Source: Patescibacteria group bacterium
GTDB lineage: Bacteria; Patescibacteriota; UBA1384; GWA2-35-9; JBASTP01
Reading direction: 5' to 3'
Assembly (NCBI GenBank): GCA_049274945.1
Contig: JBASTP010000002.1
Location: 1,125 to 65,124 of the forward strand
Length of the DNA: 64,000 bases
How positions within the stretch are numbered: position 1 is the first letter of the stretch; every line of letters begins with the position of its first letter. The notes below the pieces were generated by a model. The model ran no database searches, was not told the origin of the DNA, and saw nothing but the letters and a program-made list of their open reading frames with translations. Positions 1-64,000 of this stretch are shown piece by piece. Made by a program: the position numbers and the translations under genes.

Positions 1-121
1 GGTAGTAACCGGCGAGCGCCGTGCCGCCCGTGAGATAGAACCGCCCAGCAAGCTCGCTGTCTTGAGCTACGGCAGTAATAAACCTGCGCTGGAGGACGGT
101 CAACGACGCTTTTTTTGCCAT
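1..121 (-). CDS. N-terminal part of a nucleotidyltransferase, AbiEii/DUF1814-like (abortive-infection / type IV TA toxin family); gene continues beyond window start
   Basis: Hand translation of minus strand from ATG at 121..119 gives MAKKASLTVLQRRFITAVAQDSELAGRFYLTGGTALAGYY; the FYLTGGTAL motif is typical of the AbiEii N-terminus. Confidence 0.5.
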   Translation of the reverse strand, partial: MAKKASLTVLQRRFITAVAQDSELAGRFYLTGGTALAGYY

Positions 122-309
122 AGCAAATCCTTAAGCAGGGCGCGGCGCTGCGGGCTGATTTTCAATTCCGCCCAGTACCGTTTTAATTCTTTGGCGCTGA
201 TCCGGTCGCCTCGATCGAGCCCATAGTTAATCAGGCGCTCAAGTCGCCACTTCCGGTACGCTGGAGAGCGTTTTCGAACTTTCGCGAGATTGTAATCCCA
301 AACTTTCAT
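100..309 (-). CDS. small basic hypothetical protein (69 aa) overlapping start of downstream AbiEii-like gene by 22 nt; possible cognate partner
   Basis: ORF track; overlap geometry typical of two-gene toxin/antitoxin modules; no recognised motif. Confidence 0.4.
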   Translation of the reverse strand: MKVWDYNLAKVRKRSPAYRKWRLERLINYGLDRGDRISAKELKRYWAELKISPQRRALLKDLLWQKKRR

Positions 310-396
310 GGCACTAGTATATCAAAAAAGGGCGTGCCATGCGGCTGCCCCTGGAGTAGTTGCGGTGGAGTAGTTACGGAGATGGAAAACGCAACT

Positions 397-900
397 TTAT
401 TTCACGTTGAACGTCACCGGAAACTTTTCGCCGAAGCGCTTGAACCAAAGGTGGCCTTCGCTCACCACCTGGACGAGCTGCACAGCAAAACGATACTCGC
501 CGCGCTTCATGTCTGGTGGAATGGTAATGGAGAAGGCAAACTCTGCCTGCTCGTCCCGTGCCACCAGCGCGCCGAATTGAGGCGGTTGGTTTCTGAACAC
601 TCGGCCCTCGATAGTGGGCCAGTCCGGAAGCGACCGGACTATAAACGGCACTCCCACCGGCGGGCTGCCTGGTTGAAAAAACAACAGGAATACGTTTTCG
701 CCCCAGGCTTGAATGTTGGTATTCTTAACCACCGCACTCGCATTGTAGGAGGAGCCGCGACGGACTGTTTTGGGCAGCGCCGTCTTTACAAATGCGCTGT
801 CCAACGTCTTGGACGCCGATTGAGCGGCAAAGTAATCCTTGGCAAGCAATAAACCGCCAACCAGCAAAAATATCATATACAGCCACAAAATTGGTTTCAT
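397..900 (-). CDS. secreted/membrane-anchored hypothetical protein (167 aa)
   Basis: N-terminal hydrophobic signal (MKPILWLYMIFLLVGGLLLA); preferred over overlapping antisense ORF 334..852. Confidence 0.5.
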   Translation of the reverse strand: MKPILWLYMIFLLVGGLLLAKDYFAAQSASKTLDSAFVKTALPKTVRRGSSYNASAVVKNTNIQAWGENVFLLFFQPGSPPVGVPFIVRSLPDWPTIEGRVFRNQPPQFGALVARDEQAEFAFSITIPPDMKRGEYRFAVQLVQVVSEGHLWFKRFGEKFPVTFNVK

Positions 901-1002
901 AACGCCCGCATCCTTTCAATTTTTCAGGAGTTTCGTTGCTATTTTAGTCCTTATAGCAATCCTTGTCAATGTTCGTATTTTGTTCACTATTGAGTGTGCA
1001 AT

Positions 1003-1030
1003 CTATATCCACTCTGGGAGTGGAGTATAG
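1003..1030. repeat. REP-like palindromic hairpin copy (ctatatccactctgggagtggagtatag)
   Basis: Near-perfect 28-bp palindrome; same family as 11009..11037, 11756..11776, 31278..31300. Confidence 0.7.
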
Positions 1031-1066
1031 ATTGTTATTTACTGTGAGGTGATATAATTACCACGA

Positions 1067-2374
1067 ATGGCAGACCTTTTTGACCAACAACTCGAACAAA
1101 ACCGCAGCCGAATAGCACCCCTGGCCGACCGCATGCGCCCCCAGACGTTCGAGGAGTTTGTGGGCCAAGAACACATCGTTGAGCCACTTAAAAACTTGGT
1201 CCACTCGGAGAAACTCCAGTCGCTTATTCTCTGGGGACCCCCGGGTTCCGGCAAAACCACCTTAGCCCGACTCATTGCCAAATACACCAAGGCATTCTTT
1301 GTGGAGTTTTCGGCCGTCACCGCCGGAGTAGGGGAGGTACGCAAAATCTGCCAAGAAGCCGCTGATCGCATTAAATACTCGAGCCGCCGCACCATCCTCT
1401 TTGTCGACGAGATCCACCGCTTCAACAAAGCCCAGCAGGACGCCTTTTTACCCTTTGTGGAAAATGGCACGATTATCCTGATCGGCGCCACCACCGAAAA
1501 CCCGGGATTCGAGGTCAACGCGCCGCTCCTTTCGCGGGCGCAACTTTTGGTACTTAACCAACTGACCGATGAACAAATCCGCAAAATCCTCGAAACCGTG
1601 ATCGCCAAAGCCTACCCCGATGTATTGTTCGATGTAAAAGCGCTCGATTTTATGGCGCTCCAATCAAACGGCGACGGCAGGACTGCGCTCAACGCCCTGG
1701 AAAACGCGGTGAACCTGGCTGGCCCGAACAAGCGGGTAACCGTGGAGCACGTTGCCCAGGCAATCCAGAAAAAAGCCGCGCTCTACGACAAGAAAGGCGA
1801 CCAGCACTACGACGTGATTTCGGCGTTCATAAAGTCGCTGCGTGGCTCGGACCCCGACGCCAGCCTCTACTATATGGCCCGCATGATCCGCAGCGGCGAA
1901 GACCCCAAGTTTATCTGCCGGCGCATGGTGATTTTGGCGTCAGAGGATGTCGGCAACGCCGATCCCCAGGCGCTCATCCTCGCCACAAACTGCATGCAAG
2001 CGGTGCATATGGTAGGCATGCCCGAAGCCGCGCTCATTATGGCCCAGGCAGCAACCTATTTAGCCACCTGCCCCAAAAGTAACGCCAGCTACGAAGCGAT
2101 CAACAAAGCCCTAACCACCGTGGACGAAGCGCGCGTTGAACCGGTGCCCATTCACCTGCGCAACGCGCCAACCAAGGTGGCCAAGCAGCTGGGCCACGGC
2201 CGCACCTACCAGTACCCCCACACCTTCGGCGGCTACGTGAAGCAGCAATACCTACCCGATAACCTCAAAGACGCCAAGTTCTACATTCCTAAAGACATTG
2301 GTTACGAGAAACAAATTAAGGAGTTTCTCGGGGCAATTAAGAAAAAACCAGATGTGATACCATTGACACGCTAA
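1067..2374 (+). CDS. rarA: replication-associated recombination protein A (AAA+ ATPase, RarA/MgsA)
   Basis: Walker A GPPGSGKTTLA, DEIHRFNK, characteristic RarA C-terminal region. Confidence 0.92.
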   Translation: MADLFDQQLEQNRSRIAPLADRMRPQTFEEFVGQEHIVEPLKNLVHSEKLQSLILWGPPGSGKTTLARLIAKYTKAFFVEFSAVTAGVGEVRKICQEAADRIKYSSRRTILFVDEIHRFNKAQQDAFLPFVENGTIILIGATTENPGFEVNAPLLSRAQLLVLNQLTDEQIRKILETVIAKAYPDVLFDVKALDFMALQSNGDGRTALNALENAVNLAGPNKRVTVEHVAQAIQKKAALYDKKGDQHYDVISAFIKSLRGSDPDASLYYMARMIRSGEDPKFICRRMVILASEDVGNADPQALILATNCMQAVHMVGMPEAALIMAQAATYLATCPKSNASYEAINKALTTVDEARVEPVPIHLRNAPTKVAKQLGHGRTYQYPHTFGGYVKQQYLPDNLKDAKFYIPKDIGYEKQIKEFLGAIKKKPDVIPLTR

Positions 2375-2456
2375 AAGTGTCGACAGCTCAGCTATTGCAA
2401 TATGCGGTACGGTGATATATTTTATTGCTGTACAAACTCTCTGGAGGTGACTGTTC

Positions 2457-3302
2457 GTGAATAAATCGGTCTGGTGTATTATCATCGTGCTGTTTGTCCC
2501 AAGTTGCAGCGGGTTACCAATTCCGCCGCTCCAACCACCGGAACATCTTATCTTTGGCAGGAGTAGCTTCCAATCGGTTTCCGACACTGGGCCAATTGCC
2601 CTCTCAAGCGTAGAGGCTTTTAGGAAACTGGGATTTGTCGGGGTCTTCCGGATTGCCATCCAAGGTAGTGCCACATTTTCCGGGAACGTCTCGATTAAGC
2701 ACCGCGCCCAGCGCAGTGATACTGGCGAGTGGAGTACAACTCATTTTCAAACCTTATCGGTTAGCTCATCCACTGGACACGCAATCAATTTCCCAACCGA
2801 GAGAACTGTTCACCCACTGTTCCTTATCCGCCATGAGTTTATCTGCGAGTTCCCTAGTAAAGGTGGTATTGTTGTAGTGGCCACACGGGGTGGCGCGTTG
2901 GTGAAGTTTCTGGACCAACAACCGACCGAGGATTTCTCCGTTGCCATCAGTTTTGCAGAACCAAATGAAATCGAAAAAAAAGCGAAGCAATCGACATTCG
3001 TCACCTCATGGGTAAGTCAAGGAATTGACGAAACAATGGGTAAAACCAAGGAATATACTGCAGCAACTGACTTCCTTCGCGAAGCCGGCGATCAGCTCTG
3101 GATTTGTCGTAGGCAGGGAAAACTTGAATTTTTTTGCCAACTCTTCTCACCGAAACCAGAAGAAGAACCAGAGCTCTCCGTACAATCATTGATCAAAATG
3201 ACCATCAAGCGAGTTGATCCGCTAGAAAAAGACAAAAAAGCAGCTCCTTCGGGAATCGCTATCGCATCAGACAAAACAGCCGATGAAACAATCAATTATT
3301 AG
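2457..3302 (+). CDS. hypothetical secreted protein (281 aa)
   Basis: N-terminal signal peptide MNKSVWCIIIVLFVPSCSG; no known motif. Confidence 0.5.
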   Translation: MNKSVWCIIIVLFVPSCSGLPIPPLQPPEHLIFGRSSFQSVSDTGPIALSSVEAFRKLGFVGVFRIAIQGSATFSGNVSIKHRAQRSDTGEWSTTHFQTLSVSSSTGHAINFPTERTVHPLFLIRHEFICEFPSKGGIVVVATRGGALVKFLDQQPTEDFSVAISFAEPNEIEKKAKQSTFVTSWVSQGIDETMGKTKEYTAATDFLREAGDQLWICRRQGKLEFFCQLFSPKPEEEPELSVQSLIKMTIKRVDPLEKDKKAAPSGIAIASDKTADETINY

Positions 3303-3378
3303 GAACCAAACTGATCAGTGCCGCTCGTTACTCCAGGCGGCGCTTTTTCGTTGATCCTGTTTTTGCTACCATAAATCC

Positions 3379-3804
3379 ATGCCCCGCGACAACCAATGGC
3401 TGGCCGAGCGGCTTGAGACAATCTGGAAAACCCATTTTGCCGACGTGCCGATCCAAAACCAGGTGATCGTGCGGTTTGGCCGGGGGGCGCGCACGCGCCT
3501 GGGCTCCATCAAGTTTGGCCGACGCATCGTTAATCCGCGTACCTACATCACCATCACCGGCTACTTTCGCAGCGAGTTGGTGCCCGAATACGTAGTTGAT
3601 GGCGTGCTGGCCCACGAGCTTACCCACTATGCCCACGGCTTCCACTCGCCCGGGCAGCAGCTCTATTCCCACCCCCACCGCCGCGGAGTGGTTACTAAGG
3701 AGTTGACGAGAAGGGGATTGGGTGATATTGTAAAAAAGCAGAAACGGTGGCTAAAGGCGCACTGGCAAACGTTTATAAGGAAGGAATACAACCACAGATA
3801 TTAA
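3379..3804 (+). CDS. SprT-like zinc metallopeptidase domain protein
   Basis: HExxH (AHELTHYAH) preceded by TRLGSIKFGRRIVNP, matching the SprT N-terminal domain pattern. Confidence 0.6.
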   Translation: MPRDNQWLAERLETIWKTHFADVPIQNQVIVRFGRGARTRLGSIKFGRRIVNPRTYITITGYFRSELVPEYVVDGVLAHELTHYAHGFHSPGQQLYSHPHRRGVVTKELTRRGLGDIVKKQKRWLKAHWQTFIRKEYNHRY

Positions 3805-3876
3805 ACCACTGATTAACACAGATACGTATTACTAGATCGGTGTTTATCCGTGGATCAGATATCAGTGGTTGTAGAT
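3790..3876. repeat. intergenic ~90 bp CAACCAC(T/A)GAT...ATC(T/A)GTGGTTG palindromic repeat, copy 1
   Basis: caaccacagatattaaaccactgatt...gtttatccgtggatcagatatcagtggttg. Confidence 0.8.
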
Positions 3877-3881
3877 ACATT

Positions 3882-4220
3882 ATGTCGGAGTGCATTTTTT
3901 GCAAAATCATTCGCCAAGAGATTCCGGCCAAAATCGTCTGGGAATCAGATGAAATTCTTGCCTTCGACGACGTGAATCCCCAGGCGCCGGTCCACGTGCT
4001 GATTGTGCCAAAGCAGCACACCGAAACGTATACGGTGTTTCTGGGCAAAACTGCGGCCGAGGTGGCAAAAATAAAGGGAGTAGGGGAGTCTGGCTATCGG
4101 CTGATTGTAAACCAAGGCAGCGATGCCGGCCAAGAAATTGCCCACCTCCACATGCATTTACTCGGCGGCAAAAAACTCGGCCCAATGATCGCTCAAAAGC
4201 TTAACGGCTCAAAGACTTAA
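3882..4220 (+). CDS. HIT family (histidine triad) hydrolase
   Basis: HLHMHLLGG histidine triad; start moved to ATG 3882 (MSECIFCKI). Confidence 0.85.
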   Translation: MSECIFCKIIRQEIPAKIVWESDEILAFDDVNPQAPVHVLIVPKQHTETYTVFLGKTAAEVAKIKGVGESGYRLIVNQGSDAGQEIAHLHMHLLGGKKLGPMIAQKLNGSKT

Positions 4221-4231
4221 TGACTTAATAT

Positions 4232-4483
4232 ATGGATCAACCAAAACTACTCGAAAAACAGGATAACACGCGGTTCGGCTACGATTACAAACGCGACGGC
4301 AGATCAAAACGGCCGGAGAGCTTTGAGGTGATGCTGCGCAAGTTCAACCGAGAGATCCAACAGATCGGGCTGCTTACCGAAGTCAAAAAGCGCAAATATT
4401 TTACTAAAGATATGTCGCGGACGATGCGCCGCCAGATTGCCAAGGTTAAATCAGCCCGGCGCAAAGTGAAACGGGGCTACTAG
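4232..4483 (+). CDS. rpsU: 30S ribosomal protein S21
   Basis: EVMLRKFNREIQQIGLLTEVKKRKYFTKDMSRTMRRQIAKVKSARRK, typical S21. Confidence 0.85.
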   Translation: MDQPKLLEKQDNTRFGYDYKRDGRSKRPESFEVMLRKFNREIQQIGLLTEVKKRKYFTKDMSRTMRRQIAKVKSARRKVKRGY

Positions 4484-4486
4484 GAA

Positions 4487-4930
4487 ATGGCGCTCCTAGA
4501 CACAATCGAGCACGATTTCCAGGAAGCGCTCAAAAATAAGGAAGCGGAGCGGCTTTCGGTTCTGCGATTAATTAAAACTGCCCTCACCAACAAAGAAAAA
4601 GAAAAGGGCGAGGCGCCGAGCGACGAAGCAGTCCTCCAAATTCTCAAACAGGAAGCAAAAAAACGCGATGAAGCCGCCAAGCTCTACGATGAGGCGGGTA
4701 AGACCGAGCTCGCACAAAAAGAGCGGCAGGAGCTAGAAATTATCAAAGTGTATGTACCAGCCGAGCTGCCGGACGAAGCAATCATCAAAGCAATCGAAGA
4801 AGTGAAGGCGACCCTTCGACAGAGCTCAGGGCAAGGCGAGTTCGGCCAGGTAATGGGGCAGGTGATGGCGAAATTGAAAGGCCAGGCAGACGGCTCTCGA
4901 GTGGCAGCATTGGTAAAAAAGTCGCTCTAG
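4487..4930 (+). CDS. GatB/YqeY domain protein
   Basis: Size and sequence pattern of YqeY family (LKNKEAERLSVLRLIKTAL...). Confidence 0.8.
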   Translation: MALLDTIEHDFQEALKNKEAERLSVLRLIKTALTNKEKEKGEAPSDEAVLQILKQEAKKRDEAAKLYDEAGKTELAQKERQELEIIKVYVPAELPDEAIIKAIEEVKATLRQSSGQGEFGQVMGQVMAKLKGQADGSRVAALVKKSL

Positions 4931-4936
4931 CGACCT

Positions 4937-5845
4937 ATGTCCAAAACATTAAAATACGCCCTCTGGCTCTTTGCCGTTATCACGGCGATTAATTTTATTG
5001 TGCTCTTACTCTTCAATCTAGTTGGACGAACCTATGCCTTCCCGGCGTGGGGTAGGCTTGCGCTGATTTTTGGCGGGTCGGCGGTTGCCGGGGCGCTCGT
5101 TACGATACTGGTGATTTCAACCGCGCCGGTGCTCCGCGATTTTCTGGCCACCTTCCGGCGGCTACTGCGCCTGGACTCGCTAACCCACCCGCTCCTTGTC
5201 CGACTTTCTCAGGAAGCGCCCTCCACCTACCACCATGCCTTGATGGTCGCCAACTTTGCCCACCGCGCTACGAAAGTGATCGGGGGTGATCCGCTGCTTG
5301 TGAGAATCGGCGCCTACTACCACGACATCGGCAAGCTCGGCCACCCGGCCGCCTACATCGAGAATCAACGGGGTGAAGTTATGAAACGTAACGATACGAA
5401 CCCTAAAAAAATGGCCCGCGTAATCGTTAACCACGTTAAACATGGCATGAAGTTGGCCAAAGAGTACAATTTCCCCGACGAAGTTGCCGCGTTTATTCCC
5501 CAACACCACGGCACCTCGCTGGCGCGCTTTTTCTACCAGAAAGCGCTCGACTCAGGATACAAAGTGCGTACGCAAGATTTCCGATACCCGGGGCCTAAAC
5601 CGCTCTCTAAAGAAGCCGGTATCCTGATGCTGGCCGACGGTGTGGAGGCTAAAATCCGCTCGCTCACCATCCATACTGAAACGGCGATCGAAGCAGCAAT
5701 CGATTCAATTTTTAAAGAAAAACTCGACGACAACCAACTTGAGCTCTCCGGGCTCACCGACACCGATCTCAAAAAAATCCGCCGCTCGTTTATCGAGTCG
5801 GCGAAGATCTTTTCCCACCGCAGAATCAAGTACCCGAAGGGCTAA
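4937..5845 (+). CDS. membrane-anchored HD/HDIG domain phosphohydrolase
   Basis: N-terminal TM helices then HHALMVANFAH...YHDIGK HD motif. Confidence 0.8.
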   Translation: MSKTLKYALWLFAVITAINFIVLLLFNLVGRTYAFPAWGRLALIFGGSAVAGALVTILVISTAPVLRDFLATFRRLLRLDSLTHPLLVRLSQEAPSTYHHALMVANFAHRATKVIGGDPLLVRIGAYYHDIGKLGHPAAYIENQRGEVMKRNDTNPKKMARVIVNHVKHGMKLAKEYNFPDEVAAFIPQHHGTSLARFFYQKALDSGYKVRTQDFRYPGPKPLSKEAGILMLADGVEAKIRSLTIHTETAIEAAIDSIFKEKLDDNQLELSGLTDTDLKKIRRSFIESAKIFSHRRIKYPKG

Positions 5846-5911
5846 ATAACAGGTTTGCATAAAAAAAAGCACGTACCATGCGGTACGTGCTGGCTGCACC
5901 TGTTAAGGTGC

Positions 5912-6757
5912 TTAGGTCCCGGGCTGTTCGCCCTGAGTTTCTACGGTGAGCCCTTTTGGGGCTTGAACAGGAAAGTGGAGTGTCTCGGGCCGAGCGAAGT
6001 CAAGGACCTGCCCTCGTTTCAGAAAACCCCTGAAACCATCCTCGCGCGCGTTCGGCAGTGGCCCTTCATTGAAGTGGTAGAGCCACAGCCTTGCCCGAAT
6101 CTCATCGGGGAGCGTCAGAAGCTGGCTGTAGTGGGCATGGACCCCAGACATGAACTTCGCGGTTTCAGCATCGTGGAACACGATGTCAGCTTGCCTATAG
6201 AAGTCCATAATCTGGTTCGGGGCAAACTGCGTATCACAAGTAAAGTAGATGCGCAGCTTGTCAGTTTCGAACACCAGGCCGTAGCAGGGCATCAGCTCGA
6301 ACCCGTCCATGACATGAATTGCCTGAACCGGCTGGAACTGAACACCCGCCCATTCGAAGGCCTTGTTCGGGCCGATTGGACGAACGTCGAAGTATGTCTC
6401 CAACGTCGTCCGTTTCTGCTGGATCGAGCGCATCGCGCCCGACAAGCCATTTTCCCAGAGAACATCGAGTACCTTCTGGGAAGCATACAGGCGCGGCTTC
6501 GGTAGCCTCGCAAAATACGTCGCGAATCCCAGATATTCGAGCCCCTGGTCGTGATCGCCGTGGGTATGACTCAAGTAGATGTCGGTAATGTCAGCCGGCT
6601 TCAGGCCGGCCTTGCGCATCGAGAAACGGATGTCAGAACCCGCATCGATGAGCAAACGGTGTCCGTTTTGGATCAGCATGAAGTTGGACTGAAAATTTTC
6701 TCCAACTCGCTTTCCAATGTAAAACGCGCTGCCGGAGCCTAACACGAGCATTTTCAT
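5912..6757 (-). CDS. MBL-fold metallo-hydrolase (RNase Z-like)
   Basis: HTHGDHDQG motif; start set at MKMLVLGSG with AAGGAA RBS (longer ORF to 6814 possible). Confidence 0.8.
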   Translation of the reverse strand: MKMLVLGSGSAFYIGKRVGENFQSNFMLIQNGHRLLIDAGSDIRFSMRKAGLKPADITDIYLSHTHGDHDQGLEYLGFATYFARLPKPRLYASQKVLDVLWENGLSGAMRSIQQKRTTLETYFDVRPIGPNKAFEWAGVQFQPVQAIHVMDGFELMPCYGLVFETDKLRIYFTCDTQFAPNQIMDFYRQADIVFHDAETAKFMSGVHAHYSQLLTLPDEIRARLWLYHFNEGPLPNAREDGFRGFLKRGQVLDFARPETLHFPVQAPKGLTVETQGEQPGT

Positions 6758-6835
6758 TGTTAACGTTCCTTTTTTTGATTTTCGAGCCATGAAAGTATAC
6801 CATATCCCACCCAAAAAGTCAATACTAGAAAAGGG

Positions 6836-7750
6836 CTATCCCAAACGCCCGTAGAGCAACTTGAGCCAGAGCACTATTTTTTGGCTAATGGTGAATGGCC
6901 GCGGCGTGTTGCAAACTTGATTCAACGCCTCGAGGTCGGCCTGTAGTAGGTGAGTGCTGTCGGTAATCTGCGGATTCATCAGTGCATCGGCTTGCTCAAG
7001 ATGACCAATACCCAACGCGTGGCCCAGCTCGTGGGCAATCGTCAGCTCAAGCTCGGCGCGGCTCGCAAATTGGTAAATGGTGATCGAGGCCTCGAGCGGC
7101 GAATAGAGCCCTGCCTCGGGCTTCACGGTAAGCGTTTCGTTAAACTCACCGGTAATCTTATTGAACTCGCCAACGCGCAGGTTGAGTTTTTTGGCCAGCG
7201 CGTTAATTTGTTCAACCAGACTATTAATCTCATCAACCATGGCATTCAATTGCCGGCCTTCCTCGCGCAGCCGCTCATACTCAGCGGACGGCGCGCCGCC
7301 CTGGGCATTCCAGTACGCCACGTCCTCGTGGTATTTTTTGAGCTGGGATTGAAATTGCCCGGTGAGTGCCTCGTGCTTGGCCACCAAGGCATTGTAGGAT
7401 TTTTTACCCTGCTCAATATTGCCCTCAATGCCTTCGGCCTGCTGGGTGAGCTGCTGGCGCTCGTCAAATACCAGATTAATGGCAATGCCCTGCGATTCAT
7501 CGAACGCGAACAAATCCCTGCCGCTGGGCTTTTCCCAAATGGTCTCGGCGGAAAGGGCAGCCCGCTTGAGTTCGTTCGGGCTTACGTTGAACCTCTTATC
7601 AATCTGACCAGTGGTATAGCTAATCGGTCTGCGGCAGGAATAAATAAGCGCCTCGAGATCATCGGACACCTTCGGCAGCTGGGGCGCTACCGCCGCACCG
7701 ATACCCAGCACAACCACGAGCCCTAGCAAAACTCGAACTCGCATAGACAC
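6836..7750 (-). CDS. secreted metzincin/matrixin-like zinc metalloprotease with coiled-coil region
   Basis: Signal peptide; HELGHALGIGH (HExxHxxGxxH) near C-terminus. Confidence 0.7.
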   Translation of the reverse strand: MSMRVRVLLGLVVVLGIGAAVAPQLPKVSDDLEALIYSCRRPISYTTGQIDKRFNVSPNELKRAALSAETIWEKPSGRDLFAFDESQGIAINLVFDERQQLTQQAEGIEGNIEQGKKSYNALVAKHEALTGQFQSQLKKYHEDVAYWNAQGGAPSAEYERLREEGRQLNAMVDEINSLVEQINALAKKLNLRVGEFNKITGEFNETLTVKPEAGLYSPLEASITIYQFASRAELELTIAHELGHALGIGHLEQADALMNPQITDSTHLLQADLEALNQVCNTPRPFTISQKIVLWLKLLYGRLG

Positions 7751-7781
7751 ATTATAATTGAGCTGCTACACTAAAGACACG

Positions 7782-9035
7782 ATGCCCAAGCTCAATCCTG
7801 TGGTTGGTCTTGATATTGGTTCAAGCAAAATTGCTGTGGTAGTCGGTCAGATCTCGGAGGGTTTGATCAATGTTGTCGGCGCCGCCAAAGTGCCCTCGGC
7901 CGGCGTGCGCCGCGGCGCGGTGGTGGATATTGAAGATTGCGTTTCGTCGATTTCCGCAGCACTCGAAGAAGCCGAACGCATGGCCGGCTTTCCGCTCGAG
8001 ACTGCCTGGGTTTCGATTGCCGGATCGGGCGTAACGATCACCACGAGCAAGGGGGTGATCGCCGTGTCGCGCGCCGACGGCGAAATTGCCGAGCAAGACG
8101 TCGAACGGGTAATCGAAGCGGCGCGCGCGGTGGCCTTGCCGCCTAACCGCGAAATCCTCCACGTGATTCCGCGGATGTTCCTCGTTGACGGCCAAGAGGG
8201 GATTAAGGACCCGGTGGGGATGAGCGGCATTCGCCTGGAAACCGACACCCTAGTGGTCGGCGGCCAAGTTTCCGCGATTCGCAACTTAAGCAAGTGCATT
8301 TTCCAGGCCGGGCTCACCATTGAAAACATGGTCTTTACGCCGCTTGCCACGGCCCGCGCCCTGCTCACTAAAAAACAGAAAGAAACCGGCGTCGTGCTGC
8401 TTGATTTTGGCGCCGGCACCACCCAGATGGCAGTGTTCGAGGAGGGCGAGCTTGCCCACGCCGCCGTGCTGCCGGTGGGCTCGGGGCATATTACTAACGA
8501 CCTTGCCATTGGGTTCCGCACCTCGCTCGAAGTGGCAGAAGCCCTCAAAACTAAGTTTGGCGCCGCGATTCCCGACCAAGTGCGCGAAACCGAATCAATT
8601 GATCTTTCGAAACTCGATCCGGAACTGCGCGAGCGAATCAAGCGGCGTGAGGTGGCGGAAATTATCGAGGCGCGGCTCAAAGAAACCTTTGCGATGATCC
8701 GCGAGCAGCTCAAGGGCATCGGCAAAGACGGCATGCTGCCGGCGGGTGTGGTGCTAACCGGCGGCGGCAGCCAGCTCGAGGGCCTGATCGATGCCTGTAA
8801 AATCGAACTCCACCTGCCGGCCTCGGGCAGCCACCAAATGCTCGAAATCTCGGGCATGGTAGACAAAGTGGATTCGCCAGTCTACGCTGCCGCAGTGGGC
8901 CTGATGCTCATGGGCATGGAGGCCACCGAACCGGCCAAGGAAGCGCTGCCCAAACTCAACATAAATCTGAGGCAGCTCAATGTCGGTGGTATGTTCGATC
9001 AAGCCAAAAAAATATTTAAGCAAATGCTGCCGTAG
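7782..9035 (+). CDS. ftsA: cell division protein FtsA
   Basis: VGLDIGSSKIAVVVG actin-fold N-terminus; ORF-track start is TTG, ATG 7782 used. Confidence 0.9.
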   Translation: MPKLNPVVGLDIGSSKIAVVVGQISEGLINVVGAAKVPSAGVRRGAVVDIEDCVSSISAALEEAERMAGFPLETAWVSIAGSGVTITTSKGVIAVSRADGEIAEQDVERVIEAARAVALPPNREILHVIPRMFLVDGQEGIKDPVGMSGIRLETDTLVVGGQVSAIRNLSKCIFQAGLTIENMVFTPLATARALLTKKQKETGVVLLDFGAGTTQMAVFEEGELAHAAVLPVGSGHITNDLAIGFRTSLEVAEALKTKFGAAIPDQVRETESIDLSKLDPELRERIKRREVAEIIEARLKETFAMIREQLKGIGKDGMLPAGVVLTGGGSQLEGLIDACKIELHLPASGSHQMLEISGMVDKVDSPVYAAAVGLMLMGMEATEPAKEALPKLNINLRQLNVGGMFDQAKKIFKQMLP

Positions 9036-9045
9036 TGATTTTTTG

Positions 9046-9215
9046 GGAGTGGCGAGAGGTACCAGCCGAGGGCGGGTTGCTAGCGCCACAGGAAGGGAGC
9101 ATCCAGCAGCGAACGAAGTGAGCTCTCTAGGAGCGACCGCTCATGCCCCGCGGAGCGGGGTCCGAAGGATAGAGCGCACGCCCCGAGGCGGCACCCGAGC
9201 CAGGACCCGGATAAC
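9046..9215. repeat. GC-rich modular repeat family, copy A (core gttgctagcgccacaggaag ... atagagcgcacgccccgaggcggcacccgagccaggacccgg)
   Basis: Shares 20-mer and ~40-mer blocks with 22195..22340 and 40262..40400. Confidence 0.65.
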
Positions 9216-9377
9216 ACAAACGGAAAGCGAACACCCACTTGACCCCGCTTCGCTAACGCTCCGGCGGGATCTTCGGCCTTCCCTATAAAACCAGATGAAC
9301 TTGGGAAGGCCTTGACAAACCTATAGCCATGTATCATAAACAAAGTAGAAGTCATGAGAGAGGGGAAAGGAAGACTA

Positions 9378-10484
9378 ATGCCTAAAGAAGATCTCGGGGA
9401 AACATTTGCCGTCATTCGCGTGGTTGGCGTTGGCGGTTCGGGGAGTAACGCGATCAACCGCATGATTACGTCTAAAATGCGCGGCGTTGAATTTATTACC
9501 GTAAACACCGACGCCCAGGCCCTCACCTACTCAAGCGCCCAAACCCGCATCCAAATCGGCAAGGAAACCACCAGGGGGCTCGGCGCTGGCTCGGATATCG
9601 AACTCGGCCGCAAGTCAATTGAAGAAAATAAAGAAGAAGTGTACGAAGCGCTCAAGGGTTCTGATATGGTGTTTGTAACCTATGGCGCGGGCGGCGGCAC
9701 CGGCACCGGCGCTGGGCCCATGGTTGCCCAAATTGCCAAAGAACTCGGCGCGCTCACCGTTGGGGTATGTACTAAACCATTTAGTTTTGAAGGATTGCGG
9801 CGCAAAAAGGTGGCGGACTTAGGCATTGAAGAACTGGCCGACAAAGTGGATACCTTAATTGTCATCCCTAACGACCGACTGCTCCAGGTGATCGACAAGA
9901 AAACCTCGCTCTGGGACGCCTTCGGCGTGGTGGACGATGTGCTCCGCCAGGGCGTGCAGGGTATTTCCGACCTGATTACCCTCCACGGTATTATCAACGT
10001 TGACTTTGCCGACGTGCGGGCAATCATGGCTGACGCCGGTTCCGCGCTTATGGGCATTGGCCGCGCCTCCGGCGACAACCGGGCAATCGAAGCTGCCAAG
10101 AGTGCGATCGATTCGCCCCTGCTGGAACTCTCAATCGACGGCGCCAAGGGCATTCTCTTTAACATCACCGGCGGGCCGGACCTTTCCATGTACGAGGTAG
10201 ATGAAGCCGCCAAAACCATTACCGAGGCAGCCGATGCCGACGCCAACATTATCTTCGGCGCGATTATCGACGAGGCCATGGCTGGCGAGATCAAAATCAC
10301 CGTGATCGCTACCGGCTTTGAGACCGAAGGCAAACCGCTCAAGAAAACCGTTGAGCAGCCGGAACGGCTCGGCACGCCGAGCTTTGAACGGGAAAGTTTC
10401 GCACCGGCGGCCGCCGACGCCGCGCGAGAAGAAGAGGAATCAGAACTCGAAATCCCTGCCTTTATCAGAAGGAAGTTGAAATAA
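9378..10484 (+). CDS. ftsZ: cell division protein FtsZ
   Basis: [25 protein letters not shown] tubulin signature; GGAAAGGAAG RBS before ATG 9378. Confidence 0.95.
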
Positions 10485-10495
10485 TAGGTACTCTC

Positions 10496-10984
10496 TTGGC
10501 TCCAAAAGACACATACACAAAACTTATCGAGCTTCTTGATCAACATGGGGCTCAGTATCGACTGATCGATCATCCACCAGAAGGGCGGACAGAACTGGTC
10601 AGCCCAATGCGCGGACACGACATCTCTCGGGCAGCGAAGTGTATGATCTTGATGGTAAAGATCGGAAAAAAAGATAAAAAGTTTGTTCTAGGTGTCATTC
10701 CGGGCAACGCGAGAATAAGCTTTAACGCCGTCAAAGCGCTATTTGGCGGAACTTATATTTCGTTCGCATCTCCAGATATTGCCGAAAGGCTCGCGGGAAG
10801 TGTTGCAGGTACGGTCCTTCCATTCTCCTTTGACCCAGAGTTAATCTTGATCGTTGATCCATCGTTGAGAAAGAACGAATTTATTTACTTCAATGCGGCA
10901 CGCTTGGATCGGTCCGTTGAACTGAAAACAAGTGATTATCTGAAAATCGCCAACCCGCGCTTCGAACCGATCGCCGAACAATAA
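10496..10984 (+). CDS. YbaK/ProX-type aminoacyl-tRNA deacylase
   Basis: YbaK/EbsC domain pattern (KCMILMVKIG...VLGVIPG). Confidence 0.7.
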   Translation: MAPKDTYTKLIELLDQHGAQYRLIDHPPEGRTELVSPMRGHDISRAAKCMILMVKIGKKDKKFVLGVIPGNARISFNAVKALFGGTYISFASPDIAERLAGSVAGTVLPFSFDPELILIVDPSLRKNEFIYFNAARLDRSVELKTSDYLKIANPRFEPIAEQ

Positions 10985-11008
10985 TTTTGCCTGCAGCATT
11001 GGCTAACA

Positions 11009-11037
11009 TCTATATTCCACTCCGGGAGTGGAATATA
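11009..11037. repeat. REP-like palindromic hairpin (ctatattccactccgggagtggaatatag) immediately 3' of RAYT gene
   Basis: Perfect 29-bp palindrome. Confidence 0.8.
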
Positions 11038-11039
11038 GA

Positions 11040-11717
11040 TTATTCTTCAAATGTAAGGTGATCGACAGTTTTGATTTTTTTCTGATAATCTGAAAAATCG
11101 CTCACGAACCGCTCATAATCTGAGGGTTTTTTGAACTGTTTAAGGACGATCTCTTTGTCGCAAATGTTCTGATCAGTGCCGCCCAGATATTCACGCAAAG
11201 AAGACCATGGATACTGACGAAGTGCACCCATATCTTTGACTAGGTAAGAATCTAGGGGATTGAGGTGAATATACCGAGAAAGGTGCAGCAGTTGGCTATC
11301 ATTCTCAACCCTCACCGCCTTAAATTGTCCCTGGACAAGCGGGCCAATCCGCTCGTGTTTGGTGTTGAAGTAGCGGCTAAAACTGTCCTGCCAGTGCGCC
11401 ACGAATCGTGATATACCATTGTTCTGTAACTGCTTAAGGAGGAAGTGGAAATGGTTAGGCATTAAACAAAATGCAACAATGCCAATCAACCGGTCATTGG
11501 TAGTGAGGAGATTATCCCAAATTTTTTCTCGTTGCGTTAGTGCGAAATTCTTGAACCGAGAGTATTTAATTGTCTGGTTCGCAAACTGATAGAACTTGAT
11601 TAACTCAATCGCCCGCGCATAATCCCGACTATCCAAAAAAATAGGTTGCTTATTAACACCTCGATTGAAAATATGGTAGTACTGACCCTCGACTAACGGC
11701 GTTTTTCTATAAGGCAC
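11040..11717 (-). CDS. IS200-like / REP-associated tyrosine transposase (RAYT, HuH Y1 family)
   Basis: HIFNRG and CLMPNHFHFLL (HuH) motifs; AT-rich relative to surroundings; flanked by REP hairpins. Confidence 0.85.
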   Translation of the reverse strand: MPYRKTPLVEGQYYHIFNRGVNKQPIFLDSRDYARAIELIKFYQFANQTIKYSRFKNFALTQREKIWDNLLTTNDRLIGIVAFCLMPNHFHFLLKQLQNNGISRFVAHWQDSFSRYFNTKHERIGPLVQGQFKAVRVENDSQLLHLSRYIHLNPLDSYLVKDMGALRQYPWSSLREYLGGTDQNICDKEIVLKQFKKPSDYERFVSDFSDYQKKIKTVDHLTFEE

Positions 11718-11755
11718 TTTTTAGTAAAATAGTCCGAATTCCCCGAAGTGTCAAG

Positions 11756-11776
11756 GGTATTCCACTCCCGGAGTGG
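11756..11776. repeat. REP-like hairpin copy (ggtattccactcccggagtgg), 5' flank of RAYT gene
   Basis: Matches REP core; loop variant ccc-gg. Confidence 0.65.
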
Positions 11777-11970
11777 TCATAGTGGTCACCATCAATTCAA
11801 TGAGCGTAAATCCCTTTATTTTCCTCATCACCATCATCTCCTCGTGCGGGATGCTTATATTCTAACGCGAAACCCAATTGTTATCCACCCCAAGAGGTCA
11901 GGGTTGACTTAGAACTCCTGATGAGGTATATTTTTAGCGAAATCCTGAACAACCGACGAAAGGAACGACC

Positions 11971-12690
11971 ATGGACGAAGAGATTAGATCGGGATTGCTG
12001 GTTCGCTATCCAGATACCAAACTCAACTGCGGAGAACAACTCGACTACTTGTTCCGGGAATGGTCGGAACGGCTTCCCAATAGCCTTCGGGTGACAGATA
12101 CCGTGGAGTACACCTTCTGGACGCCGAACCGCAATCTATACCTCACGGATATTAGAGAGGGATTAAAACCTTGGTGGAAAAATAGCTACCCTGCTAACAC
12201 GTTTATCGAGCTACACGTGCGCCCTGATGGCAGGCCCTGGGGTAATGCCCTCATAGCAATCGAAGCAATTGCCCTGATCGGTAATCAAGCCGATAATCGA
12301 CAATCACACTTTCTCTCTGGTGGTACGATAATCGGCCACGCCAAGCTACTGCGGTTCGAGGACAGGGATGAACTGTTTTTCTCCGGTGTGGTGGCGCTGA
12401 CAGAAACAGCTGCCGGTTTGGAAATCTTGTCACCGAATGACCTGATCGGGCAAGTGCGGGTATGTATAGACAAGATTAACGAGGTCTGCGGGAAAGCGGC
12501 AATACCAAAGAGCGCGATCGATTTGATCGAAGTTTTTCTCCCACGACGGCACTACCCGTTTGCCAGTACCATTGTTGAAATGCTCTGGCGCAAGTTTAGG
12601 GCACCCCAAATCAGCTGCCGCCAGGTGGACGGACTGTTCATGGATGGCCTGCTCGTCGAAATCCGCCCGCACGCCGTGGTGTGGAAGTGA
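11971..12690 (+). CDS. hypothetical protein (239 aa)
   Basis: ORF track; no recognised motif. Confidence 0.5.
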   Translation: MDEEIRSGLLVRYPDTKLNCGEQLDYLFREWSERLPNSLRVTDTVEYTFWTPNRNLYLTDIREGLKPWWKNSYPANTFIELHVRPDGRPWGNALIAIEAIALIGNQADNRQSHFLSGGTIIGHAKLLRFEDRDELFFSGVVALTETAAGLEILSPNDLIGQVRVCIDKINEVCGKAAIPKSAIDLIEVFLPRRHYPFASTIVEMLWRKFRAPQISCRQVDGLFMDGLLVEIRPHAVVWK

Positions 12691-12695
12691 TTTAG

Positions 12696-12896
12696 ATGAA
12701 ATATTCAATGATTTATTACAACCAACACGCCAGTGGCGATTGCCCTGAATGCAACGGGACAGGGATTATCCGCTTTTTCTTTGAGAACGATTCGACCGAG
12801 GATGCACCGTGTCCACTGTGCTTCCCCGATGAGAAATCCCTCTACGACGCAAAACTCAATCGTTTTTATGCACCGTCGGCCAACGATGAAGCATAG
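12696..12896 (+). CDS. small zinc-ribbon-like protein (CxxC...CxxC, 66 aa)
   Basis: CPECNG ... CPLC; 6 nt after preceding gene. Confidence 0.45.
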   Translation: MKYSMIYYNQHASGDCPECNGTGIIRFFFENDSTEDAPCPLCFPDEKSLYDAKLNRFYAPSANDEA

Positions 12897-12910
12897 CGAT
12901 GCTTGGCCAG

Positions 12911-12938
12911 AGCAGGGAAACCTGCTCTTTTGTTTTGG
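12911..12938 (+). terminator. intrinsic terminator (agagcagg-gaaa-cctgctct + TTTTGTTTT)
   Basis: GC stem plus U-run after 66-aa gene. Confidence 0.65.
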
Positions 12939-13073
12939 GCAATATATCACTTGATATCACCTCCGAGGTGTGAAGGTTTAGGGTGGTCAGTCACGACAAT
13001 GGCTTTTATTGGTAGGGTATATGTGGTATCATTTGGCTATCGGACCTGAAAAACAAGGAGAAGTGAAACATTT

Positions 13074-13346
13074 ATGCCCAAAGAACTGAAAGCACCGCCT
13101 TACGATCATCCAGCAACAGCTAAAAGGCGCCTTGCGCAGATGAAACAGGAAGAGAAGATTAACAACGATGCGCTCGAAGCAAACAAAGCAACCTGGGCAA
13201 AGCAGTACGCTGGCAAGTGGGTAGCCATTCACCAAGGCAAGGTGGTTGCAGCTCGAACATCTAAACAAAGGCTGAACAACTGGCTTGACACTGATCAAGG
13301 GCAACGGCTAACTGGTGACGTTCTGCTACACGAGTTCCTTAAGTAA
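13074..13346 (+). CDS. hypothetical protein (90 aa), DUF5678-like (GKWVAIHQGKVVA)
   Basis: ORF track; motif resemblance only. Confidence 0.45.
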   Translation: MPKELKAPPYDHPATAKRRLAQMKQEEKINNDALEANKATWAKQYAGKWVAIHQGKVVAARTSKQRLNNWLDTDQGQRLTGDVLLHEFLK

Positions 13347-13368
13347 CAAAGGGAACACAACTTATCAC

Positions 13369-13397
13369 GCTCATAAGAGCAGGTACGTCCTGCTCTT
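13369..13397 (+). terminator. intrinsic terminator (aagagcagg-tacgt-cctgctctt + TTGTTT)
   Basis: Hairpin plus U-run. Confidence 0.65.
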
Positions 13398-13653
13398 TTG
13401 TTTATCCTCTATAAACGAACAATATACGAACTGATTAAGCAGTTTAACGTATCAAGTTTAAGGGTTCAAAGTGAGATTTTGCGATGCGACAGCGTTGTAA
13501 AATCTCGCTGTATTTTACGACACGCATTATGTCGTGTTGTAAAATGACATATTTTGCGACATCGCCGAAGGCGCAATGTGCTCATCGCGCTTCGCGCGAT
13601 AATTTGCGACATTCACAGTGGATAACCTGTGGAAATGGCTTCACAGCAACCCC

Positions 13654-13707
13654 TTGACAACACTACATGTTGTGCGTAGCGTAGAGTGTGGACCCTAGAT
13701 ATAGTGA
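13654..13707 (+). promoter_or_regulatory. nrdR-nrdJ promoter (TTGACA-17-TAGCGT) overlapped by two NrdR-box-like palindromes at 13660..13675 and 13692..13707
   Basis: ACACTACATGTTGTGC and ACCCTAGATATAGTGA resemble the NrdR box consensus acaCwAtATaTwGtgt; 32-bp spacing. Confidence 0.55.
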
Positions 13708-13726
13708 TTTATAAGGAATTTGCGCC

Positions 13727-14182
13727 ATGATTTGCCCCAAATGTAAATCGGAACAGGTCTATGTCATCGACAGCCGGGAGATGGACGAGAAAACCATCCG
13801 CCGCCGGCGCGAGTGCGAGGAATGCAAGCAGCGATTTACCACCTTTGAGCGGATCGATCCGGTAAGTTTTGCAATCGTCAAGAAAGATGGCACGAGCGAA
13901 CCCTACGATCGCACCAAAATCGTGACCGGCATTAAGCGAGCGCTTGAAAAACGCCCGGTGAACGATGAAAGCATTGAAGCCATGGTAGACCGGATCGAGT
14001 GGAAGCTGGTTGAGAGCGGCGAGCAAGAGATTGCATCGAGCAAAATCGGCAACCTGGTGATCCGAGAGTTACGCGCCGTGGATGAGGTTGGCTACTTGCG
14101 GTTTGCTTCGGTTTACCGCGCCTTCCGGAGCCTCGAGGCATTTTCGAAAGAAATGAAACGATTTGAGAAAACGAAAGCATAA
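13727..14182 (+). CDS. nrdR: transcriptional repressor NrdR
   Basis: CPKC...CEEC zinc ribbon plus ATP-cone. Confidence 0.92.
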   Translation: MICPKCKSEQVYVIDSREMDEKTIRRRRECEECKQRFTTFERIDPVSFAIVKKDGTSEPYDRTKIVTGIKRALEKRPVNDESIEAMVDRIEWKLVESGEQEIASSKIGNLVIRELRAVDEVGYLRFASVYRAFRSLEAFSKEMKRFEKTKA

Positions 14183-14219
14183 CGTAATATATAACACTAG
14201 TAAGTTAGGGGGTAATTTC

Positions 14220-17200
14220 ATGGCAAAGAAGGGGAAAAGCTCGCAAGCGGAGCGGATCGAGTTACCAAAGGTCATAATTGACCTGGGCAGCAGTCGAAAC
14301 ACTAACGATAAGCGGTTTGATCTGGTTGCCGGGGTAGTCGCCAAGGAGCCTACCGGCAAAGGGTTGCAGTTTAACCGGGTATTTTCCAAAGCGGGGATCC
14401 ACCCGTTCGATGAAATTACCTGGGAAAAACGCGACGCCAGAATCATCGACGAGAAGGGTAAGGTAATGTTCGAGCAGCTCGGGGTTGAGGTGCCGGAGTT
14501 CTGGACCCAACTTGCCACCGACATTGCCACCTCAAAATACTTCCGCAAAAAAGGCCTGCCTACCCCCGAGGGCCGCGAGGTCTCGGCCAAACAGCTGATT
14601 ACCCGCGTTGCCCATTCTATCCGGAAAGCAGGGGAGAGCCTGGGCAGCTACTTTACAACCACCGACGACGCCGAGGTCTTTGAGGCAGAGTTAACGAGTC
14701 TGCTGATTAACCAACGAGTTGCCTTTAACTCACCTGTGTGGTTCAACTGCGGCCTCTACCAAACATATGGCATTGAAGGGAGCGGCGGCAACTGGTTCTG
14801 GAACCCCGAAACCCGCCAGGTGGAAGAAACCGCCAATGCCTACCAGTACCCCCAGTGCTCGGCGTGCTTTATCCAATCGGTCTCCGACGATCTCCGTTCG
14901 ATTTTTGAGCTCGTCAAAAACGAGGCGATGCTCTTTAAGTACGGCTCTGGCACCGGCACCAACTTTAGTAACCTCCGTTCCAAGGGCGAGGAACTCTCGG
15001 GTGGCGGCAAATCCTCGGGCGTGATGAGCTTTTTGAAGGTACTCGACGCCGGCGCCGGCTCGATCAAATCCGGCGGCACCACCCGGCGCGCCGCCAAGAT
15101 GGTGGTACTCGACATGGACCACCCCGAGATAGTTGATTTTATCGATTGGAAGGTCAAGGAAGAGGAAAAAGCGCGCCTGCTGATTGCCCACGGCGGCTAC
15201 CCGGCTGATTTTAACGGCGAGGCCTACCAAACCGTTTCCGGCCAGAACTCCAACAACTCGGTGCGCATTCCCGACGAGTTCATGAAAGCCTATCTCGACA
15301 ATAAGGAATGGGCCACCCGCTGGCGCACCGATGGCAATGTGGCCCAAACCTACCAAGCCAAAGAACTGATGGACCGAATTGCCCAGGCCGCCTGGCGCTC
15401 GGCTGACCCGGGCGTTCAGTTCGACACCACGATCCAGGAATGGAACCCGGTGGCCAACTCCGATCGCATCAACGCCACCAACCCGTGCTCTGAATTCGTG
15501 TTCATCGACGACACCGCCTGCAACCTGGCGTCGTTCAATCTGATGAAGTTTACGGCGCCCGACGGCAGCTTTAAGGTAGACGAGTTCCGCCACGCCGTCC
15601 GCATCCTGATTACCGCCATGGAAATCCTGGTGGATTTTGCGAGCTACCCGACTAAACAAATCGCCGAGCGCTCCCACCAATTCCGGCCGCTCGGCCTAGG
15701 CTACGCCAATTTGGGGACGCTCCTCATGATCAACGGCATTCCCTACGACAGCCCCGAGGGCCGCGCGTGGGCCGGGGCGATTACCGCTATTTTGCACTGC
15801 GATGCCTACGCCACGTCGGCCGAGCTCGCCAGTCAGGTGGGGCCGTTCGAAGCCTACCAAGCCAACCGCGAGCCGTTCCAAAAAGTGATCCACAAACACG
15901 CCGAAGCGGCCTACAGACTTGATGCCACGGCGTGCCCCAAGCCGCTCATCGAAGCAGCCCACCAGGCGGCCGACCAAATGGTGGCGCTCGGGCAGGGGCA
16001 CGGCTACCGCAACGCCCAGGTTACCAACATCGCGCCAACCGGCACAATCGCGCTTTTAATGGACTGCGACACCACCGGCGTTGAACCCGATTTTGCCCTC
16101 GTGAAGTACAAAAAGCTCGCCGGCGGCGGATTCTTTAAGATTATCAACCAGTCGGTGCCGCGGGCCCTGCGAAAACTGGGCTACAATGCCCGCGAGATCG
16201 ACGAGATTAACCGCTACATTGTTGGCTCCCAAACCCTCGACGGCGTGCCCCACATCAACCGAGAAACCCTCAAAGCCAAAGGGCTGACCGACGAGGAGGT
16301 GGACAGCGTCAACCGGGTGCTGCCCTCGGTGTTCGATTTTTCAAGCGCCTTTGGCGAGTGGACGCTCGGCCAAGCCTGCCTTACCCGGCTCGGTATCAAG
16401 GGCGCCAATGTACTCCTAGAACTTGGCTTCACCGCACAGCAGATCGAGCAGGCCGGCACCTTTACCTGTGGCATGATGACGATCGAAGGCGCCCCCGCCG
16501 TGAAGCCAGCGCACCTGCCGGTGTTCGACTGTGCCAACAAAAACGGCCGCCACGGCGTGCGCTATATTCAAGCAATGGGCCACGTGCGCATGATGGCCGC
16601 GGTCCAGCCGTTCATTTCCGGCGCGATCAGCAAAACCGTAAATCTGCCCGAGGACGCTACGGTGGAGGATATTAAACAAGTTTATATGGAATCGTGGAAA
16701 CAGGGTTTGAAAGCCCTGTCGGTGTATCGCGACAACTCCAAAATGAGCCAACCGCTCTCCACGGTATCCGAGGCGCGGAAGGAGCGCGATAACGATAGTA
16801 GCCAGGGATCAGGAGTCAGTAGCCAGGAGACACCAGACGCTCAGTTCCGCCCCCAGCGCAGGCGGCTGCCGGACGAACGCAAATCAATCACCCACAAGTT
16901 CACGATCGCCGGCCACGACGGCTACCTTACCATAGGCCTGTTTGAGGATGGCTCGCCGGGCGAGATTTTCATCCGCATGGCGAAGGAAGGCTCAACCATT
17001 GCGGGCCTCGTGGATAGCTTTGCCATTGCCGTTTCCATGGGGTTGCAGTACGGCGTGCCCCTGGACACGATTGTTTCCAAGTTCGCCCACGTGCGGTTCG
17101 ATCCATCGGGGTTCACCACCCACCCGAAAATCAGGATCGCCAAATCACTGATTGACTACATTGCCCGCTACCTGGCCTACAAATTTCTGCCCAAGGAACG

Positions 17201-17462
17201 CTGGCACGAGGTGGGGTTGAATGGCGACGATGCCAGTAGCCAGGCATCAGTAGCCAGTAGCCAGGAGATAGGTAAACCAGTGGATCAACCGACCATTTTT
17301 GAGGCGCCACAAAAACCAGAACTAACCACCGGGCCAACCGCGCAAACCAAACTCGATCCAATAGGGGACTCGCCGAGCTGTGGCGAATGCGGCGGCATGA
17401 TGACGCGCTCCGGCAGCTGCTACAAGTGTATGAACTGCGGCTCAACGAGTGGATGCTCCTAG
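14220..17462 (+). CDS. nrdJ: class II (adenosylcobalamin-dependent) ribonucleotide reductase
   Basis: NPCSEF active-site region, C-terminal CGECGG...CYKCMNCG zinc ribbon; RBS AGGGGGT before ATG 14220; two Ser/Gln-rich low-complexity inserts. Confidence 0.9.
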   Translation: MAKKGKSSQAERIELPKVIIDLGSSRNTNDKRFDLVAGVVAKEPTGKGLQFNRVFSKAGIHPFDEITWEKRDARIIDEKGKVMFEQLGVEVPEFWTQLATDIATSKYFRKKGLPTPEGREVSAKQLITRVAHSIRKAGESLGSYFTTTDDAEVFEAELTSLLINQRVAFNSPVWFNCGLYQTYGIEGSGGNWFWNPETRQVEETANAYQYPQCSACFIQSVSDDLRSIFELVKNEAMLFKYGSGTGTNFSNLRSKGEELSGGGKSSGVMSFLKVLDAGAGSIKSGGTTRRAAKMVVLDMDHPEIVDFIDWKVKEEEKARLLIAHGGYPADFNGEAYQTVSGQNSNNSVRIPDEFMKAYLDNKEWATRWRTDGNVAQTYQAKELMDRIAQAAWRSADPGVQFDTTIQEWNPVANSDRINATNPCSEFVFIDDTACNLASFNLMKFTAPDGSFKVDEFRHAVRILITAMEILVDFASYPTKQIAERSHQFRPLGLGYANLGTLLMINGIPYDSPEGRAWAGAITAILHCDAYATSAELASQVGPFEAYQANREPFQKVIHKHAEAAYRLDATACPKPLIEAAHQAADQMVALGQGHGYRNAQVTNIAPTGTIALLMDCDTTGVEPDFALVKYKKLAGGGFFKIINQSVPRALRKLGYNAREIDEINRYIVGSQTLDGVPHINRETLKAKGLTDEEVDSVNRVLPSVFDFSSAFGEWTLGQACLTRLGIKGANVLLELGFTAQQIEQAGTFTCGMMTIEGAPAVKPAHLPVFDCANKNGRHGVRYIQAMGHVRMMAAVQPFISGAISKTVNLPEDATVEDIKQVYMESWKQGLKALSVYRDNSKMSQPLSTVSEARKERDNDSSQGSGVSSQETPDAQFRPQRRRLPDERKSITHKFTIAGHDGYLTIGLFEDGSPGEIFIRMAKEGSTIAGLVDSFAIAVSMGLQYGVPLDTIVSKFAHVRFDPSGFTTHPKIRIAKSLIDYIARYLAYKFLPKERWHEVGLNGDDASSQASVASSQEIGKPVDQPTIFEAPQKPELTTGPTAQTKLDPIGDSPSCGECGGMMTRSGSCYKCMNCGSTSGCS

Positions 17463-17480
17463 AAAACTTAATGAAGGACT

Positions 17481-17567
17481 ACAGCCACAGATATTTGATC
17501 CACTGATTGACACTGATACACTCCATGGTATGATCTGTGGTTATCAGTGGATTAACATCAGTGGTTG
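17481..17567. repeat. intergenic palindromic repeat, copy 2
   Basis: agccacagatatttgatccactgattgacactgat...atctgtggttatcagtggattaacatcagtggttg. Confidence 0.8.
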
Positions 17568-17592
17568 TTTGACTACCTTAATTTAGAAAATT

Positions 17593-18033
17593 ATGCGCAA
17601 ATCCCAAAAGATTGTTTTAATTTCGGTTGTGGTGCTCGTGTCGCTGGGCCTCGTGAGCAACTTTTCGGGTTTCGCAAGCAATTCAGGTGCCAGGCGGCAG
17701 CAACCCCGGAACGTCAAACCTAGAAACGATATTCAGCGCCGAGAGCCAACCAGCGCCGATCTTAAAGTTACCCGTGCACCCGATAACAAAACGGTTAACT
17801 ACCAGGGCTTCGAGGGTAAAACCGCGCTCGAGTTGCTCCGGCTCGTTGCCCACGTAGAGACCAAAAACTTCGGCGAGCTGGGCGATATGGTAACGGAAAT
17901 CGACGGTATTACCGCTGACAAAGGCAACTTTTGGGCGCTCTACGTGAACGGCAAGCAATCTGAAGTCGGGGCAAGTAGTTACAAAACCAAGCCAGGGGAG
18001 AGCGTGGAGTGGCGGTATGAGGAAATCAAATGA
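17593..18033 (+). CDS. membrane-anchored DUF4430 domain protein (transcobalamin-like fold; putative B12 binding)
   Basis: N-terminal TM; GNFWALYVNGKQSEVGASSYKTKPGESVEWRY matches DUF4430 pattern. Confidence 0.65.
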   Translation: MRKSQKIVLISVVVLVSLGLVSNFSGFASNSGARRQQPRNVKPRNDIQRREPTSADLKVTRAPDNKTVNYQGFEGKTALELLRLVAHVETKNFGELGDMVTEIDGITADKGNFWALYVNGKQSEVGASSYKTKPGESVEWRYEEIK

Positions 18034-18038
18034 TGACA

Positions 18039-18122
18039 CAACCACTGATATCTGATCCACTGATAACCACAGATTCTTGTGGCCTATCAGTGATTATCTG
18101 TGGCATAAATCTGTGGTTGTAG
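18039..18122. repeat. intergenic palindromic repeat, copy 3
   Basis: caaccactgatatctgatccactgataaccacagat...tgattatctgtggcataaatctgtggttg. Confidence 0.8.
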
Positions 18123-18131
18123 CCCTTCATT

Positions 18132-18635
18132 ATGACGTATCTCCTCATCTTCCTCGGTCTCGCCGCGCGCCTGCTGCCTCACTCCGCCAATTTCACCCCG
18201 GTGGGCGCGATTGGGCTTTTTGGCGGCGCCCAGCTGCCCAAACGGTTGGCGCTTGCCCTGCCGCTCATTGCGGTGTTCATTTCTGATCTTATCATCGGCT
18301 TTTATACCTGGCAGGTGATGCTATCGGTATACCTTGGTTTCCTGGTGTATGGCCTAGCTGGCCTGTGGATCCGGCAGGACTATTCGATCAAGCGCATGGT
18401 GGCTGGCACGCTCGGCGCCTCGGTATTTTTTTTCCTGCTTACCAACGCCGCGGTTTGGGCCTTTACGCCGCTCTACCCCCACACCCTTACTGGCCTTAGC
18501 GAGAGCTACCTGGCCGCGCTGCCATTTTTTCGCAACTCACTGCTGGGTGATTTCTTCTATACCGGAGCATTCTTCGGGGTCTACGAGTTGACACGATTTT
18601 GGGTTGCGGATAGAGTAAGTTTTGCAAGGAGGTGA
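18132..18635 (+). CDS. polytopic membrane protein, putative ECF-transporter S (substrate-capture) component
   Basis: 5-6 TM helices, LLPHSANFTPVGAIGLFGG N-terminal motif common in ECF S components. Confidence 0.5.
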   Translation: MTYLLIFLGLAARLLPHSANFTPVGAIGLFGGAQLPKRLALALPLIAVFISDLIIGFYTWQVMLSVYLGFLVYGLAGLWIRQDYSIKRMVAGTLGASVFFFLLTNAAVWAFTPLYPHTLTGLSESYLAALPFFRNSLLGDFFYTGAFFGVYELTRFWVADRVSFARR

Positions 18636-18636
18636 C

Positions 18637-18945
18637 ATGGAACAAAAAGATTTAGACCAAATCCGCCAAGTAGTCAAAGAAGAAGTGGTGATCGCGGTTC
18701 AACAAGAGACAAACTCTCTAAATCAAAAAATCGTACAAAATCACCAAGAAGTCATCAAAAAAATTGAGACAGTCAAACAGGAAACAGGCTACCTGAATCA
18801 GAAAATCGAACGCAATCATCGAGAAGTAATACATAAAATTGACCAACTGCGTACCATGGAATCCGAGGATATTGCTCCGCTCTATCAAGCTACAGACAAT
18901 CACGAAAAACGAATCATTAGACTAGAAAAAGCCATCGCCAAATAG
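18637..18945 (+). CDS. coiled-coil hypothetical protein with internal 23-aa tandem duplication
   Basis: AGGAGGTG RBS; NSLNQKIVQNHQEVIKKIETVKQE / GYLNQKIERNHREVIHKIDQLRT. Confidence 0.5.
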   Translation: MEQKDLDQIRQVVKEEVVIAVQQETNSLNQKIVQNHQEVIKKIETVKQETGYLNQKIERNHREVIHKIDQLRTMESEDIAPLYQATDNHEKRIIRLEKAIAK

Positions 18946-18947
18946 CC

Positions 18948-19205
18948 ATGATCGAATTAATTGATTTCTACGCCGATTGGTGCCACCCCTGCCACCTGAT
19001 GCACCCGATTATCGAGGAGATTGAAAAGGAGCACGCGGGCAAGCTGACCGTTACCAAAATTGATGTGGACAAGGAGCCGGAGCGGGCGGCCGAGTTCAAC
19101 GTACTCTCGATTCCAACCTATGTAATCAAAAAAGACGGCAAGGTGGTGGAACAGTTCTCGGGTGCGGTATCCAAGGAAGTGCTCGTGGGTAAGCTTGGGC
19201 TCTAA
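18948..19205 (+). CDS. trxA: thioredoxin (CHPC active site)
   Basis: DFYADWCHPCHLM, thioredoxin fold length. Confidence 0.88.
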   Translation: MIELIDFYADWCHPCHLMHPIIEEIEKEHAGKLTVTKIDVDKEPERAAEFNVLSIPTYVIKKDGKVVEQFSGAVSKEVLVGKLGL

Positions 19206-19782
19206 CCCTGGTACGCCGCATTTGACAGGGAAGTATTGACCTCTATACAATTAGAGCGGCTAAGCGCTTATCTCTGCTTTGCGCTTGCCCCCGAGGGGGC
19301 TCGACTTCCGTCAGCCCCCTCGGGATGGGGTTCTTGAAAAAGTTGATTGAGAAAGGAGGAATGCCCGCATGATAAGGAAGTTCTTCGCCAAGAAGAGCAG
19401 CAATGGCTAAGTGCGACCGCAAGTGCGCATAAGCCGAAAGGGCGGCCGCGCTGAGCCAGAAAAACTCCTGGCCCACCCAAGCGCGCCGCCCTGCACTCAT
19501 TTTTCATTCCTCAATTGATCAGTTTTGTGTGCGTTGTGGCACTCGAGGGATAGCGGCTGCAACCAGCCACGCGTGCACAGGGAACCCGCCAGGCCGATGG
19601 TCCCATCCTCACCGTTGGCCTGGCCATACAATAACCGTACTCTACAGGGTGTGGAGTACGTTACCTTTTCCATTTTTGCAGTTGGCGACGCCACGGACCG
19701 CCCCTCAGCCTCCCCAAGGTCCCACGCCATCTGTACCAGGGGGTGTGGATACCGAACGCGCAGCCCCACCCCGTGGCATCCC

Positions 19783-19836
19783 TCCGCCGTCCGTTTGAGC
19801 AACCTATCGCTTGAATTGGACGGCGTTTTTTTGTGC
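19783..19836 (+). terminator. plus-strand intrinsic terminator (gccgtcc...ggacggc + TTTTTTT)
   Basis: Stem with long loop followed by T7 run. Confidence 0.55.
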
Positions 19837-19840
19837 CAAT

Positions 19841-19900
19841 AAAAAAAAGCCCCGAGATACCGAGCGGCACAGGTGGGGCCTATGCTTGTATCAGTATATC
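19841..19900 (-). terminator. minus-strand intrinsic terminator (gccccgatata...tatctcggggc + UUUUUUUU)
   Basis: On plus strand: A8 run then gccccgagata...tatatcggggc. Confidence 0.65.
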
Positions 19901-20411
19901 GGGGCGAAATGAGCGGGGATGGTTGAAAAACGGGCCGGGTCGCTGGGAGGAAGAGGCTGGTCAACGCCCAGCGAACCCGGACACCGCTGCCGAAACAGAA
20001 GTGCGGGCGGTGGCACCCGCCGACAGGCTTGCGCCCATCGTAGAGCACTCAAACGAGGAGAGGATTTGTGCGGTGCTTGAAGGCCCCTTTCAGGCCCCAG
20101 GTCAAAAAACATCCTTGCGGACGCACCTCTCGGGGGATTTTTCTTACCCCCTACCTGACTTGATTGCTGGATAGCGGCTCGCGGTCAAATTCCGCAAAGC
20201 CGCCATCCGTGCAGCCGCTCACTACAGATCTCTTCTCATACTAAGTCTGACCGCCCAGACTATAACCCTCCTGCCTTGCGGCAGGGTGCGCAGGCAGCAT
20301 GAGAGGCGTAGATTGAGCGCCACCAATTAGCAGGTTGTTCTCGTTCAAGCAAGAATGATCGTACTACGGCCATTTGACAGCTGTCAAGCCCTTGCACTAC
20401 GCTCAAGGTGT

Positions 20412-21689
20412 ATGAAGTTCCTCCACTTTGCCGACATTCACTTTGGCATGGAAAATTACGGCCGCACCGATAGCGCCAGCGGCTTAAGTTCTCGGCTCAC
20501 TGATTGGCAGCGCTCCTATCAATTTTTGATCGATACCGCCCTGAAAGAACAAGTTGATTTCGTGATTTTTTCCGGCGATGCCTACAAAACTCGCGATCCG
20601 GCGCCCACCTACCAGCGCGCCTTTTGCCAAGGCGTCCGCCAGCTGGCGGACGCAGGGATACCGGTGGTCATGATCACCGGCAACCACGATATTCCGAATG
20701 CCCTGGGCAAAGCCACCAGTCTCGATATTTTCGCCGCGCTCAAGGTGCCCCATGTATTGCTGGCCACTGAACCCATACTCCTGGAACTCGATTTGAGCAA
20801 GCACAACCCGGCCAAGCAGGGGATTGTGCAACTGGCGCTCCTACCCTGGCTCACCAAATCAAAGTTCCTGACCGATGAAAAATTGAAACTGATGACCAGC
20901 GAGCAGTTAAGCGGCTATTTTCAGGCAGCAGTAGGCCGCTACATCAAGGATTTTTCAAGCCAGCTCAACCCGCACCACCCGGCAATTTTGGTGGCCCATG
21001 GTTCGGTGGAGGGCGCGGTATTCGGCTCGGAACGGACTATTATGCTCGGCTCGGATATTGTGATCCCGGCCCAGGCGCTGGCGGAGTCGAAATTTGACTA
21101 CGTGGCGCTCGGCCATATTCACAAACACCAGGTGGTGCTCACGCAGCCACTCACCGTATATGCTGGATCGATCGAACGGATTGATTTTGGCGAAGCGAGC
21201 GACGACAAGGGGTTTGTGATTGGGAACATTAGTAGCACAGTAGCCAGTAGCGCGGTAGCGCAGGGGAAAGTTAGTTGGAAATTTGTGAGAGGGCCGGCAC
21301 GACCCTTCACGGTCGTTCAAGTTAAAAGTGAAAAGTTTACCGTGAAAAATTTGGAGCCTACCGAAGTAATACTCCAAGAAATCAGAAAACACGATCTCAA
21401 AGGGGCGGTGGTAAAGGTGGTGATTGAGTGCGACGAGCAGACGGCGCCCCAGATTCTAGAAAACCCCATTCGCCAGCAACTCGAGGTACAAGGCGTGGAC
21501 TTTATTGCCTCAATCCAAAAAGAGGTGGCGGTGGCTGGACGAACAGAAACCGAACTAGGCTACTCTGATTCGCTCGTGGCTGCCTCGCCGCTGGAGCTCC
21601 TCGAAAAGTTTTTTGAGAGCAAAAACACGCCCAAAAAAGAGGTAGCGCGGTTGCGCCAAATGGCGGAACAACTGCTGGCAGAACGTTAA
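20412..21689 (+). CDS. sbcD: DNA repair exonuclease SbcD (Mre11-like)
   Basis: LHFADIHFG, GDAYK, ITGNHD phosphoesterase motifs; start at MKFLHF. Confidence 0.85.
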   Translation: MKFLHFADIHFGMENYGRTDSASGLSSRLTDWQRSYQFLIDTALKEQVDFVIFSGDAYKTRDPAPTYQRAFCQGVRQLADAGIPVVMITGNHDIPNALGKATSLDIFAALKVPHVLLATEPILLELDLSKHNPAKQGIVQLALLPWLTKSKFLTDEKLKLMTSEQLSGYFQAAVGRYIKDFSSQLNPHHPAILVAHGSVEGAVFGSERTIMLGSDIVIPAQALAESKFDYVALGHIHKHQVVLTQPLTVYAGSIERIDFGEASDDKGFVIGNISSTVASSAVAQGKVSWKFVRGPARPFTVVQVKSEKFTVKNLEPTEVILQEIRKHDLKGAVVKVVIECDEQTAPQILENPIRQQLEVQGVDFIASIQKEVAVAGRTETELGYSDSLVAASPLELLEKFFESKNTPKKEVARLRQMAEQLLAER

Positions 21690-21735
21690 TAAGACCAGGA
21701 ATACCAAGGGTTACTCGAAGCAACAACCCCTGGGG

Positions 21736-22158
21736 TTACTTTTTTACTTTTTTGGGTTCGAACTTGAGCGAGCACGAGTTAATGCAGTACCTCATTCCCG
21801 AAGCCGGCTTGCCGTCGGACATACTCGAGGGGCCGTCGGGGAAAACGTGGCCTAAATGCGCGCCGCAGTGTTTGCACATTACCTCGATGCGCGTCATGCC
21901 GTGGGAGGTATCGGTGGCGGTGGTGATGTTCTCGGCGACCGCCGGATCGGTAAAGCTGGGCCAACCGGTGCCGGATTCGAATTTGGCGTCGGAGGCAAAC
22001 AAGGGAGCGTTACACACCAAACAATGGTACATGCCATCATCGTGATTGTTCCAATATTTGCCGGAAAACGCCCCTTCGGTACCTTTTTCCTGGGTTACCC
22101 GATACTCGTCCGGGGATAGTTTCTTTTTGAGGTCTGCTTTGTTTAATTTTGTGGTCAT
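21736..22158 (-). CDS. msrB: peptide methionine sulfoxide reductase MsrB
   Basis: CLVCNAPLF...[12 protein letters not shown]. Confidence 0.92.
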
Positions 22159-22194
22159 TTTTCTTCTATATTACTGACTTATTATTAATTAGCG

Positions 22195-22340
22195 ACGGGT
22201 GGCGAGAGGTGCGAGGGGACGGGCGGGTTGCTAGCCTGCCTGCCGGTAGGCAGGCGCCACAGGAAGCCCGTTATGGCCGACGCGCTCCTGTAGAGCGCAC
22301 GCCCGAGGCGGTACCTGAGCCAGGACCCGCCGCTAAAAAA
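22195..22340. repeat. GC-rich modular repeat family, copy B (with 22-bp palindromic insertion tgcctgccggtaggcagg)
   Basis: gtggcgagaggt...gggcgggttgctagc[insert]gccacaggaag...tagagcgcacgcccgaggcggtacctgagccaggacccg. Confidence 0.65.
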
Positions 22341-22350
22341 TACATTGCTA

Positions 22351-22851
22351 CTAAATGTGGCAGGTTGCCTTAATGCCGCGCTTGGCGTAATACTGTTGGT
22401 GATAATCTTCGGCTTCGAAAAACCCCTTGGCCGGCACGATTTGGGTAACAATTTTTTGAGTCAACTCTTTCTGGTACGCGTCGCGGGATTTTTCGGCAGC
22501 GTTCTTTTGTTCGGCATTTTTGTAAAAAATCACCGAACGATACTGGCTGCCAACGTCAACCCCTTGGCGATTAGGGGTAGTAGCGTTATGATTTTTCCAG
22601 AAGATATTCAGGAGCGCTTCGTAGGAAATTATTTTGGGATCATAGGTCACTTCCACCGCCTCGGCGTGGCCCGTGGCATCAGCGCAGACTTGCTCGTAAC
22701 TCGGATTTTTTACGCTGCCGCCGCTGTAGCCAACCCGCGTTGACTTGACCCCTTTTTGCATGCGGAAAATCTCCTCCACACCCCAAAAACACCCGGCGGC
22801 AAAGGTGGCGGTAGAAAGCTTTCCAAGTGGCTGTTTTGGCATAGTACTCAT
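22351..22851 (-). CDS. msrA: peptide methionine sulfoxide reductase MsrA
   Basis: ATFAAGCFWGVE active site. Confidence 0.92.
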   Translation of the reverse strand: MSTMPKQPLGKLSTATFAAGCFWGVEEIFRMQKGVKSTRVGYSGGSVKNPSYEQVCADATGHAEAVEVTYDPKIISYEALLNIFWKNHNATTPNRQGVDVGSQYRSVIFYKNAEQKNAAEKSRDAYQKELTQKIVTQIVPAKGFFEAEDYHQQYYAKRGIKATCHI

Positions 22852-22957
22852 TTAACCTAGCCGTTGAGTCTTTATTCTACCATCTCCTTGACTTTTTGTC
22901 AATTTTGGTGATAGGCGGTATAGACGGTTTTATGCCAGGTGTCGTAGTATTGGGCGT

Positions 22958-25030
22958 ATGATCCCCGTTAAACTCACCCTCCACAACTTCCTCTCCTACG
23001 CCGATGCCCAGCTCGATTTCGGGCCGTTTGATTTGGCGGTGCTGACCGGCCCCAACGGGGTAGGCAAGTCATCACTCCTGGAAGCGATCACCTGGTGTGT
23101 GTGGGAGCAGGCGAGAGCCAGTGCTAATGAGCTGATCCGCCAGGGCGAGCAAACTATGTGGACCGAGTTCATCTTCGAGCACGAGGGCGGCGTGTACCGC
23201 ATCGTGCGGCGCCGAGCGCGCAAAAGCCGGGGCGGCGAAACCACGTTGGAGTTCCAGATTAAAAATAGTAGTCAGGGACAGTGGAAAAGTCTCACCGAAG
23301 GGACGATTCGACTGACTCAGGAAAAGATCATCAGCACGCTGCGGTTGCCGTACGAAATTTTTGTAAACTCGAGCTACCTGCGCCAAGGCCATGCCGATGA
23401 GTTTACCGTGAAAACCCCGGCTGAGCGCAAAGCGCTCCTGGCAGAGATCTTAGGGTTGTCATTGTACGACACGCTCGAGGAGCGAGCACGCGAGAAAATG
23501 CGCCAAGCCCAGTCGCGGCTCGAACTACTCAAAGTGCAGACCATTGAGCTCAAGCTGCAGCTTGCGAGGCAGCCAGAAATTGAAGCGGCGCTCAAAACCA
23601 GCCAACAAGACCACGAACGAATCAATAAAACAGTGGGCATTGCCACTGAAAACCTCGAAAAATTAAACGAGGATCGGCTGCAGTTTGAGAAAATCGGCCA
23701 GCAACTTGAACTTGAACGTAAACATTTTGCGACATTGCAAGGACAGATTAAGGAGCTGATGGAGCAAAAAGACGCCACGGCCAAGGAGCTCAAGGAACTG
23801 AAGGAAAGCTTAACTCATAAAGAAGAGACCGAAACAAAATTCAAGGAGTACCAAGTGGTAAAAAAACGGCTCGATACGCTGTCGCATACGCTAATGGTTG
23901 CCCAAAAAATTGAGCAGGATTTGGCGGTAGGGGAGTCGAAGCAGAACGATTTGGCGAGTATTACCAAACGGCTGGGCGAACTGAAACACTGCCCAACCTG
24001 CCTGCGGCCGCTGCCTAAAACCGAAGCCCAAACAATCATTAAGGAACTGGAAGCTGAGTTTGCCAAAACCACCGGCAGCGCGCTCACCCAGCTCAGGGCT
24101 TCGCTTGCCAAGCTGGGGTTTTCGAAGGACGAGTATGCCAAGCTCCAGGCCCAGTACCGTGAGCTCGATAGCACGGTAGGCGAAATGCAGGAACTCAAAG
24201 TTGCCCAGACTAAAATCAGTGAAAAGCAACAATTTGTGGCTACCCTGGAACACCAGGTAGTCGCCCAGACTAAACAACTTGCCGAAATCACGGCATCGGG
24301 CCGCAAGCTCAAACTCGAACAGGTGAAATTCGAGCACGCTTCAACGATGTACCAGCAAGAAAAAACGCGGCTCGATGCACTGCAACTCCAAAAATCGCAA
24401 CTCGAACGGACCCTGGGCGGCCTCCAGGAACAGGTGAAAGGGATCAAGGAACAGCAAACAAGGAACAAAGAACTCACTAAAGAACTAACTAAACTCCAAG
24501 AGGAAACGCAGAGCTGGCAGGCGCTGGCACTGGCATTTTCCAAAAAGGGTATTCAGGCCATGATTATTGAACAGTCGCTCCCGGCGATCGAGCAGGAGGC
24601 CAACGTGATTTTGGGGCGGCTCTCTGACTCCCGGCTCAAAGTGGCGTTCGAAACGCAGCGCGCGAAAAAAACCTCTGACGAGCTCATCGAAACGCTCGAC
24701 ATTATTGTGTCCGACGAGCTAGGGGAGCGCGCCTATGAACTCTTTTCCGGCGGCGAAGGATTTCGGATCAACTTTGCCATTCGGGTGGCAATCAGCAAAT
24801 TGCTTTCTATGCGGGCCGGCGCCAAACTTAAGTTTTTGGTGATTGACGAGGGTTTTGGCATGCTCGATATGGCCGGCCAGCAAGACATCATTGCCGCGAT
24901 TAATGCCATCAGGGAAGATTTTGCCAAGGTGATTGTGGTGAGCCACATCGAGACGATTAAGGATGCGTTCCAGACCAGAATTGAAGTCTCGAAGGGGGTG
25001 CATGGCTCGCAGATCTCGCTTGTAACCTAG
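22958..25030 (+). CDS. sbcC: SbcC/Rad50-like coiled-coil ATPase
   Basis: N-terminal GPNGVGKSS Walker A, long coiled coil with CPTC zinc hook, C-terminal signature/Walker B (VIDEGFGMLD). Confidence 0.85.
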   Translation: MIPVKLTLHNFLSYADAQLDFGPFDLAVLTGPNGVGKSSLLEAITWCVWEQARASANELIRQGEQTMWTEFIFEHEGGVYRIVRRRARKSRGGETTLEFQIKNSSQGQWKSLTEGTIRLTQEKIISTLRLPYEIFVNSSYLRQGHADEFTVKTPAERKALLAEILGLSLYDTLEERAREKMRQAQSRLELLKVQTIELKLQLARQPEIEAALKTSQQDHERINKTVGIATENLEKLNEDRLQFEKIGQQLELERKHFATLQGQIKELMEQKDATAKELKELKESLTHKEETETKFKEYQVVKKRLDTLSHTLMVAQKIEQDLAVGESKQNDLASITKRLGELKHCPTCLRPLPKTEAQTIIKELEAEFAKTTGSALTQLRASLAKLGFSKDEYAKLQAQYRELDSTVGEMQELKVAQTKISEKQQFVATLEHQVVAQTKQLAEITASGRKLKLEQVKFEHASTMYQQEKTRLDALQLQKSQLERTLGGLQEQVKGIKEQQTRNKELTKELTKLQEETQSWQALALAFSKKGIQAMIIEQSLPAIEQEANVILGRLSDSRLKVAFETQRAKKTSDELIETLDIIVSDELGERAYELFSGGEGFRINFAIRVAISKLLSMRAGAKLKFLVIDEGFGMLDMAGQQDIIAAINAIREDFAKVIVVSHIETIKDAFQTRIEVSKGVHGSQISLVT

Positions 25031-25039
25031 ACCTGACCT

Positions 25040-25068
25040 ATTGACAAACCATTGCAATATACTTAAAA
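25040..25068 (+). promoter_or_regulatory. sigma70-like promoter TTGACA-17-TAAAAT
   Basis: ttgacaaaccattgcaatatacttaaaat. Confidence 0.5.
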
Positions 25069-25555
25069 TATTGCGTTAATAAAAGAAGCTGGGTTGGGCT
25101 ATGGATCAGTAACGGCATGGCGCCGATTCACGCCCTACCTAGCAACTTTCGAAGTTGAACAATAGTTTACCCGCCTCGGACGAACACCAAGCAACTGCGC
25201 CTGCGCATTACGCGCCGCCTCTCGATAGAGGCCCTCAAAGTGCAGTATTGCAAAGTGGAGCCCGAGGCGGGGCGCGCCAAGGTGACCGCGGCGGTATTTG
25301 TTCCAGAGCCTCATAAGCTTTGGAGCCGCGGTCACCTGGCCATTTCAATCAACGTCCACCGGTCCTCGTTCGCGCCATTGCTCCCACCCAAGGAGTAAAG
25401 GCCGAATTATCCCACTCACCGGACCGGTGATGGACGGAGGATTTTCCTGCTGTCGGCTCACGATGGGCTGATGGTGGGGGCTTTTGGCCCGGTTTTCCTC
25501 ACGTTGTTTTCTTACTGTATTCATTTTATTCTTTGTGAGAGACCGGGCTTTTGTT

Positions 25556-26212
25556 ATGAAAACAATTTACGAAGACGACCATATATTGGTAATCGACAAA
25601 CCCGCAGGAGTTGAGATGGGAGAGTTTACCACCCGAAGCCTTGGCGAAGGGTGGCCGGCCCATCGCCTCGATAAAGACACCTCGGGCCTTTTGGTGGTGG
25701 CGAAAAACGCCGCGGTACTCGAAAAATTGCAGGACCAATTCAAAAAGCGCCAGGTTACGAAAGCCTACCTGGCGCTGGTGTATGGGGAAATGGCGAAAGA
25801 AGGGGAACTGGTGACTGAGATTGTGCGCGATCCTTCGCGCAAGGTGCCGTTTAAGGCGGTAGCCGTAGCAAGCGGGTTGGAGCGGGGCGATCCGCGGGTG
25901 GCGAAAACGGCATGGCAGGTGGTGAAAAAATTAACCATTAACCATTACCCATTAACCCTTGTGCGGGTTCACATCACCACCGGCCGCACCCACCAGATCC
26001 GCGTTCATATGAAATACCTTGGTTACCCAATCATGGGGGACCAAGTATACTTCACCAAGCCTTCGCGAGAACTGAGCAGAAAACTCGGCCTCAAACGGCA
26101 GTTCCTCCACGCGGCGAGGCTTGATTTCACTCATCCGGTGAGCGGCAAAAAACTGTACTTTAAGACCGATCTCCCGGCGGATTTAACCATGGATCGTATT
26201 GGATTAATGTAA
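25556..26212 (+). CDS. RluA-family pseudouridine synthase
   Basis: HRLDKDTSGLLVVAKN catalytic motif. Confidence 0.85.
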   Translation: MKTIYEDDHILVIDKPAGVEMGEFTTRSLGEGWPAHRLDKDTSGLLVVAKNAAVLEKLQDQFKKRQVTKAYLALVYGEMAKEGELVTEIVRDPSRKVPFKAVAVASGLERGDPRVAKTAWQVVKKLTINHYPLTLVRVHITTGRTHQIRVHMKYLGYPIMGDQVYFTKPSRELSRKLGLKRQFLHAARLDFTHPVSGKKLYFKTDLPADLTMDRIGLM

Positions 26213-26378
26213 CATCTATCTCTTTTTTGCTCGATGGGGCATCTTTGCTTATCTCAGTATGAAAATCATCGAGCTCGGCGCGCAATCGCTTGATACTTGG
26301 GAGGTATTCGGCAAGGAATACAAGCCCACCATAAACCACAAAAACCAACCACACGAACCACGGCACACCGAATAACAT
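26160..26378 (-). CDS. possible small membrane protein (72 aa), overlaps 3' end of rluA-family gene on opposite strand
   Basis: Hydrophobic N-terminus FGVPWFVWLVFVVYGGLVFL; weak. Confidence 0.3.
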   Translation of the reverse strand: MLFGVPWFVWLVFVVYGGLVFLAEYLPSIKRLRAELDDFHTEISKDAPSSKKEIDVTLIQYDPWLNPPGDRS

Positions 26379-26447
26379 GGCCAACTCCTTGCTTCAAGAT
26401 ACGGGCAACGCTGAGTATAGCAAAAAAGTAGGGTATAATAAAGCACT

Positions 26448-27005
26448 ATGCCGCGGATTTTTGTGATTTCTGGGCCTGCCGGAGTAGGCAAGGGCACCAT
26501 TGTAAAAGGCTTAATGGGGCGCCCGGGACTTAACTTGGTGTGGGCGAAATCCTACACCACCCGGCCGCCGCGGCCGTCTGACCGGCTAGAACATCACTAC
26601 TTTTTTGTTTCACCGGAAAAGTTTAAGGAGCTCCAGCAAGTGGGTGAGATCTTTGAATCCAACTTCTACAACGGCGCCTGGTATGGCAGTTCCAAACAAT
26701 CAATCCAGGAGGCCCTGGCCGCGAGCAAGAACGTGGTGATGGAAGTTGAGGTGAACGGCGGCAATGCCTACCGCGAGCAATATCCAACTTCGGTACTTAT
26801 TTTTATTAAAGCACCGCTTGAACAGATCGAACGCCAGCTCACTGGCCGCCGCCAGAATACCCGTGAGGAAATCTTGGAACGGCTTGCCACCGCGAAAACC
26901 GAACTCGAAGCGGCAAGCTGGTACGACCATGTGATTGAAAATCTACCCGGCAGGGCCGAACAGGCAATCGAGCAGGTGGCCGAAATTATGAAACGCTCCC
27001 AATGA
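26448..27005 (+). CDS. gmk: guanylate kinase
   Basis: SGPAGVGKGT P-loop; YTTRPPR. Confidence 0.92.
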   Translation: MPRIFVISGPAGVGKGTIVKGLMGRPGLNLVWAKSYTTRPPRPSDRLEHHYFFVSPEKFKELQQVGEIFESNFYNGAWYGSSKQSIQEALAASKNVVMEVEVNGGNAYREQYPTSVLIFIKAPLEQIERQLTGRRQNTREEILERLATAKTELEAASWYDHVIENLPGRAEQAIEQVAEIMKRSQ

Positions 27006-27056
27006 AAACCAGCGCTCAACCTTGAACCTTACCTCCGGGAGCGCTACAATCCTCCT

Positions 27057-28109
27057 ATGACTTCGAACGACCACTTCTATGTTGTGATTATGGCCGGCGG
27101 GGTGGGGACGCGGCTGTGGCCAAAATCGCGCAGAGCTATCCCCAAGCAGTTCCAAAAGATTATCGGCGACGAAACACTCCTGCGGACCACCTTCAAACGG
27201 GTGCTACCACTAGTAGCTTCGGTTAACCATATTCTTGTGTCCACCAATGCCGAGTACGCAAAGCTCGTCCGCAAGGAGCTGCCGGAGCTGCCGACCAAAA
27301 ACCTGATTGTCGAACCGCAGCCACGCAATACGGCGCCGGCCATGGCCGTGGCCGCCTGGGTGATTGCCAAACGCGATCCCCAGGCGATCGTGGCGACCGC
27401 CGCGTCTGACCACGTGGTACTCAAAGAGAAAAACTTTCACCATGCCATTGGGCAAGCGGTGAACGTGCTGCAACGCGACCCCGCTCAATTGACAGCAATC
27501 GGCATTAAGCCCACGTACCCGGAAACTGGGTATGGCTATATTAAACTCGGGCGACCATATCGACCGAACAAATCCAAAATCTTTCACGTTGATAAATTTG
27601 TGGAAAAACCGGATGAAAAAACCGCGAAAAAGTACCTGGAATCGGGTAAGTATCTCTGGAACGCCAGTTACTTTGTTTGGACTGCCCAGCACTTCCTTAG
27701 TCTGGTAAAACAGCACCTGCCGGTGGTCTACCGAAAACTACCGGAGTATCCGCGCCACTTCAAAACCTTTCCGAACGTGCCGGTGGACACCGCCATTGCC
27801 GAAAAAACCACCACGATGGTGGTAGTGCCGGCAGATTTGGGGTGGTCAGACATTGGCTCCTGGGCGGCGGTGTTTGATGTTATGAAACCCAAGCATGGCG
27901 AGAACGTAATCTCTGGGCTCCACGTTGGGATCGATACCAACAACTGCTTGATTCACGGCGCTGATCGGCTAATCGCTACGGTGGGGCTCGAGAACATGGT
28001 GCTGGTGGACACCGGCGACGTGATCTTGGTAGCCAAGAAAGATCGGGCCCAAGATGTGAAGCACATTATTGATAAGCTGCGGGAACAAGGTGAGAAAAAA
28101 TATTTTTAA
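27057..28109 (+). CDS. manC: mannose-1-phosphate guanylyltransferase-like nucleotidyltransferase
   Basis: VIMAGGVGTRLWP N-terminal NTP-transferase motif. Confidence 0.8.
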   Translation: MTSNDHFYVVIMAGGVGTRLWPKSRRAIPKQFQKIIGDETLLRTTFKRVLPLVASVNHILVSTNAEYAKLVRKELPELPTKNLIVEPQPRNTAPAMAVAAWVIAKRDPQAIVATAASDHVVLKEKNFHHAIGQAVNVLQRDPAQLTAIGIKPTYPETGYGYIKLGRPYRPNKSKIFHVDKFVEKPDEKTAKKYLESGKYLWNASYFVWTAQHFLSLVKQHLPVVYRKLPEYPRHFKTFPNVPVDTAIAEKTTTMVVVPADLGWSDIGSWAAVFDVMKPKHGENVISGLHVGIDTNNCLIHGADRLIATVGLENMVLVDTGDVILVAKKDRAQDVKHIIDKLREQGEKKYF

Positions 28110-29343
28110 ACTGGTTTTTATTATTCTGGTGGTAGCGCTCGCCGGCGTGGTGGTGTGGCCGAAAGGCCCGGAAATCAAACTCGGCAGCTACCACAAAGCA
28201 ATATTGGTCCATAAGGGGCTCGATTTAGCCGGTGGTTCGCGATTGGTGTACGAACTTGACACCAGTAAAGTTGAACCAAAAGAACGTGAAGGCGCGGTAG
28301 TGGGGGTAGTACGCATTATTGAGAACCGCGTGAATGGCCTGGGAGTGGCGGAACCGGTGATCCAGGCTGCTAAGATTGCTGGCAAGGATGCCATTGTCGT
28401 GGAGCTGCCCGGCATCGAAGATTCCAAACAGGCAATCGAACTGATCGGCAAGACCGCCCAGTTAGAATTTTGGGAGTCCAGTGGAGCAGGGGAGAAAACT
28501 ACCTTTGGTCCAAGCGGTCTCACCGGCAAACACCTGGTTCACGCTCAGGTTGACTTCCAGCAAGGTGGGGCAGCCGCGACAGGCGAGCCGGTAGTTTCAC
28601 TCCAGTTCAACGGCGAGGGCACGCGGCTCTTCCGCGAAATTACGGAGCGGAACCTTGGTAAACCGGTGGCAATTGTGCTCGATCAGCAGATTGTCTCAGC
28701 GCCCACCGTCCAGTCAGCGATTGAAAACGGCAACGCCGTAATTTCCGGCAATTTCGATATCACCACGGCAAAACTCCTGGCAATTCAGCTCAACTCGGGC
28801 GCGCTGCCAGTGCCAGCAACCCTCATAGAAGAGCGAACGATCGGGCCGACGTTAGGCCGTAGTTCCGTTGAAAAATCACTCCTGGGGGGCCTTATGGCGG
28901 TGGTAGTTGTGGCCCTCTTTATGGTGAGTTACTACCGCGGAAGTGGCCTCGTGGCCGTAGTGGCGCTCGCTTGCTACGTGCTCCTGGTCCTGGCGCTCTT
29001 TAAGCTGATTCCGGTTACGCTCACCCTAGCGGGGATTGCCGGGTTTATTCTGACGATCGGGGCGGCGGTAGACGCTAATATTTTGATCTTTGAGCGCATG
29101 AAAGAAGAGCAGCGGCAGGGTAAAGGCGCCGCGGCAGTGCTTGATGAAGGCTTCCGCCGGGCCTGGAGTTCGATCCGAGATTCCAACGTTTCATCGCTCA
29201 TTACCGCCGCAATCTTATTTTATTTTGGCACCGGCTTGGTACGCGGCTTTGCCCTAACATTGGCGATTGGGATATTGGTGAGTATGTTTACGGCGATATA
29301 TGTAAGTAAGACATTATTAAAACTGATAATAAGGGAAAGGTAG
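28069..29343 (+). CDS. secD: protein translocase subunit SecD
   Basis: SecD periplasmic and TM regions; start may be GTG 28090. Confidence 0.88.
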   Translation: MISCGNKVRKNIFKLVFIILVVALAGVVVWPKGPEIKLGSYHKAILVHKGLDLAGGSRLVYELDTSKVEPKEREGAVVGVVRIIENRVNGLGVAEPVIQAAKIAGKDAIVVELPGIEDSKQAIELIGKTAQLEFWESSGAGEKTTFGPSGLTGKHLVHAQVDFQQGGAAATGEPVVSLQFNGEGTRLFREITERNLGKPVAIVLDQQIVSAPTVQSAIENGNAVISGNFDITTAKLLAIQLNSGALPVPATLIEERTIGPTLGRSSVEKSLLGGLMAVVVVALFMVSYYRGSGLVAVVALACYVLLVLALFKLIPVTLTLAGIAGFILTIGAAVDANILIFERMKEEQRQGKGAAAVLDEGFRRAWSSIRDSNVSSLITAAILFYFGTGLVRGFALTLAIGILVSMFTAIYVSKTLLKLIIRER

Positions 29344-29377
29344 CACCCTTCGCCACCCGTCAAAATAATTAAAAATC

Positions 29378-30286
29378 ATGCACTTAATGTACAAACGAAA
29401 AACTTGGTGGTTCGTTCTATCTGGTCTCACGGTCGTAATTGGCGTGATCAGCTTATTATTGTACGACATCCCATTTGGACTCGATTTTAAGGGTGGTGCG
29501 AACCTGGAAGTGAAGGTAGCTACAGGAGATAAAAAAACCGTAGAGGAAGCGGTCAAGGGAGTACTCGAACGGGCGACGGTGGTGGAAACCGATAAGAGTA
29601 CGTTCTTAATTAAATCCGAGAGCTACGACCAGAAGAAAAAAGAAGAGATATTGAATAAATTGGGGCAGGCCACCTCCGCCGAGGCTACGGCGGCCAAGGA
29701 GGTGCGGTTTGAAAATGTGGGGCCCACGGTTTCAAAGGATTTAACGCGCAAAGCAATTCTGGCCGTGGTGGCGGCGTCGGCCGGCATTATCCTCTACATC
29801 GCCTGGGCGTTCCGCAAGGTGGCGAAACCCGCCTCATCTTGGCGGTTTGGCATCTCGGCGATCGTGGCCATGCTCCATGATTTGTTTATTGTGATCGGCC
29901 TCTATAGCTTGGTGGCGCATTTCACCGGCTACGAGTTTGATTCGCTCACCGTTACGGCACTCCTTACCGTGATGGGATTCTCGGTGCACGATACCATTGT
30001 GGTGTTCGATCGGATTCGAGAGAACCTGCTGCTCCACCCGGGGGAATCGTTTGAGAGCCTGGTGGACCGCTCGGTTGTCCAAACCCTGGCGCGCTCGCTC
30101 AACACCTCGCTTACGGTAATTCTGGCCCTCCTGACGCTGTACCTGTTAGGAGGTGAGACCACACGCGGCTTTGTGTTTGCGCTCCTTATCGGTATTACGG
30201 TAGGCACCTATTCGAGTATCTTCGTGGCCTCGCCGCTCCTCGTGGTGTGGCAATCGTATGTTGCGAAACGACAAGATAACAGGTAA
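29378..30286 (+). CDS. secF: protein translocase subunit SecF
   Basis: FGLDFKGG N-terminal motif, 6 TM. Confidence 0.9.
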   Translation: MHLMYKRKTWWFVLSGLTVVIGVISLLLYDIPFGLDFKGGANLEVKVATGDKKTVEEAVKGVLERATVVETDKSTFLIKSESYDQKKKEEILNKLGQATSAEATAAKEVRFENVGPTVSKDLTRKAILAVVAASAGIILYIAWAFRKVAKPASSWRFGISAIVAMLHDLFIVIGLYSLVAHFTGYEFDSLTVTALLTVMGFSVHDTIVVFDRIRENLLLHPGESFESLVDRSVVQTLARSLNTSLTVILALLTLYLLGGETTRGFVFALLIGITVGTYSSIFVASPLLVVWQSYVAKRQDNR

Positions 30287-30296
30287 CATATAACAA

Positions 30297-30674
30297 ATGA
30301 TCTTCACCCTCATCGGTCTTATGATTGGCATCCTGGTTGGCTACTTTGCACCGGTTACCATTCCGGTGGTGTTTGCGCGCTACAGCGCGATTGCCATTTT
30401 GGGCATTGTTGACTCGCTCTTTGGCGCGTGGCGCGCCAACTTGCAGGGCAAATTTGACCAGACAATCTTCGTTTCCGGGCTGATTTTTAACATGGTGCTG
30501 GCGGTGCTGATTACCTACCTTGGCGACCAGCTGAACCTCGATCTTTACCTGGCGGTGATCATTGTGTTTACCTTGCGTATCTTCCAAAACATCGCCACCG
30601 TTCGCTACTCGTTCCTGACTCGGTTCCTAGGGCGCAAACGGGTACAGCAGGAGCTGTTTAAGGAAGAAAGCTAG
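30297..30674 (+). CDS. small basic membrane protein, DUF1290 (Sbp-like)
   Basis: IAILGIVDSLFGAWRANLQGKFD...LYLAVIIVFTLRIFQNIA matches DUF1290. Confidence 0.7.
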   Translation: MIFTLIGLMIGILVGYFAPVTIPVVFARYSAIAILGIVDSLFGAWRANLQGKFDQTIFVSGLIFNMVLAVLITYLGDQLNLDLYLAVIIVFTLRIFQNIATVRYSFLTRFLGRKRVQQELFKEES

Positions 30675-30701
30675 AGCGTACCTGAAAAAAGGAGTCAAAC
30701 T

Positions 30702-31196
30702 ATGTCAGATCAGGAACTACCTGAAGGAATTACGATTGATCGCGAGTTTTGGCAGGACGATCCACGGGGCGTTAATGTCAACTACGCAAAGGGCGAAATT
30801 GAAATCCAGGCGGAGTGCGTCGTAGAATACTACAATGAACAATCAGATTTATTCAGGATTGTACTGAAAGCACAAAACAGAGAAGACGATCATATCAAAA
30901 TTGGAAGATGTTTCAATTCCGTAGCACAGGCGGTGGCATGGATAAACAGCGATGTGGCAAACACATTCTTGGCTGGGCTTAGATGGCCGGGAGATATGGA
31001 GCACCCCACCCACGCCGTCTTCACCTTATGCTATACCATGGCCGATGAGTTGCCCCGCTTGGCGGAATTCGTAAAAAACGACCCTGGGCAGAAGGCTATC
31101 GAAGAGGCACTTATGCAACACTTCGAGACAGCGAAAGAGGCATTAGCTGTATTCGATCGCCTGCAAATAGAGAACGGAACAACGATGTCCACCTGA
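30702..31196 (+). CDS. hypothetical protein (164 aa) inside a direct-repeat-flanked insertion
   Basis: GGAG RBS; no known motif. Confidence 0.5.
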   Translation: MSDQELPEGITIDREFWQDDPRGVNVNYAKGEIEIQAECVVEYYNEQSDLFRIVLKAQNREDDHIKIGRCFNSVAQAVAWINSDVANTFLAGLRWPGDMEHPTHAVFTLCYTMADELPRLAEFVKNDPGQKAIEEALMQHFETAKEALAVFDRLQIENGTTMST

Positions 31197-31277
31197 TAAA
31201 GACTCAGAGCGCAATCATCCAGGTACGCAACAGGTTTGTGTACCTGTTTTTTTAAGGGGACGCACCCGGAGTGCCCA

Positions 31278-31300
31278 GGGTATTCCACTCCCGGAGTGGA
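31278..31300. repeat. REP-like hairpin copy (ggtattccactcccggagtggaa)
   Basis: Same core as 11009..11037. Confidence 0.7.
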
Positions 31301-31351
31301 AAGTGGACAGGAGCTGTTTAAGGAAGAAGGGTAAAAAAAAGACCCACGGAC

Positions 31352-32821
31352 TCATAGAGCCGTGGGTTGTTCGGTTGACGATCCAGGTTCGTAACCGATA
31401 TCTCGATCATGGTAGGTAAACAAAGGCGGCAGGTTCTCAACTTCCTGGTAACCGCGTTCGTGTTCGCGAACGAACGTGTAGCACTCAGGTGGCAGCCCGA
31501 TCGTGGCAGCTGCCAAACGAACTGCCTCTTCTGAAGCTTGGTAGCCCTCTGGCAACCGCCTGAAGTGAGGCCTCACTTGCTGGAAAAGGCGAAACAAGGG
31601 AGCCCGGGCACCGTCCTGGCGAACCAGTCTCACCTGAGTAACCTCTCGTATGCCCATCACAGCATCGAGTTTACCGGTGATAATTTTCCAGTAACTGTGG
31701 AGGCCAATATAGTAGAGGATGCGGTCTATTAAGATCTGACCATACCGAGGATCGTCACGCTCGAACACTAGGTCGGGATTCACGGAATTAAGCCGCGGAT
31801 TGAGCGTGAAGCTGATCGAGACGGGTTGGTCAAACTCCGTCAGCCAGAGCTTGGCTCGGGCATTAGGAAACTGGTCGGGAAGAAGCTGGAGTGAGGTGTA
31901 CTTTATCTGACGCATCTGGAGCGCTGAAACGTTCAGTTTAACTCGGTCAGCGCCACCAGTTCTCAGGCCATAGCGTGGTTCATCGATGATCTCGTGCCAC
32001 ATTTGAGCTTCGTGATCAAGGTACTGCTGCTCGTGTCGGTCGAACCACTCGATTAGCTCATTGAGCTTGAATTCATCCCTCTCAAACTGTTGATGAATCG
32101 AATGAACCAACTCGCTAAATTGGGAGGCTACAGCATCCGGTACCGGCAGACGAACTATCTCAGTCGCATTCCCGGCGAGCATGTAAAAAGCTGCCATGGA
32201 ATTCAATGCCTCCCCTGGCTGCCATTGACTGATCGGGACGATGGACAACTGGGTTGCTATGGTGCCGTAGTGAAGTAAGAGCATCTCAATCACCCTGACC
32301 GCCTGGCAATGACCTTGGACAGCCCCGATCAGGAGATTCTGCCAGGTTGCGCAACGATGCGCCAGATACACAACCTCACCAAACATATGGTGGAGGCTTG
32401 TGTACCACTTCAAGTTATCCTGTTGGTCGATTTCACCCCAGAGCGACTTCCTGGCGCGGTGGAAGAGATCGAAGAGCCTGACTGCGCGATCTACCTGCCC
32501 TCGCTCGGAGGTGAGAAAAACCAGCGCGAAGCGGGTCGGTTTCGCTTGATTCATTACAATCGAGCAGTAGGCTTTGGCAATCTTGATCACAGTCTCTGGG
32601 GAGAGTTGTTCAAAACGCTCGCCAACCTTCCGGCATGACCGTTCGATCAACCGTATTTGATGTCTCTTCAAGTTAGGCAGGTTCCAACACTGACCGAGGG
32701 CAAGACAAAAACGAAGCGTCTCAGGAATATCTTGCCAAGCCTGGCTGGCGGCAGCGCTAACAACGCGATCCCTGCCAGTCAGGATGGCCTGTTCAAACTC
32801 TGAAGTTTGCACAACTTTCAT
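31352..32821 (-). CDS. hypothetical protein (489 aa)
   Basis: Long uninterrupted ORF, no recognised motif. Confidence 0.55.
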   Translation of the reverse strand: MKVVQTSEFEQAILTGRDRVVSAAASQAWQDIPETLRFCLALGQCWNLPNLKRHQIRLIERSCRKVGERFEQLSPETVIKIAKAYCSIVMNQAKPTRFALVFLTSERGQVDRAVRLFDLFHRARKSLWGEIDQQDNLKWYTSLHHMFGEVVYLAHRCATWQNLLIGAVQGHCQAVRVIEMLLLHYGTIATQLSIVPISQWQPGEALNSMAAFYMLAGNATEIVRLPVPDAVASQFSELVHSIHQQFERDEFKLNELIEWFDRHEQQYLDHEAQMWHEIIDEPRYGLRTGGADRVKLNVSALQMRQIKYTSLQLLPDQFPNARAKLWLTEFDQPVSISFTLNPRLNSVNPDLVFERDDPRYGQILIDRILYYIGLHSYWKIITGKLDAVMGIREVTQVRLVRQDGARAPLFRLFQQVRPHFRRLPEGYQASEEAVRLAAATIGLPPECYTFVREHERGYQEVENLPPLFTYHDRDIGYEPGSSTEQPTAL

Positions 32822-33367
32822 CTCCTTTGAGTTAGGTTGTCAAACAGACGGCAGTGCCAGTATACCTTAAAACTTTTGATATGTCAAGGTAAATACGGAG
32901 TAAAATTAGGTTCAAAACAGGGGACTGGCGTGAAAAATGGCGAGGTATGGGAGTCGGGTAGGGGAGTCTCGCCGATTTTTTGAGGGGATGTCACCGGCTG
33001 ACGAAAGTAGGGTATATACACGCCCACATTTTGCGATGGCCGGGCAGGGGAGGACGTTGTAAAATGTGGGCCTGATTTTGCGTCATCACTCTTGAACCTG
33101 ATTTGATGACGCAAAATCAACATTGTACGACCTACCATCTCCATCTCTTTTAAGCCCCTTCACCAACCGATCGGGCAGATCGCGGATCATCGTTTTATTA
33201 TTTCCCTACCCTCCCCTGCATCCCCGGCGCTACCGGCAGTATTCCCCCGCTAAAAGGTGGGTGATAGCGCAATAAACACCCCTACTCCGCTATCCCCTGT
33301 CTCTATAAAAAAATAACAGGTTAGATAACCTGTAGTTGCCTACCTGTTTCTAACCTGTTGGAACCTG

Positions 33368-33658
33368 CTATTCCTGCCCTAAGGCCTGCTCGGCCTCTAG
33401 GAGATCTCTCCAGGTGAACGAATGGACAACGCCGGGCGCTGTAACTAAGTCAACCGGCATGCCGCTCGGAATGGTTGGCTTTTTGTCGCCTTTCGCGGCT
33501 GCCTCCGATGCATGTTCAATGGCATGGATGATAACGCTCACACAATGTAGGGCAACCTGCGTTGGCTCGGCGTGATCGGGTTCAAGGGAATCTGCCCCGA
33601 TTGCCATAGCATGCACATCAATTTCCACCCGGATACGGTTTTTGTGTCGTTTTGTCAT
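33368..33658 (-). CDS. hypothetical small protein (96 aa)
   Basis: ORF; 4-nt overlap (ATGA) with upstream gene. Confidence 0.45.
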   Translation of the reverse strand: MTKRHKNRIRVEIDVHAMAIGADSLEPDHAEPTQVALHCVSVIIHAIEHASEAAAKGDKKPTIPSGMPVDLVTAPGVVHSFTWRDLLEAEQALGQE

Positions 33659-33993
33659 TTCCCTACCTCCTGGATTTTCGTCACCGGTTGACTATGGCGC
33701 AAATCCAACTCCCCTACTTTTGTAACCAAGTATCTATCAAACACCTCGGCCATTTTGCGGTCAGTATTCAGCACCTCGAACACAGCCATATTCTCTGACG
33801 GATGCCGTATATTCAGGAAAAAGGCGCGAAAATATATGGAGTCGCCTAACCGTTCCACCCAACGGCTATCTCGCTGGATTTCGTTGAGCAGCTGGACAAC
33901 ATTCGCTGTCGATCCGGTGACGATGTGCCGCTTAATATCACTCGATTGAATCTTTCGCCGAACAGTGTGGAAAAGAGTATGAAGCGCGCCCAC
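33655..33993 (-). CDS. hypothetical small protein (112 aa)
   Basis: ORF; translationally coupled with 33368..33658. Confidence 0.45.
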   Translation of the reverse strand: MGALHTLFHTVRRKIQSSDIKRHIVTGSTANVVQLLNEIQRDSRWVERLGDSIYFRAFFLNIRHPSENMAVFEVLNTDRKMAEVFDRYLVTKVGELDLRHSQPVTKIQEVGK

Positions 33994-34039
33994 CTAAACC
34001 ACCTCAATTCTTCAAGAACTATGAGAACACTATACCAGA

Positions 34040-36655
34040 TTACTCCCCTATTTTCACGGTCTCGCCCGGTTTGACTTCCTGGACAGGACTCTCCCCTATC
34101 TTGGGGCGCTCACTCTGATTTTGCGGCGGAACCCCCTGCTCGAAGTAATGCCACGTTTTGCCCTGCTCGTCTTTGAGTTCCTGATGGTCTTTTACCGGTT
34201 GCTTTCGCGCCTCGCCGGCAATAGCTTTGTCGGTACTCGGGCCCGCCGGCGCTCTCCCCTCCTGCGACCATTCGCGAATCTTTTGCTCCACCAATTCTCG
34301 CGGCCGGCCATAACGCTCGTGAGAAAACGCAATAATTTTTTCCTTAAGACCGGCCCCTTCGCGCTGGGGCGGCAAGGTGATCGCCGAGAACGGATTTGAG
34401 GTAACGCCATCAATCGCCATCTTGACATAGACATGATGATTATCGAGGTTTACCAAATCGGTGGCCTCGAAGACCGGCTCAAACTCCTTAACAAGAAGCG
34501 GCGCGTCTTGCGCCCCCACCCGAAATGTCACGAGCGTACCTACGTTGCCAAAAATGGCTTTAGCCACAATTTCCTCCATCTGAGCGATGTACTGGTTGGT
34601 CATAATGAGGTTCAAGTGGTACTTGCGGGCCTCGGAAAGGATCACGGCGAACGACTCGGTGGCAAAGTTTTGGAACTCGTCAACGTAGAGGTAAAAATCA
34701 ACCCGCTCCGGCTCCGCCACGTTGGCGCGCTCGAGCGCCGCAATCTGAATCTTAGTGATCAGCAGAGCCCCCAGCAGCGCCGAGGTATCCTCACCGATCT
34801 TGCCGATTGAAAGGTCCATCAGCAGAATCTTCTTGCTGTCCATAATCTCCTTCATCGAAATGGTCGAAACCGGTTGACCGACAATGTTCCGAATAGTGGA
34901 GGTTGCCAAAAACTGGCCAACCTTGTTTTGAATCGGCGCCACTGCCTCGGTGCGGAACTTGGGGTCGTACTTTTCGTACTCGTTGATCCAAAAATCCTTG
35001 AGTACCGGGTCATCGAGGGCATCAACCACCTTCTTGCGGTAGCCCTTGTCTACCAGGATGCGCGTGACGCCCAGCATGGTGGCGTTGGGGTAGCCGATCA
35101 ACGAAAGAATCGCGTTGCGCAAAATGTACTCCAGGCGCGGCCCCCAGCTCTCGCCGAAAATCTTTTTGAAAATCCCCACCACACCGGAGGCAACGATATT
35201 TTTTAAATCCGGATCAACCTCCTCCATCACGTTGAACCCGATCGGGAAATCGCGGTCCCAGGGCGCCAGCCACACCACATCCTTGACCCGTTCCTCGGGA
35301 ATAAAGTCCAAAATGTGGCCGATCAAATCGCCGTGAGGATCAACCACGCCCACTCCCCTACCTTCGAGAATATCGTTAATAATCATATTCTCGAGCATCG
35401 TGGACTTGCCGGTGCCGGTTTTGCCGATGGCGTAGAGGTGGAGCCGCCGATCGTTACTCTTGATACCAAATCTAGAACTGACATTGCGGAAGTTGGTTTC
35501 GGCAAAGAGGGTAAGCTCCCCGGCGGGCACCGAGCCTTCGATCGGCAAATTGAGTGGCGGCTCGCCTTTCTTACTACCTACCCAAGCGATTGAGGGGGTG
35601 GCCACTGAAATGTTGGGCAGATGGAAAATCGAGGCAAGCTCCTCGATGTTCAGGACAAAGCCAGTCTCGGCAAAGCGGCGCTTCCGGAAATCCTCCAAGA
35701 ACTCGGGGGCGCTCGTGGGCGGCTTGCCAATGAAACCATTAAGGTTTGTGGTATTGAATTGCTTGAAGGCGCCCACAATGCCGTTTAGACGCAGGAGCGC
35801 GCTTGCTTCGTCGGCTGCTACTGCACCCAGGCGAATTTTAGTCTCAAAAGCGAGTTTGGTTACCTTGGTCTCAATCCCCTCGACTGCCGCGGCTTCAGGG
35901 CCTGAGAGTTCAACCTTGGTTGCCGACGGTTTTTCCCCTTCCGCAGGAGCTGGCCGAGTGAATGAGGTTACCGCCTCCGAAGCGAACGACAAGAGGCCCT
36001 TGGACACCCCGCTCACAATTGACTCCCCTTCCGGGTGTTGGCCGGCTTTCAGCATTCGTGCCCAGGTGATCCCCTTATTTTTCCAGGAGTCAGGCACCGG
36101 GCGCATCAATACCTGAATCCAGGCTCCTTCCCCTTCGGCAATTTTAGAAAGCACGCCGGTAATGCCGGCAAGCGGGTCAACTTCGAAGTTTAGAAAGGTT
36201 TTAATGGGAAAGACATCAGAGCGGACGAGCGTTACTTCCGCGCCCACAAACGAACGGTTCTCCGGCGGCGATTCTGGCACGTAGTCTTCGATCTCCTTAA
36301 TCTCTACCGTCGGATACTGGGCATAAATCTGACCTTCCACAAAATCACGCAGCGTTACCGGCACCCAGGCGTAGAACAGAATCTGGTTAGCCCGTGCCAC
36401 AATCTCAAAACCAAACTGTTCCTGGACCGGCACGCTCGCCGAGTAAATGCCGTGGAGCGCCGCAAACATATTTTCGGCCGAGAGCGGGCCTTTCTCGTTG
36501 TTCTTAGGCACTAAAATTAGCAGGAGTTGGTAGCGCCGGCCAGCCAGGTACTCGAGCTTCTTGCGGGTATCCTTCATGCGCAGCCACAGCACGATAACCG
36601 CCACCAATGAGGCGTAGATTACAAGCGCAGCGAGGATGCGGAGAAATAATTCCAT
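34040..36655 (-). CDS. membrane-anchored DUF87/VirB4/HerA-like P-loop ATPase with TraG/TraD-like C-terminal domain (871 aa)
   Basis: N-terminal TM helix; LHLYAIGKTGTGKST Walker A, VVDPHGD, YLYVDEFQNF Walker B, ARKYHLNLIMTNQY. Confidence 0.8.
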   Translation of the reverse strand: MELFLRILAALVIYASLVAVIVLWLRMKDTRKKLEYLAGRRYQLLLILVPKNNEKGPLSAENMFAALHGIYSASVPVQEQFGFEIVARANQILFYAWVPVTLRDFVEGQIYAQYPTVEIKEIEDYVPESPPENRSFVGAEVTLVRSDVFPIKTFLNFEVDPLAGITGVLSKIAEGEGAWIQVLMRPVPDSWKNKGITWARMLKAGQHPEGESIVSGVSKGLLSFASEAVTSFTRPAPAEGEKPSATKVELSGPEAAAVEGIETKVTKLAFETKIRLGAVAADEASALLRLNGIVGAFKQFNTTNLNGFIGKPPTSAPEFLEDFRKRRFAETGFVLNIEELASIFHLPNISVATPSIAWVGSKKGEPPLNLPIEGSVPAGELTLFAETNFRNVSSRFGIKSNDRRLHLYAIGKTGTGKSTMLENMIINDILEGRGVGVVDPHGDLIGHILDFIPEERVKDVVWLAPWDRDFPIGFNVMEEVDPDLKNIVASGVVGIFKKIFGESWGPRLEYILRNAILSLIGYPNATMLGVTRILVDKGYRKKVVDALDDPVLKDFWINEYEKYDPKFRTEAVAPIQNKVGQFLATSTIRNIVGQPVSTISMKEIMDSKKILLMDLSIGKIGEDTSALLGALLITKIQIAALERANVAEPERVDFYLYVDEFQNFATESFAVILSEARKYHLNLIMTNQYIAQMEEIVAKAIFGNVGTLVTFRVGAQDAPLLVKEFEPVFEATDLVNLDNHHVYVKMAIDGVTSNPFSAITLPPQREGAGLKEKIIAFSHERYGRPRELVEQKIREWSQEGRAPAGPSTDKAIAGEARKQPVKDHQELKDEQGKTWHYFEQGVPPQNQSERPKIGESPVQEVKPGETVKIGE

Positions 36656-36677
36656 AACTTAACGACTCAATATTCGG

Positions 36678-37256
36678 TCAATGCTTTGCGCTAATGACAT
36701 TCTCCAGCGCCGCGAAGGTTGATTCTTCATTGCGGGGTACCACAATCGTCAGTTCATCCCCTGGCCGGGCCCTGAAGTACGTCACCGAGGCCAGGAGCAC
36801 ACTGTAGCGCTTACCGGATGCCACCACCTCGTAACGGCCGCCGGATTCTTCGAGTTTCCCAATCAGTTTCTTGCGATCAACCGGGCCGATTTGCTTGTAA
36901 ATAAAGGTGCCATCGCCGCCCACCGTTAACTTAAGAATGTCGCCAGGCACCAGCTTGCTCTTGCTGGCGTAGTTAGGTGGTACCGGGTAGCGCTTGCCGC
37001 CCGACGCCACCATCATCTCGCCATCGAACACTCCCTCGATTACCTTGGCCTCGTCGCCCTCTTTCTGGTGGAGCTGTTTAGCCTTTTCGCCATACAGGCC
37101 ACCAAAGAGCAGCGCTCTTGCCTGGCGAATCTGATTTTCAGCCGAATCAAGCAGCTGCCTCACACGATCGAGTTCCACTTTAGGGGCAGTGTTTTGCTTT
37201 TCTATTTTCGTTTGGGTTTTAGATGGTGATTTCGTCTTTGTTTGTTTGGTAGCCAT
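36678..37256 (-). CDS. hypothetical protein (192 aa) with internal duplicated GKRY...PGD..L motif
   Basis: ORF between the two ATPase paralogs. Confidence 0.5.
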   Translation of the reverse strand: MATKQTKTKSPSKTQTKIEKQNTAPKVELDRVRQLLDSAENQIRQARALLFGGLYGEKAKQLHQKEGDEAKVIEGVFDGEMMVASGGKRYPVPPNYASKSKLVPGDILKLTVGGDGTFIYKQIGPVDRKKLIGKLEESGGRYEVVASGKRYSVLLASVTYFRARPGDELTIVVPRNEESTFAALENVISAKH

Positions 37257-37265
37257 TGATATTTT

Positions 37266-39731
37266 TTAAACTTTTACTAATGGTTCGTTACTCCCTGTTG
37301 GCACACTCGCCGGTTTGGTACGCTCGGTAAGCTCGCTCTCGATCATCTTGCGGTCCTTGCCGTAGGAAAGCCTCGAAAGTTGCCTCGTTGCCTCTGCCAT
37401 TTGCTTATCCTTAACGACTGGCGATTTGATCCCGCGCATCGAGAAGGGTTTGCTGGGGGTGCCGTCAATCAGCAGTTTAACATATGTCGAGAACCGGTCA
37501 AGGTTCGCAAGGTCGTCAATCGACACCCCCGGGAACTCCTTGACCATAAACTCGGCGTCAGACGCGCCGATCCGGTAACTGATAAGCGTGCCGGCGTTGC
37601 CGACCACTGAATCGCGGATCTTTTCGGTGAGCTGGGCAATATATTGGTTGGTGATATGGAGGCCAATGTGGTACTTGCGCGCTTCAGAGAGAATGGTGGC
37701 AAAGCTGTCGGTTGTGAAATTTTGGAACTCGTCAACGTAGACGTAAAAATCTCTGCGCTCTTCCTCGGGGGTGTCGGCCCGCGAAAACGCGGCGGTCTGG
37801 AGCTTGGCAATAATAATCATGCCCAAAAGGTAGCTATTCATCTCGCCGATCTTGCCCTTGGACAGGTTAACCAGCAGGATTTTGCGATCGTCCATTAGCT
37901 TGCGCATATCAAACCCTGATTTAGCCTGGCCAATGATGTTCCGCATTAAGTCGTTCGTCATAAATCGGCCGAATTTGGAAATAAAATAGTTGTACATTTC
38001 GGACTTATGGAAATCGGCCGTTTTGGCGAGCTGCTGCTCCCAAAAACTCCGCACCACGGGATCGGTCACAAAACTCACCGCGCGTTCGCGGAAACTGTCG
38101 TCGGTAAAGAGGCGCGGAATCTCAATGAGCGAGCCGCCTTCGGGCAGGTTCATCACCGTGAGGGCGGCATTGCGGCCCCAGTGCTCGAATTGGGGCCCTA
38201 CAATGCCGGTGCGGTTGGGATCGTACAGCTTGTAGAAAATCTCGATCCATTCCTGGATCAAAAAGTCCTTTTCCTCGGGCCGCTTCCACTCCAGGAGGTT
38301 CAGCCCAACCGGCCGCTCGGTGTCTGAGGGGTCAAACAGAATTACATCTTCTGCCCGCTCCTTGGGAATCTTGGCGAGAATCGATTCAATGGCATCGCCC
38401 AGCGGATCAATAAAGCAGCAGCCGGCGCCCGAACGAATATCCTGCTCGATCATGTTTTCAAACAGCGTCGTCTTGCCTACGCCAGTTTTGCCGATCATGA
38501 AAATGTGGCGGAGCCGATCAGGCGGCTTAATGCGCACCTCGTTGGTCTCGCCCCGATAGACCGACTCGCCAATCACCGTGCCCTCCCGGGGCAGGTTTGG
38601 CGGCGGCGCCAAGACTTTGCTCATCATCCAGCGGATGTTCGGGGTGTCGGTGTAGCGATTGGGCAGGTGAAAGAGCGAGGCGAGCTCCTCGGAGTTCATA
38701 ATCAGTGACTTGGCCCTGTCAAAAGTCCGGAAAATGAAATCTGTGGCAACTTGGGCCGAATCTCGGGCAATAATCGGCTTAAAGCCGTTCCAGGCCGGTG
38801 TGGCAAACTGGGAGAAGGCCGAAACAATGTTGTCGCGGTGGGCCTGGGCGGTCATGGCATCCGGGCCAACCGCCACAATGCGGATCACGGTCTTGAACCC
38901 GGGCTTACTCCCCTTCTCGTTGAACGCCTTCATGAGATCCTCCTGTACCGGTGTCAGCCGCCAGGATTTGTTGCCGCTGCTCTCGGGCCCGGCCCTGCCT
39001 GCAGCCGAGGCCGCTACCCCGCCCGAGAACGCCTCAAAAAGCTCGTGGACCACCCGCATGGTTGGTGAGCGGTAGATGTAGCCGGTTTTGCCCTCGAGCA
39101 CGTGTTTGGCGGCAATCGCCGGGTGCACCCGCCAGCCCTCATCGAGCGGTTTAATGAGAATCTGAATCGCCGCGGCTGATTTATCGCCCAGTTTGGCAAA
39201 GGCGCCGGTCAGGTTATTGATCGGATCTGCCTCCAGATATTTGAAGGTGCGGATCGGAAAAATGAACCGCTTGGTGAACTCGAGGGTTGCGGCGGCGATC
39301 ATGCCCTTGGTTTGGAAAATGTTGTGCCCGGTCGCCCGCTCAACCGAAACCTTGGGGAAAAAACTGTAGAGCTGCCGCTCTAAAAGACTCGCCAGGTGGC
39401 CCGGGCAGGAAACGTAAAAAGAAACCAAATTACCCTCAACCACCATCTCAAAACACATAATATCCTGCTCGCCGGTCAGCTTGTGGGCTAAATCGCGTTT
39501 GAGAGTGGAAGATAACGAGGCAAAAAATTGTTCAGTGGGCGCGAGCGCCTCCTTAAAATCCTTAGGTTGGTTGGCATTAGCATCATCCTGCTGACGGAAA
39601 ATCTCTTTTGGCATGGTCACGAGAAATGTGACTTGATCAACAATATGGTGGGCCTTGTGCTTGCGAACATGGCGCCAAACCACAAAAAGCCCAATCGCCC
39701 AGAGTACAAGGAAGAGGAGAAGGTAAATCAT
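37266..39731 (-). CDS. membrane-anchored DUF87/VirB4/HerA-like P-loop ATPase paralog (821 aa)
   Basis: HIFMIGKTGVGKTT, FIDPLGD, FYVYVDEFQNF, ARKYHIGLHITNQY; same architecture as 34040..36655. Confidence 0.8.
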   Translation of the reverse strand: MIYLLLFLVLWAIGLFVVWRHVRKHKAHHIVDQVTFLVTMPKEIFRQQDDANANQPKDFKEALAPTEQFFASLSSTLKRDLAHKLTGEQDIMCFEMVVEGNLVSFYVSCPGHLASLLERQLYSFFPKVSVERATGHNIFQTKGMIAAATLEFTKRFIFPIRTFKYLEADPINNLTGAFAKLGDKSAAAIQILIKPLDEGWRVHPAIAAKHVLEGKTGYIYRSPTMRVVHELFEAFSGGVAASAAGRAGPESSGNKSWRLTPVQEDLMKAFNEKGSKPGFKTVIRIVAVGPDAMTAQAHRDNIVSAFSQFATPAWNGFKPIIARDSAQVATDFIFRTFDRAKSLIMNSEELASLFHLPNRYTDTPNIRWMMSKVLAPPPNLPREGTVIGESVYRGETNEVRIKPPDRLRHIFMIGKTGVGKTTLFENMIEQDIRSGAGCCFIDPLGDAIESILAKIPKERAEDVILFDPSDTERPVGLNLLEWKRPEEKDFLIQEWIEIFYKLYDPNRTGIVGPQFEHWGRNAALTVMNLPEGGSLIEIPRLFTDDSFRERAVSFVTDPVVRSFWEQQLAKTADFHKSEMYNYFISKFGRFMTNDLMRNIIGQAKSGFDMRKLMDDRKILLVNLSKGKIGEMNSYLLGMIIIAKLQTAAFSRADTPEEERRDFYVYVDEFQNFTTDSFATILSEARKYHIGLHITNQYIAQLTEKIRDSVVGNAGTLISYRIGASDAEFMVKEFPGVSIDDLANLDRFSTYVKLLIDGTPSKPFSMRGIKSPVVKDKQMAEATRQLSRLSYGKDRKMIESELTERTKPASVPTGSNEPLVKV

Positions 39732-40141
39732 GCTACTTGCTCCTTTTGCCCTAGGTCGTGGTGGGCCTCAATATGCGCGGGTCTCAGTTGGTTAACCCCT
39801 GCTTGAATATCTGCAGGGCCCTTTGCTTTATTCATAAGCTCTCGAATACTCCGCTCGGCGTCATCAGGATGAGAAATGTCTAGAATTTGCTTTCCCACCT
39901 GCCTAGCTGGCGCGCTAACCACTTGCTGTACCTGATCTGGAAGATCTTTGATAGTATCTTGAACGGCCTCGAGTCGCTCTTTTGTTGCAGCGGCTTCAGC
40001 TTGGTGGTCTGGTTGCCCCTGGACTACCTCAGGTTGGGTAACCTGGGACGGTTTAGACACCTCAAAAGAAGCAGCTACTTTGGCGGCTAATTCCTGCTCA
40101 GTTCCTCCCCCTGCTCCTGGTTGTGGTACTGCACTAGGCAA
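39728..40141 (-). CDS. hypothetical protein (137 aa), start-stop overlap (ATGA) with downstream ATPase
   Basis: ORF track. Confidence 0.45.
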   Translation of the reverse strand: MPSAVPQPGAGGGTEQELAAKVAASFEVSKPSQVTQPEVVQGQPDHQAEAAATKERLEAVQDTIKDLPDQVQQVVSAPARQVGKQILDISHPDDAERSIRELMNKAKGPADIQAGVNQLRPAHIEAHHDLGQKEQVA

Positions 40142-40261
40142 AACAGCCCTCCCTTTTGCTATTAGAGCCTACCTAGTACTCAAAAATACCAGCTTTTGAT
40201 CGGGGTGTCAAAGAAAATAATAGAAAAATTCGATCATATAATGCCGTAGCTTGCCTGATGA

Positions 40262-40400
40262 GGGGCAGTTGCTAGCGCCACAGGAAGCGAAGCGCTCCTG
40301 CCCCGCGGAGCTGCCTGGACGACGGGACCCATCGAAGATGGGCAGGAGTTACCAAGCAGCGGAGCGGAAGGTCCCGCCGTAGGCGGGATAGAGTGCTGCC
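40262..40400. repeat. GC-rich modular repeat family, copy C (more diverged)
   Basis: Identical 20-mer gttgctagcgccacaggaag; ccccgcggagc and gggatagag..gccccgag blocks. Confidence 0.55.
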
Positions 40401-40426
40401 CCGAGTGGGCAAGCAGGCATTATTAT

Positions 40427-40933
40427 TTATTTCAACTCAATCTTGCCACCAGCCGCTTCGATCTTCTTTTTGGCTTCTTCCGCTGCGTCTTTCTTGGCGT
40501 CTTTCAAGAGTTCTTTGGGCGGGGCGTCAACAAGGTCCTTGGCTTCTTTGAGGCCAAGGTCTGAGCGAATTTCCCGCACGGCTTTAATCACGGCGATTTT
40601 CTGGGCGCCAGAATCGGTGAGTACTACGGTGAACGATGATTTTTCATCTGCGGCATCGGCACCAGCAGCTGGTGCGGCACCGGCCGCGGGAGCGGCCATC
40701 ATTGCGGCCGATACGCCAAAGCGGTCTTCAAGTTCCTTGACAAGCTCGGCTAAATCGGCAACCTTGAGGTTCTCGATTTCTTTGATGATATCTTTAAACT
40801 TGCCGCTTGGTGCCGCCTTTTCTTCTTTGGCTGGCGCCGCTGGCTTTTCTTCAGCTTTATCTTCTTCAACGTTTGCCTCTTCGGCTTTTGGTTCTTCTGT
40901 TTTAGTTTCTTCTTTTGGTTGTTCGTCGGCCAT
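40427..40933 (-). CDS. rplL: 50S ribosomal protein L7/L12 with ~45-aa Lys/Glu-rich N-terminal extension
   Basis: [26 protein letters not shown]...[22 protein letters not shown]. Confidence 0.9.
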
Positions 40934-40949
40934 ACTATTTCTCCATTAT

Positions 40950-41046
40950 AAGGTAGTAAAACAACCACTGATGTTAATCCACTGATAATCACTGATTGGG
41001 CATACCTGATCTGTGTTTATCTGTGGATCAAATATCTGTGGTTGTA
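40950..41046. repeat. intergenic palindromic repeat, copy 4
   Basis: taaggtagtaaaacaaccactgatgttaatccactgataatcactgatt...atctgtgtttatctgtggatcaaatatctgtggttg. Confidence 0.85.
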
Positions 41047-41067
41047 CTCCTTCATTACTTATTAATT

Positions 41068-41583
41068 TTAACTTTTACTTGACATATATTGTCTCAACAC
41101 ACTCGCCACTCCCCTACCTGGCCAGGAAAGCGCGTTGACAAACCTGAAGATCGGCGCATTCAACGTTCCCACCAATTTTGCCTTCAGCTCATCGGCACTT
41201 GGCAACGCGGCGAATACGGCAATCTTTGCTTGATCAATGTTCTCGCCCTCCACATAGCCGCCGTAGATACTTAGATTCGGGTGGTCTTTGGTAAACTCTT
41301 TCAAAATCTTGGCGCTAGCCAGGTAATCCTCGCCCGTTAGTAAGGCAATCGGCTTGTCGAGCAGCTCTTTCGGGAGCGCCTTGCCTATTTTCTCGAGCGC
41401 CTTAGCGAGCAGACGGGTTTTAATAACGCGGACCTTCGCCGACTTGACGCGGAGCAGGCCTCGCAGCTCACTCATCTCGGGGTACATAAGGCCGGCAAAC
41501 CCGACGAAATACCAAGATTCTTGGGTTTTGAGCTCGTCGGAAAGTTTATTTACCAGTTCGATTTTTTGGGCTTTTTTGAGCAT
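41068..41583 (-). CDS. rplJ: 50S ribosomal protein L10
   Basis: L10 family pattern. Confidence 0.9.
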   Translation of the reverse strand: MLKKAQKIELVNKLSDELKTQESWYFVGFAGLMYPEMSELRGLLRVKSAKVRVIKTRLLAKALEKIGKALPKELLDKPIALLTGEDYLASAKILKEFTKDHPNLSIYGGYVEGENIDQAKIAVFAALPSADELKAKLVGTLNAPIFRFVNALSWPGRGVASVLRQYMSSKS

Positions 41584-41768
41584 GATATTAAAAAAATCTG
41601 CGGTCGCAGACTGTGAAAGTAGTCAGTAGTTAGTAGTCAGGAGAAACCCTGACTACTGAACCCTGATTACTTGTGCGCGTACGCGCACCCGTCTCGGTAG
41701 GAATTATGGCCGCCTGTGGCGAGCCGCCTACGGTCTGCGACTAACGCTATTTAACCAACAATTGTGGG

Positions 41769-42482
41769 TTATGTCAAGGCCAGTTTAACCCCCGGGCCCA
41801 TGGTGGATGAGAGCACGGCCCCCGCGAGGCGGGTGCGGGGCAGAACTTTGAGCAGCGCCTCAACGTTGGCTTTGATTTTGGCAGCGTCCCAGGAGACTTT
41901 ACCAACGGCTACGTGGATATTGCCCAGTGAATCGGCGCGGTACTCAATTTTGCCCTTAGTAAACTCCTCGGCAGCCTTCTTGGCATCTTCCACAATAGTG
42001 CCGGCCTTAGGATTGGGCATCAGCCCCTTGGGCCCGAGCACCTTCGCCACTTTAGCTAATTTTGGCATCATCGCTGCCTCGGCTAGCAGGACATCGAACT
42101 CGAGTTTGCCTTTGGCGATCTCCTCGATCAAACTGTCCGAGGCAATGGCAACTTTTGGGAGTTTTGGCGTGCCAGCTGGCAACGTGAGCGTGCCGCGCAG
42201 CGCGTCTTGCCCCTTTTTGCTAAGCGTGGCAATGTGAAATTCAATCGTGCCGTCGAACTTGGTCCATGAAGTCTTTTTTGCGAGCTCGATCGCTTCGTCA
42301 AGATCGTAGCGATTGCGGCGGTCTACTTGGGAGCGTGCTTCAATAAACCGTTTGCCGCGCACGCGGGGCGGGCGGACCCGCTGCACCTTCTTCTTTTCTT
42401 CTTCAACTTTAGCAGGAGCAGCTTCGTTAGTTCCTGGCTGCTCTTGTAAGTCTTGAATTACTTTGGTCTTGGTTTGGCCCAT
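41769..42482 (-). CDS. rplA: 50S ribosomal protein L1 (N-terminal extension)
   Basis: L1 family pattern (KFDGTIEFHIATL...). Confidence 0.92.
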   Translation of the reverse strand: MGQTKTKVIQDLQEQPGTNEAAPAKVEEEKKKVQRVRPPRVRGKRFIEARSQVDRRNRYDLDEAIELAKKTSWTKFDGTIEFHIATLSKKGQDALRGTLTLPAGTPKLPKVAIASDSLIEEIAKGKLEFDVLLAEAAMMPKLAKVAKVLGPKGLMPNPKAGTIVEDAKKAAEEFTKGKIEYRADSLGNIHVAVGKVSWDAAKIKANVEALLKVLPRTRLAGAVLSSTMGPGVKLALT

Positions 42483-42498
42483 GATAATTTTCCTTAAA

Positions 42499-42597
42499 AA
42501 GGTAGGTAAACAACCACTGATGTTAATCCACTGATAATCACTGATTGGGGCATACCTGATCTGTGTTTATCTGTGGATCAAATATCTGTGGTTGTGG
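42499..42597. repeat. intergenic palindromic repeat, copy 5
   Basis: Near-identical to copy 4. Confidence 0.85.
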
Positions 42598-42607
42598 TAC
42601 TTCATGC

Positions 42608-43099
42608 TTAAATTGTGATTGTTTTTTCCTCAAACTTCCCTGTACCAAGTGAGTCTAGCACAAGCTGAGCGGCAGCGTCAATCACCTTCTCCAGCTCCTC
42701 TATCTCGCTTTTGGTGAATGACTTGAGCACATACTCCTCGGCCTCCACGCCCTGGGGCGGCCGTGAAACACCAATGCGCACGCGCACAAAATCATCAGAA
42801 CCGAGGGTATCAATAATTGACTGCACTCCCTTATGCCCGCCCGAGGCCCCGCCCATTCGCACCCGCAGAGTCCCCAGCGGTAGGTCGATATCATCATGAA
42901 TCACCACCAACTCCCCTACTCTATCCTTGAACTGTGCCACTGCCTCGCCCGACCGGTTCATGAAGGTGTCAGGTTTAATAATTTTGAGTTTTGAGTTTTG
43001 AGTTTTGAGTTGAATCTTATCCGCCACCATAAAACCCACGTTGTGGCGCGTATTTTCGTATTTTTTACCCGGATTCCCGAGAGCGACGATGGTATACAT
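42608..43099 (-). CDS. pth: peptidyl-tRNA hydrolase
   Basis: IVALGNPGKKYENTRHNVGF; contains in-frame (TTTTGAG)x4 heptamer run at 42978..43010. Confidence 0.92.
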   Translation of the reverse strand: MYTIVALGNPGKKYENTRHNVGFMVADKIQLKTQNSKLKIIKPDTFMNRSGEAVAQFKDRVGELVVIHDDIDLPLGTLRVRMGGASGGHKGVQSIIDTLGSDDFVRVRIGVSRPPQGVEAEEYVLKSFTKSEIEELEKVIDAAAQLVLDSLGTGKFEEKTITI

Positions 43100-43110
43100 C
43101 TTATCTTAAT

Positions 43111-43205
43111 GAAGTTATACAACCACTGATATCTGATCCACTGATAACCACTGATTATACCTAGCGTGATCTGTGTTGATCTGTGGCATAAATCTGTGGT
43201 TGTGG
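43111..43205. repeat. intergenic palindromic repeat, copy 6
   Basis: gaagttatacaaccactgatatctgatccactgataaccactgatt...gatctgtggcataaatctgtggttg. Confidence 0.85.
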
Positions 43206-43219
43206 TCCTACCTTATTTA

Positions 43220-43525
43220 TCACATTCCCGGCAGGTTCACGCCCAAATCTTTCATCACGCCCTTGGTCTTCTCCGCTGCCATGGTTTGAGCTTGAGAAAT
43301 CGCTTCTGCCATCACCTTAATGAGCGTTTTTTCTAGCCCATCTTTGTTGTCGGGCCGCAAGGCGCTTGCGTCAATCTTGAGATCCACAATATGCTGCTCG
43401 CCGTTGATCACTACAGCCACCGTGCCATCGTCAGAACGCGCTTCGATCTCCGTTTCCTTGAGCTCTTTCTGAATGTCTTTTGCTTTTTTCTGCAGTTCGT
43501 AAAGTTGTTTGAATTTGTCGAGCAT
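43220..43525 (-). CDS. ybaB: YbaB/EbfC nucleoid-associated protein
   Basis: Family pattern, ~100 aa. Confidence 0.88.
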   Translation of the reverse strand: MLDKFKQLYELQKKAKDIQKELKETEIEARSDDGTVAVVINGEQHIVDLKIDASALRPDNKDGLEKTLIKVMAEAISQAQTMAAEKTKGVMKDLGVNLPGM

Positions 43526-43541
43526 AATGTTAACCTCTAAA

Positions 43542-43634
43542 GGAAGTTATACAACCACTGATATTTAATCCACTGATAGACACTGATTTAGGTATCTTAT
43601 CTGTGATTATCTGTGGCATAAATCTGTGGTTGTA
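43542..43634. repeat. intergenic palindromic repeat, copy 7
   Basis: ggaagttatacaaccactgatatttaatccactgatagacactgatt...ttatctgtggcataaatctgtggttg. Confidence 0.85.
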
Positions 43635-43647
43635 GTCCTACCTTATT

Positions 43648-44613
43648 TTATTTAGGTTGCTGTTTTAAATATTCTTGCACAAATTGGTCGAGTCCGCCAC
43701 CCAGCACGCTTGCCGTATCGGCCGTTTCATACCCGGTGCGGTGGTCTTTGACGAGTTGGTACGGCTGCAGCACGTAGCTGCGAATTTGGTTACCCCACTC
43801 GACCGATAATTTCTCGCCGCGCAATTCATCGACTTTTTCTTTGTGCTTTTGCTGCAGTAACGTCGCGAGCTTGGCTTTGATGACTTTCATGGCGATTTCT
43901 CTGTTTTGCGACTGTGATCGCTCGTTCTGGATCGCCACGGTAATGCCGGTTGGCACATGGGTTACCCGAACCGCGGTCTCCAACTTGTTGACATTCTGGC
44001 CGCCGTGGCCGCCCGCGCGGTAGGTATCAATTTTGAGGTCTTGCGCCGGAATATCTGCCACGGTTTGCGATTCAATTTCCGGCACGATTTCAACGAGCGA
44101 AAAACTGGTATGTCGCGCTTTATCGGCGTCGTAGGGCGAGATCCGCACCAGCCGGTGCACGCCAGCTTCGGATTTAAGCAGGCCATAGGCGCTGCCCCCG
44201 CTCACTTTGGCCTGGGCTGATTTTATGCCTGCTTCCTGGCCGGCCGACTCTTCGAGCAATTGGAATGTGAGCCCTTTGCGCTCGCTGTAGCGGCGGTACA
44301 TTTCAAGGAGCATGCTGGCCCAATCTTGGGCTTCGGTGCCGCCGGCGCCGGCGTGGATTCCCAGGTAGGCGGGCTTGTCGTCGTAGGGGCCGGAAAACTG
44401 GGCAAGCTGCGTAAGCGGCGCGAGGTCGGCATCGGTTTGCGCCGCGTCAAATTGCCCAATTAAGCCCTGGAGCTGGCTGTACTGGCTCGAAACCGCCCGC
44501 GCATTTTCTTGATCGCGCCAAAAATCAGGCGCAGCCATCGCGGTTTCAAACTCGCGCACCTGTGCCCGCTTTTCGTCGATTTTGAGCAATGCTCCAATTT
44601 CTACCTTATTCAT
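43648..44613 (-). CDS. prfB: peptide chain release factor 2 (no programmed +1 frameshift apparent)
   Basis: GGQ motif ([11 protein letters not shown]), SPY(F) motif; ATG 44613 (ORF track begins at TTG). Confidence 0.85.
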
Positions 44614-44616
44614 AAT

Positions 44617-44666
44617 GAAGTTAAACAACCACTGATATTAAACCACAGATAACCACTGATAATTAC
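44617..44666. repeat. intergenic palindromic repeat, half copy 8 (left arm only)
   Basis: gaagttaaacaaccactgatattaaaccacagataaccactgataatt. Confidence 0.7.
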
Positions 44667-45044
44667 TTACTTGATGAGGCGTTTGATTTTAATACCATTA
44701 GGAGTAATAAGACAGAGTAGCCCAATACGCAATTTTTCAGCCTTAAGATAACTCAGTATTTGTTGCACATGGCTATTATAAAATTCATTTGCAACTTTTA
44801 ATTCAACGACTACCTTATTATCAACCAAAAAATCGGTGTAATAGCGACCCACTGGCTTTCCGGCAATTTGCACTAATCCATACTGCTCTCGCTTGAAAGG
44901 GATAGCATGATGCTCAAGCTTATAGGCAAATGCGCGTTGATAAAATCGTTCTTGGTAGCCAAACTGTAACTCGTTGAACACTTCGAATATCAAACCAATG
45001 ATGCGTTTTGTTAATTCGCTGTAAGGATACTCCTTCAGGGGCAT
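44667..45044 (-). CDS. GxxExxY family protein
   Basis: Length and pattern (ERFYQRAF...VVELKV) typical of GxxExxY/PD-(D/E)xK-like small proteins. Confidence 0.7.
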   Translation of the reverse strand: MPLKEYPYSELTKRIIGLIFEVFNELQFGYQERFYQRAFAYKLEHHAIPFKREQYGLVQIAGKPVGRYYTDFLVDNKVVVELKVANEFYNSHVQQILSYLKAEKLRIGLLCLITPNGIKIKRLIK

Positions 45045-45087
45045 AACGGCCCTATTTTACCAGAAAACCCTGGCTTATCCCAGGGTT

Positions 45088-45137
45088 TTCTTATCTGTGT
45101 TTATCAGTGGATCAGATATCTGTGGTTGTAGTCCTAC
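45088..45137. repeat. intergenic palindromic repeat, half copy 9 (right arm only)
   Basis: cttatctgtgtttatcagtggatcagatatctgtggttgtagtcctacc. Confidence 0.7.
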
Positions 45138-45147
45138 CTTATTATTG

Positions 45148-45837
45148 TTATCCGAGTAGCGCGTCGAGCAGTTTGCGCTCTTTGCGGTAGCGGCCGTAGG
45201 TCAGAGAAGCGGCGGCGAGCGATGCGGCGGTAAAGCCGTCGAGCGCACCAGCTTTGGGAAGCTGCTTAGGCTTAACGGGATTAGTTTCCTGCTTTGGAGC
45301 TTGAGCAACTACTGTGGCTGGGCTGGTTGAGGATTGGGCTGATCCGCCCGCACCGCCGGCACCACCACCTGCGCCGCCGCCAGATCCGCCTGCGCCACCT
45401 GTAGCAGTTACCGAACCACTACCAGAACTTGAGGATGCGGCTCCGCCTCCTCCACCGGCGCCTCCTGCGGCACCTGAAGAACCGGTAGCAGCAGCGCCAC
45501 CACCGCCTCCGCCACCACCGCCTCCGCCGGCTGCGGTAGCTACTTGATTAGAACCCGAAGAGCTAGACGCGGCACCGCCACCGCCTCCACCTCCACCAGC
45601 GCCGCCACCTGCGGCCGAACCGGTCGAACTAGAGGATGCGGCTCCGCCGCCTCCACCGCCACCGCCGGCACCACCGGCGGCACCTGAAGAACCGGCTGAA
45701 CCGCTCGCACCCGCGGTGCCTGAAGCACCCGGTGCGCCAGCAGCTCCGCCAGCACCGCCCGTAGCTTGCGCTAAGGCAGCGGCAGCTAACATAACAGAGA
45801 GAATGATTGATGAAGAAATGATTAGATACTTTTTCAT
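45148..45837 (-). CDS. Gly/Ala/Ser-rich secreted low-complexity protein with C-terminal LPKAG sortase-like sorting signal
   Basis: Signal peptide, long G/A/S repeats, QLPKAG + hydrophobic stretch + RYRKERK tail; AAGGAG RBS. Confidence 0.6.
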   Translation of the reverse strand: MKKYLIISSSIILSVMLAAAALAQATGGAGGAAGAPGASGTAGASGSAGSSGAAGGAGGGGGGGGAASSSSTGSAAGGGAGGGGGGGGAASSSSGSNQVATAAGGGGGGGGGGGAAATGSSGAAGGAGGGGGAASSSSGSGSVTATGGAGGSGGGAGGGAGGAGGSAQSSTSPATVVAQAPKQETNPVKPKQLPKAGALDGFTAASLAAASLTYGRYRKERKLLDALLG

Positions 45838-45925
45838 GCCTATGACTCCTTTATTAGTAAACACTTGATTATATACCTTTTTTCTATTTTGTCAACCCCT
45901 CCTACCCATAATAAAAGCTCCTTGC

Positions 45926-46474
45926 TTACAGGGCAAACAAGGAGCGGGCGATGATGAGGTAAACGAGTGAACTTTCCAGGATTGCCTGAGTCATGAGCCA
46001 GAGCAGGACTCGTAGCCTCGAAAGGCCCAGCACGTTGGCATTGATTACAAACCTGCCAAGGCACAAAACCAGGCATGCTGAAGCCACAATCTCTCCCATG
46101 AGGATAAGGTAGCACGCGGCGTCACTCGGGACTGCTGGCAGCGTAAGCGCCTGGAACCACCAGCCGGCAACCAGCAGAGTAATGCAGAACCCTTGGCCAG
46201 CCACCACGCCATAGTTTAGCCCTGGAATCTGCTGATCAAAGCTGTGCATGAACAGCAGCACTCCGAATACACTACAGATTATGGTTATGATGAGCACTTC
46301 GGCAGCCGCCTGCTCGCGTTCAAGGTTTGATGCTGCCCATTTATTGCGCAAGGCCAGCATAGTGAACAGTACGTAACAAAAAATGGTTAGGCTACCGACT
46401 ACTGAAATCTTGAAGCTGTCCCAATGGTCATAGTCTTGTAATTCGGCCGGGATTTGATTGTCAACGTCCGTCAT
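45926..46474 (-). CDS. integral membrane hypothetical protein
   Basis: 4-5 predicted TM helices; GGAGGG RBS before ATG 46474. Confidence 0.5.
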   Translation of the reverse strand: MTDVDNQIPAELQDYDHWDSFKISVVGSLTIFCYVLFTMLALRNKWAASNLEREQAAAEVLIITIICSVFGVLLFMHSFDQQIPGLNYGVVAGQGFCITLLVAGWWFQALTLPAVPSDAACYLILMGEIVASACLVLCLGRFVINANVLGLSRLRVLLWLMTQAILESSLVYLIIARSLFAL

Positions 46475-46600
46475 TTTTCCCTCCGTTCCAAACAATCTAT
46501 ACCATAATAGATTACTTTGGACAAAAGAAAAAGGGGTGCACCGTGCGGTGCACCCCCTGTGGTCCCGATAAATCGGGACCAACCCCTCCGGACTGCGTTA

Positions 46601-47515
46601 TTATCTGGTGGCTCCACCACCCCCTCCACCAGCGCCACCGCCACCACCGGCACCTCCGGCACCTCCTTGGATAGTGCCAGTGTTGCCGGTACCACCCATA
46701 CCGCCAAGACCACCAGCGCCGCCAAGTCCGCCGGCTCCACCGACGCCACCTTCGCCCCCGACGCCGCCGGCACCTCCCTCACCCTTGCCGCCTTCGCCAC
46801 CCTTACCGCCATCGGCTTTGCCACCCTCGACATTACCGCCGACACCCGTAGTGGTGTTTTGGTAAAAATCCGGCTTTCGGAGCAACATGCCAACCGGGAA
46901 GGACGCGGCCTGGGCGAACCCAAGCAGATAATCGCCAAAATCTTTCCGGTAGTACTGCTGCGCCAAGGCGACTGGCTGGCTCGCGCTGCCGGTTAACTGG
47001 TACCGCGGTTGCTGGCCGAGATACAGCTTCATGACATCGCGCGTCTCCACCAGCGCTGAAACGATTGGCGCAATGTCAGCGGGCTTTCCAGGAGGTCCCT
47101 GGACACCGGGCTCTCCCGGCAAGCCGGCTGGACCCTGGGAGCCGGCGTGGCCGGCAATTCCGTGCTGTCCGGGTGCGCCATCGCGTGGCGCCCGAGTGAT
47201 GGCGCCGGTCGGGCGACCGGCCAACTGGTGGTCAGTATACGCGGTGGCGTAAGTAACCACCTGATACGCCCGCCACACGCCATTCGAATCGCCGTCGAAC
47301 TTGCCGGACTTCGGAACGTGGAACACGTTCCGCGCCAGCAGTTGACTGTAGGCGTCGCGCAAACCGTCCTTATCGGGAACGGTAAGGAGGAACTTCTCCT
47401 CCTGCGCGGTGAGCTCCCGGGGCACTTCGCTGCCGCCATACTGCATCTTTTCGTCAGCGGCGGCAGCGCCAGCTAACGACACCAGGATTACGCATACTGT
47501 CACGATACGAAACAT
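46601..47515 (-). CDS. secreted collagen-like (Gly-X-Y repeat) protein with Gly-rich C-terminus
   Basis: Signal peptide MFRIVTVCVILVSLAGAAAA; GAPGQHGIAGHAGSQGPAGLPGEPGVQGPPGKP; AAAGGAG RBS. Confidence 0.6.
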   Translation of the reverse strand: MFRIVTVCVILVSLAGAAAADEKMQYGGSEVPRELTAQEEKFLLTVPDKDGLRDAYSQLLARNVFHVPKSGKFDGDSNGVWRAYQVVTYATAYTDHQLAGRPTGAITRAPRDGAPGQHGIAGHAGSQGPAGLPGEPGVQGPPGKPADIAPIVSALVETRDVMKLYLGQQPRYQLTGSASQPVALAQQYYRKDFGDYLLGFAQAASFPVGMLLRKPDFYQNTTTGVGGNVEGGKADGGKGGEGGKGEGGAGGVGGEGGVGGAGGLGGAGGLGGMGGTGNTGTIQGGAGGAGGGGGAGGGGGGATR

Positions 47516-47516
47516 A

Positions 47517-48488
47517 CTAACCATCTCCTTTCTTCGACTGGAAAACGTAGACGGCAAAAGAAATGCTCTCCTTGTTGCCGCTTTCGTCTTCGGTCTCGAT
47601 CCGCAGATCGTACGGCGGGTCGCCCGGATCAAGTGGGGCGAGTCCGCCTTTGCCGCCCGTGGCAGACTTGAGGCAAAGCTTCTCGAGCTTGGTGTAGCGT
47701 TGCTCGAAGAAGACTTCGTCCTCAAAACTACCGACCAGCCGAACTGCCTTGACCGATGGCGCAAATTCGAAGGTGAGCTCAACCGGGTGGATAACCACGA
47801 TTTGCTCACCTTGCGCCAATAGCCGGCCGTTGCGCAGCACGCGGACCGCCGCTTTGGGTGGCTTACGCTCTTGCTGCGCCTTTTTCTCGGCCTCCAGCCG
47901 GGCGACAACTTCGTCGTAGTCCTTCTTTTGTTGTTGCATCTGCTGCTTCAGTGCTTCGATCGTTTGATTGAATCGTTGCTCAATCGCAGCAGCAAGTTGG
48001 GCCGGATCGACGGCCAAGGGATCGAGACGGAAGGAAACAGTCGGCGAGGCTTGCTTGCCCCGAACGATTCTTCCCTTGCTGTCCCTCACCGTAAACCAGG
48101 CTTCGAAGACGTGATCGAGACCGTCGTTAAGCAAGATCGGCGCCACGTTTTCTTGGCCCTCGATTTTGCCGAGCAGGTCCTTGTCGGGATAGATTGCCTG
48201 CTCCACCGGTAACTCGAAGTAGTATGGCGGCTTCACAAACTGCTTAACCACCACACCGGACAATCGGAGCTCGAGCGAACCCGAGCGGCCCTCACCCGTG
48301 GTTGGATTGACAATCCCAACCAGCACTTCCACGTCCGTGTACCTGTCTTCCTTCGGGACTTTGACCTTGACTTTGACCACCTTCAGGCTAATCGCGCCCG
48401 AAGGCTGCCAGGTCAGCCGCCAGCCCGCCAGAGCTGGGGTGGCGAACAAAAACACTGCCGCAAGGGCAGCGCACAACTTCCCTCTCAT
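47517..48488 (-). CDS. secreted hypothetical protein (324 aa)
   Basis: Signal peptide MRGKLCAALAAVFLFATPALA; AAAGGAG RBS; 2-nt gap to downstream gene. Confidence 0.55.
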   Translation of the reverse strand: MRGKLCAALAAVFLFATPALAGWRLTWQPSGAISLKVVKVKVKVPKEDRYTDVEVLVGIVNPTTGEGRSGSLELRLSGVVVKQFVKPPYYFELPVEQAIYPDKDLLGKIEGQENVAPILLNDGLDHVFEAWFTVRDSKGRIVRGKQASPTVSFRLDPLAVDPAQLAAAIEQRFNQTIEALKQQMQQQKKDYDEVVARLEAEKKAQQERKPPKAAVRVLRNGRLLAQGEQIVVIHPVELTFEFAPSVKAVRLVGSFEDEVFFEQRYTKLEKLCLKSATGGKGGLAPLDPGDPPYDLRIETEDESGNKESISFAVYVFQSKKGDG

Positions 48489-48743
48489 GATTGACTCCTT
48501 TCCGCCTCTACCAAGTTGGAGGGTTGCTTGGATCGGGCGTTTGGTTTTCAACGTACTGCGCTTCACCATTGACGGCGCAGGTCCGGCCAGGACAAGGGAC
48601 GAGGACTGCTCCATGGTGTTTAATGGAACGCTCGCCCAGATCCTAGCCAGGCCCACGCAAACAAAGGGTTGCTAACCCCCTCCTTTATCGATCCAGATTG
48701 TCGGTTCCAGTATACCTTACAGTCAGTCAGAAGTCAAGATCTG

Positions 48744-48830
48744 GGACCACTGATCTTGTCCACAGATAAACACTGATCCTATCTGTGATTATCAGTGGTA
48801 TAAATCTGTGGTTGTGGTCCTACCTTATGA
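48744..48830. repeat. intergenic palindromic repeat, copy 10
   Basis: gggaccactgatcttgtccacagataaacactgat...atctgtgattatcagtggtataaatctgtggttg. Confidence 0.8.
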
Positions 48831-50091
48831 AGCGCACCCCATCTGGAGTATCCTCGAGTGCAATCCCCTGCTTTGCCAGCTCGTGGCGAATCTGGTCGGC
48901 CTGCGCAAACTTGCCGGATCTGCGGAGCGCTTCGCGTTTTTTGAGCAAGCGCCGCTGCGGTGCCGACAGTTTAACGTTTAAGGGTTTAAGGTTTAGGCCG
49001 AGCACCGAATCAAAGTGGAGCCAAAGTGCCGGATCGTTGGCAGTGTGGAGCAGCGCAAGCGCTTTGGGAATGCTAAGATCATCGGCTAACGCCGCCTCGA
49101 TTTCCCCCTGGACTTTTTCCTGTGCTACTGTGCTACTAACTACTGCACTACTGCGCTGCAAGGTTTGCCGAATGTGGCGCAGCGCTTCTTCGGCCGCGGT
49201 GAGCGATTCCCACGTGAAATTCATTTTTTCGCGGTAGTGGACGGATAGGAAAAGATAGCGCAGGGCAAGCGGATCAAAGCCCTTGTCGACCACATCGCGG
49301 AGCGTAACGTAGTTGCCCTCGGATTTGGCCATTTTTTTACCATCCACCAGCAAGTGCTCGTTGTGCAAAAAATACCGCGCCAATGGCGTGCCGTACGCGC
49401 CAGCCGATTGGGCGATCTCGTTTTCGTGGTGGGGGAAAATCAGGTCCACGCCGCCGGTGTGAATATCGAACGGCTGACCCAGGTATTTGCGGCTCATGGC
49501 GGAACATTCGATATGCCACCCCGGGCGATCCCCTTCCTTTTTCCACAACGCAAAATCCGCGGGAGATTGCTTGTCGTAAGCATCAACATCCACCCGCGCG
49601 CCGGGCATGAGTTGCCGTTTCTTAAGCCCCGAGAGTTTGCCGTAGGCTTTATATTTTGCAATCGCAAAGTAAGTGCCATCCTCAGCGTCGTACGCCAATC
49701 CCCTGGCCTTTAACTTCGCGATGATCACGCGCATTTCCTTAATGTGATCGGTGGCACGGGGGTACGCCGAAGCAGGTGTAAGGTTTAAGAGTTTAAGGTC
49801 TAAGAGGAACAGGTCAGTGTACTTTTTGGTAAACGCTTTGAGGGTGGTTTTGGCGCGGGCCGCGGCGGCAATGGTTTTGTCGTCGATATCGGTAATGTTC
49901 ATCACCCACTTGACGCGGTAACCAAAAAACTTGAGGGTGCGCACGAGCCCATCGGCAAACACGTAGCTGCGCAAGTTGCCAATGTGGGCATAGTCGTAGA
50001 CCGTGGGGCCGCAGGTGTAGACGCCCACCGTTTTGTCGTGGAGTGGCCCGAACAGCTCGGTGCGGTGAGTAAGGGTGTTATAAAATTTCAC
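48820..50091 (-). CDS. cysS: cysteinyl-tRNA synthetase
   Basis: CGPTVYDYAHIGN (HIGH), KMAKSEGN (KMSKS). Confidence 0.92.
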   Translation of the reverse strand: MKFYNTLTHRTELFGPLHDKTVGVYTCGPTVYDYAHIGNLRSYVFADGLVRTLKFFGYRVKWVMNITDIDDKTIAAAARAKTTLKAFTKKYTDLFLLDLKLLNLTPASAYPRATDHIKEMRVIIAKLKARGLAYDAEDGTYFAIAKYKAYGKLSGLKKRQLMPGARVDVDAYDKQSPADFALWKKEGDRPGWHIECSAMSRKYLGQPFDIHTGGVDLIFPHHENEIAQSAGAYGTPLARYFLHNEHLLVDGKKMAKSEGNYVTLRDVVDKGFDPLALRYLFLSVHYREKMNFTWESLTAAEEALRHIRQTLQRSSAVVSSTVAQEKVQGEIEAALADDLSIPKALALLHTANDPALWLHFDSVLGLNLKPLNVKLSAPQRRLLKKREALRRSGKFAQADQIRHELAKQGIALEDTPDGVRFIR

Positions 50092-50315
50092 TAGAACTCT
50101 TCCTCTCGCTCTTCTTTCGGGAGTTCCTCTTCGGCGAAATCATCAACCAGCTCGAGATCAGGCGCTAGATCATTATCGTTGGCAAGCTCGGCGCGCACCG
50201 TGGCAGAACTCTCGCCGACATCGAGCGGTTCGGAGGGCTGGGAACAAATGGGGCAAATCGGCTCGCCCCCTTCCCAACCGTCATCCAAGCAAAAATAATT
50301 GGCTTGTTTTTTCAT
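50091..50315 (-). CDS. small zinc-ribbon protein with acidic C-terminal tail (74 aa)
   Basis: CPICS plus upstream C/D/G cluster; overlaps cysS start. Confidence 0.45.
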   Translation of the reverse strand: MKKQANYFCLDDGWEGGEPICPICSQPSEPLDVGESSATVRAELANDNDLAPDLELVDDFAEEELPKEEREEEF

Positions 50316-50334
50316 GGCAATTGGTTTCTAACAA

Positions 50335-50445
50335 GGTAGGACTCCAACCACTGATTTATGCCACAGATAAACACAGATTATTTCACGGTAAGGTAAATGG
50401 ATCAGTGTCTATCAGTGGATCAGATATCTGTGGTTGTGGGACTTC
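50335..50445. repeat. intergenic palindromic repeat, copy 11 (expanded, ~110 bp)
   Basis: aaggtaggactccaaccactgatttatgccacagataaacacagat...tgtctatcagtggatcagatatctgtggttg. Confidence 0.8.
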
Positions 50446-50451
50446 ATTAAT

Positions 50452-51078
50452 CTAGTATTCCTTTCTCCCTTCCAGCGCCCGCGAGAGCGTTACCTCGTCG
50501 GCGTACTCAAGATCGCCGCCCACCGGCAGGCCTCGGGCGATTCTGGTAACCTTGAGAGTTTTGGTGACTGACCCCTGCCCCTTAAGTTTGATGATCTCGC
50601 GGTCAATATACATCGCGGTGGCCTCGCCCTCAAGCGACGGATCGGTTGCAAGAATCACCTCTTTTATTTTAGGCTCAGCTTGGCGCAGTTTGTCAAGTAG
50701 ACTACCTACGTTGAGCTCGGCCGGGCCGATGCCATCGATCGGCGAAATTACGCCGCCCAGTACGTGGTAGCGGCCGCTATAGCCGGTTTTCTCAAGCGCC
50801 ACGATATCGAGCGGTTCTTCCACCACCATGACTTCGGTAGTCTCGCGCTTGGGATCGCTACAAATGGCGCAGGGTGAGGCTTCGGCAATGTTGCCGCAGA
50901 TTTCGCAGCGGGTGAGTTTGTTCTTTAGGCTAGCGATTGCGCCGGCAAGCTCGGTGATTTCGGTCTCGGGGCGGGTGAGGAGCCAAAACGTCAGCCGCGA
51001 CGCCATTTTAGGCCCAATGCCCGGCAAGCGGGTGAGCTGATCGATGAGGGATTGGACGGATTTGGGTAAAATAGACAT
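50452..51078 (-). CDS. recR: recombination protein RecR
   Basis: LPGIGPKMASRL HhH, C4 zinc finger, Toprim. Confidence 0.93.
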   Translation of the reverse strand: MSILPKSVQSLIDQLTRLPGIGPKMASRLTFWLLTRPETEITELAGAIASLKNKLTRCEICGNIAEASPCAICSDPKRETTEVMVVEEPLDIVALEKTGYSGRYHVLGGVISPIDGIGPAELNVGSLLDKLRQAEPKIKEVILATDPSLEGEATAMYIDREIIKLKGQGSVTKTLKVTRIARGLPVGGDLEYADEVTLSRALEGRKEY

Positions 51079-51095
51079 ATCTAATATTGTAGGCG

Positions 51096-51183
51096 TACAA
51101 CCACTGATGTTAATTCACTGATCATCACTGATTAAGATTTTTATCTGTGTTAATCCGTGGATCAGATATCTGTGGTTGTGGTA
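51096..51183. repeat. intergenic palindromic repeat, copy 12 (overlaps last codons of topA)
   Basis: gtacaaccactgatgttaattcactgatcatcactgatt...tatctgtgttaatccgtggatcagatatctgtggttg. Confidence 0.85.
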
Positions 51184-53230
51184 CTACATTAGCTTGTGCT
51201 GGCGCCTCCCAACTTGAATATTTGCACTCCGGATACCGGCTGCAGCCCCAAAATACCTTACCGCGGCGGCTCCGCCGCTGCAAGATTTCACCCTGCTTGC
51301 AATCCGGGCAGCTAACCCCGGTGGGCGCCACGATCGACTTGGTGTTCTTGCACTCGGGGTAGCCTGAGCAGGCCAGGAACTGGCCGAACCGGCCCAAGCG
51401 CACTACCATATCGCGGCCGCACTTGCTGCATTTTTCGCCACTGGCTTGGTTTTGAATAGACTCGTCTTTGGTCACGCTGGTGTATTTTTCGGCAAGGTTT
51501 TTGGCAAATGGCCCGTAAAATTCAGCCAGCACCTCGTGCCAGTCTTTGGCGCCTTCGGCAATGGCGTCAAGCTTGCCCTCAAGCTCCGCGGTAAAACCAA
51601 TATCAACAATGTCGGAAAAATTAGTTTTGAGCATGTCAGTCACAATTGTGCCAACCTCCTCGGGATAGAACACCCGGTTTTGCAATCGCACGTATCCCCT
51701 ATCCTGGATGGTTGAAATAATCGGCGCGTAGGTGGAGGGTCGGCCAATACCGTGCTCCTCGAGCGCCTTAACGAGGGTGGCTTCGGAGAAGCGGCGGGGC
51801 GGCTGCGTAGCGTGCTGGCCTGGGATTAATTGCTTGAGCTGCGCCGGTTCCCCAGGCTTGGCAGCGAATAGCAGTTTTTCCTCGATTTTAATGGGATACA
51901 CCTTGAGCCAACCGTCAAAGGTAATGGTTTGACCATTGGCGCGGAAGGTGCTGTGGCCCCCTTCGATATCGACATGAGCCACATTGAGTTTGGCTGGCGC
52001 CATTTGGCAGGCCACCATGCGATTCCAAATCAGCTGGTAGAGCTGTTTGTGGTCGGGGGTCCACTTGTCTACAGCGGGTTTTTTGGTTTTGCCTTTGGTC
52101 TTACCCTTGACGGTGGCGCCCAGGATTTTGCGATCAATGTAGGTTGGCCGAATCGCCTCGTGGGCCTCTTGGGCGCCGAGGGCTTTGGTGCGGTACTGGC
52201 GCGGTTTTTCGCTAAGGTATTCTTTGCCCAACTCCTCCTCAATCAGCTTGCGGGTAGTGTTCACCGCCACCCAAGCCAGATTCATGGAGTCGGTGCGCAT
52301 GTAGGTAATGTAGCCGGATTCGTAGAGATCCTGAGCGAGTTTCATGGTCTTTTTTGATGAAAACCCGAGGCGTCGGTTGGCGTCTTGCTGAAGGCTTGAG
52401 GTGGTGAACGGCGGGAACGACCATTTAAGCTCTTCTTGCGAAGAGAAATCCGAAATTCTAAACTCTAAACTCGAAACTGATAAGGTTTTTACTATTTCGT
52501 CGGCCCGGGCTTTGGTGGCAATATCGAGCTTCTCGAGCGGCTTGCCCTCGTACACAATTAAGGTGGCTTGGAGCTCGCTCGAAGCAGCCGCAAAGTCGCC
52601 GAGGATAGTCCAATATTCTTGCGGGATGAACTGTTCGATTTCTCGCTCACGATCAACAATGAGCCGAACCGCCACCGACTGCACCCGGCCGGCCGAGAGT
52701 CCCTTGAACACTTTTTCCCATAGAAATGGAGAGAGTTTGTAGCCGACCAGCCGATCGAGGATCCGGCGGGCCTGCTGGGCATTAACCAGTTTAAGATCAA
52801 GCTCGCGAGGATTTTTGACCGCCTCTTCAATCGCCTGCTGGGTAATTTCGTGGAACGTGATGCGCTTCACCGGTTTAAGGTTTAAAGTATCAGGTCCCGA
52901 CGTAAAGTCGGGATCCCGACCGGAGCGTCGGGATTTAAGGCCAAGGGCCTCGGCGACATGCCAGGCAATGGCCTCGCCTTCGCGGTCGTAGTCTGTGGCA
53001 AGGTAGATTTGCCCCGCCCCCTCCGCCGCTTCCTTAAGCTTGGCGATTGTCTTCACGGCACGGGGTATTACGATGTAATCGGGTTTAAAATCGTGGTCAA
53101 CATCAACGCCAAGCTCCTTTGCCGGCAAATCGCGGACATGACCAAACGAGGCAACGACCTTGTAGTCGCCGCCCAGGAACCGTGCAATTGTTCTACCTTT
53201 GGCAGGTGATTCGACAATAACTAGATTCAT
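51125..53230 (-). CDS. topA: DNA topoisomerase I
   Basis: MNLVIVESPAKGRTI Toprim start, C-terminal C4 zinc ribbons; last ~17 codons (ISDPRINTDKNLNQ) are encoded by the repeat element. Confidence 0.92.
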   Translation of the reverse strand: MNLVIVESPAKGRTIARFLGGDYKVVASFGHVRDLPAKELGVDVDHDFKPDYIVIPRAVKTIAKLKEAAEGAGQIYLATDYDREGEAIAWHVAEALGLKSRRSGRDPDFTSGPDTLNLKPVKRITFHEITQQAIEEAVKNPRELDLKLVNAQQARRILDRLVGYKLSPFLWEKVFKGLSAGRVQSVAVRLIVDREREIEQFIPQEYWTILGDFAAASSELQATLIVYEGKPLEKLDIATKARADEIVKTLSVSSLEFRISDFSSQEELKWSFPPFTTSSLQQDANRRLGFSSKKTMKLAQDLYESGYITYMRTDSMNLAWVAVNTTRKLIEEELGKEYLSEKPRQYRTKALGAQEAHEAIRPTYIDRKILGATVKGKTKGKTKKPAVDKWTPDHKQLYQLIWNRMVACQMAPAKLNVAHVDIEGGHSTFRANGQTITFDGWLKVYPIKIEEKLLFAAKPGEPAQLKQLIPGQHATQPPRRFSEATLVKALEEHGIGRPSTYAPIISTIQDRGYVRLQNRVFYPEEVGTIVTDMLKTNFSDIVDIGFTAELEGKLDAIAEGAKDWHEVLAEFYGPFAKNLAEKYTSVTKDESIQNQASGEKCSKCGRDMVVRLGRFGQFLACSGYPECKNTKSIVAPTGVSCPDCKQGEILQRRSRRGKVFWGCSRYPECKYSSWEAPAQANVVPQPQISDPRINTDKNLNQ

Positions 53231-53233
53231 GGA

Positions 53234-53878
53234 TTAGTCTTTTTCCCAGAGTACCTCTTCAACTTGTTTATCCGCCTCGGCGATTGAATCGAGCTGTTTT
53301 GGAGTGAGATACTCGGGTAGTGGCGCGGTTTCGTCGAACCGCACCAGATCAGGGTTGGTAACCCCGTTCTTTTTTAAGATTTCAGTTGCCGAGAGCTTGG
53401 CGGTCTGATTGCTCTCGTAGCCGAGTTTAGCTACCAACTCGCTCGTTGCCGCAGCGGTATCGCCCTCGAGCACAAGGTATGCCGGAACATTCGGGTACTG
53501 ATCAAGTTCGACTGCCACTGCCGGAAATTGAAACACGGTGCGCTTTTTCTCCTGGTAACGGAACGGGTAAAAGCCAGCCAGCCGCAGCAGCTCGCACATT
53601 TTATCGAATGCTTCTATGGTAAGTTCCGTTTCCTGGAGTAATTTAGTCGGTCCCACTTGGGGCCCGCTGGCATGCTTGATATTTAGGTACGCCCGGCCAC
53701 CGAGCTCTCGTACCCGAATGGGGACCCCCTGTTCCCTGAGCTTGAGTTTGGGGTGGTCGAATAACACCGTTTTTAGTAGCCCCGGGCCAAAACTGATTGT
53801 GCCGCCCAACTTTTGGAGTTTGGCAACGAGCTCCGCTGGATTAACATTTAAAATCTTGACCTCGTATTCCTGCTTCAT
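53234..53878 (-). CDS. CYTH-domain protein (triphosphate tunnel metalloenzyme-like)
   Basis: N-terminal MKQEYEVKIL (ExExK) CYTH signature. Confidence 0.65.
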   Translation of the reverse strand: MKQEYEVKILNVNPAELVAKLQKLGGTISFGPGLLKTVLFDHPKLKLREQGVPIRVRELGGRAYLNIKHASGPQVGPTKLLQETELTIEAFDKMCELLRLAGFYPFRYQEKKRTVFQFPAVAVELDQYPNVPAYLVLEGDTAAATSELVAKLGYESNQTAKLSATEILKKNGVTNPDLVRFDETAPLPEYLTPKQLDSIAEADKQVEEVLWEKD

Positions 53879-53914
53879 TCGCTTCCAAGGTAGCATAATT
53901 ATCGCAAATGTCAA

Positions 53915-53993
53915 AGCTCAAAATTCAAAACTGCAACTCAAATCTTAAAGCTTTTAGTTTTACGTTGTAGTTTTGACATTTGAGTTTTAAGTT
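53915..53993. promoter_or_regulatory. divergent intergenic region with ~80 bp imperfect palindrome built from CTCAAAA/TTTTGAG units
   Basis: gctcaaaattcaaaactgcaactcaaatcttaaagc / gctttaagatttgagttgcagttttgaattttgagc-like arms. Confidence 0.4.
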
Positions 53994-54014
53994 TTGAGTT
54001 ATATAATAAATCCA

Positions 54015-54476
54015 ATGGCGAAAAAGGTGGGGCGATCGATTCTAGTTCCCGTGCTACTCATCAACTCAGCGGTGCTGGCGCTCCTTGTGCTCGGCTGCCA
54101 GCTTAAGGGCCAAAACGAACCCCAAGCCAGCCGGCTGCCGCGCGTGGCAGGGGCCCAAGCCATTCGACTGAGCGGCCAAAGTGTAGCGCTTGAGGGCTAT
54201 GGTAAGGTTTCGGCAAGCGGCGAGCTGCGGCTCGAAGCCACTGGATCATTTGCGGTGGTTAGTAACAGCGGCGTGGCTACGGTGAACGGCGAGCTTTTGC
54301 CGATCGGTAGAATTATGAGAGTTACCGAGCAAACCCATGTAGTGATCGAAGGCTCTGATATTTATGCCGAACTCACCGGCTCACCGCTTCAGCTACTTGC
54401 GGCTGGCACCGGCGGGCTCATTCCGGACATACGAACTACCCCCGAGGTTCCGCACGAGCCCGCGCAGCTCGAGTAA
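54015..54476 (+). CDS. membrane-anchored hypothetical protein
   Basis: N-terminal TM; start ambiguous (53994 or 54015); 3' end overlaps dprA convergently. Confidence 0.4.
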   Translation: MAKKVGRSILVPVLLINSAVLALLVLGCQLKGQNEPQASRLPRVAGAQAIRLSGQSVALEGYGKVSASGELRLEATGSFAVVSNSGVATVNGELLPIGRIMRVTEQTHVVIEGSDIYAELTGSPLQLLAAGTGGLIPDIRTTPEVPHEPAQLE

Positions 54477-55430
54477 TACTAGTTCGGATTGCACTCTGGC
54501 AACCGGTAGCTTGGATGATTTAACGAGCTCGTCAACGTGGCGAGGTTCTTTTGTAAGTAACGCCATAAGAATTGCGCCTTCGCTCGATAAGCCAACCGTA
54601 GTTTGGCTACCACGATGAACTGACCCGGAGGTGAGATTAAGCTCACTTAACACATCGTCTGGCCGAGTTACAAGCTTGGCGCCCAGGGCGATGAGTTGAT
54701 TGGGCCCCACGCCCATTTCCGAGAAAATCGGGTGGGGCACGGCCAGGAGCTCACGGTTGTATTCGAGCGTTGAGCGGGCGGTTAGCATGGTGCCTGAGCG
54801 TTCGGCGCCTTCCACCACGAGCGTACCAAGGGAGAGCCCGGCGATAATGCGATTTCGAACGCCGAAGTTGCCTTTGTAGGCGGTTACCCCGGGCGGGTAC
54901 TCTGAAATGAGCGCGCCGCCGCTTGTAATAATTTCTTGAGCTAATTCATGGTGTTGGCGCGGAAATACCGTATCGAGTCCACCTGGCAACACTGCCACCG
55001 TTGTGCCGCCAACCTCGAGCGTTGCCCGGTGAGCCACCGAATCAATGCCGTAGGCCAACCCGGAGACTACCGTAACACCTTTACTCGCCAGTCCTTTGGC
55101 AAAGTATTGGGCTGCGGCTATGCCATAATCGGTTGGCTTGCGGGTGCCGACAATCGCCACGGTCGGCTCTTGGGCCGGGAGCGCGCCCCTGCAGTAAAGC
55201 AGGAGCGGCGGATCGGTAATTTGTTTAAGCAGGGCTGGGTAGCGCTTGTCGTTAATCGGTATGAGATCAATCCCGTGGGATTGGCATTTTTTAAGTACCG
55301 TTTGGGTAAGTCCCGGAATATTGAGGGGGTTTACCAGAGGGTGGCGGAGGATGCGAGCCGGATCGCGGTACTCGTTCCAAAGCCGGGCAAGCGTGAGCGG
55401 GCCGAGTTTGGGTAAAAGGAGTGAGAGCAT
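54393..55430 (-). CDS. dprA: DNA processing protein DprA (Smf)
   Basis: GLAYGIDSVAHRATLEVGGTTVAVLPGGLD Rossmann core. Confidence 0.85.
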   Translation of the reverse strand: MLSLLLPKLGPLTLARLWNEYRDPARILRHPLVNPLNIPGLTQTVLKKCQSHGIDLIPINDKRYPALLKQITDPPLLLYCRGALPAQEPTVAIVGTRKPTDYGIAAAQYFAKGLASKGVTVVSGLAYGIDSVAHRATLEVGGTTVAVLPGGLDTVFPRQHHELAQEIITSGGALISEYPPGVTAYKGNFGVRNRIIAGLSLGTLVVEGAERSGTMLTARSTLEYNRELLAVPHPIFSEMGVGPNQLIALGAKLVTRPDDVLSELNLTSGSVHRGSQTTVGLSSEGAILMALLTKEPRHVDELVKSSKLPVARVQSELVLLELRGLVRNLGGSSYVRNEPAGASRK

Positions 55431-55493
55431 GATAAATTGTTCGAGCGGCTGAGCCATAGCTCTATTCTAACAAAAGATCCGCCCCGCGGCGGA

Positions 55494-56771
55494 TCAAGTG
55501 GATTGGGGAGGAGTGTATACCCTACGCGAGAAAGCGATCGGTTTTTCTCCTCCGAAACAGTAGCTACAAATCTTGCTACCAAAGATTTCTCGCAAATCAT
55601 CAAGATTCACTATGGTAAGAGAATCGAGCCCCAGTTTCAAAATTACATCACCGGCAGTTCCATTTTCAATAATGCCCCCGGCCGGCCAGTTGGGAACGCC
55701 GTATTGACAGGGTTTGGTAATCAACGGATTCATCGCTACCCCGTGGATAATTTCAACGCCTCGCTGCCTAAGTCGTCTGGCAATCCCTGCCATAGTCTCT
55801 CCGGAGCGCACTGAGTCATCTACCAGGGCTACTCGCCGAAGACCATTAAGCTGACTTTCGATAAAACTGAACTTCAAGTCAACCGGATCTAAACCAGCCA
55901 CGTGATTGCCAATGCGATTGTGGTAACGGTTATAGTACAAAACCTCCCGATAGGGGATATCCAACGCGGCAGCGAAGGCTTGAGCGCCCACGAGAGCTGC
56001 GCGAGGAATTGGGATAACCGCGTCAGCCGGGTAGCTGAAACGGCTTGCCAGGTGCTCCGCCAACTGCTGCCGCCAATGTTCCACCGAGCGGTTATGCCAA
56101 TCTGAGTTAAACATCATCCGCGATGTCACCTCCGACACACAGGGGCGTTTAGCAAAATATGTAATTCCAGGCTGGACCTCCATACCTTTTGAGCTCAGAC
56201 AGACAATTTGACCCGGTTCAAGATTGCCTTGGACGGTCGCTCCGGCCGCGGCGATGCTGGCTGACTCAGTCGCCACAAACCAACTGCCATCTTCGCTCGC
56301 GCCAATTGACAGCTGCCTAACTCCCCTCGGGTCGCGGCAAACCAGCAGTTGATCGGGGAATCCGACGAGGAGACCATAGGCACCGGGAAAACTTTTCATA
56401 TACTGAACTAAATGAGTTGCGGCGCGGGCTCGGTCACGTAGGAGCTGCCTAGGACTACCTGAAAGCTGTCCCTCATAGATGATCGCCCCATTGGTATTGG
56501 CGTTTAGGATCGGGTTCGTAAATGCCTCGGGAAAATTGCAGCCAACCCTCCCTAACACTACGGTGCCATCGTAATCAGGCCAACTGGTTCCGTGGAATGC
56601 GTCACCCAAGAGGCGTTCTTTCTGTTTTGATTTAACCGGTTGATCGGGAAACAGTGCCGTTATCGAGCAGTTATGCTCGCCCCGATGCTGGACGGTAAAT
56701 AGCCCTTGAAAAACTCGATAGCCGAGATCGGCCCGCCGCTCGAAATTGCAGCCCACCATGATTCCTGCCAT
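55494..56771 (-). CDS. amidophosphoribosyltransferase-like protein (class II GATase fold + PRTase motif) lacking the N-terminal catalytic Cys
   Basis: MAGIMVGCNF where PurF has MCGIVGI; C-terminal VALVDDSVRSGETM PRTase motif; GGAGGTG RBS. Confidence 0.7.
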   Translation of the reverse strand: MAGIMVGCNFERRADLGYRVFQGLFTVQHRGEHNCSITALFPDQPVKSKQKERLLGDAFHGTSWPDYDGTVVLGRVGCNFPEAFTNPILNANTNGAIIYEGQLSGSPRQLLRDRARAATHLVQYMKSFPGAYGLLVGFPDQLLVCRDPRGVRQLSIGASEDGSWFVATESASIAAAGATVQGNLEPGQIVCLSSKGMEVQPGITYFAKRPCVSEVTSRMMFNSDWHNRSVEHWRQQLAEHLASRFSYPADAVIPIPRAALVGAQAFAAALDIPYREVLYYNRYHNRIGNHVAGLDPVDLKFSFIESQLNGLRRVALVDDSVRSGETMAGIARRLRQRGVEIIHGVAMNPLITKPCQYGVPNWPAGGIIENGTAGDVILKLGLDSLTIVNLDDLREIFGSKICSYCFGGEKPIAFSRRVYTPPQST

Positions 56772-56797
56772 TTGTTCAGGTTCACCTCCTGAAGGTC

Positions 56798-56826
56798 TTG
56801 ACATTTACGGTAATTTGTGCTATAAT
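56798..56826 (+). promoter_or_regulatory. perfect sigma70 consensus promoter TTGACA-17-TATAAT
   Basis: cttgacatttacggtaatttgtgctataattacc. Confidence 0.7.
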
Positions 56827-56832
56827 TACCGG

Positions 56833-57058
56833 TTGCCAAGTTGAGATTTCTGTACTGGGGAGGATGCTCGTAGCAAGTTTTCGATGTTTCCCCCTCCTTG
56901 CATCGTAGCTTGTTGCGAGCATTCTCTCCAGTATCCCACTACCCCACCCGCCATATTTAACACATAATGTTGCGGGAATTGGACAAATGGCGCAAGCCTG
57001 GTGGTGGGCTCTACAGGGGGAAAACGAAAAACGATCTGGTGCAAACCGGATCGTTTTT
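56833..57058 (+). ncRNA. candidate small RNA (~220 nt) between consensus promoter and intrinsic terminator; identity unknown
   Basis: No ORF >60 aa on plus strand; terminator hairpin aaaacgatctgg-tgcaaa-ccggatcgtttttcg. Confidence 0.4.
57020..57058. terminator. bidirectional intrinsic terminator hairpin
   Basis: Stem acgatcYgg/ccRgatcgt with U-runs on both strands. Confidence 0.6.
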
Positions 57059-57073
57059 CGTGTTCCTATATTC

Positions 57074-57622
57074 CTATCTGTATATCCTCCCAAAACGATG
57101 TCTGTCCTGTTTAGCTAAATCTTGCTCTTCTTTTGTAAAACCATCATCTATCTGTAACAATACGCTTGAAGGGTTAATTTCTGAAGCTAGCTGTGCATTT
57201 TCCTTATTCAATAAATCTCGAATATTTGTTCCGTGGTCTTTAGTACCTACGCCTTCGGTGATGAAATTGGCGAGTTTAATCTCTCCCATAGGATTTACAA
57301 ACATTAAAAGACGTTCTGCGGTATGGCCGTTTCCCTCCTCTCTTTCATCCCATTTCACATCTACTGCAATAATTCCTGTTCTTTCAAAGTTTTCTTGTAG
57401 TCTCCCAACAGTTTCGCCCTTTTTCACATCTGGGGGTAATTGCATAGAAGCTCTAACGGCCACAGTTCTTAGCTTATCATTTATCACTAGATCAGTTTCA
57501 TATCTATTGACTTGAGGACTGTTCTCATGAATCGCTTCAACTTCTTTGACAATTGATTTAAGATGCCCATAAACAGCTGCACTTCTTTCTGCAGTTAATT
57601 CTTTTTCGGGTTCATGAACCAT
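57074..57622 (-). CDS. hypothetical protein (182 aa) in AT-rich island
   Basis: Strong SD GGAGGAAAT-ATG; local GC ~38% vs ~55% elsewhere. Confidence 0.6.
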   Translation of the reverse strand: MVHEPEKELTAERSAAVYGHLKSIVKEVEAIHENSPQVNRYETDLVINDKLRTVAVRASMQLPPDVKKGETVGRLQENFERTGIIAVDVKWDEREEGNGHTAERLLMFVNPMGEIKLANFITEGVGTKDHGTNIRDLLNKENAQLASEINPSSVLLQIDDGFTKEEQDLAKQDRHRFGRIYR

Positions 57623-57720
57623 ATTTCCTCCTGGTTCAATAGTATTAGTTCACAGTATATATGTCAAGAGTAGTAGTAAATTAAAAGGCCTCGGAGTATA
57701 TGCACCCTCGGTATTGAATT

Positions 57721-57767
57721 TTATCTGTGTTTATCTGTGGATAAAATCTGTGGTTGTAGTGACTACC
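57721..57767. repeat. intergenic palindromic repeat, half copy 13 (right arm)
   Basis: ttatctgtgtttatctgtggataaaatctgtggttgtagtgactacc. Confidence 0.7.
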
Positions 57768-57768
57768 T

Positions 57769-58194
57769 TTATTTGGTCACTTCGATGCCCATGCTTCGCG
57801 CCGTTCCTTCGATAATCTTGACTGCCTGGCCAATATCGCGTGCGTTCAGATCGGGCAGTTTGATCCTGGCAATGTCGGCAACTTGAGCCCCACTGACCTT
57901 GCCCACTTTCTCGCGCTTAGGGGTGCCGGAGCCTTTCTCCAGGCCGGCCGCCTTCTTAAGCAAGAACGAGGCAGGCGGCGTTTTGATAATAAAACTGAAG
58001 GTGCGGTCCTCGTAGATCGTCAGGAGTACCGGCAGGACAATGCCTGGCTGATCTTTAGTTTGCTCGTTGAACTTCGAGACGAACTCGCCAATATTGATAC
58101 CTTGGGGACCGAGGGCGGTTCCGACGGGAGGTGCAGGAGTGGCTTGGCCGCCCGGTACCTGGAGCTTAACCGTTGTTTTAATCTTCTTGGCCAT
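57769..58194 (-). CDS. rplK: 50S ribosomal protein L11
   Basis: L11 family pattern. Confidence 0.93.
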
Positions 58195-58210
58195 GCGACA
58201 GTTAGTTTAA

Positions 58211-58311
58211 TAAGGTAGTAAAACAGCCACTGATATTAATCCACTGATAATCACTGATTAAGATTTTTATCTGTGGTAATCTGTGGATCAGATATCTGTG
58301 GTTGTGATACT
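58211..58311. repeat. intergenic palindromic repeat, copy 14
   Basis: taaggtagtaaaacagccactgatattaatccactgataatcactgatt...tatctgtggtaatctgtggatcagatatctgtggttg. Confidence 0.85.
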
Positions 58312-58323
58312 TCATTATAATTT

Positions 58324-58914
58324 TTACAATTTCTTGACTTGCAGGAAATCGAGCGTTACCGGCGTTTCGCGGCCAAACATCGACGCGAGCACTTTCACTT
58401 TGCCTTTATCGTCGTCAATTTCCATAACTTTGCCTTCAAAGTTTTTGAGCGGGCCGTCGACAATGCGAACCAAATCATCCACCTTGAGCTCGATTTTATA
58501 CTTAGGCTCCTCAACTGCCATGCGCGACTTGATGCGTTCCACTTCCTCGGAGGCAATCGGGGTGGGCCGAACGCCAAGACCAATGAAACCGGTGACGTTC
58601 GGCGTGTTGCGGACCACATACCAGCTGTCGTCGTCAACGATCATGTCGACCAAAACATACCCTGGGTAGATTTTTTTCTCAACGATTTGCCGCTTGCCAG
58701 ACTTGATCTCGATCTGTTTCTCTTTCGGTACTACCACATCAAAAATCCGATCGGTCATGGTGAACGATTCGATCCGCTGGCGCAAGTTTTCGGCAACCTG
58801 ATCCTCATACCCTGAATAGGTATGAATTACATACCAGCTGCGCGTGCCGGCCTGCTTACCCACCGAACGGGCGATTTTGGATGTCTGCGATGGTTGTGAT
58901 ACGTTATCGGACAT
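58324..58914 (-). CDS. nusG: transcription antitermination factor NusG
   Basis: NGN + KOW pattern (KIYPGYVLVDM...). Confidence 0.92.
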   Translation of the reverse strand: MSDNVSQPSQTSKIARSVGKQAGTRSWYVIHTYSGYEDQVAENLRQRIESFTMTDRIFDVVVPKEKQIEIKSGKRQIVEKKIYPGYVLVDMIVDDDSWYVVRNTPNVTGFIGLGVRPTPIASEEVERIKSRMAVEEPKYKIELKVDDLVRIVDGPLKNFEGKVMEIDDDKGKVKVLASMFGRETPVTLDFLQVKKL

Positions 58915-59104
58915 AGGCTAGGAGTAACTTTACCAAGAAAGCAAACACGCCGTCAACGACAGTCAGGAAACCAACCATAATCACGATCGCGCTCACCACC
59001 ACAAGAGTGTGGATGGCGACATCGCGCCTGGAGGGGAAGCTCACCTTACGGAACTCGGCAGCAACACCCGTTAGGTAGTCAACGCTTGCAGCAATCGGCT
59101 TCAT
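58904..59104 (-). CDS. secE: preprotein translocase subunit SecE
   Basis: Small single-TM protein immediately upstream of nusG. Confidence 0.85.
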   Translation of the reverse strand: MKPIAASVDYLTGVAAEFRKVSFPSRRDVAIHTLVVVSAIVIMVGFLTVVDGVFAFLVKLLLAYVR

Positions 59105-59361
59105 GTAATCTTATTTACCGTGAGTGGGGTAAACTGCGGGCGCTCTCCTGCTCGCTTGAGTTCACGCGTCTTGGCACGGAACTTAAGAATCTTAATTTTG
59201 GGACCCTTGCGGCGCTCTCCTGCTTCCAGTTGCACCGATTGGCCCGACAATAAATCATTGAGTTTTACCTTACCTTGCAGCTTCTCTTGCGTCACAATCG
59301 TATCACCCTCTTTTACGAGGTATTGCCGCCCGCCGGTTTCAATGACCGCTAGTTTCGTCAT
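59101..59361 (-). CDS. rplU: 50S ribosomal protein L21
   Basis: AVIETGGRQYLVKEGD...KILKFRAKTRELKRAGERPQFT. Confidence 0.8.
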   Translation of the reverse strand: MTKLAVIETGGRQYLVKEGDTIVTQEKLQGKVKLNDLLSGQSVQLEAGERRKGPKIKILKFRAKTRELKRAGERPQFTPLTVNKIT

Positions 59362-59403
59362 GATGTTCGTATGGTAGCAGATTCTAGGGATTCAAGCAAT
59401 CCC

Positions 59404-59925
59404 TTACCAGCTGCGTGCGCCGCCAGTTGCTAGCCCGAGAGCCCAGGTTGGTCGGATTGCGTCGTAGAACGGCGAGAAACTATCGATTGCGCTCTCAACC
59501 GTACAATAACCAATTAATTTATAATCTCTGCCGTCTGAGGCGTAGCGGTAACCAGCGGGGCCACTAGTGCACGTTGCTTGATGAGCAATAGCGAATGCTG
59601 ATGGCTTACCTACTAACGGATCCAGTGGCAGCGATCCAACATAATCCGGGGCAAGATTCGGGATGTAGCTCCCCGGCTCACTGCAGAGCGGTGGCCCAGT
59701 CGCTCCAGCAAAACAAGTTGCGAGGCCTAGGGTTGAAGGATAATTCCCCTTTTCTTCGGCATAGACTTCTAGGGCGGTTTGAACGGATTTGAGATCGGCC
59801 TTGCGCCTGGCGTCGCGGGCACGGGTACGGGCGAGCGAAAGATTAACTACCACGGAAGAAGCAAGAATTCCGATGATTGCGACAACAATCAGGAGTTCTA
59901 TCAGGGTAAAAGCCCTTTGAGACAT
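59404..59925 (-). CDS. type IV pilin / pseudopilin (class III signal MSQRA|FTLIELL)
   Basis: FTLIELLIVVAIIGILA prepilin N-terminus. Confidence 0.8.
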   Translation of the reverse strand: MSQRAFTLIELLIVVAIIGILASSVVVNLSLARTRARDARRKADLKSVQTALEVYAEEKGNYPSTLGLATCFAGATGPPLCSEPGSYIPNLAPDYVGSLPLDPLVGKPSAFAIAHQATCTSGPAGYRYASDGRDYKLIGYCTVESAIDSFSPFYDAIRPTWALGLATGGARSW

Positions 59926-60408
59926 CTAGAACGCTGCGCCACCACCGGAGTACACCGCATAGGTGCTCGGCCTGCCAGCAGGGTCCCTCATGATGTCGGT
60001 TGACGCAACCGTATTTTCGACGGTGCACGCGGCAATCAGCTTATACTCCGAGCCAGTCGATTTATAGGCATAGCCAGCGGGAATCGTCGCACAACCATCA
60101 ACCACTCGCCGATGGGTAGGATCGACCGGCAGCACCGGAAGGAATGTTGGGGTAAGCGCCGGGGTGCCGGTAATCCAGGGTTGTGAGCCGGTGTCGGAAA
60201 CCCACGCACTCGCGGTTGTGGGGTAGACGCCGTTTTCATCGTTGTAGGCCTCAAGCGCGGTTTGGAGCGTTTTGAGATCGGCCTTGCGGCGAGCGTCGCG
60301 GGCACGGTTGCGAGAACGGGAGACGTTAACTACTACGGTTGAGGCCAAGATGCCAATAATCCCTATGACAACCAAGAGTTCCACTAGAGTAAAACCGCGC
60401 TTGAACAC
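59926..60408 (-). CDS. type IV pilin (GTG start; MFKRG|FTLVELLVV)
   Basis: AAAGGAGG RBS 5 nt before GTG at 60408; prepilin motif; ORF-track start 60486 lacks RBS. Confidence 0.75.
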   Translation of the reverse strand: MFKRGFTLVELLVVIGIIGILASTVVVNVSRSRNRARDARRKADLKTLQTALEAYNDENGVYPTTASAWVSDTGSQPWITGTPALTPTFLPVLPVDPTHRRVVDGCATIPAGYAYKSTGSEYKLIAACTVENTVASTDIMRDPAGRPSTYAVYSGGGAAF

Positions 60409-60506
60409 ACTGCCTCCTTTGATCTTTGAAGTAGTCAGGAGAAACCCCTGGCTACTATTGTTGTTACATCTATAGTATGAAAGCAATATGCTATTGTCAA
60501 TTAAGT

Positions 60507-61589
60507 TTAGGCAAATCGGATTTTCTTGTGGCGAGCGTAGATCGACTGCAGGATACCAACTACGGCAAGCGCAGTGATAGTTTGGGTACCACCATAACTG
60601 ACAAAGGGTAAGGGGACTCCGGTGGCAGGCAATAAACCTAAGTTCACGCCAATATTGATGGTCGATTGGATCAATATCATGAAAGCCATTCCAAAAGCGA
60701 AGTAATAACCAAACTCATCTTGCGCGACCCGGGCAACGTTGAAGGTTCGGCTGATGAGCACGGTAAGTAGAATAAGCACTAACCCAGAACCGATAAAGCC
60801 GGTGGCCTCGGCCACGCCGGCAAAAATAAAATCGGTATGGGCAACTGGTAAGAATTGGAGTTGTGATTGGGATCCCTGACCTAAACCCCTGCCGAAAAGC
60901 CCTCCTGAACCAACGGCGATAAGCGATTGCTGGACATTATAGCCGCTCCCGAGGGGATCTGCCGAAGGGTTGGTAAAACTCTTGAGTCGTTCGCGTTGGT
61001 AGGGTTTGAGACTAGCAAAAAGCAACGGAACAACAAGGATAAGGGCCACCCCAGCAATGAGCCAGATTCGGCGTGGCAACCCCTTGAGCGCTACCATTAC
61101 GACCGCGCCAACAAGGAGAATACTGGCAGTCCCAAGATCTGGCTGACGAGTGACCAGGAGCACTGGGATAATGGTAGCGACTGCCGCAACCAGCGCGGTT
61201 TTAATATCTCTTGGCCATTCGGTGAGGAGTTTAGCAAGCCCCATCGCCAAAATTGGCTTAAATAGCTCAGAAGGTTGGAATTGGAACAGCCCCAGGTCAA
61301 TCCAACGGGTCGCACCAAAAACCTTCGAACCAACCGCGAGGACAATAAGTAAGCCGATAACCCCGACGATATAAAGGTAATAGGCAATTGCCTTAAACGT
61401 TCGATAATCAAGCAAGGTCAGTACTATCATGAGCAAAACCCCAATGATAGTGAAAATTGCTTGGTTAACAGCAAGCTCGGTGCGGGAGGTGCTGCCGAGC
61501 GATGCTATGACTGCGATGCCAAAAATCTGCAGGGCAATCGCCCCAAGGTAGAGCGACCAATCAATTGGTCGGGGAAATCGTACGATCAT
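60507..61589 (-). CDS. ftsW: SEDS family FtsW/RodA peptidoglycan glycosyltransferase
   Basis: 10-TM SEDS pattern. Confidence 0.88.
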   Translation of the reverse strand: MIVRFPRPIDWSLYLGAIALQIFGIAVIASLGSTSRTELAVNQAIFTIIGVLLMIVLTLLDYRTFKAIAYYLYIVGVIGLLIVLAVGSKVFGATRWIDLGLFQFQPSELFKPILAMGLAKLLTEWPRDIKTALVAAVATIIPVLLVTRQPDLGTASILLVGAVVMVALKGLPRRIWLIAGVALILVVPLLFASLKPYQRERLKSFTNPSADPLGSGYNVQQSLIAVGSGGLFGRGLGQGSQSQLQFLPVAHTDFIFAGVAEATGFIGSGLVLILLTVLISRTFNVARVAQDEFGYYFAFGMAFMILIQSTINIGVNLGLLPATGVPLPFVSYGGTQTITALAVVGILQSIYARHKKIRFA

Positions 61590-64000
61590 CGTCTCTTACT
61601 CACCGCAAGGCGTAACGTCTCAGTGCTAAACTCTTTATCAAATACGTGCGGTATCCCCTGTTGTAAGCTAGTAAGCGTCTCTGATTCGATCATTGTTCGA
61701 TGGACGCCAAGCGCTTGATTCGTTTTTTGGTCAGCTGTTTCATAGAAGGCAGCGACCTGGTCGCTAAATCCATAGCCGGCTTGTTTGCGCAAGTCCTGGA
61801 TAGCGCGGATCACATCGCGCGCGATCCCCTCTTCCCTAAGTTCGGGAGTAATTTTAGTATCGAGCGCGACTCCCCTACCAACAACAATTTTTTTAACGTT
61901 CAGCTCGTCGGTAATGAGCTCATGAAAGTCTTTTAATGCGGAGTTGTTAATGGTTAATTGTTTGAGCGGCTGACGGACTTTGATCCCGCTCGCAGAACGA
62001 AGCTTAAGAGCTTCCGAGACAATGGTGCGTACCAGCAGCGTATCGGCGATTAATTTTTGATCGATCATTTTTTTGTCGGCTTTTGGCCAATCCTGCAAAT
62101 GAACGCTTTCCTTGCCAAACTCGAGATGGAGCGCATCGGCATTAAACGGCATAAACGGGGCAATAAGTTTTGCGGTAGTTTCCAGTACGTTTTTCAATGT
62201 AGCGAAAAATGCTTCGTCAGTTCTACCGCGTGAACGGCGCACATACCACGTTGACGTATCATCAATTAATGCCATGATCTCCCGCGCTGCCTCCGTGATT
62301 TCATACCGTTCCAGCTGATTGGTAACATGGTTAATCGTGACATGTAGACGCGACGTGATCCACTGATCTAAAATTTTGAATTTTGATTTGTCAGTTTGAT
62401 CTTTGATTTTTGATTTTTGCATTCTTGAATATGTTTCATAATACGCATACACGTTCCACAGTAAACCCAAGGTTTTATTCTTATATGTCACGAGGTCTTT
62501 TTCAACGAATGCCTTATTGTCACCAGGCTGATTCATGATGTAGAAATACCAGCGCAACGCATCGGCGCCGTGTTTTTCAATGATGGTATTTGGATCAATC
62601 ACGTTGCCCTTTGATTTGGACATCTTCTTGCCCTTTTCGTCGAGCACTAACCCGTTTGAGATAACCGTTTTGTACGGTGGTCCATCACCTAGGGCAGTCG
62701 AAACTGCCAGGAGCGTGTAGAACCAGCCGCGAGTTTGATCGATCCCCTCGGCAATAAAGTCAGCCGGGAATCGACCGGCCTTCTGTTCACCGCTCGCGTA
62801 TGGCATGGCGCCGGAATCGAACCAGCCATCCACGACGTATGGCTCTCGGTGCATTGTTTCGTTACATTCGCTGCACTCAAATATTATTTCATCGATCAAC
62901 GGCCGGTGGAGATCGTCGAGTTTTTTTGGCAGCTCAGTTACTGAACCAATCACCTTGGTATGACCGTTTTTGCACATCCACACCGGTAGCGGCGTTCCCC
63001 AATACCGCTCGCGCGAGAACGCCCAATCTTTTGCTTCTTTAAGGAACTCCCCAAAACGGCCTTGCTTGAGATGGGCAGGTGTCCAAGTAATCTTGTTGTT
63101 ATTTGCAACGAGCTCCTTGCGTAACGTGCTCATCGCTACGAACCACGAATCCTTGGCATAATAGAGGAGTGGCGTGCCGCAGCGCCAACAAAACGGATAG
63201 CTGTGGGTGTAGTTTTCGGCTTTTAATAACAGTCCCCTATCTTTAAGGTCCTTGATGATATCTCGATCGGCGTCTTTAACAAATTTTCCGGCGAACGGCT
63301 TAACAAAATCCTTAAATGTTCCATCGTCGTCAACGGTGTGGATTTTTGGCAAATCAAAACGATCGGCAAGCTTGTAATCATCTTCCCCGTACATCACCGC
63401 AGTGTGGACAATGCCAGTTCCCTCATCAGTTGATACAAAATCAGCATCGATAATTGTATGTACATCTTTGGCCTTACCGGCCAAAAATGGATACAACGGT
63501 TCATAATGAGAACCAATTAACTTATTCACATCAACTGATTGTACCGATGTGCCACCTGTACCCACTTCGGAAGTGTCCTCGGAAGTGTCCGACGATTTAG
63601 CCATGATTAAATCCCCTACTTTGACGTACGCAATGTCTTTGCCGACCGCCAGCGCCACGTTGCCCGGCAGGGTCCATGGCGTCGTTGTCCAGGCCACAAT
63701 GGATGTATCTTTATATGCCCCATCGAGAATCTTGAATTTGACGTACACCGATTCCTCGGTAACATCTTCATACCCTTGCGCCACTTCGTGTGACGAGAGC
63801 GAGGTGCCGCAGCGCGGGCAGTGCGGCACGACTTTGTAACCTTTGTAGAGCAATCCCTTTTCGTGGAATTGCTTGATGATGCCCCAGAGCTCGCTAATAT
63901 AGGAGCTTTCGTAGGTAATATAGGGATTTTTAAGATCGAGCCAAAAACCGATCCGTTCGGTTAGTGCTTCCCAATCTTTTTGGTAACGAAAAACCAGCTC
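61586..64000 (-). CDS. ileS: isoleucyl-tRNA synthetase (N-terminal part lies beyond window end)
   Basis: KMSKSKGNVIDP, WFDSGAMPY, SRERYWGTPLPVW; reading frame continues to position 64000. Confidence 0.9.
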   Translation of the reverse strand, partial: ELVFRYQKDWEALTERIGFWLDLKNPYITYESSYISELWGIIKQFHEKGLLYKGYKVVPHCPRCGTSLSSHEVAQGYEDVTEESVYVKFKILDGAYKDTSIVAWTTTPWTLPGNVALAVGKDIAYVKVGDLIMAKSSDTSEDTSEVGTGGTSVQSVDVNKLIGSHYEPLYPFLAGKAKDVHTIIDADFVSTDEGTGIVHTAVMYGEDDYKLADRFDLPKIHTVDDDGTFKDFVKPFAGKFVKDADRDIIKDLKDRGLLLKAENYTHSYPFCWRCGTPLLYYAKDSWFVAMSTLRKELVANNNKITWTPAHLKQGRFGEFLKEAKDWAFSRERYWGTPLPVWMCKNGHTKVIGSVTELPKKLDDLHRPLIDEIIFECSECNETMHREPYVVDGWFDSGAMPYASGEQKAGRFPADFIAEGIDQTRGWFYTLLAVSTALGDGPPYKTVISNGLVLDEKGKKMSKSKGNVIDPNTIIEKHGADALRWYFYIMNQPGDNKAFVEKDLVTYKNKTLGLLWNVYAYYETYSRMQKSKIKDQTDKSKFKILDQWITSRLHVTINHVTNQLERYEITEAAREIMALIDDTSTWYVRRSRGRTDEAFFATLKNVLETTAKLIAPFMPFNADALHLEFGKESVHLQDWPKADKKMIDQKLIADTLLVRTIVSEALKLRSASGIKVRQPLKQLTINNSALKDFHELITDELNVKKIVVGRGVALDTKITPELREEGIARDVIRAIQDLRKQAGYGFSDQVAAFYETADQKTNQALGVHRTMIESETLTSLQQGIPHVFDKEFSTETLRLAVSKRR

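Follow-up and report, generated by a model that had tools for sequence, protein, structure and literature searches.

A 21-bp repeat at the 3' end of a Patescibacteria DUF1290 gene, best read as the scar of a join between two variants of one locus

Microhomology at the illegitimate join of homology-facilitated illegitimate recombination (HFIR) typically measures 3-10 nt. HFIR products have been reported in naturally transformable Acinetobacter, S. pneumoniae and P. stutzeri, according to the primary references given in PMC5361080. The locus described here resembles such products in that one side is colinear by homology while at the opposite side sequences of scant or no homology are newly joined, in that DNA is added rather than replaced, and in that a gene fragment on the anchor side can be duplicated. 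It differs from them in that the illegitimate end is the boundary of a REP element and in that donor and recipient seem to be two variants of one locus, not foreign DNA; it is also reconstructed from comparative anatomy alone.

PMC5361080 and the primary work it cites also describe additive "displacement" arrays, in which pieces of the conserved gene on the upstream side persist. Like Rhs C-terminal displacement, the CDI orphan cdiA-CT/cdiI modules and the Vibrio T6SS effector-immunity arrays (PMC5361080), the present locus combines a conserved gene end with a variable cassette, its downstream cassette is preceded by a short gene-end relic, and the slot is hypervariable between strains. The differences are that the 164-aa and 489-aa proteins bear no toxin, immunity or secretion-effector signature that we could find, that the second cassette is encoded on the other strand and has a promoter and a terminator of its own, and that the relic is only 27 nt, with one stacked level.

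As for REP/RAYT systems, we know of none that moves or joins protein-coding cassettes. In vitro, the E. coli TnpA-REP protein both cleaves single-stranded REP/BIME DNA and recombines it, as described in PMC3333891. To judge from the accounts of REPtrons and REPINs in PMC3333891, PMC3116915 and PMC6006769, the likeness to our system lies in a Y1/HUH transposase that bears NHFH and YIHLNP motifs and is present as a single copy, its gene being flanked by palindromes that are dispersed intergenically, one of which falls here on the seam; the difference is that the RAYT score falls below the NCBIfam equivalog cut-off. Finally, integrative and cis-mobilizable elements share with the locus a direct repeat over a gene 3' end, restoration of that gene and an empty site in a relative. 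Unlike them, the locus has no integrase that we could find, the gene of the would-be element is syntenic and repeat-free in other lineages, and the distal junction carries chromosomal right flank plus a REP.

The window, by which we mean the whole stretch analysed, is 64 kb of one contig from a Patescibacteria MAG. It contains the conserved block manC-secD-secF-DUF1290, of which DUF1290 is the final conserved gene. The features around the end of this block are the following.

30297 to 30674, plus strand: DUF1290 ("small basic protein") gene, 125 aa, ending in QQELFKEES before the stop (Pfam PF06947, E=5e-30)
30648 to 30668, plus strand: 21-mer copy 1, coding (QELFKEE codons), followed by AGC TAG
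30702 to 31196, plus strand: 164-aa gene ("A cassette") from the ORF list, with a GGAG RBS at 30691-30694, 7 nt 5' of the ATG
31220 to 31253, plus strand: T1, from a terminator scan: hairpin CAGGTACGC...GTGTACCTG followed by T7, the intrinsic terminator that closes the secDF-DUF1290-164 transcription unit
31255 to 31261, no strand assigned: AGGGGAC, a 7-bp duplicate of the beginning of the conserved noncoding region, directly 3' of T1
31265 to 31309, plus strand: REP unit, 45 nt, filling the seam exactly, delimited by local alignment to the REP at 11742-11788
31308 to 31334, plus strand: relic of the DUF1290 3' end, 27 nt, consisting of 21-mer copy 2 (31308-31328) and GGG TAA; non-coding, with no upstream ORF
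31333 to 31366, minus strand: T2, intrinsic terminator of the 489-aa gene, hairpin CCCACGG/CCGTGGG with the TGA stop in the loop, then U8
31352 to 32821, minus strand: 489-aa gene ("B cassette") from the ORF list
32859 to 32887, minus strand: promoter-like site of the 489-aa gene, TTGACA-17-TATACT, 11 of 12 matches
32919 to 32925, no strand assigned: AGGGGAC, resident copy, with which the conserved noncoding region (AGGGGACTGGCGTGAAAAATGGCGAGG...) opens

The 21-mer CAGGAGCTGTTTAAGGAAGAA occurs exactly twice in the window, on the plus strand both times, with 660 bp from start to start and 639 bp between the copies. No further match with three or fewer mismatches was found within the 64 kb, and 100 dinucleotide shuffles yielded 0 matches (0 expected by chance); the similarity of the two copies reaches 26 nt at 92%. 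The direct repeat reported in the earlier note is therefore real, and its two sites were correctly chosen, the positions given being 2-3 nt too low. Nor is the 21-mer a common terminator sequence, the possibility raised there against an insertion: it is coding sequence. The GGG TAA after copy 2 is in the same frame as the AGC TAG after copy 1, and the relic is colinear with the functional DUF1290 end of a related locus, L006 (...GAAGAG GGA TAA AAAAAAG...). Copy 2 has no role today; it lies untranscribed between T1 and T2.

Homologues of DUF1290 at seven related loci have 91-98% amino acid identity, and what follows the gene in these relatives falls into two architectures that bear directly on the window. 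In architecture A (L007 and L010), a DUF1290 gene ending in EES is followed by a 164-family gene, T1 and the noncoding region. In architecture B (its left part seen in L006, its right part in L011), a DUF1290 gene ending in EEG is followed by T2, a 489-family gene on the minus strand, the promoter and the noncoding region. The window reads as A through 31261, then as REP, then as B from 31308, 21 nt before the last DUF1290 codon. L006 is the empty site that had been predicted, with DUF1290 abutting, through the same terminator, the 489-family gene; it matches window positions 30297-30667 and 31309-32866, and on L006 these two stretches share the repeat and nothing else, as is classic for an empty site. 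In L007, the noncoding region AGGGGAATACTGGTGTTAAAAGTGGCGAG comes straight after T1 and matches the window from 32919 on. Relative to L007, the extra DNA in the window is a 1664-bp block made of REP, relic, T2, 489-aa gene and promoter and bounded by AGGGGAC; the window thus holds two alternative cassettes in series. This heptamer occurs five times per 64 kb, as often as by chance, so what counts is its placement right after T1. Each cassette carries a few bases from the opposite flank. Altogether, these data make it probable that recombination stacked two alternative slot architectures in tandem to give a mosaic locus, and the 21-bp repeat is best read as an ordinary recombination scar, a leftover gene end, not as the footprint of a new mobile element.

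This changes which DNA is regarded as out of place. The earlier note had described a 640-bp insertion carrying one gene and a REP hairpin and had suggested that the repeat was a 3'-end duplication from an insertion or recombination event. The duplication of a gene 3' end by recombination stands; the picture of a foreign 640-bp insertion is not supported, since the 164-aa gene is syntenic in L007 and L010. Both loci keep the DUF1290-164 junction, the RBS and the terminator with no duplication, an arrangement that the earlier note had itself set against an insertion. Compared with these loci, it is the REP, relic and 489-aa cassette that are out of place, not the 164-aa segment. L007 has no second copy of its own DUF1290 3' end downstream of the 164-family gene, L010 has none in the 218 bp assembled 3' of that gene, and none of five relatives tested has a second copy of its own 21-mer, the best matches (7-9 mismatches) equalling the shuffled null.

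The 164-aa gene itself, between the repeats and with its own GGAG RBS as first noticed, is not foreign: in two other lineages, genes of its family natively follow DUF1290. Its product has only two homologues among 1.84 billion representatives, at 44-46% identity; it took the full HMMER search to detect them, a word-indexed search having returned the query alone. Both sit directly 3' of DUF1290, in L007 and L010. The stop/RBS junction with DUF1290 aligns colinearly in all three known family members and T1 is conserved, with 94% identity to the window in L007 and 86% in L010. T1 folds at -15.6 kcal/mol, and one of its stem pairs is G-C in L007, G.U in the window and A-U in L010. Pfam, NCBIfam and PADLOC gave no match to the 164-aa protein. 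Its AF2 model, built from a 3-sequence alignment (pLDDT 80.9), shows an antiparallel sheet of five strands and then three long helices, and a fold search with it returned no significant match. Profile searches of genome contigs with DUF1290 and the 164-family alignment found no match, a metagenome scan for the family recovered one locus, already known, and no new one, and no second copy of the 639-bp segment is present within the window.

The same comparisons weigh on two explanations in which the segment between the repeats would be an element. In the first, a 660-bp cassette devoid of integrase would have integrated site-specifically, the 21-mer being the att core and the element bringing a new last codon and stop. 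The repeat does overlap a gene 3' end, the gene is restored at 125 aa (AGC TAG for GGG TAA), and L006 is a precise empty site. We nevertheless consider this very improbable: no integrase or recombinase was found in the segment or in about 40 window ORFs scanned with Pfam, L007 has a 164-family gene at this very place without a distal att copy, with none in the 218 bp of L010 either, the family is known from the position downstream of DUF1290 only, and the distal junction holds 7 nt of right chromosomal flank plus a REP, which would be unexpected for a circular cassette. In the second, the repeat would be a target-site duplication made by the transposase of a small transposon or MITE, as might be suggested by a direct repeat that flanks a discrete segment. 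Target-site duplications of transposases typically measure about 2-14 bp, and 21-26 bp is far longer; to our knowledge IS200/RAYT-type elements make none. The segment has no terminal inverted repeats, the sole 9-bp one (GCGTACCTG/CAGGTACGC) being part of T1, Pfam and NCBIfam detected no transposase in it, and its gene is syntenic in relatives. A target-site duplication, an origin considered in the earlier note, is thus extremely improbable. A comparison with integron gene cassettes, which come as arrays of attC-bounded cassettes with an attI site and an IntI integrase, was also made and dropped: no integrase was found, the slot has one REP only, and the cassettes lie on opposite strands with their own terminators.

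For the 489-aa protein, only three homologues were found (69%, 66% and 36% identity). Pfam gave one weak, sub-threshold GASH match and nothing else, and NCBIfam and PADLOC gave no match. The terminator of its gene, T2, folds at -18.7 kcal/mol (z=-3.1) and is conserved in L006 and L011. The promoter region is also conserved 5' of an unrelated 491-aa gene in L003 and of a 483-aa gene in L006. GC and GC3 of both cassettes are mildly below those of core genes, and an Rfam scan of 29000-34200 gave no match.

Between the two flank fragments, the gap is filled by the REP to within 0-3 nt, and the last 2 nt of the REP (CA, 31308-31309) overlap the first 2 nt of the relic. Its core palindrome, CCACTCCCGGAGTGG, lies at 31285-31299, so that the REP copy first reported at the distal junction is genuine, as part of a longer unit. 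Further copies are found in the window at about 1004-1024, 11013-11035 and 11742-11788; a candidate half-REP at 32893-32912 was dropped, the match being too weak. Two of these copies, at 11013-11035 and 11742-11788, flank a gene about 20 kb from the seam REP:

11040 to 11717, minus strand: RAYT (REP-associated Y1/HUH transposase), 225 aa, Pfam Y1_Tnp 31.3 bits (cut-off 23)

The protein matches NCBIfam REP_Tyr_transpos with E=8e-14 and 51.7 bits, under the equivalog cut-off of 80, and has the motifs NHFH (PNHFHFLL) and RYIHLNP. The link to REP/RAYT proposed at the outset is borne out insofar as a REP family and its cognate RAYT are present in the window; for RAYT as the cause of the join, the basis is positional.

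The slot between the secDF-DUF1290 operon and the conserved noncoding region with its T4SS-like gene block is, on comparison of the sequences, hypervariable. Its content differs in almost every lineage: L002 has a RelE-type TA pair there, L003 the unrelated gene of 491 aa, L010 an additional 176-aa gene, and L014 and L015 other DNA. L003 has a T1 remnant, a lineage-specific REP-like palindrome and then a minus-strand cassette, the palindrome lying between the T1 remnant and the terminator of that cassette. It has no relic; stacking therefore need not leave one. In L010, a palindrome lies immediately 3' of T1. We also observed CATGTTTGTT before T2' in L003, a possible decayed relic that is too short for judgement.

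Palindromes at this boundary raise the question of whether the REP caused the seam or was a bystander. In a mechanistic variant of the join of two architectures, RAYT would have nicked single-stranded DNA at the 3' boundary of the REP, or replication would have stalled at its hairpin, and the end would have been moved to the DUF1290 3' end of a second copy or of incoming DNA. The REP end at 31309 falls within 0-2 nt of the relic start, a bona fide RAYT is flanked by the same REP family 20 kb away, and L003 and L010 have palindromes where just described. On the other side, none of the other three REP copies of the window has a gene-end duplication beside it; REPs often accumulate beside terminators, so that the position of this one may be incidental; and we know of no case in which a RAYT joined REP to non-REP DNA or stacked genes. 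A causal role of this kind appears unlikely. The stronger proposal, that the REP is an active recombination site and that a domesticated REP/RAYT system stacks and shuffles cassettes in a hypervariable slot of Patescibacteria genomes with REPs as attC-like boundaries, seems more doubtful still.

The order of events could also be reversed, with an ancestor that had both cassettes and the repeats, so that the window would be ancestral and L006- and L007-like loci would have arisen by deletion. Deletion between the repeats gives precisely the L006 and L007 architectures, members of both cassette gene families occur on either side of the clade's deepest split, and L003 keeps a T1 remnant and a minus-strand cassette. 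Against such an ancient locus, the orthologous 21-mers differ at 2-5 synonymous sites in relatives at 87-93% nucleotide identity (two differences in L015, at 93%, and four in L014), whereas the two copies in the window are identical; as a tract for gene conversion, 21 bp would be very short, a relic without coding function would be expected to have decayed by now, and the origin of the repeats would still need an account. We give this explanation only a small chance of being right. The identity of the copies, though even the closest relatives differ, suggests instead a recent event between near-identical genomes, and the event is probably recent also because the relic is in none of the seven relatives.

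Could the seam be an assembly artefact, in which co-occurring A-type and B-type strain variants were concatenated? The repeat measures exactly 21 nt, which is often the smallest k-mer size, and the REP is multi-copy, the kind of spot where assembly graphs tangle. The right junction (REP and relic) is seen in this MAG alone: one independent contig, L001, covers only 29879-31037, and searches with a conjectural partial gene product and with a 46-aa ORF regarded as spurious found no other contig across the junction. However, a de Bruijn path would need real k-mers leading from REP to 21-mer, and no long word is common to the end of the REP and the 3' region of DUF1290. The relic also differs from copy 1 (GGG TAA) in the way the L006 allele does. 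Moreover, the L003 locus was assembled three times independently (L003, L004 and L005) with a REP-like element directly followed by a minus-strand cassette terminator, and an arrangement of this general kind is therefore real in the clade. An artefact is decidedly improbable.

The stacking of A and B by recombination would need no more than a single novel join, between the 3' boundary of a REP just after T1 and the 3' end of a second DUF1290 copy. Homology-facilitated illegitimate recombination between the DNA of two conspecific strains is the most likely mechanism: one end would have been anchored by homology, in secF/DUF1290 or in the noncoding region, and the other joined illegitimately at the REP, which we infer was already there before the join. 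The microhomology at the join, as shared by the REP end and the 21-mer, is 2 nt or less (CA). The parents would have been conspecific; A-type and B-type architectures are seen only in relatives at 79-87% nucleotide identity, and no conspecific A-only or B-only strain was found. A sliding-identity scan of secF-DUF1290 against relatives gave no recombination-tract signal. The window encodes DprA (54393-55457) and a ComF-like phosphoribosyltransferase protein (55494-56804), which would be consistent with natural transformation. Against this account count the place of the REP, which would be coincidental if the breakpoint was not the REP end itself, the shortness of the 7-bp repeat and of the microhomology, the right junction being seen in this MAG alone, the parental architectures being seen only in relatives, and the relic-free stack of L003.

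Each cassette is now left between direct repeats, of 21 bp and 7 bp, and simple deletion could restore an L006-like or an L007-like locus. Deletion between the 21-bp repeats would give a product 660 bp shorter, reading ...GAAGAAGGGTAA.

In conclusion, current understanding stays unchanged unless the REP/RAYT system proves causal. What the locus provides is a base-pair-resolved example of accessory genes being added, not replaced, in an uncultivated bacterium with a reduced genome, with both "parental" architectures visible in relatives and a scar that probably marks the event as recent. It also identifies a hypervariable slot that adjoins T4SS-like genes on the 3' side of secDF-DUF1290, a REP/RAYT system in a Patescibacteria genome, and a small gene family that is restricted to the clade and linked to DUF1290.

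The window contains exactly two copies of the 21-mer CAGGAGCTGTTTAAGGAAGAA, at 30648-30668 and 31308-31328. This bears out the 21-bp direct repeat described in an earlier note on this DNA, apart from coordinates that were 2-3 nt too low. No further copy was found in the window at up to 3 mismatches, nor any match in 100 shuffles. The copies are spaced 660 bp apart and similarity reaches 26 nt at 92%. Copy 1 lies in coding sequence, at the 3' end of the DUF1290 gene (30297-30674; PF06947, E=5e-30), and is followed by AGC TAG; in copy 2 the same frame continues with GGG TAA, making a 27-nt relic of the gene end, and a hairpin follows. Between the copies lie:

30702-31196, 164-aa ORF with a GGAG RBS
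31220-31253, intrinsic terminator T1
31255-31261, heptamer AGGGGAC
31265-31309, REP unit of 45 nt, by local alignment to the REP flanking the RAYT gene

Relatives were compared as contigs encoding DUF1290 homologues. The empty site predicted in the earlier note exists in one of them, L006, where DUF1290 abuts a 489-family gene. Here the DUF1290 gene (79% nt identity to the window's) ends ...GAAGAG GGA TAA and is directly followed by AAAAAAG-CCCACAG...CCGTGGG and a convergent 483-aa gene, whose product shares 69% identity with the 489-aa protein of the window. Blastn pairs L006 956-1326 with window 30297-30667, and L006 1308-2856 with window 31309-32866. Since these matches overlap on L006 at the repeat only, the window has a repeat-bounded 660-bp insertion relative to L006.

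A word-indexed search with the 164-aa protein returned only itself. An exhaustive HMMER search of 1.84 billion representatives yielded two homologues, P0097 (151 aa, 44% identity) and P0098 (129 aa, 46%), whose genes both lie immediately 3' of DUF1290 in related genomes. The gene order is secF-DUF1290-151aa in contigs L007, L008 and L009, and secD-secF-DUF1290-176aa-129aa in L010. The window is colinear with L007 over 29352-30780, through secF and the DUF1290 stop into the 164-family gene; the Ser-stop ending of DUF1290 and the ACCTGAAAAAAGGAG leader are common to both. T1 is 94% identical to the window's in L007 and 86% in L010, with one stem pair varying among the three loci (G-C, G.U or A-U). 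No second copy of the DUF1290 3' end was found downstream in L007, in the 218 bp assembled beyond the gene in L010, or in L002, L003 and L006; the best matches to the respective 21-mer in these five contigs have 7-9 mismatches, the same as shuffled controls. Thus, the DUF1290-164-family arrangement exists in L007, and in L010 as far as assembled, without the duplication, which the earlier note had itself named as evidence against its reading. Its interpretation is partly supported: the repeat-bounded empty site stands, but the insertion of a foreign gene is not supported, the gene being native after DUF1290 in relatives.

The gap between the DUF1290 stop and the 164-aa gene is 27 nt and holds an RBS but no promoter-like site; with T1 behind the gene, this position suggests co-transcription with secDF-DUF1290. 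A confident AF2 model based on a three-sequence alignment (pLDDT 80.9) has five antiparallel strands, then three long helices; no significant structural neighbour of the model was found. The 151-aa homologue carries an 8-nt tandem duplication (CCTGACAG twice; L007 2516-2590) that shifts the frame, and the downstream frame encodes AEEAKANFERLRAKYEPE, matching the C-terminus of the window protein, AKEALAVFDRLQIENG. The duplication is identical in three independent assemblies (L007, L008 and L009).

Comparison with L007 concerns the other side of the locus. In L007, 11 nt after T1 comes AGGGGAATACTGGTGTTAAAAGTGGCGAG..., which aligns with the window starting at 32919 (AGGGGACTGGCGTGAAAAATGGCGAGG...). 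A noncoding region that is likewise conserved in L003, L002 and L011 begins there. As AGGGGAC also lies directly after T1 in the window, the window has a 1664-bp insertion with a 7-bp direct repeat relative to L007. The heptamer occurs in the window at chance frequency and the informative part is its placement directly after T1; we regard it as no more than moderate evidence. The 1664-bp block contains the REP, the relic, terminator T2, the 489-aa gene and its promoter (TTGACA-17-TATACT). The stop codon of the gene lies in the loop of T2, whose hairpin (-18.7 kcal/mol) is followed by U8 on the minus strand. The 489-aa protein gave a sub-threshold GASH match only. GGGTAA is also found in L011, whose 489-family gene does not adjoin DUF1290; it travels with the T2/489 cassette, which explains why identity is 21/21 over the repeat and then drops abruptly, with 3/6 differences in the last codon and stop.

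The minus-strand cassette has a conserved promoter and 5' leader (window 32822-32925 versus L003 3492-3600 and L006 2801-2900), whereas the coding sequences behind them are unrelated between the window and the 491-aa gene of L003 (BLASTP E=0.37). CDS-plus-terminator units may therefore be exchanged while the promoter stays in place. The variable slot is separated from T4SS-like genes by a noncoding region of about 430 nt (32926-33360), which is conserved and present also in L002, L003, L007 and L011. It contains a perfect 16-bp inverted repeat (33073-33088/33104-33119) and an imperfect 23-bp one (33019-33041/33052-33074), and gave no Rfam match.

The slot downstream of DUF1290 is hypervariable. 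Its contents in the relatives, of which L002 is the closest having a long contig, are as follows:

L002, after DUF1290 (821-1260), a 60-aa ORF, then a RelE/ParE-like toxin ORF (read by eye), replacing the 164-aa gene; a 105-aa gene besides the RelE/ParE-type pair
L003, T1 as its 3' half, then a REP-like palindrome, and the same conserved promoter with the unrelated 491-aa gene behind it
L006, B cassette (T2, 489-family gene and promoter) only
L007, A cassette (164-family gene and T1) only
L010, an extra 176-aa gene and the A cassette
L014/L015, yet another sequence

The window is core chromosome of a Patescibacteria MAG, with ftsA, ftsZ, class II ribonucleotide reductase, sbcC, manC, secD, secF, DUF1290, two TrwB/VirD4-like ATPases, L12/L10/L1, pth, RF, cysS, topA, dprA, ftsW and ileS. 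The paralogous coupling-protein ATPases (34040-36655 and 37266-39731, minus strand; 871 and 821 aa) have a common 174-nt repeat at 70% identity and are conserved beside the slot in L007 and L011. A metallo-beta-lactamase-fold protein (5912-6814, minus strand) scores 56.5 bits for the anti-Pycsar Apyc1 family, exceeding the Pfam cut-off of 50. Minus-strand ORFs 45148-45864 and 46601-47908 consist largely of GC-rich 9-nt periodic repeats and would encode Gly/Ala-rich repetitive proteins; the 435-aa one has no Pfam match. An abundant intergenic family of 8-mers such as ATCTGTGG, CCACAGAT and CCACTGAT, often in inverted pairs just upstream of genes, far outnumbers the REP family, with at least 14 sites per 64 kb (3757-3882, 17466-17552, 18023-18133, 40930-41058, 42479-42608, 43104-43216, 43536-43646, 44594-44664, 45082-45142, 48746-48828, 50347-50447, 51066-51192, 57718-57770 and 58192-58318); the family may serve as a regulator-binding array or represent another mobile repeat.

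A scan of about 40 window ORFs detected no integrase or recombinase. An integrase-mediated cassette is very unlikely on this ground, and because relatives carry the gene in the same place with no second repeat and the distal junction holds chromosomal right-flank sequence and a REP. A transposase target-site duplication was rejected: the repeat is too long, and there are neither terminal inverted repeats nor a transposase.

From left to right, the window contains the left flank up to the 21-mer, the A cassette, 7 nt of right flank, REP, 21 nt of left flank plus GGGTAA, the B cassette and the right flank. Judged by this order, two alternative fillings of one slot stand in tandem. One novel join would suffice for this arrangement, and structure alone gives no answer as to which cassette is the insertion. 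Orthologous 21-mers in relatives show 2-5 synonymous differences from the window's (two each in L015, at 93% nt identity, and L002, at 90%). Given this divergence, the identity of the window copies and the absence of a relic in relatives, the join is probably recent and between near-identical DUF1290 alleles, from conspecific strains or sister chromosomes. An ancient stacked locus that suffered deletions in the relatives is structurally possible, but the same perfect identity and lack of relics elsewhere argue against it.

For such a recent join we favour homology-facilitated illegitimate recombination, in which one end would be anchored in the homologous flank and the other made by one illegitimate join. 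This mechanism is favoured because the left part of one parent and the right part of the other account for the anatomy exactly, each parental architecture is found in relatives, and the genome encodes DprA and a ComF-like protein. The same reasoning has been put forward for stacked effector-immunity arrays and for displaced Rhs 3' ends in which pieces of the conserved upstream gene persist (PMC5361080). That the tandem is an assembly artefact is unlikely: the right junction is backed by this MAG alone, but graph logic and the independent analogue in L003 speak for a genuine structure.

The REP alignment with the RAYT-flanking REP (11742-11788) ends at 31309, 0-2 nt into the relic. Sequence evidence for the RAYT (11040-11717, minus strand) is convincing: Y1_Tnp scores above the Pfam cut-off, NCBIfam gives REP-associated tyrosine transposase as its best match, and the motifs NHFH and RYIHLNP are present. 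REPs lie on either side of the gene, which is bordered by a 33-nt palindrome with perfect pairing (about 11008-11040) and by the 47-nt REP, and this REPtron-like unit (11013-11788) has a GC of 0.425 versus 0.526 for the window. In vitro cleavage and recombination of REP DNA by E. coli TnpA-REP has been reported (PMC3333891); the REP end may thus have supplied the illegitimate end, via RAYT nicking or hairpin-induced breakage. Nothing similar to the gene-end duplication at the seam was found beside other REP copies in the window. Lineage-specific palindromes occur just after T1, in the same place as the window REP, in L003 (1880-2015; CCAGGAGCG...CGCTCCAGGAGCGG) and L010 (6583-6608; ACTACTACCATaccaATGGTAGTAGT, at the contig end). 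In conclusion, the locus is probably the scar of a recent recombination, an event of known kind, within a hypervariable slot, and the REP/RAYT system may have been involved.

Follow-up and report, generated by a model that had tools for sequence, protein, structure and literature searches.

Coupling ATPases of T4SSs (T4CPs), represented by TrwB of R388, VirD4, TraD, and DotL, combine an N-terminal membrane anchor with a P-loop domain (motifs Walker A, Walker B, and DPxGD), a helical insertion, and a TraG-D_C segment, and those of the TrwB/TraD kind are DNA-dependent ATPases in conjugation. TrwB has two transmembrane helices, lacks any domain of ~340 residues between the membrane and the ATPase, and acts with the relaxosome. 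The FtsK/SpoIIIE proteins belong to the same ATPase superfamily and are likewise membrane-anchored translocases, with alpha and gamma domains and four transmembrane helices. In Patescibacteria, 2,918 of 3,035 genomes encode VirD4-type T4CPs, 5,713 proteins in all, of which only 148 are encoded near virB4; relaxases are almost absent, and the authors left exaptation of these proteins open (PMC12102498). We do not read the presence of VirB4 in 80% and of T4CPs in 96% of genomes as T4SS independence, as one- versus two-copy genes at ~80% MAG completeness would give these figures. The T4SS cluster of S. epibionticum (SEML1_0006-0019) is essential and has no recognizable coupling protein, and the com core of this species is described as ComEC, DprA, and ComFC only (PMC10633639).

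The window analyzed here is a 64,000-nt stretch from a Patescibacteria group bacterium (GCA_049274945.1, contig JBASTP010000002.1, positions 1,125–65,124, forward). The locus of interest in it comprises seven ORFs, all on the minus strand and termed in reading order p137, A1, p192, A2, p112, p96, and p489 (Table 1), with the lengths, overlaps, and 546-bp gap that the initial annotation gave. The locus has an unremarkable GC content, with rplL/rplJ/rplA upstream, and an Rfam scan of the whole window returned no match. Judging from its own promoter-like site and the terminator-like hairpin preceding it, the 489-residue p489 is probably a separate transcription unit, and the operon probably ends at the hairpin and T-run after p96. 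The p112 gene is probably cotranscribed yet lies outside the conserved module.

Table 1. Features of the A1/A2 locus, with coordinates in the window unless residues are stated.
Feature	Position	Strand	Basis or remark
Sigma-70-like promoter candidate 5' of p137	40183..40211	-	TTGACA-17-TATTTT, with TG; consensus match only
p137, 137 aa	39728..40141	-	ORF; overlaps A1 by 4 nt
A1, 821 aa, A1-type DUF8128 + T4CP ATPase	37266..39731	-	ORF, HMMs, alignments
A1 N-terminal transmembrane anchor, ~residues 2-20, then basic residues	39672..39728	-	sequence
A1 DUF8128, ~residues 30-366	38634..39644	-	precomputed PF26449 for identical protein; alignments
A1 T4CP-type ATPase domain, ~residues 385-775	37407..38579	-	HMMs, motif alignment
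A1 Walker A, G414-T422	38466-38492	-	motif
A1 Walker B, Y665-Q670	37722-37739	-	motif
p192, 192 aa, A1-associated partner	36678..37256	-	ORF, homologs, locus survey
A2, 871 aa, A2-type DUF8128 + T4CP ATPase	34040..36655	-	ORF, HMMs, structure comparison
A2 N-terminal transmembrane anchor, ~residues 2-25	36581..36652	-	sequence; AF2 helix 2-38
A2 DUF8128, ~residues 39-356, VirB4-N-terminal-domain-like fold (predicted)	35588..36541	-	PF26449 match; predicted model
A2 T4CP-type ATPase domain with helical insertion, ~residues 380-800	34256..35518	-	HMMs, model
A2 Walker A, G411-S418	35402-35425	-	motif
A2 Walker B, Y657-Q662	34670-34687	-	motif
A2 TraG-D_C segment	residues 655-715	-	HMM
A2 C-terminal tail, residues 801-871, low-confidence, probably disordered	34043..34255	-	predicted model; ortholog length varies
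p112, 112 aa	33655..33993	-	ORF; lineage-specific
p96, 96 aa	33368..33658	-	ORF; 4-nt overlap with p112; lineage-specific
Terminator-like hairpin and T-run 3' of p96	33316..33333	-	sequence pattern
Promoter-like site of p489, strong, 11/12 match	32859..32887	-	consensus scan
p489, 489 aa	31352..32821	-	ORF; lineage-specific; 546-bp gap separates p489 from p96

A1 and A2 are paralogs over their full length, N-terminal domain included (36% identity, 771 columns, E 3e-151), and both carry a single hydrophobic helix at the N terminus, with basic residues after it (from the sequence; for A2 also AF2 helix 2-38), in agreement with the initial annotation. The motifs that it listed are also present and are invariant across A1 and A2 orthologs, namely Walker A (GKTGTGKS or GKTGVGKTT), DP(H/L)GD, which aligns with the DPxGD of TrwB, Walker B (YVDEFQNF), and ARKYH...TNQY. 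The proposed FtsK/HerA-superfamily ATPase with TraG/TraD-like features stands as well, but the DUF87/VirB4/HerA label was imprecise, since by Pfam cut-offs the proteins are T4CPs (PF10412, PF02534, PF12696). Among the HMMs suggested as a check, TrwB_AAD_bind (33.7 bits for A2 and 26.4 bits for A1, cut-off 20.5) and TraG-D_C (24.4 bits for A2, cut-off 22) score above threshold, while DUF87 of the HerA group (PF01935, 17.0 and 15.4 bits, gathering score 23.2) and the VirB4 models (TIGR00929, 12.1 bits vs 643, A1 only; PF03135 and AAA_10 (PF12846), no match) do not. T4SS-DNA_transf likewise matches A1 (23.2 bits, cut-off 20.1). PF01935 does exceed its cut-off in the Bacillus plasmid homolog and in some orthologs. 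The best NCBIfam matches of both proteins are TraD/VirD4 models, and the full-length equivalog cut-offs of NCBIfam are not reached, so that A1 and A2 are divergent members of the T4CPs. A PADLOC match to mad8 covers only the generic ATPase core, and we infer no defense role from it.

Structural comparison points the same way. TrwB and DotL are the sole significant matches in a PDB sequence search, and in Foldseek the predicted A2 model aligns with TrwB over ~410–450 columns of its C-terminal half (E 8e-11, TMt 0.59–0.65), the two sharing ~17% identity at a structural TM of ~0.6. Helices 482–606 of the AF2 model form an all-alpha insertion between Walker A and Walker B. Profile HMMs, a membrane anchor joined to a P-loop NBD, and, in the predicted model, a TrwB-like fold thus all mark A1 and A2 as T4CPs. 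A genetic link to relaxase and T4SS channel genes is absent from the window and ~165 related loci, where neither a relaxase nor VirB4 was found, and is seen with the plasmid homologs described below, which makes A1 and A2 T4CP homologs without the canonical genetic context.

Unlike TrwB, both proteins place ~340 residues between a single helix and the ATPase. This region, put at ~380 residues of unknown function by the initial annotation, is Pfam PF26449/DUF8128, as assigned from precomputed Pfam matches of proteins identical to A1 and A2, and a DUF8128 profile search matched 4,751 representative proteins. In the predicted A2 model the domain adopts the fold of the VirB4-type N-terminal domain. 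A profile comparison with a Gram-positive AAA_10 VirB4 (locus L167) gave no sequence link between DUF8128 and VirB4. VirB4 families show no sequence similarity to A1/A2, and Patescibacteria own a separate bona fide VirB4. The VirB4 likeness of A1 and A2 is confined to the predicted fold of the N-domain, the ATPase domain being of T4CP type by sequence. We are confident that A1 and A2 are membrane-anchored T4CPs of a distinct DUF8128 subclass, as regards family and architecture.

The DUF8128 subclass also occurs outside Patescibacteria. Full-length homologs of A2 are encoded on 37 plasmids (24–31% identity over >80% of the query), and on B. subtilis plasmid NZ_CP154917 (WP_345805471.1) and Embleya plasmid NZ_CP108778 (WP_331738717.1) the homolog shares the architecture and Pfam signatures of A1/A2 and adjoins a Replic_Relax relaxase, TcpC/PrgI, and a separate AAA_10 VirB4. 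The N-domain of a plasmid homolog matches DUF8128 with an hhalign probability of 98.5% (E 2e-15), and DUF8128-type homologs are found on haloarchaeal and Sulfolobus plasmids too. In contrast to the plasmid T4CPs, those of Patescibacteria are a duplicated pair on the chromosome, with neither relaxase nor T4SS genes as neighbors, and are accompanied by Patescibacteria-specific partners, p192 and an HTH protein. We had considered pLS20 as an example of a Replic_Relax relaxase with a DUF8128 T4CP and rejected it, since its relaxase is of the MobL type and its VirD4, of the CD1115 family, is a Gram-positive T4CP without DUF8128. Phage family phrog_5156 (e.g., SPO1 gp27.4, Bacillus phage G gp156) also gives a full-length match (E 6e-81 and 4e-79) spanning profile positions ~49–809 of 824, with a tblastn coverage of 81–89%, at ~21–23% identity and in a different genomic context.

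Homologs number >4,200 for A2-type, the pan-Patescibacteria type, and >1,700 for A1-type, and all those with organism names are Patescibacterial. A2 comes after A1 at a distance of no more than three genes in 58 of 66 informative A1-seeded loci, and the two are immediately adjacent, with no gene between, in 22. The A1 clade has a bootstrap of 87/100, with the plasmid T4CPs falling outside; A2-type monophyly reaches only 19/100, and for this reason we do not claim reciprocal monophyly of the two clades. An ancient paralogy with co-conservation of the pair is very probable. The locus does stand beside rplL as initially noted, and its position at the expected place of rpoB simply reflects a synteny conserved in the clade, rplJ-rplL-tgt-A1 ... 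secDF. In Saccharibacteria, A2-type is fixed in the arrangement pth-dprA-topA-[Sigma70_r4+HARE-HTH]-A2, with ftsQ/ftsW-like genes downstream, and A1-type adjoins gyrB-gyrA. A2 is flanked by variable small ORFs. Relaxase, VirB4, and T4SS genes, including VirB3/VirB6/VirB8-type genes, were found neither in the window nor in ~165 related loci.

The expected co-conservation of the gene set thus holds for the A1/A2 pair and for the p192 partner only. The p192 protein has an N-terminal helix and two related beta-rich repeats (PxNYASKSKLVPGD.LKLT and ASVTYFKA..GD.LTI.VP) and belongs to a Patescibacteria-only family of at least 8,000 homologs that has no annotation and travels with A1, although it is missing at one third of the loci. 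Searches of PDB and Pfam gave nothing significant, only scattered sub-threshold SH3/OB-like matches, and no DNA-binding domain, and no plasmid homolog was found. The acidic, Q/E/P/A-rich p137, probably disordered and translationally coupled to A1 through its overlap, falls in a class of 95–140-residue ORFs 5' of A1-type genes at 40 loci (E 12.7%, P 10.8%); these cannot be aligned (BLAST clusters of at most four members) and share position and composition, not sequence. The only recurrent partners of A1/A2 are p192 and this positional acidic ORF, p192 alone being a true one. With p137, p112, p96, p489, and p164 as queries, tblastn and blastp against 160+ related loci found no match, p112, p96, p489, and p164 having no counterpart in ~165 loci, and the five small or uncharacterized proteins gave no Pfam, NCBIfam, PHROGs, or PADLOC match. 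We conclude that p112, p96, and p489 are lineage-specific and unrelated to the conserved module.

Published S. epibionticum data allow the paralogs to be compared functionally. SEML1_0142, which we assign to A1-type by synteny with locus L169 and annotation, not by its sequence, scores ES/ES/ES in Tn-seq, and the A2-type ortholog SEML1_0293 is non-essential, whereas the T4SS is essential; as mapped by synteny, A1-type would thus be essential and A2-type dispensable. The families of both orthologs carry the labels "core" and "Patescibacteria-enriched". Neither the A1-type nor the A2-type protein is among the T4SS components named by Wang et al.

Our preferred explanation, which as a whole we hold to be somewhat better than an even bet, is that A1 and A2 are domesticated coupling ATPases of a distant T4SS. 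The DUF8128 subclass would be, on monoderm and archaeal plasmids, a relaxase-adjacent coupling ATPase that in Patescibacteria may have been domesticated into a relaxase-less chromosomal core module. The single helix would anchor each protein in the cytoplasmic membrane, with DUF8128, in its modeled VirB4 N-terminal domain fold, as the cytoplasmic membrane-proximal part, and the TrwB-like P-loop domain with its helical insertion is predicted to form a ring that would draw on ATP to recruit a substrate and push it along, with DNA, nucleoprotein, and unfolded protein as candidates. A1 and A2 could then be the coupling or energizing ATPases that are "missing" from the MPF-FATA-like T4SS of Patescibacteria, whose genes lie elsewhere in the genome; they would dock through the VirB4-like N-domain on a VirB3/VirB6/VirB8-type platform, and p192, perhaps also the acidic upstream ORF, may provide A1-specific adaptor or regulatory subunits. 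The roles of the paralogs would have diverged, in keeping with their different essentiality in S. epibionticum. As no T4SS gene occurs in the window or ~165 loci, we infer the T4SS link from family membership only, and service to a T4SS, taken by itself, is somewhat less than an even chance. Dispensability of A2-type despite an essential T4SS, and Saccharibacterial neighbors that are DNA-topology and processing genes and not secretion genes, were counted against this explanation, together with the lack of sequence support for the modeled VirB4-like fold, the synteny-based assignment of SEML1_0142, and the absence of both proteins from the components named by Wang et al. A fuller version strikes us as doubtful: that the pair is the energizing and coupling module of an essential relaxase-less T4SS for epibiont–host transfer of nucleic acid or protein, with VirB3/6/8 docking, p192 as adaptor, a possible hetero-oligomer mimicking inner and outer VirB4 rings, and DUF8128 as a VirB4–VirD4 evolutionary intermediate.

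The main rival, though rather unlikely, is that A1 and A2 work as membrane-bound DNA pumps independently of a T4SS, alone or with ComEC, as a transformation motor replacing ComFA or in DNA export or repair, with the HTH protein or p192 as a DNA-binding adaptor. The DNA-dependent activity of TrwB and TraD would suit this role, as would the small fraction of T4CPs near virB4 and the exaptation left open in the survey cited above; ComFA is not listed for these bacteria, the only ComF found is PRTase-type, and the A2 ortholog is non-essential, as are comEC, comF, and dprA. The initial annotation correctly placed DprA and two type IV pilins in the window (dprA at 54393-55457, with topA at 51125-53230, and two N_methyl pilins at 59404-60486); such proximity is not specific as a functional link, though the A2-dprA-topA linkage is conserved in Saccharibacteria, where the gyrB-gyrA neighbors of A1-type add to it, and dprA, topA, and recR lie upstream on the same strand in the window. 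However, linked dprA and topA genes are also widespread among bacteria that lack an A1/A2-type ATPase and may thus be passive synteny, the Saccharibacterial loci, as close relatives, amount to few independent observations, and the neighbors in the window clade are ribosomal-protein genes, tgt, and secDF. Moreover, competence is dispensable, unlike the essential A1-type, and no DNA-binding domain was identified in p192.

The remaining readings are far less probable. Tightly packed and overlapping genes between p137 and p96, promoter-like and terminator-like sites at the two ends, and membrane-anchored ATPases would fit the initial view that the seven genes amount to a new apparatus, complete in itself, for secretion or DNA transfer at the cell surface, which now seems scarcely tenable: related loci hold no homolog of p112, p96, or p489, 22 of 66 loci carry A1 and A2 side by side and nothing else, p489 is apparently on a separate transcript, the small proteins carry no transmembrane, pilin, channel, or secretin signature, and genes for a channel, a pilin, VirB4, or a relaxase do not belong to the locus. 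FtsK/SpoIIIE-type segregation or division translocases share the superfamily, ECOD placed the P-loop of SEML1_0142 on an FtsK template, and essentiality of A1-type and the ftsQ/ftsW-like genes near A2 would fit; yet with one transmembrane helix instead of four, no gamma (PF09397) or alpha domain, and a PF01580 score of 13.4 bits (cut-off 24), such an identity is most improbable. A replacement of FtsK was rejected, as a canonical, essential FtsK (SEML1_0096, 4TM+alpha+FtsK+gamma) coexists with both paralogs in S. epibionticum; TM7x, too, has a canonical FtsK. Plasmids and phages carry the nearest non-Patescibacterial relatives, and this, like the variable ORFs around A2, might suggest that the genes are left over from, or carried by, an integrated conjugative or phage element, but we give such an origin very little credence in view of housekeeping synteny stable across classes, unremarkable GC content, invariant catalytic motifs, core status of both S. 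epibionticum orthologs, one of them essential, and the lack of relaxase, integrase, or VirB4 nearby.

What is new here is a near-universal, anciently duplicated pair of T4CP paralogs with an N-domain predicted to be VirB4-like, tied by homology to relaxase-adjacent plasmid T4CPs. This turns a prior annotation as "T4CP homologues, possibly exapted" into one that can be addressed experimentally in a genetically tractable species, with p192 and the essential Sigma70_r4/HARE-HTH protein (SEML1_0294) flagged as candidate partners, and the DUF8128 subclass bears on the relationship between VirB4 and VirD4. If the doubtful fuller version of the T4SS reading is true, a conjugation motor would have been repurposed for an obligate symbiotic lifestyle.

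The two large ATPases of the locus, A1 and A2, are paralogs over their full length including the N-terminal domain (36% identity over 771 columns, E 3e-151), and the Walker A, DPxGD, Walker B (YVDEFQNF) and ARKYH...TNQY motifs are present in both and invariant within both ortholog groups. The Pfam models TrwB_AAD_bind, T4SS-DNA_transf and TraG-D_C exceed their cut-offs, while DUF87 and FtsK_SpoIIIE fall below theirs; the top NCBIfam matches are TraD/VirD4 models, with VirB4 negligible. Of the initial description, the TraG/TraD-like character is borne out and the "DUF87/VirB4/HerA-like" label is imprecise. In a search of PDB sequences TrwB and DotL were the only significant matches, with the single-protein query and the family profile alike. 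Judged by sequence, A1 and A2 are type IV coupling proteins (T4CPs). The PADLOC model mad8, a component of the MADS defence system, matches the cores at 37407-38579 and 34256-35518 (E 2e-13 and 7e-12), with the matches confined to the generic P-loop region.

Full-length homologs (tblastn, 24-31% identity, >80% coverage) are found on plasmids of Bacillus, Streptomyces-group actinomycetes, haloarchaea and other hosts, and also in Bacillus phages, and A1 and A2 match the phage family phrog_5156 end to end. The large Bacillus phages with such a homolog include FJ230960 (SPO1 gp27.4, locus L170), JN638751 (phage G gp156), D6E and 55-kb B. subtilis phages; phrog_5156 is annotated as of unknown function, and lytic phages with it encode a coupling-protein-like membrane ATPase. 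Two plasmids, one of B. subtilis (27.5 kb) and one of Embleya, carry the homolog beside a Replic_Relax relaxase, in a cluster that also holds TcpC/PrgI and a separate AAA_10 VirB4, and it occupies the coupling-protein slot. The N-domain of the plasmid homolog is homologous to DUF8128, the N-terminal domain of A1 and A2 (hhalign probability 98.5%, E 2e-15), whereas the CD1115-family VirD4 of pLS20 has no DUF8128-like domain. DUF8128+T4CP proteins are therefore a coupling-protein subclass in their own right, carried by mobile elements of monoderms and archaea, and the patescibacterial genes are chromosomal, relaxase-less, duplicated descendants of this subclass.

A DUF8128 profile search recovered 4,751 representative proteins, which fall into A1- and A2-types; in a neighbour-joining tree of 48 sequences with plasmid T4CPs as outgroup, the A1 clade has a bootstrap of 87/100 and A2 monophyly is without support. 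Stand-alone DUF8128 proteins of 410-470 aa are numerous among the representatives. In several other Patescibacteria classes two ORFs take the place of the single A2-type gene, one for DUF8128 (424-487 aa) and one for the ATPase (500-709 aa), with the break exactly 3' of a conserved PPxNLP linker (loci L022, L051, L054, L059, L062, L063, L066, L067, L073 and L074). The junctions have TAA or TAG stops and ATG starts, and in 10/10 both ORFs are in the same frame, with spacers of 0-27 nt that are all multiples of 3, some with two in-frame stops.

Re-checking ORF positions in the window bore out the seven minus-strand ORFs with their lengths, overlaps and 546-bp gap, as well as the two pilins and dprA. 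The co-conservation of the seven-gene set did not survive: p112, p96, p489 and the nearby p164 (named by length in aa) have no homolog in any of ~165 related loci, and A1 and A2 are directly adjacent, without partners between them, in 22 of the 66 A1-seeded metagenome loci (from 80) with enough downstream sequence to judge. The others are arranged A1-p192-A2 (21/66), A1-p192-HTH-A2 (15/66), A1-p192-HTH with the contig ending there (3/66) or otherwise (5/66), HTH being a Sigma70_r4 + HARE-HTH protein; many of these loci are phylogenetically close, and the counts are not independent observations. Among 80 A2-seeded loci from reference genomes, all have the A2-type gene and only 6 a tandem A1.

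Features of the window (promoter and terminator calls are pattern or consensus matches)
Feature	Position	Strand	Remark
A1	37266-39731	minus	821 aa ATPase
A2	34040-36655	minus	871 aa ATPase
Promoter-like site, 5' of p137	40211-40183	minus	consensus match only
Terminator-like hairpin, immediately 3' of p96	33333-33316	minus	pattern match only
Promoter-like site of p489, 11/12	32887-32859	minus	consensus match only
NrdR + class II ribonucleotide reductase with TSCPD domain	13727-17462		context genes, confirmed
SbcD/SbcC-like pair	20355-25030		context genes, confirmed
YbaB + PCRF/RF-1 release factor	43220-44628		context genes, confirmed
recR-topA-CYTH-dprA	50452-55457		context genes, confirmed
Two N_methyl type IV pilins	59404-60486		confirmed

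The A1-seeded synteny is pth-rplA-rplJ-rplL-tgt-[small acidic ORF]-A1...A2-(DUF1290)-<secF<secD, and the window follows it without tgt between rplL and the A1 module and without the HTH gene. In this clade rpoB/rpoC do not follow rplJ-rplL (window 40142-40426; loci L086-L164). Between A2 and the DUF1290-secF-secD block the window has a lineage-specific insertion (31352-33993 and 30702-31196) made up of the p112/p96 pair (4-nt overlap), p489 and p164, none of which has a match in Pfam, NCBIfam, PHROGs or PADLOC; p489, with a promoter-like site of its own, is probably transcribed separately. Since relatives (L083/L084) carry other variable small ORFs at this place, the region flanking A2 appears to be a variable spot. 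An Rfam search (cmscan, gathering thresholds) gave zero matches over positions 1-64000, thus detecting no tRNA, riboswitch, or ribosomal-protein leader 5' of rplJ/rplA.

The p137 ORF belongs to a positional class of tightly coupled, E/P/Q-rich, unalignable ORFs of 95-140 aa. The recurrent A1 partner p192 is well conserved (a helix and two related beta-rich repeats), in a Patescibacteria family with at least 8,000 homologs at E 1e-3 (all 8,000 scored candidates pass); no Pfam domain, PDB relative or plasmid relative was found for it, and it stays beside A1 where A1 and A2 are apart (L166). In the related locus L165, the 2.6 kb between p192 and secF (13098-15762) have no called gene but do hold an A2-type gene, 50% identical to A2 over residues 11-795, which gene calling had missed owing to a 100-N scaffold gap; in collections of this kind a second paralog can go unnoticed for lack of a gene call. 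In most Patescibacteria the HTH protein, of ~350 aa, is encoded immediately 5' of the A2-type gene (L002, L003, L007, L016, L081 and ~50 other loci), and in Saccharibacteria the order is pth-dprA-topA-HTH-A2.

That Patescibacteria have T4CP homologs is already published: 5,713 VirD4-type T4CPs were counted across 2,918 of 3,035 genomes, just 148 of them near virB4, and exaptation was raised as possible (Quinonero-Coronel et al., PMC12102498). In S. epibionticum the T4SS cluster is essential and has no recognisable coupling protein or relaxase, and the com core was described as ComEC, DprA and ComFC (Wang et al., PMC10633639). Table S1 of that study lists SEML1_0293, which is A2-type by dprA-topA-HTH synteny, as non-essential; its HTH neighbour SEML1_0294 (annotated 'RpoS'), from a Patescibacteria-enriched core family, the canonical FtsK SEML1_0096, and SEML1_0142 (1,019 aa, P-loop domain at residues 381-800) are essential. 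SEML1_0142 has SEML1_0141, which is small and essential, just upstream and gyrB-gyrA-PAP2 downstream; since the related locus L169 has the same layout (small ORF-ATPase-gyrB-gyrA-DUF212) with an A1-type ATPase, SEML1_0142 is most likely the A1 ortholog. We found no published description of the VirB4-like nature of DUF8128, of the link to relaxase-adjacent plasmid T4CPs and a phage family, of the division into A1 and A2 together with their tandem module and the partner p192, or of how A1/A2 map onto essential and dispensable genes.

The analysis establishes the family and architecture of A1 and A2, the integrity of their catalytic motifs, their paralogy and their synteny, and no T4SS or relaxase gene lies near A1/A2. 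It is very improbable that the locus is a self-contained seven-gene system, as initially proposed, and we give equally little credence to FtsK-like function of the ATPases or to the locus being a mobile element. The main rival, possible but unlikely, is that A1 and A2 are T4SS-independent DNA translocases, for example in competence, a reading suggested by the neighbouring topoisomerase and dprA genes, by the fact that ComFA is absent and by A2 being dispensable. A1 and A2, whose structures are predictions, would be membrane-anchored, ring-forming, ATP-driven translocases. The reading that we hold most likely, tentatively and at somewhat less than an even chance, is that they serve the distant T4SS, because that T4SS has no cis-encoded coupling protein, shares monoderm (MPF-FATA) ancestry with those plasmid clusters in which T4CPs of this class are used, and, like the A1-type gene, is essential; the VirB4-like N-domain could plausibly provide the docking surface on the T4SS.

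Follow-up and report, generated by a model that had tools for sequence, protein, structure and literature searches.

The plus strand of the 64-kb stretch of DNA analysed here (hereafter the window) carries at 56798-57062 a small RNA gene that represents, at this locus, a new and previously undescribed RNA family supported by covariation. The analysis shows that this gene is present and conserved, that its product adopts the fold set out below and that it is read from the plus strand, and we hold with high confidence that the segment as a whole is a genuine conserved structured small RNA gene. The best explanation overall, which we put at about an even chance, combines this independent gene, acting through a loop that pairs with ribosome-binding sites (RBSs), with a separate insertion that encodes a 182-aa ORFan. 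The features of the locus are the following:

55494-56771, minus strand: PurF-like PRTase-family gene (start taken as ATG at 56771, SD AGGAGGTG)
56798-56826, plus strand: sigma-70 promoter of the small RNA (−35 TTGACA at 56798-56803, 17-nt spacer, −10 TATAAT at 56821-56826)
56832-57062, plus strand: predicted small-RNA transcript of ~225 nt (5′ end placed from the −10 box, 3′ end from the terminator U-tract)
56852-56934, plus strand: H1, a long stalk hairpin of 34 bp with several G·U pairs (from fold and covariation)
56887-56899, plus strand: apical loop UUUCCCCCUCCUU, with the anti-Shine-Dalgarno-like core CCCCUCCUU at 56891-56899
56935-57008, plus strand: domain 2, a three-way junction with outer stem CCCACUACC/GGUGGUGGG, an AU-tipped hairpin and a GGC-GCAA-GCC tetraloop hairpin
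57015-57024, plus strand: G-run tail AGGGGGAAAA, complementary to the loop (UUUCCCCCU)
57025-57060, both strands: bidirectional intrinsic terminator
57062-57768, no strand: strain-specific AT-rich insertion of ~707 bp (38% GC), between the terminator and the rplK stop codon
57074-57622, minus strand: 182-aa ORFan gene (SD AGGAGG at 57627-57632; promoter-like TTGACA-17-TACTAT at 57667-57639)
57715-57760, no strand: half copy of the dispersed ATCWGTGG palindromic repeat, at the rplK-proximal end of the insertion
57769-58194, minus strand: rplK (L11; Pfam match), the conserved convergent neighbour of the small RNA

Signals, fold and conservation of the small RNA gene

The promoter, described in an earlier note on this DNA as an exact and rare consensus promoter, indeed matches the consensus at 12 of 12 positions, is the only site without mismatch on either strand of the window, and is extended by a TG at 56818-56819 within the spacer (TTGACA-17-TGcTATAAT). 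Five sites with at most one mismatch are present in the window (0.12 expected). The same hexamers with the same spacing are found in L001, L003, L004, L006, L020, L103 and L105, and near-consensus versions in L002, L019, L101, L104 and L106. At the other end of the segment, the hairpin of the terminator is flanked by A- and U-runs on both sides, in agreement with the bidirectional terminator previously proposed. This terminator is common to the small RNA (plus) and the 182-aa gene (minus) in the window and serves rplK (minus) in relatives; it has been conserved, with the rplK stop codon immediately adjoining it in L001, L002 and L004. With its own promoter and a Rho-independent terminator, the segment has the sequence signals of an independent non-coding transcription unit, from which both its transcription and the ends of the RNA are deduced. 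The RNA is presumably abundantly expressed.

No credible plus-strand ORF is present downstream of the promoter in the ORF list of the window. The ORFs that follow the promoter are a 36-aa ORF beginning inside it and a 182-aa ORF (56967-57515) that shadows the minus-strand gene and whose GC1/2/3 values (36/50/36) are not coding-like, as its earlier description as junk-like had suggested. Moreover, the indels that distinguish the small RNA of the relatives are not multiples of three, which excludes a conserved ORF. A 7-codon ORF over the loop (MFPPPCIV) was discarded, as L019 and L020 do not conserve its start. Promoter, terminator, fold and absence of an ORF together support the predicted stand-alone, non-coding and structured transcript of ~220 nt.

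The plus strand of the RNA segment folds with a minimum free energy (MFE) of −122.5 kcal/mol (z = −11.3), compared with −85.9 (z = −4.3) for the minus strand. All 59 pairs of the structure form on the plus strand versus 50 of 59 on the minus strand, where nine G·U pairs become A·C mismatches, and these G·U pairs designate the plus strand as the transcribed one. The H1 stalk measures 29-40 bp across lineages, and independent MFE folds of L019, L020 and L106 produced the same hairpin and architecture. In alignments fitted to the model's own structure and containing few sequences (7-9), 31 of 60 pairs (alignment A5) and 35 of 60 (alignment A7) are changed on both sides; 93.9% (A5) and 92.6% (A7) of the cells are paired, versus 39-49% when the partners are slid, and none of 500 shuffles attained the A5 or A7 covariation values. 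In helices 1 and 2, 19-20 of 35 pairs are changed on both sides with 91-99% of cells paired, and helices 3-7 of domain 2 also covary. Domain 2 is reduced in L101 and absent from L106, and its sequence is not conserved between lineages. An RGGGGR motif is located 5-10 nt 5′ of the terminator in seven of eight lineages. The stem closing the 5′ and 3′ ends in the MFE fold of the window was discarded, having no covariation support (L003 combines the leader of the window with the tail of L002). A near-perfect 34-bp helix together with a three-way junction is unusual for base-pairing sRNAs and could point to a protein-binding or processed RNA.

The small RNA gene is present in a single copy in the window (covariance-model match at 56850-57023, 200.7 bits). 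Homologues were found downstream of and convergent with secE-nusG-rplK in eight lineages, four of them labelled Berkelbacteria. The covariance model R1 scored 146-198 bits for L001-L006, 57 for L020 and 46 for L019; the model R2 scored 65-66 bits for L103 and L105, 40 for L104, 36 for L101 and 31 for L106. All these homologues lie opposite to and downstream of rplK, and the RNA adjoins this gene in every Berkelbacteria-type bacterium examined. In the five related contigs L001-L004 and L006, the gene occupies the same gap between rplK and the PRTase-like gene, with the same promoter and terminator; it also adjoins rplK in the more distant L019, L020, L101 and L103-L106, at a distance of ~1.6-1.7 kb in L103 and L105. 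No partner protein gene is conserved together with the RNA, the flank opposite to rplK varying across lineages. In the clade of the window, the small RNA is more conserved than rplK: the identity of its core to L001, L002 and L004 is 94, 94 and 87%, compared with 86, 85 and 72% for rplK (65, 67 and 48% at third codon positions).

The cmscan search suggested in the earlier note yielded no Rfam family for this RNA: Rfam 15 gave no match at gathering thresholds over the whole window, including 6S, SRP, tmRNA, RNase P, 6C, RsaE and alpha-r14. Matches at E values up to 10 were chance miRNA-precursor-like hits far below threshold, originating from the hairpin shape. Similarly, the L019 and L020 versions gave nothing relevant, whether at gathering or at permissive thresholds, and a scan for tRNA and tmRNA found none in the window. 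An exact-pattern scan of GTDB representative genomes gave no match, and the 11 matches in JGI metagenomes were dismissed, all being low-complexity chance matches. Among 80 Patescibacteria loci fetched by NusG, R2 with default filters and a custom hairpin/CCCTCC-loop screen retrieved L019 and L020 only; with R1, default filters missed the AT-rich L020, so that weak members may remain hidden.

Candidate modes of action

The most constrained part of the RNA is its loop. The motif CCCCUCCU(U) lies in a 10-14-nt apical loop, and CCCCUCCU is invariant in 11 of 11 sequences from the eight lineages, while the stems diverge completely. The RNA thus displays a conserved unpaired C-rich/anti-SD motif amid varying, covarying helices. 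The anti-Shine-Dalgarno tail at the 3′ end of 16S rRNA reads CCUCCUU, and the loop motif matches its last bases. The stalk presents this loop, and in most lineages the three-way-junction domain and a G-run follow before the terminator. Most likely, the RNA would act in trans, its loop serving as a seed that pairs with G-rich, SD-type RBSs (AAGGAGGGG-like) in a subset of mRNAs, so that 30S subunits could not bind and translation would be repressed. That the loop acts by pairing with RBSs seems to us plausible, at slightly less than an even chance.

Such a mode would resemble that of the C-rich/anti-SD loops of NfeR1/alpha-r14, RsaE and RNAIII. In alpha-r14/NfeR1, an ultraconserved CCUCCUCCC anti-SD motif is displayed in loops with differing stems and mRNAs are silenced at the RBS (PMC10746234), and in RsaE and RNAIII the UCCC loops pair with SD sequences and prevent the initiation complex from forming (PMC2790875). 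No consistent target emerged from target prediction in the window and in conserved neighbour genes; any CCUCC loop complements any SD, and duplex predictions in the window are therefore not discriminating. GGAGG was found upstream of 3 of 64 crude ORF calls in the 64-kb window. Canonical SDs thus look rare there, which could mean that the regulon is small or that SD pairing is beside the point.

A different possibility, which we consider unlikely, is that the RNA binds a protein or the ribosome as a scaffold, decoy or sponge, or is a component of a lineage-specific housekeeping RNP; for example, its loop could mimic the 3′ tail of 16S rRNA and titrate a factor or SD-bearing mRNAs globally. The consensus promoter, typical of abundant housekeeping RNAs, would suit this role, as would the fixed place beside the ribosomal/NusG operon in eight lineages, the conservation above that of a ribosomal-protein gene in the window's clade, the elaborate stalk and three-way junction with its GNRA tetraloop hairpin, the CCUCCUU common to the loop and the canonical 16S 3′ end, and the few SD-led genes apparent. 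However, domain 2 is dispensable (L106 lacks it, L101 has a reduced form) and unconserved in sequence between lineages, no co-conserved partner protein gene was found beside the variable other flank, and the only primary sequence shared universally is that of a 9-nt unpaired loop, as is typical of a pairing seed. A more specific and somewhat more doubtful proposal is that the RNA, abundant and present across the lineage, imitates the 3′ tail of 16S rRNA in a clade where SD-led genes appear to be the minority. Its CCCCUCCUU loop, displayed on the stalk and perhaps controlled by the complementary G-run, would then rival ribosomes in binding the scarce SD-bearing mRNAs, or else sequester a factor recognising the anti-SD. 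If true, this would be a global translation-control RNA of an undescribed kind, and the candidate phyla radiation would have its first defined functional sRNA.

The constant convergence of the RNA with rplK, often with a terminator common to both, could also reflect an action in cis, in which strong convergent transcription and the bidirectional terminator insulate the downstream PRTase-like gene and dprA from read-through out of secE-nusG-rplK, a highly expressed operon, or in which the RNA is antisense to this read-through. In the window and in L001, no recognisable promoter of the PRTase-like gene was detected between its start and the terminator, and its mRNA may therefore start as read-through antisense to the sRNA. 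We nevertheless judge this improbable: neither insulation nor interference requires a covarying structure or an invariant loop, the RNA is ~1.6-1.7 kb away from rplK in L103 and L105, and the downstream gene varies by lineage. Even less probable is a role as RNase III substrate or precursor cut into shorter RNAs, or as the ncRNA, for instance retron-like, of a mobile or defence system. The almost perfect 29-40-bp helix and the weak miRNA-precursor-like Rfam matches, themselves a reflection of hairpin shape, are compatible with such roles, but it is the loop and not the stem sequence that is conserved; genes for a reverse transcriptase, a nuclease or defence are not conserved alongside the RNA, PADLOC detected nothing among the neighbours of the RNA except a weak PRTase match, and the housekeeping context is stable in all lineages.

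The AT-rich insertion and the neighbouring genes

In Berkelbacteria-type Patescibacteria the small RNA is ancestral and has been passed on vertically. The 182-aa gene is a recent insertion of foreign composition, functionally unconnected to the RNA, that reuses the pre-existing bidirectional terminator. Indeed, in L001, L002 and L004 the insertion is absent and the terminator runs directly into the rplK stop. The earlier note had placed the start of a region of ~38% GC at 56805; the low GC is verified for 57059-57768 (38.0% vs 52.6% for the window) and does not extend to the RNA segment 56831-57066 (50.4%). Since the low GC is confined to 57059-57768, the RNA and the 182-aa gene do not form one compositional island. 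By its deviant composition and its absence from close relatives, the segment 57062-57768 itself qualifies as an island.

The description of the 182-aa gene as foreign-looking, preceded by a strong SD and located between purF-like and rplK genes, is well founded: besides the 38% GC of the insertion, its AGGAGG, and the PRTase-family and rplK genes identified by Pfam on either side, its GC1/2/3 of 55/34/27 shows coding-like periodicity with a GC3 of 27%, versus 53-67% in the host. The protein was also correctly described as devoid of known motifs, and no relative was found in any library searched. It had no match in Pfam, NCBIfam and PADLOC; one weak DNA-primase match in PHROGs (E 0.038, non-significant) and the best hit of a PDB sequence search (E ~0.56) were treated as chance. 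A k-mer/HMMER search of 5.8 billion proteins recovered only the protein itself, a full HMMER search of 1.84 billion representatives recovered the protein itself and a 26-residue chance match, and tblastn against IMG/VR, phages and plasmids gave nothing. The AlphaFold single-sequence model has a pLDDT of 41, too low for a meaningful fold comparison. None of the mobility signatures sought in the insertion (integrase, transposase, target-site duplication, terminal repeats, tRNA target) was seen. A DnaA-box interpretation of TGTGGATAA at 57736 was rejected, this motif being part of the dispersed palindromic repeat.

These data contradict the suggestion that the sRNA and the protein were gained together as one horizontally transferred module, which now appears highly improbable. 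The two genes are adjacent, have one common terminator, and the 182-aa gene is compositionally foreign; synteny nevertheless refutes a joint origin, every relative examined carrying the RNA without the 182-aa gene. In addition, the GC content of the RNA (50.4%) matches that of the host, and a protein without homologue implies no recurrent RNA-protein pairing. This negative result is useful, as the strain-specific ORFan insertion should be analysed apart from the RNA.

The PurF-like gene is the divergent neighbour of the RNA in the window's own clade only, and no PRTase-like gene lies beside the RNA in L019, L020 and L101-L106. It does not qualify as a true PurF: it scores 126 bits against TIGR01134 (cutoff 350) and contains PF00156 alone, the GATase Pfam domain found in true PurF matches not being detected. 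The RNA is not a leader of this gene, being encoded on the opposite strand and present without it elsewhere, and the concern that the promoter might merely serve the purF-like gene divergently is removed by its orientation, which points away from that gene. A role of the element on the minus strand, as a riboswitch or other 5′ leader of the PurF-like gene, or in the DNA itself, as a palindrome, is barely credible. In its favour, the element immediately precedes the PRTase-like gene in the clade of the window, and the minus strand folds better than shuffled sequence (z = −4.3). However, on this strand A·C mismatches replace nine G·U pairs (50/59 vs 59/59 pairs), promoter and U-tract agree with the plus strand, and the RNA is kept without an adjacent PRTase-like gene in five of the eight lineages (L019, L020, L101, L103/L105, L104, L106).

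Significance and comparison with known systems

Bacteria of the candidate phyla radiation have tiny genomes, few regulators and no cultures, and hardly any work on their RNA-based regulation is known to us; a literature search for a described sRNA of this kind from these bacteria found none. The locus provides an RNA family with a clear candidate active site, the invariant anti-SD-like loop, and a covariance model ready to be run on Patescibacteria genomes and metatranscriptomes. If the loop targets RBSs, the C-rich-loop strategy would have arisen independently in a third, deeply divergent lineage, and the RNA would offer a way into the study of translation control in organisms that seem to use SDs sparsely.

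Like small ORFan islands, the 182-aa locus shows a sharp GC drop (38% vs 53%) and a GC3 of 27%, is missing from close relatives, and has a promoter and an SD of its own. It differs in having no integrase, transposase, target-site duplication, terminal repeats or homologue, its sole repeat being the half copy of the host's palindromic element.

Among known RNAs, alpha-r14/NfeR1 of alpha-rhizobia is likewise a stand-alone sRNA with an ultraconserved anti-SD loop motif (CCUCCUCCC there, CCCCUCCUU here) and freely diverging stems. NfeR1, however, consists of three short hairpins with a redundant motif in each, whereas the RNA described here carries one motif on a 29-40-bp stalk and adds a three-way-junction domain; it comes from an unrelated phylum, has no similarity to NfeR1 in sequence or Rfam model, and its targeting is predicted only. 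RsaE/RoxS and RNAIII of Firmicutes (UCCC loop class) also combine an unpaired C-rich motif in a conserved loop with an intrinsic terminator, but homology is not detected (Rfam negative), and here the stalk is much longer, the loop is single and a loop-complementary G-run is present in the same molecule. Finally, the RNA resembles 6S RNA in its size (~200 nt), very strong promoter and lineage-wide conservation. In 6S RNA, pairing of the two ends closes a rod that has a large bubble in its centre; here a stem closing the 5′ and 3′ ends has no covariation support, the MFE and consensus folds contain no bubble, no match to the 6S model was obtained, and the RNA forms instead a perfect hairpin followed by a three-way junction.

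Promoter, terminator and predicted fold of the small RNA

The plus-strand segment between the PurF-like PRTase gene and the 182-aa gene opens with the sole 12/12 match to the sigma-70 promoter consensus in the 64-kb window, in agreement with the exact promoter claimed in the earlier note (five window sites have at most one mismatch, versus 0.12 expected). As also claimed, the segment is devoid of credible ORFs up to 57060: a 36-aa ORF begins within the promoter, and a plus-strand 182-aa ORF (56967-57515) was rejected as a shadow of the minus-strand gene (GC1/2/3 of 36/50/36, non-coding-like). The closing hairpin could terminate transcription in both directions, because it has an A-run on one side and a U-run on the other, which bears out the proposed bidirectional terminator. 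The following features were delineated:

56798-56826, plus strand: sigma-70-type promoter of the small RNA (TTGACA 56798-56803, 17-nt spacer, TATAAT 56821-56826, TG two bases ahead of the -10 box)
56852-56934, plus strand: H1, a predicted 34-bp stalk hairpin
56887-56899, plus strand: predicted cap loop of H1, UUUCCCCCUCCUU
56935-57008, plus strand: domain 2, a predicted three-way junction including a GGC-GCAA-GCC hairpin
57015-57024, plus strand: tail AGGGGGAAAA between domain 2 and the terminator, containing a G-run with equivalents in relatives L019, L020, L101, L103, L104 and L105
57025-57060, both strands: terminator hairpin ACGAUCUGGU-GCAA-ACCGGAUCGU, A-run on one flank and U-run on the other
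57074-57622, minus strand: 182-aa ORF with coding-like periodicity (GC1/2/3 of 55/34/27), AGGAGG as SD and a promoter-like TTGACA-17-TACTAT site

The plus-strand fold of 56833-57066 reaches -122.5 kcal/mol (z = -11.3), against -85.9 (z = -4.3) for its reverse complement, and all 59 pairs of the model are canonical in the window's plus strand, versus 50 in the minus strand, the gap corresponding to nine G·U pairs. According to these models, the segment without ORFs encodes a structured RNA on the plus strand. Both a minus-strand leader and a DNA-level palindrome conflict with the G·U asymmetry and with the lineages that have no PRTase gene. The Rfam covariance-model scan suggested in the earlier note left the small RNA without an Rfam 15 family: no match was obtained in the entire window at gathering thresholds, and only chance hairpin matches appeared in the small-RNA region at E up to 10. 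The tRNA/tmRNA scan of the window returned no genes, and no tRNA, rRNA or Rfam-recognised RNA was found at 1-64000.

Conservation of the RNA and insertion of the 182-aa gene

Among 5.8 billion proteins searched, the PRTase-family neighbour has six close homologues, on contigs including L001 (a Berkelbacteria MAG), L002, L003, L004/L005 and L006/L007, with the gene order L21-secE-nusG-rplK-gap-PRTase-dprA-CYTH-topA-recR. The gap (290-370 nt) lacks the 182-aa gene and aligns to the window with the same promoter, RNA and terminator on the strand opposite rplK. The rplK stop codon immediately follows the terminator in L001, L002 and L004; the window has an insertion of 707 bp (57062-57768) precisely between the two. 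Comparison of these contigs shows an ancestral small RNA and a 182-aa gene that is an insertion. The horizontally acquired RNA-plus-protein module put forward in the earlier note is thus wrong, since relatives keep the RNA without the gene. Likewise, the proposed AT-rich island (~38% GC from 56805 to 57768) holds for 57059-57768 (38.0%) and fails for the RNA segment (50.4%, close to the 52.6% of the whole window).

The small-RNA core is 94, 94 and 87% identical between the window and L001, L002 and L004, respectively, compared with 86, 85 and 72% for rplK (65, 67 and 48% at third codon positions) and 79, 81 and 65% for the PRTase gene. The small RNA is thus more constrained than a ribosomal-protein gene, because its core identity exceeds that of rplK.

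Searching GTDB representative genomes and JGI metagenomes with exact patterns yielded no genuine match. A covariance model built from six sequences (R1), searched against 80 Patescibacteria loci retrieved by way of NusG, matched L019 (46 bits) and, with filters off, L020, a Berkelbacteria MAG (57 bits). A second model (R2), applied with contigs retrieved through NusG homologues, added five members: L101 (36 bits), L103 (Berkelbacteria assembly GCA_002787515; 65), L105 (66), L104 (40) and L106 (Berkelbacteria GW2011_GWA2_38_9; 31). Neither R2 nor a custom hairpin-loop screen yielded a match at the remaining 78 GTDB loci (Moranbacteria, Saccharibacteria-labelled, Falkowbacteria and others). At all positive loci, the RNA lies 0-1.7 kb downstream of rplK and is encoded on the other strand, and its far flank varies (PRTase, dprA, membrane protein or mfd). 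As far as sampled, the family is confined to Berkelbacteria-type Patescibacteria. The exact TTGACA-17-TGcTATAAT promoter occurs in the window, L001, L003, L004, L006, L020, L103 and L105; the -10 box has one or two mismatches in L002, L019, L101 and L104, and the L106 promoter (TTGACT/TATTTT) has three in total.

Both sides changed in 31 of 60 pairs in alignment A5 (seven sequences including the window; 93.9% of cells paired) and in 35 of 60 in A7 (nine sequences, L001 standing in for the window; 92.6%), both alignments being fitted to the model and hence biased toward its structure. For A5, slid partners left 39-47% of cells paired, and none of 500 shuffles attained the observed values. L019, L020 and L106, each folded independently as a single sequence, show the same architecture. 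H1 measures 29-40 bp across all lineages; domain 2 differs in sequence by lineage, with a reduced form in L101 and none in L106, which consists of stalk, loop and terminator, nothing more. Most of what the earlier note observed is thereby correct; conservation and covariation support its small-RNA idea, and the RNA is a new family, absent from Rfam, of a known general kind.

Several local variants were observed: 58 nt inserted into the L003 5' leader (~175-235), an additional side hairpin inside the L104 stalk (6395-6415), and, in L106, an RNA (5806-5963) without domain 2 or G-run, overlapped by an annotated 41-aa gene (5852-5977) that is probably a mis-call. An extra 80-120 nt between the RNA promoter and the PRTase start in L002 (~5420-5483), L003 (~270-406) and L006 (~255-352) includes the hairpin CTGAGGGAGA...TCTCCCTCAG, found neither in the window nor in L001.

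The 182-aa ORF ends 15 nt from the shared terminator. Its foreign look is borne out by composition (GC3 of 27% versus 53-67% in neighbouring genes), and its strong SD and lack of known motifs were confirmed, with no match in PDB, Pfam, NCBIfam or PADLOC. Relatives were found neither among 5.8 billion proteins nor among 1.84 billion cluster representatives (full HMMER scan), nor in IMG/VR, phage or plasmid records; a single weak PHROGs match (E 0.038) was taken as chance, and the AlphaFold single-sequence model is unreliable (pLDDT 41). The gene is probably a genuine ORFan of recent acquisition. We found no mobility signature at 57062-57768; a half copy of a genome-dispersed palindromic repeat lies at the rplK-proximal end of the insertion.

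Neighbouring genes and a dispersed palindromic element

This repeat is an intergenic imperfect palindrome of ~90-115 bp composed of ATCWGTGG/CCACWGAT octamers (54 in the window). It can form a long hairpin on either strand and often adjoins promoter-like sites. Syntenic contigs of close relatives, in which nusG directly adjoins rplK, are almost free of it. The element resembles a REP/MITE-like expansion specific to this genome. Its copies are located at:

~3.8k, 17.5k, 18.05k, 40.95k, 42.5k, 43.15k, 43.55k, 44.63k and 45.1k
48.75k, 50.35k, 51.1k, 57715-57760 (half copy) and 58205-58320

The PurF-like PRTase protein (55494-56771, minus strand) scores 126 bits against a PurF cutoff of 350, has no recognisable glutamine amidotransferase domain and gives a weak PADLOC PsyrT match. 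Purine synthesis is expected to be missing from this lineage, and the enzyme may have been repurposed. Its gene is followed by dprA in every contig extending far enough. The candidate rplA (41769-42482) and rplJ (41068-41583) lie ~15 kb from rplK (57769-58194). This lineage has lost the usual rplK-rplA linkage, and the position after rplK is taken by the small RNA. Two tandem type IV pilin-like genes occupy 59404-60486.

The apical loop and its putative mode of action

At the level of primary sequence, only a single-stranded 9-mer in the H1 loop is universally conserved, the rest being kept as structure only. The loop holds CCCCUCCU in every case, followed by U except in L020. The canonical 16S 3' end carries CCUCCUU, a sequence shared with this 9-mer. 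An RGGGGR G-run complementary to the loop lies shortly 5' of the terminator in seven of eight lineages, missing only in the minimal L106; in the window the complementarity spans 9 bp (UUUCCCCCU with AGGGGGAAA). Intramolecular pairing of the two seems sterically unlikely because the ~34-bp helix is rigid; the G-run could possibly serve in dimerisation, an alternative fold or as a second binding site.

We favour a trans-acting RNA whose loop would pair with G-rich or SD-type ribosome-binding sites. Among the best loop-complementary sites in the window are AAAGGAGGGGG, ~20 nt upstream of a hypothetical gene start (48656), and the AGGAGG of the PRTase-like and 182-aa genes; complementarity prediction gave no consistent target among genes conserved across lineages. 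GGAGG precedes three of 64 ORFs in a crude count of ORF calls over the whole window, which suggests that canonical SDs are uncommon there; an anti-SD-like RNA would therefore be selective rather than global. The genes secE, nusG, rplK, dprA, topA and ftsW lack a canonical SD in the window and relatives, and AGGAGG is present at only a few genes, including the PRTase-like and 182-aa genes. Rival explanations are an RNA that binds a protein or the ribosome, a cis-acting insulator or antisense RNA, and an RNase III precursor.

The trans-acting, RBS-pairing reading draws on the conserved loop 9-mer and on parallels with known RNAs. The alpha-r14/NfeR1 RNAs carry an ultraconserved CCUCCUCCC anti-SD motif in the loops of divergent stems and occlude the RBS (PMC10746234), and RsaE and RNAIII act similarly through UCCC loops (PMC2790875). 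The small RNA displays the same pattern as alpha-r14/NfeR1, a conserved loop motif whose surroundings are kept as structure.
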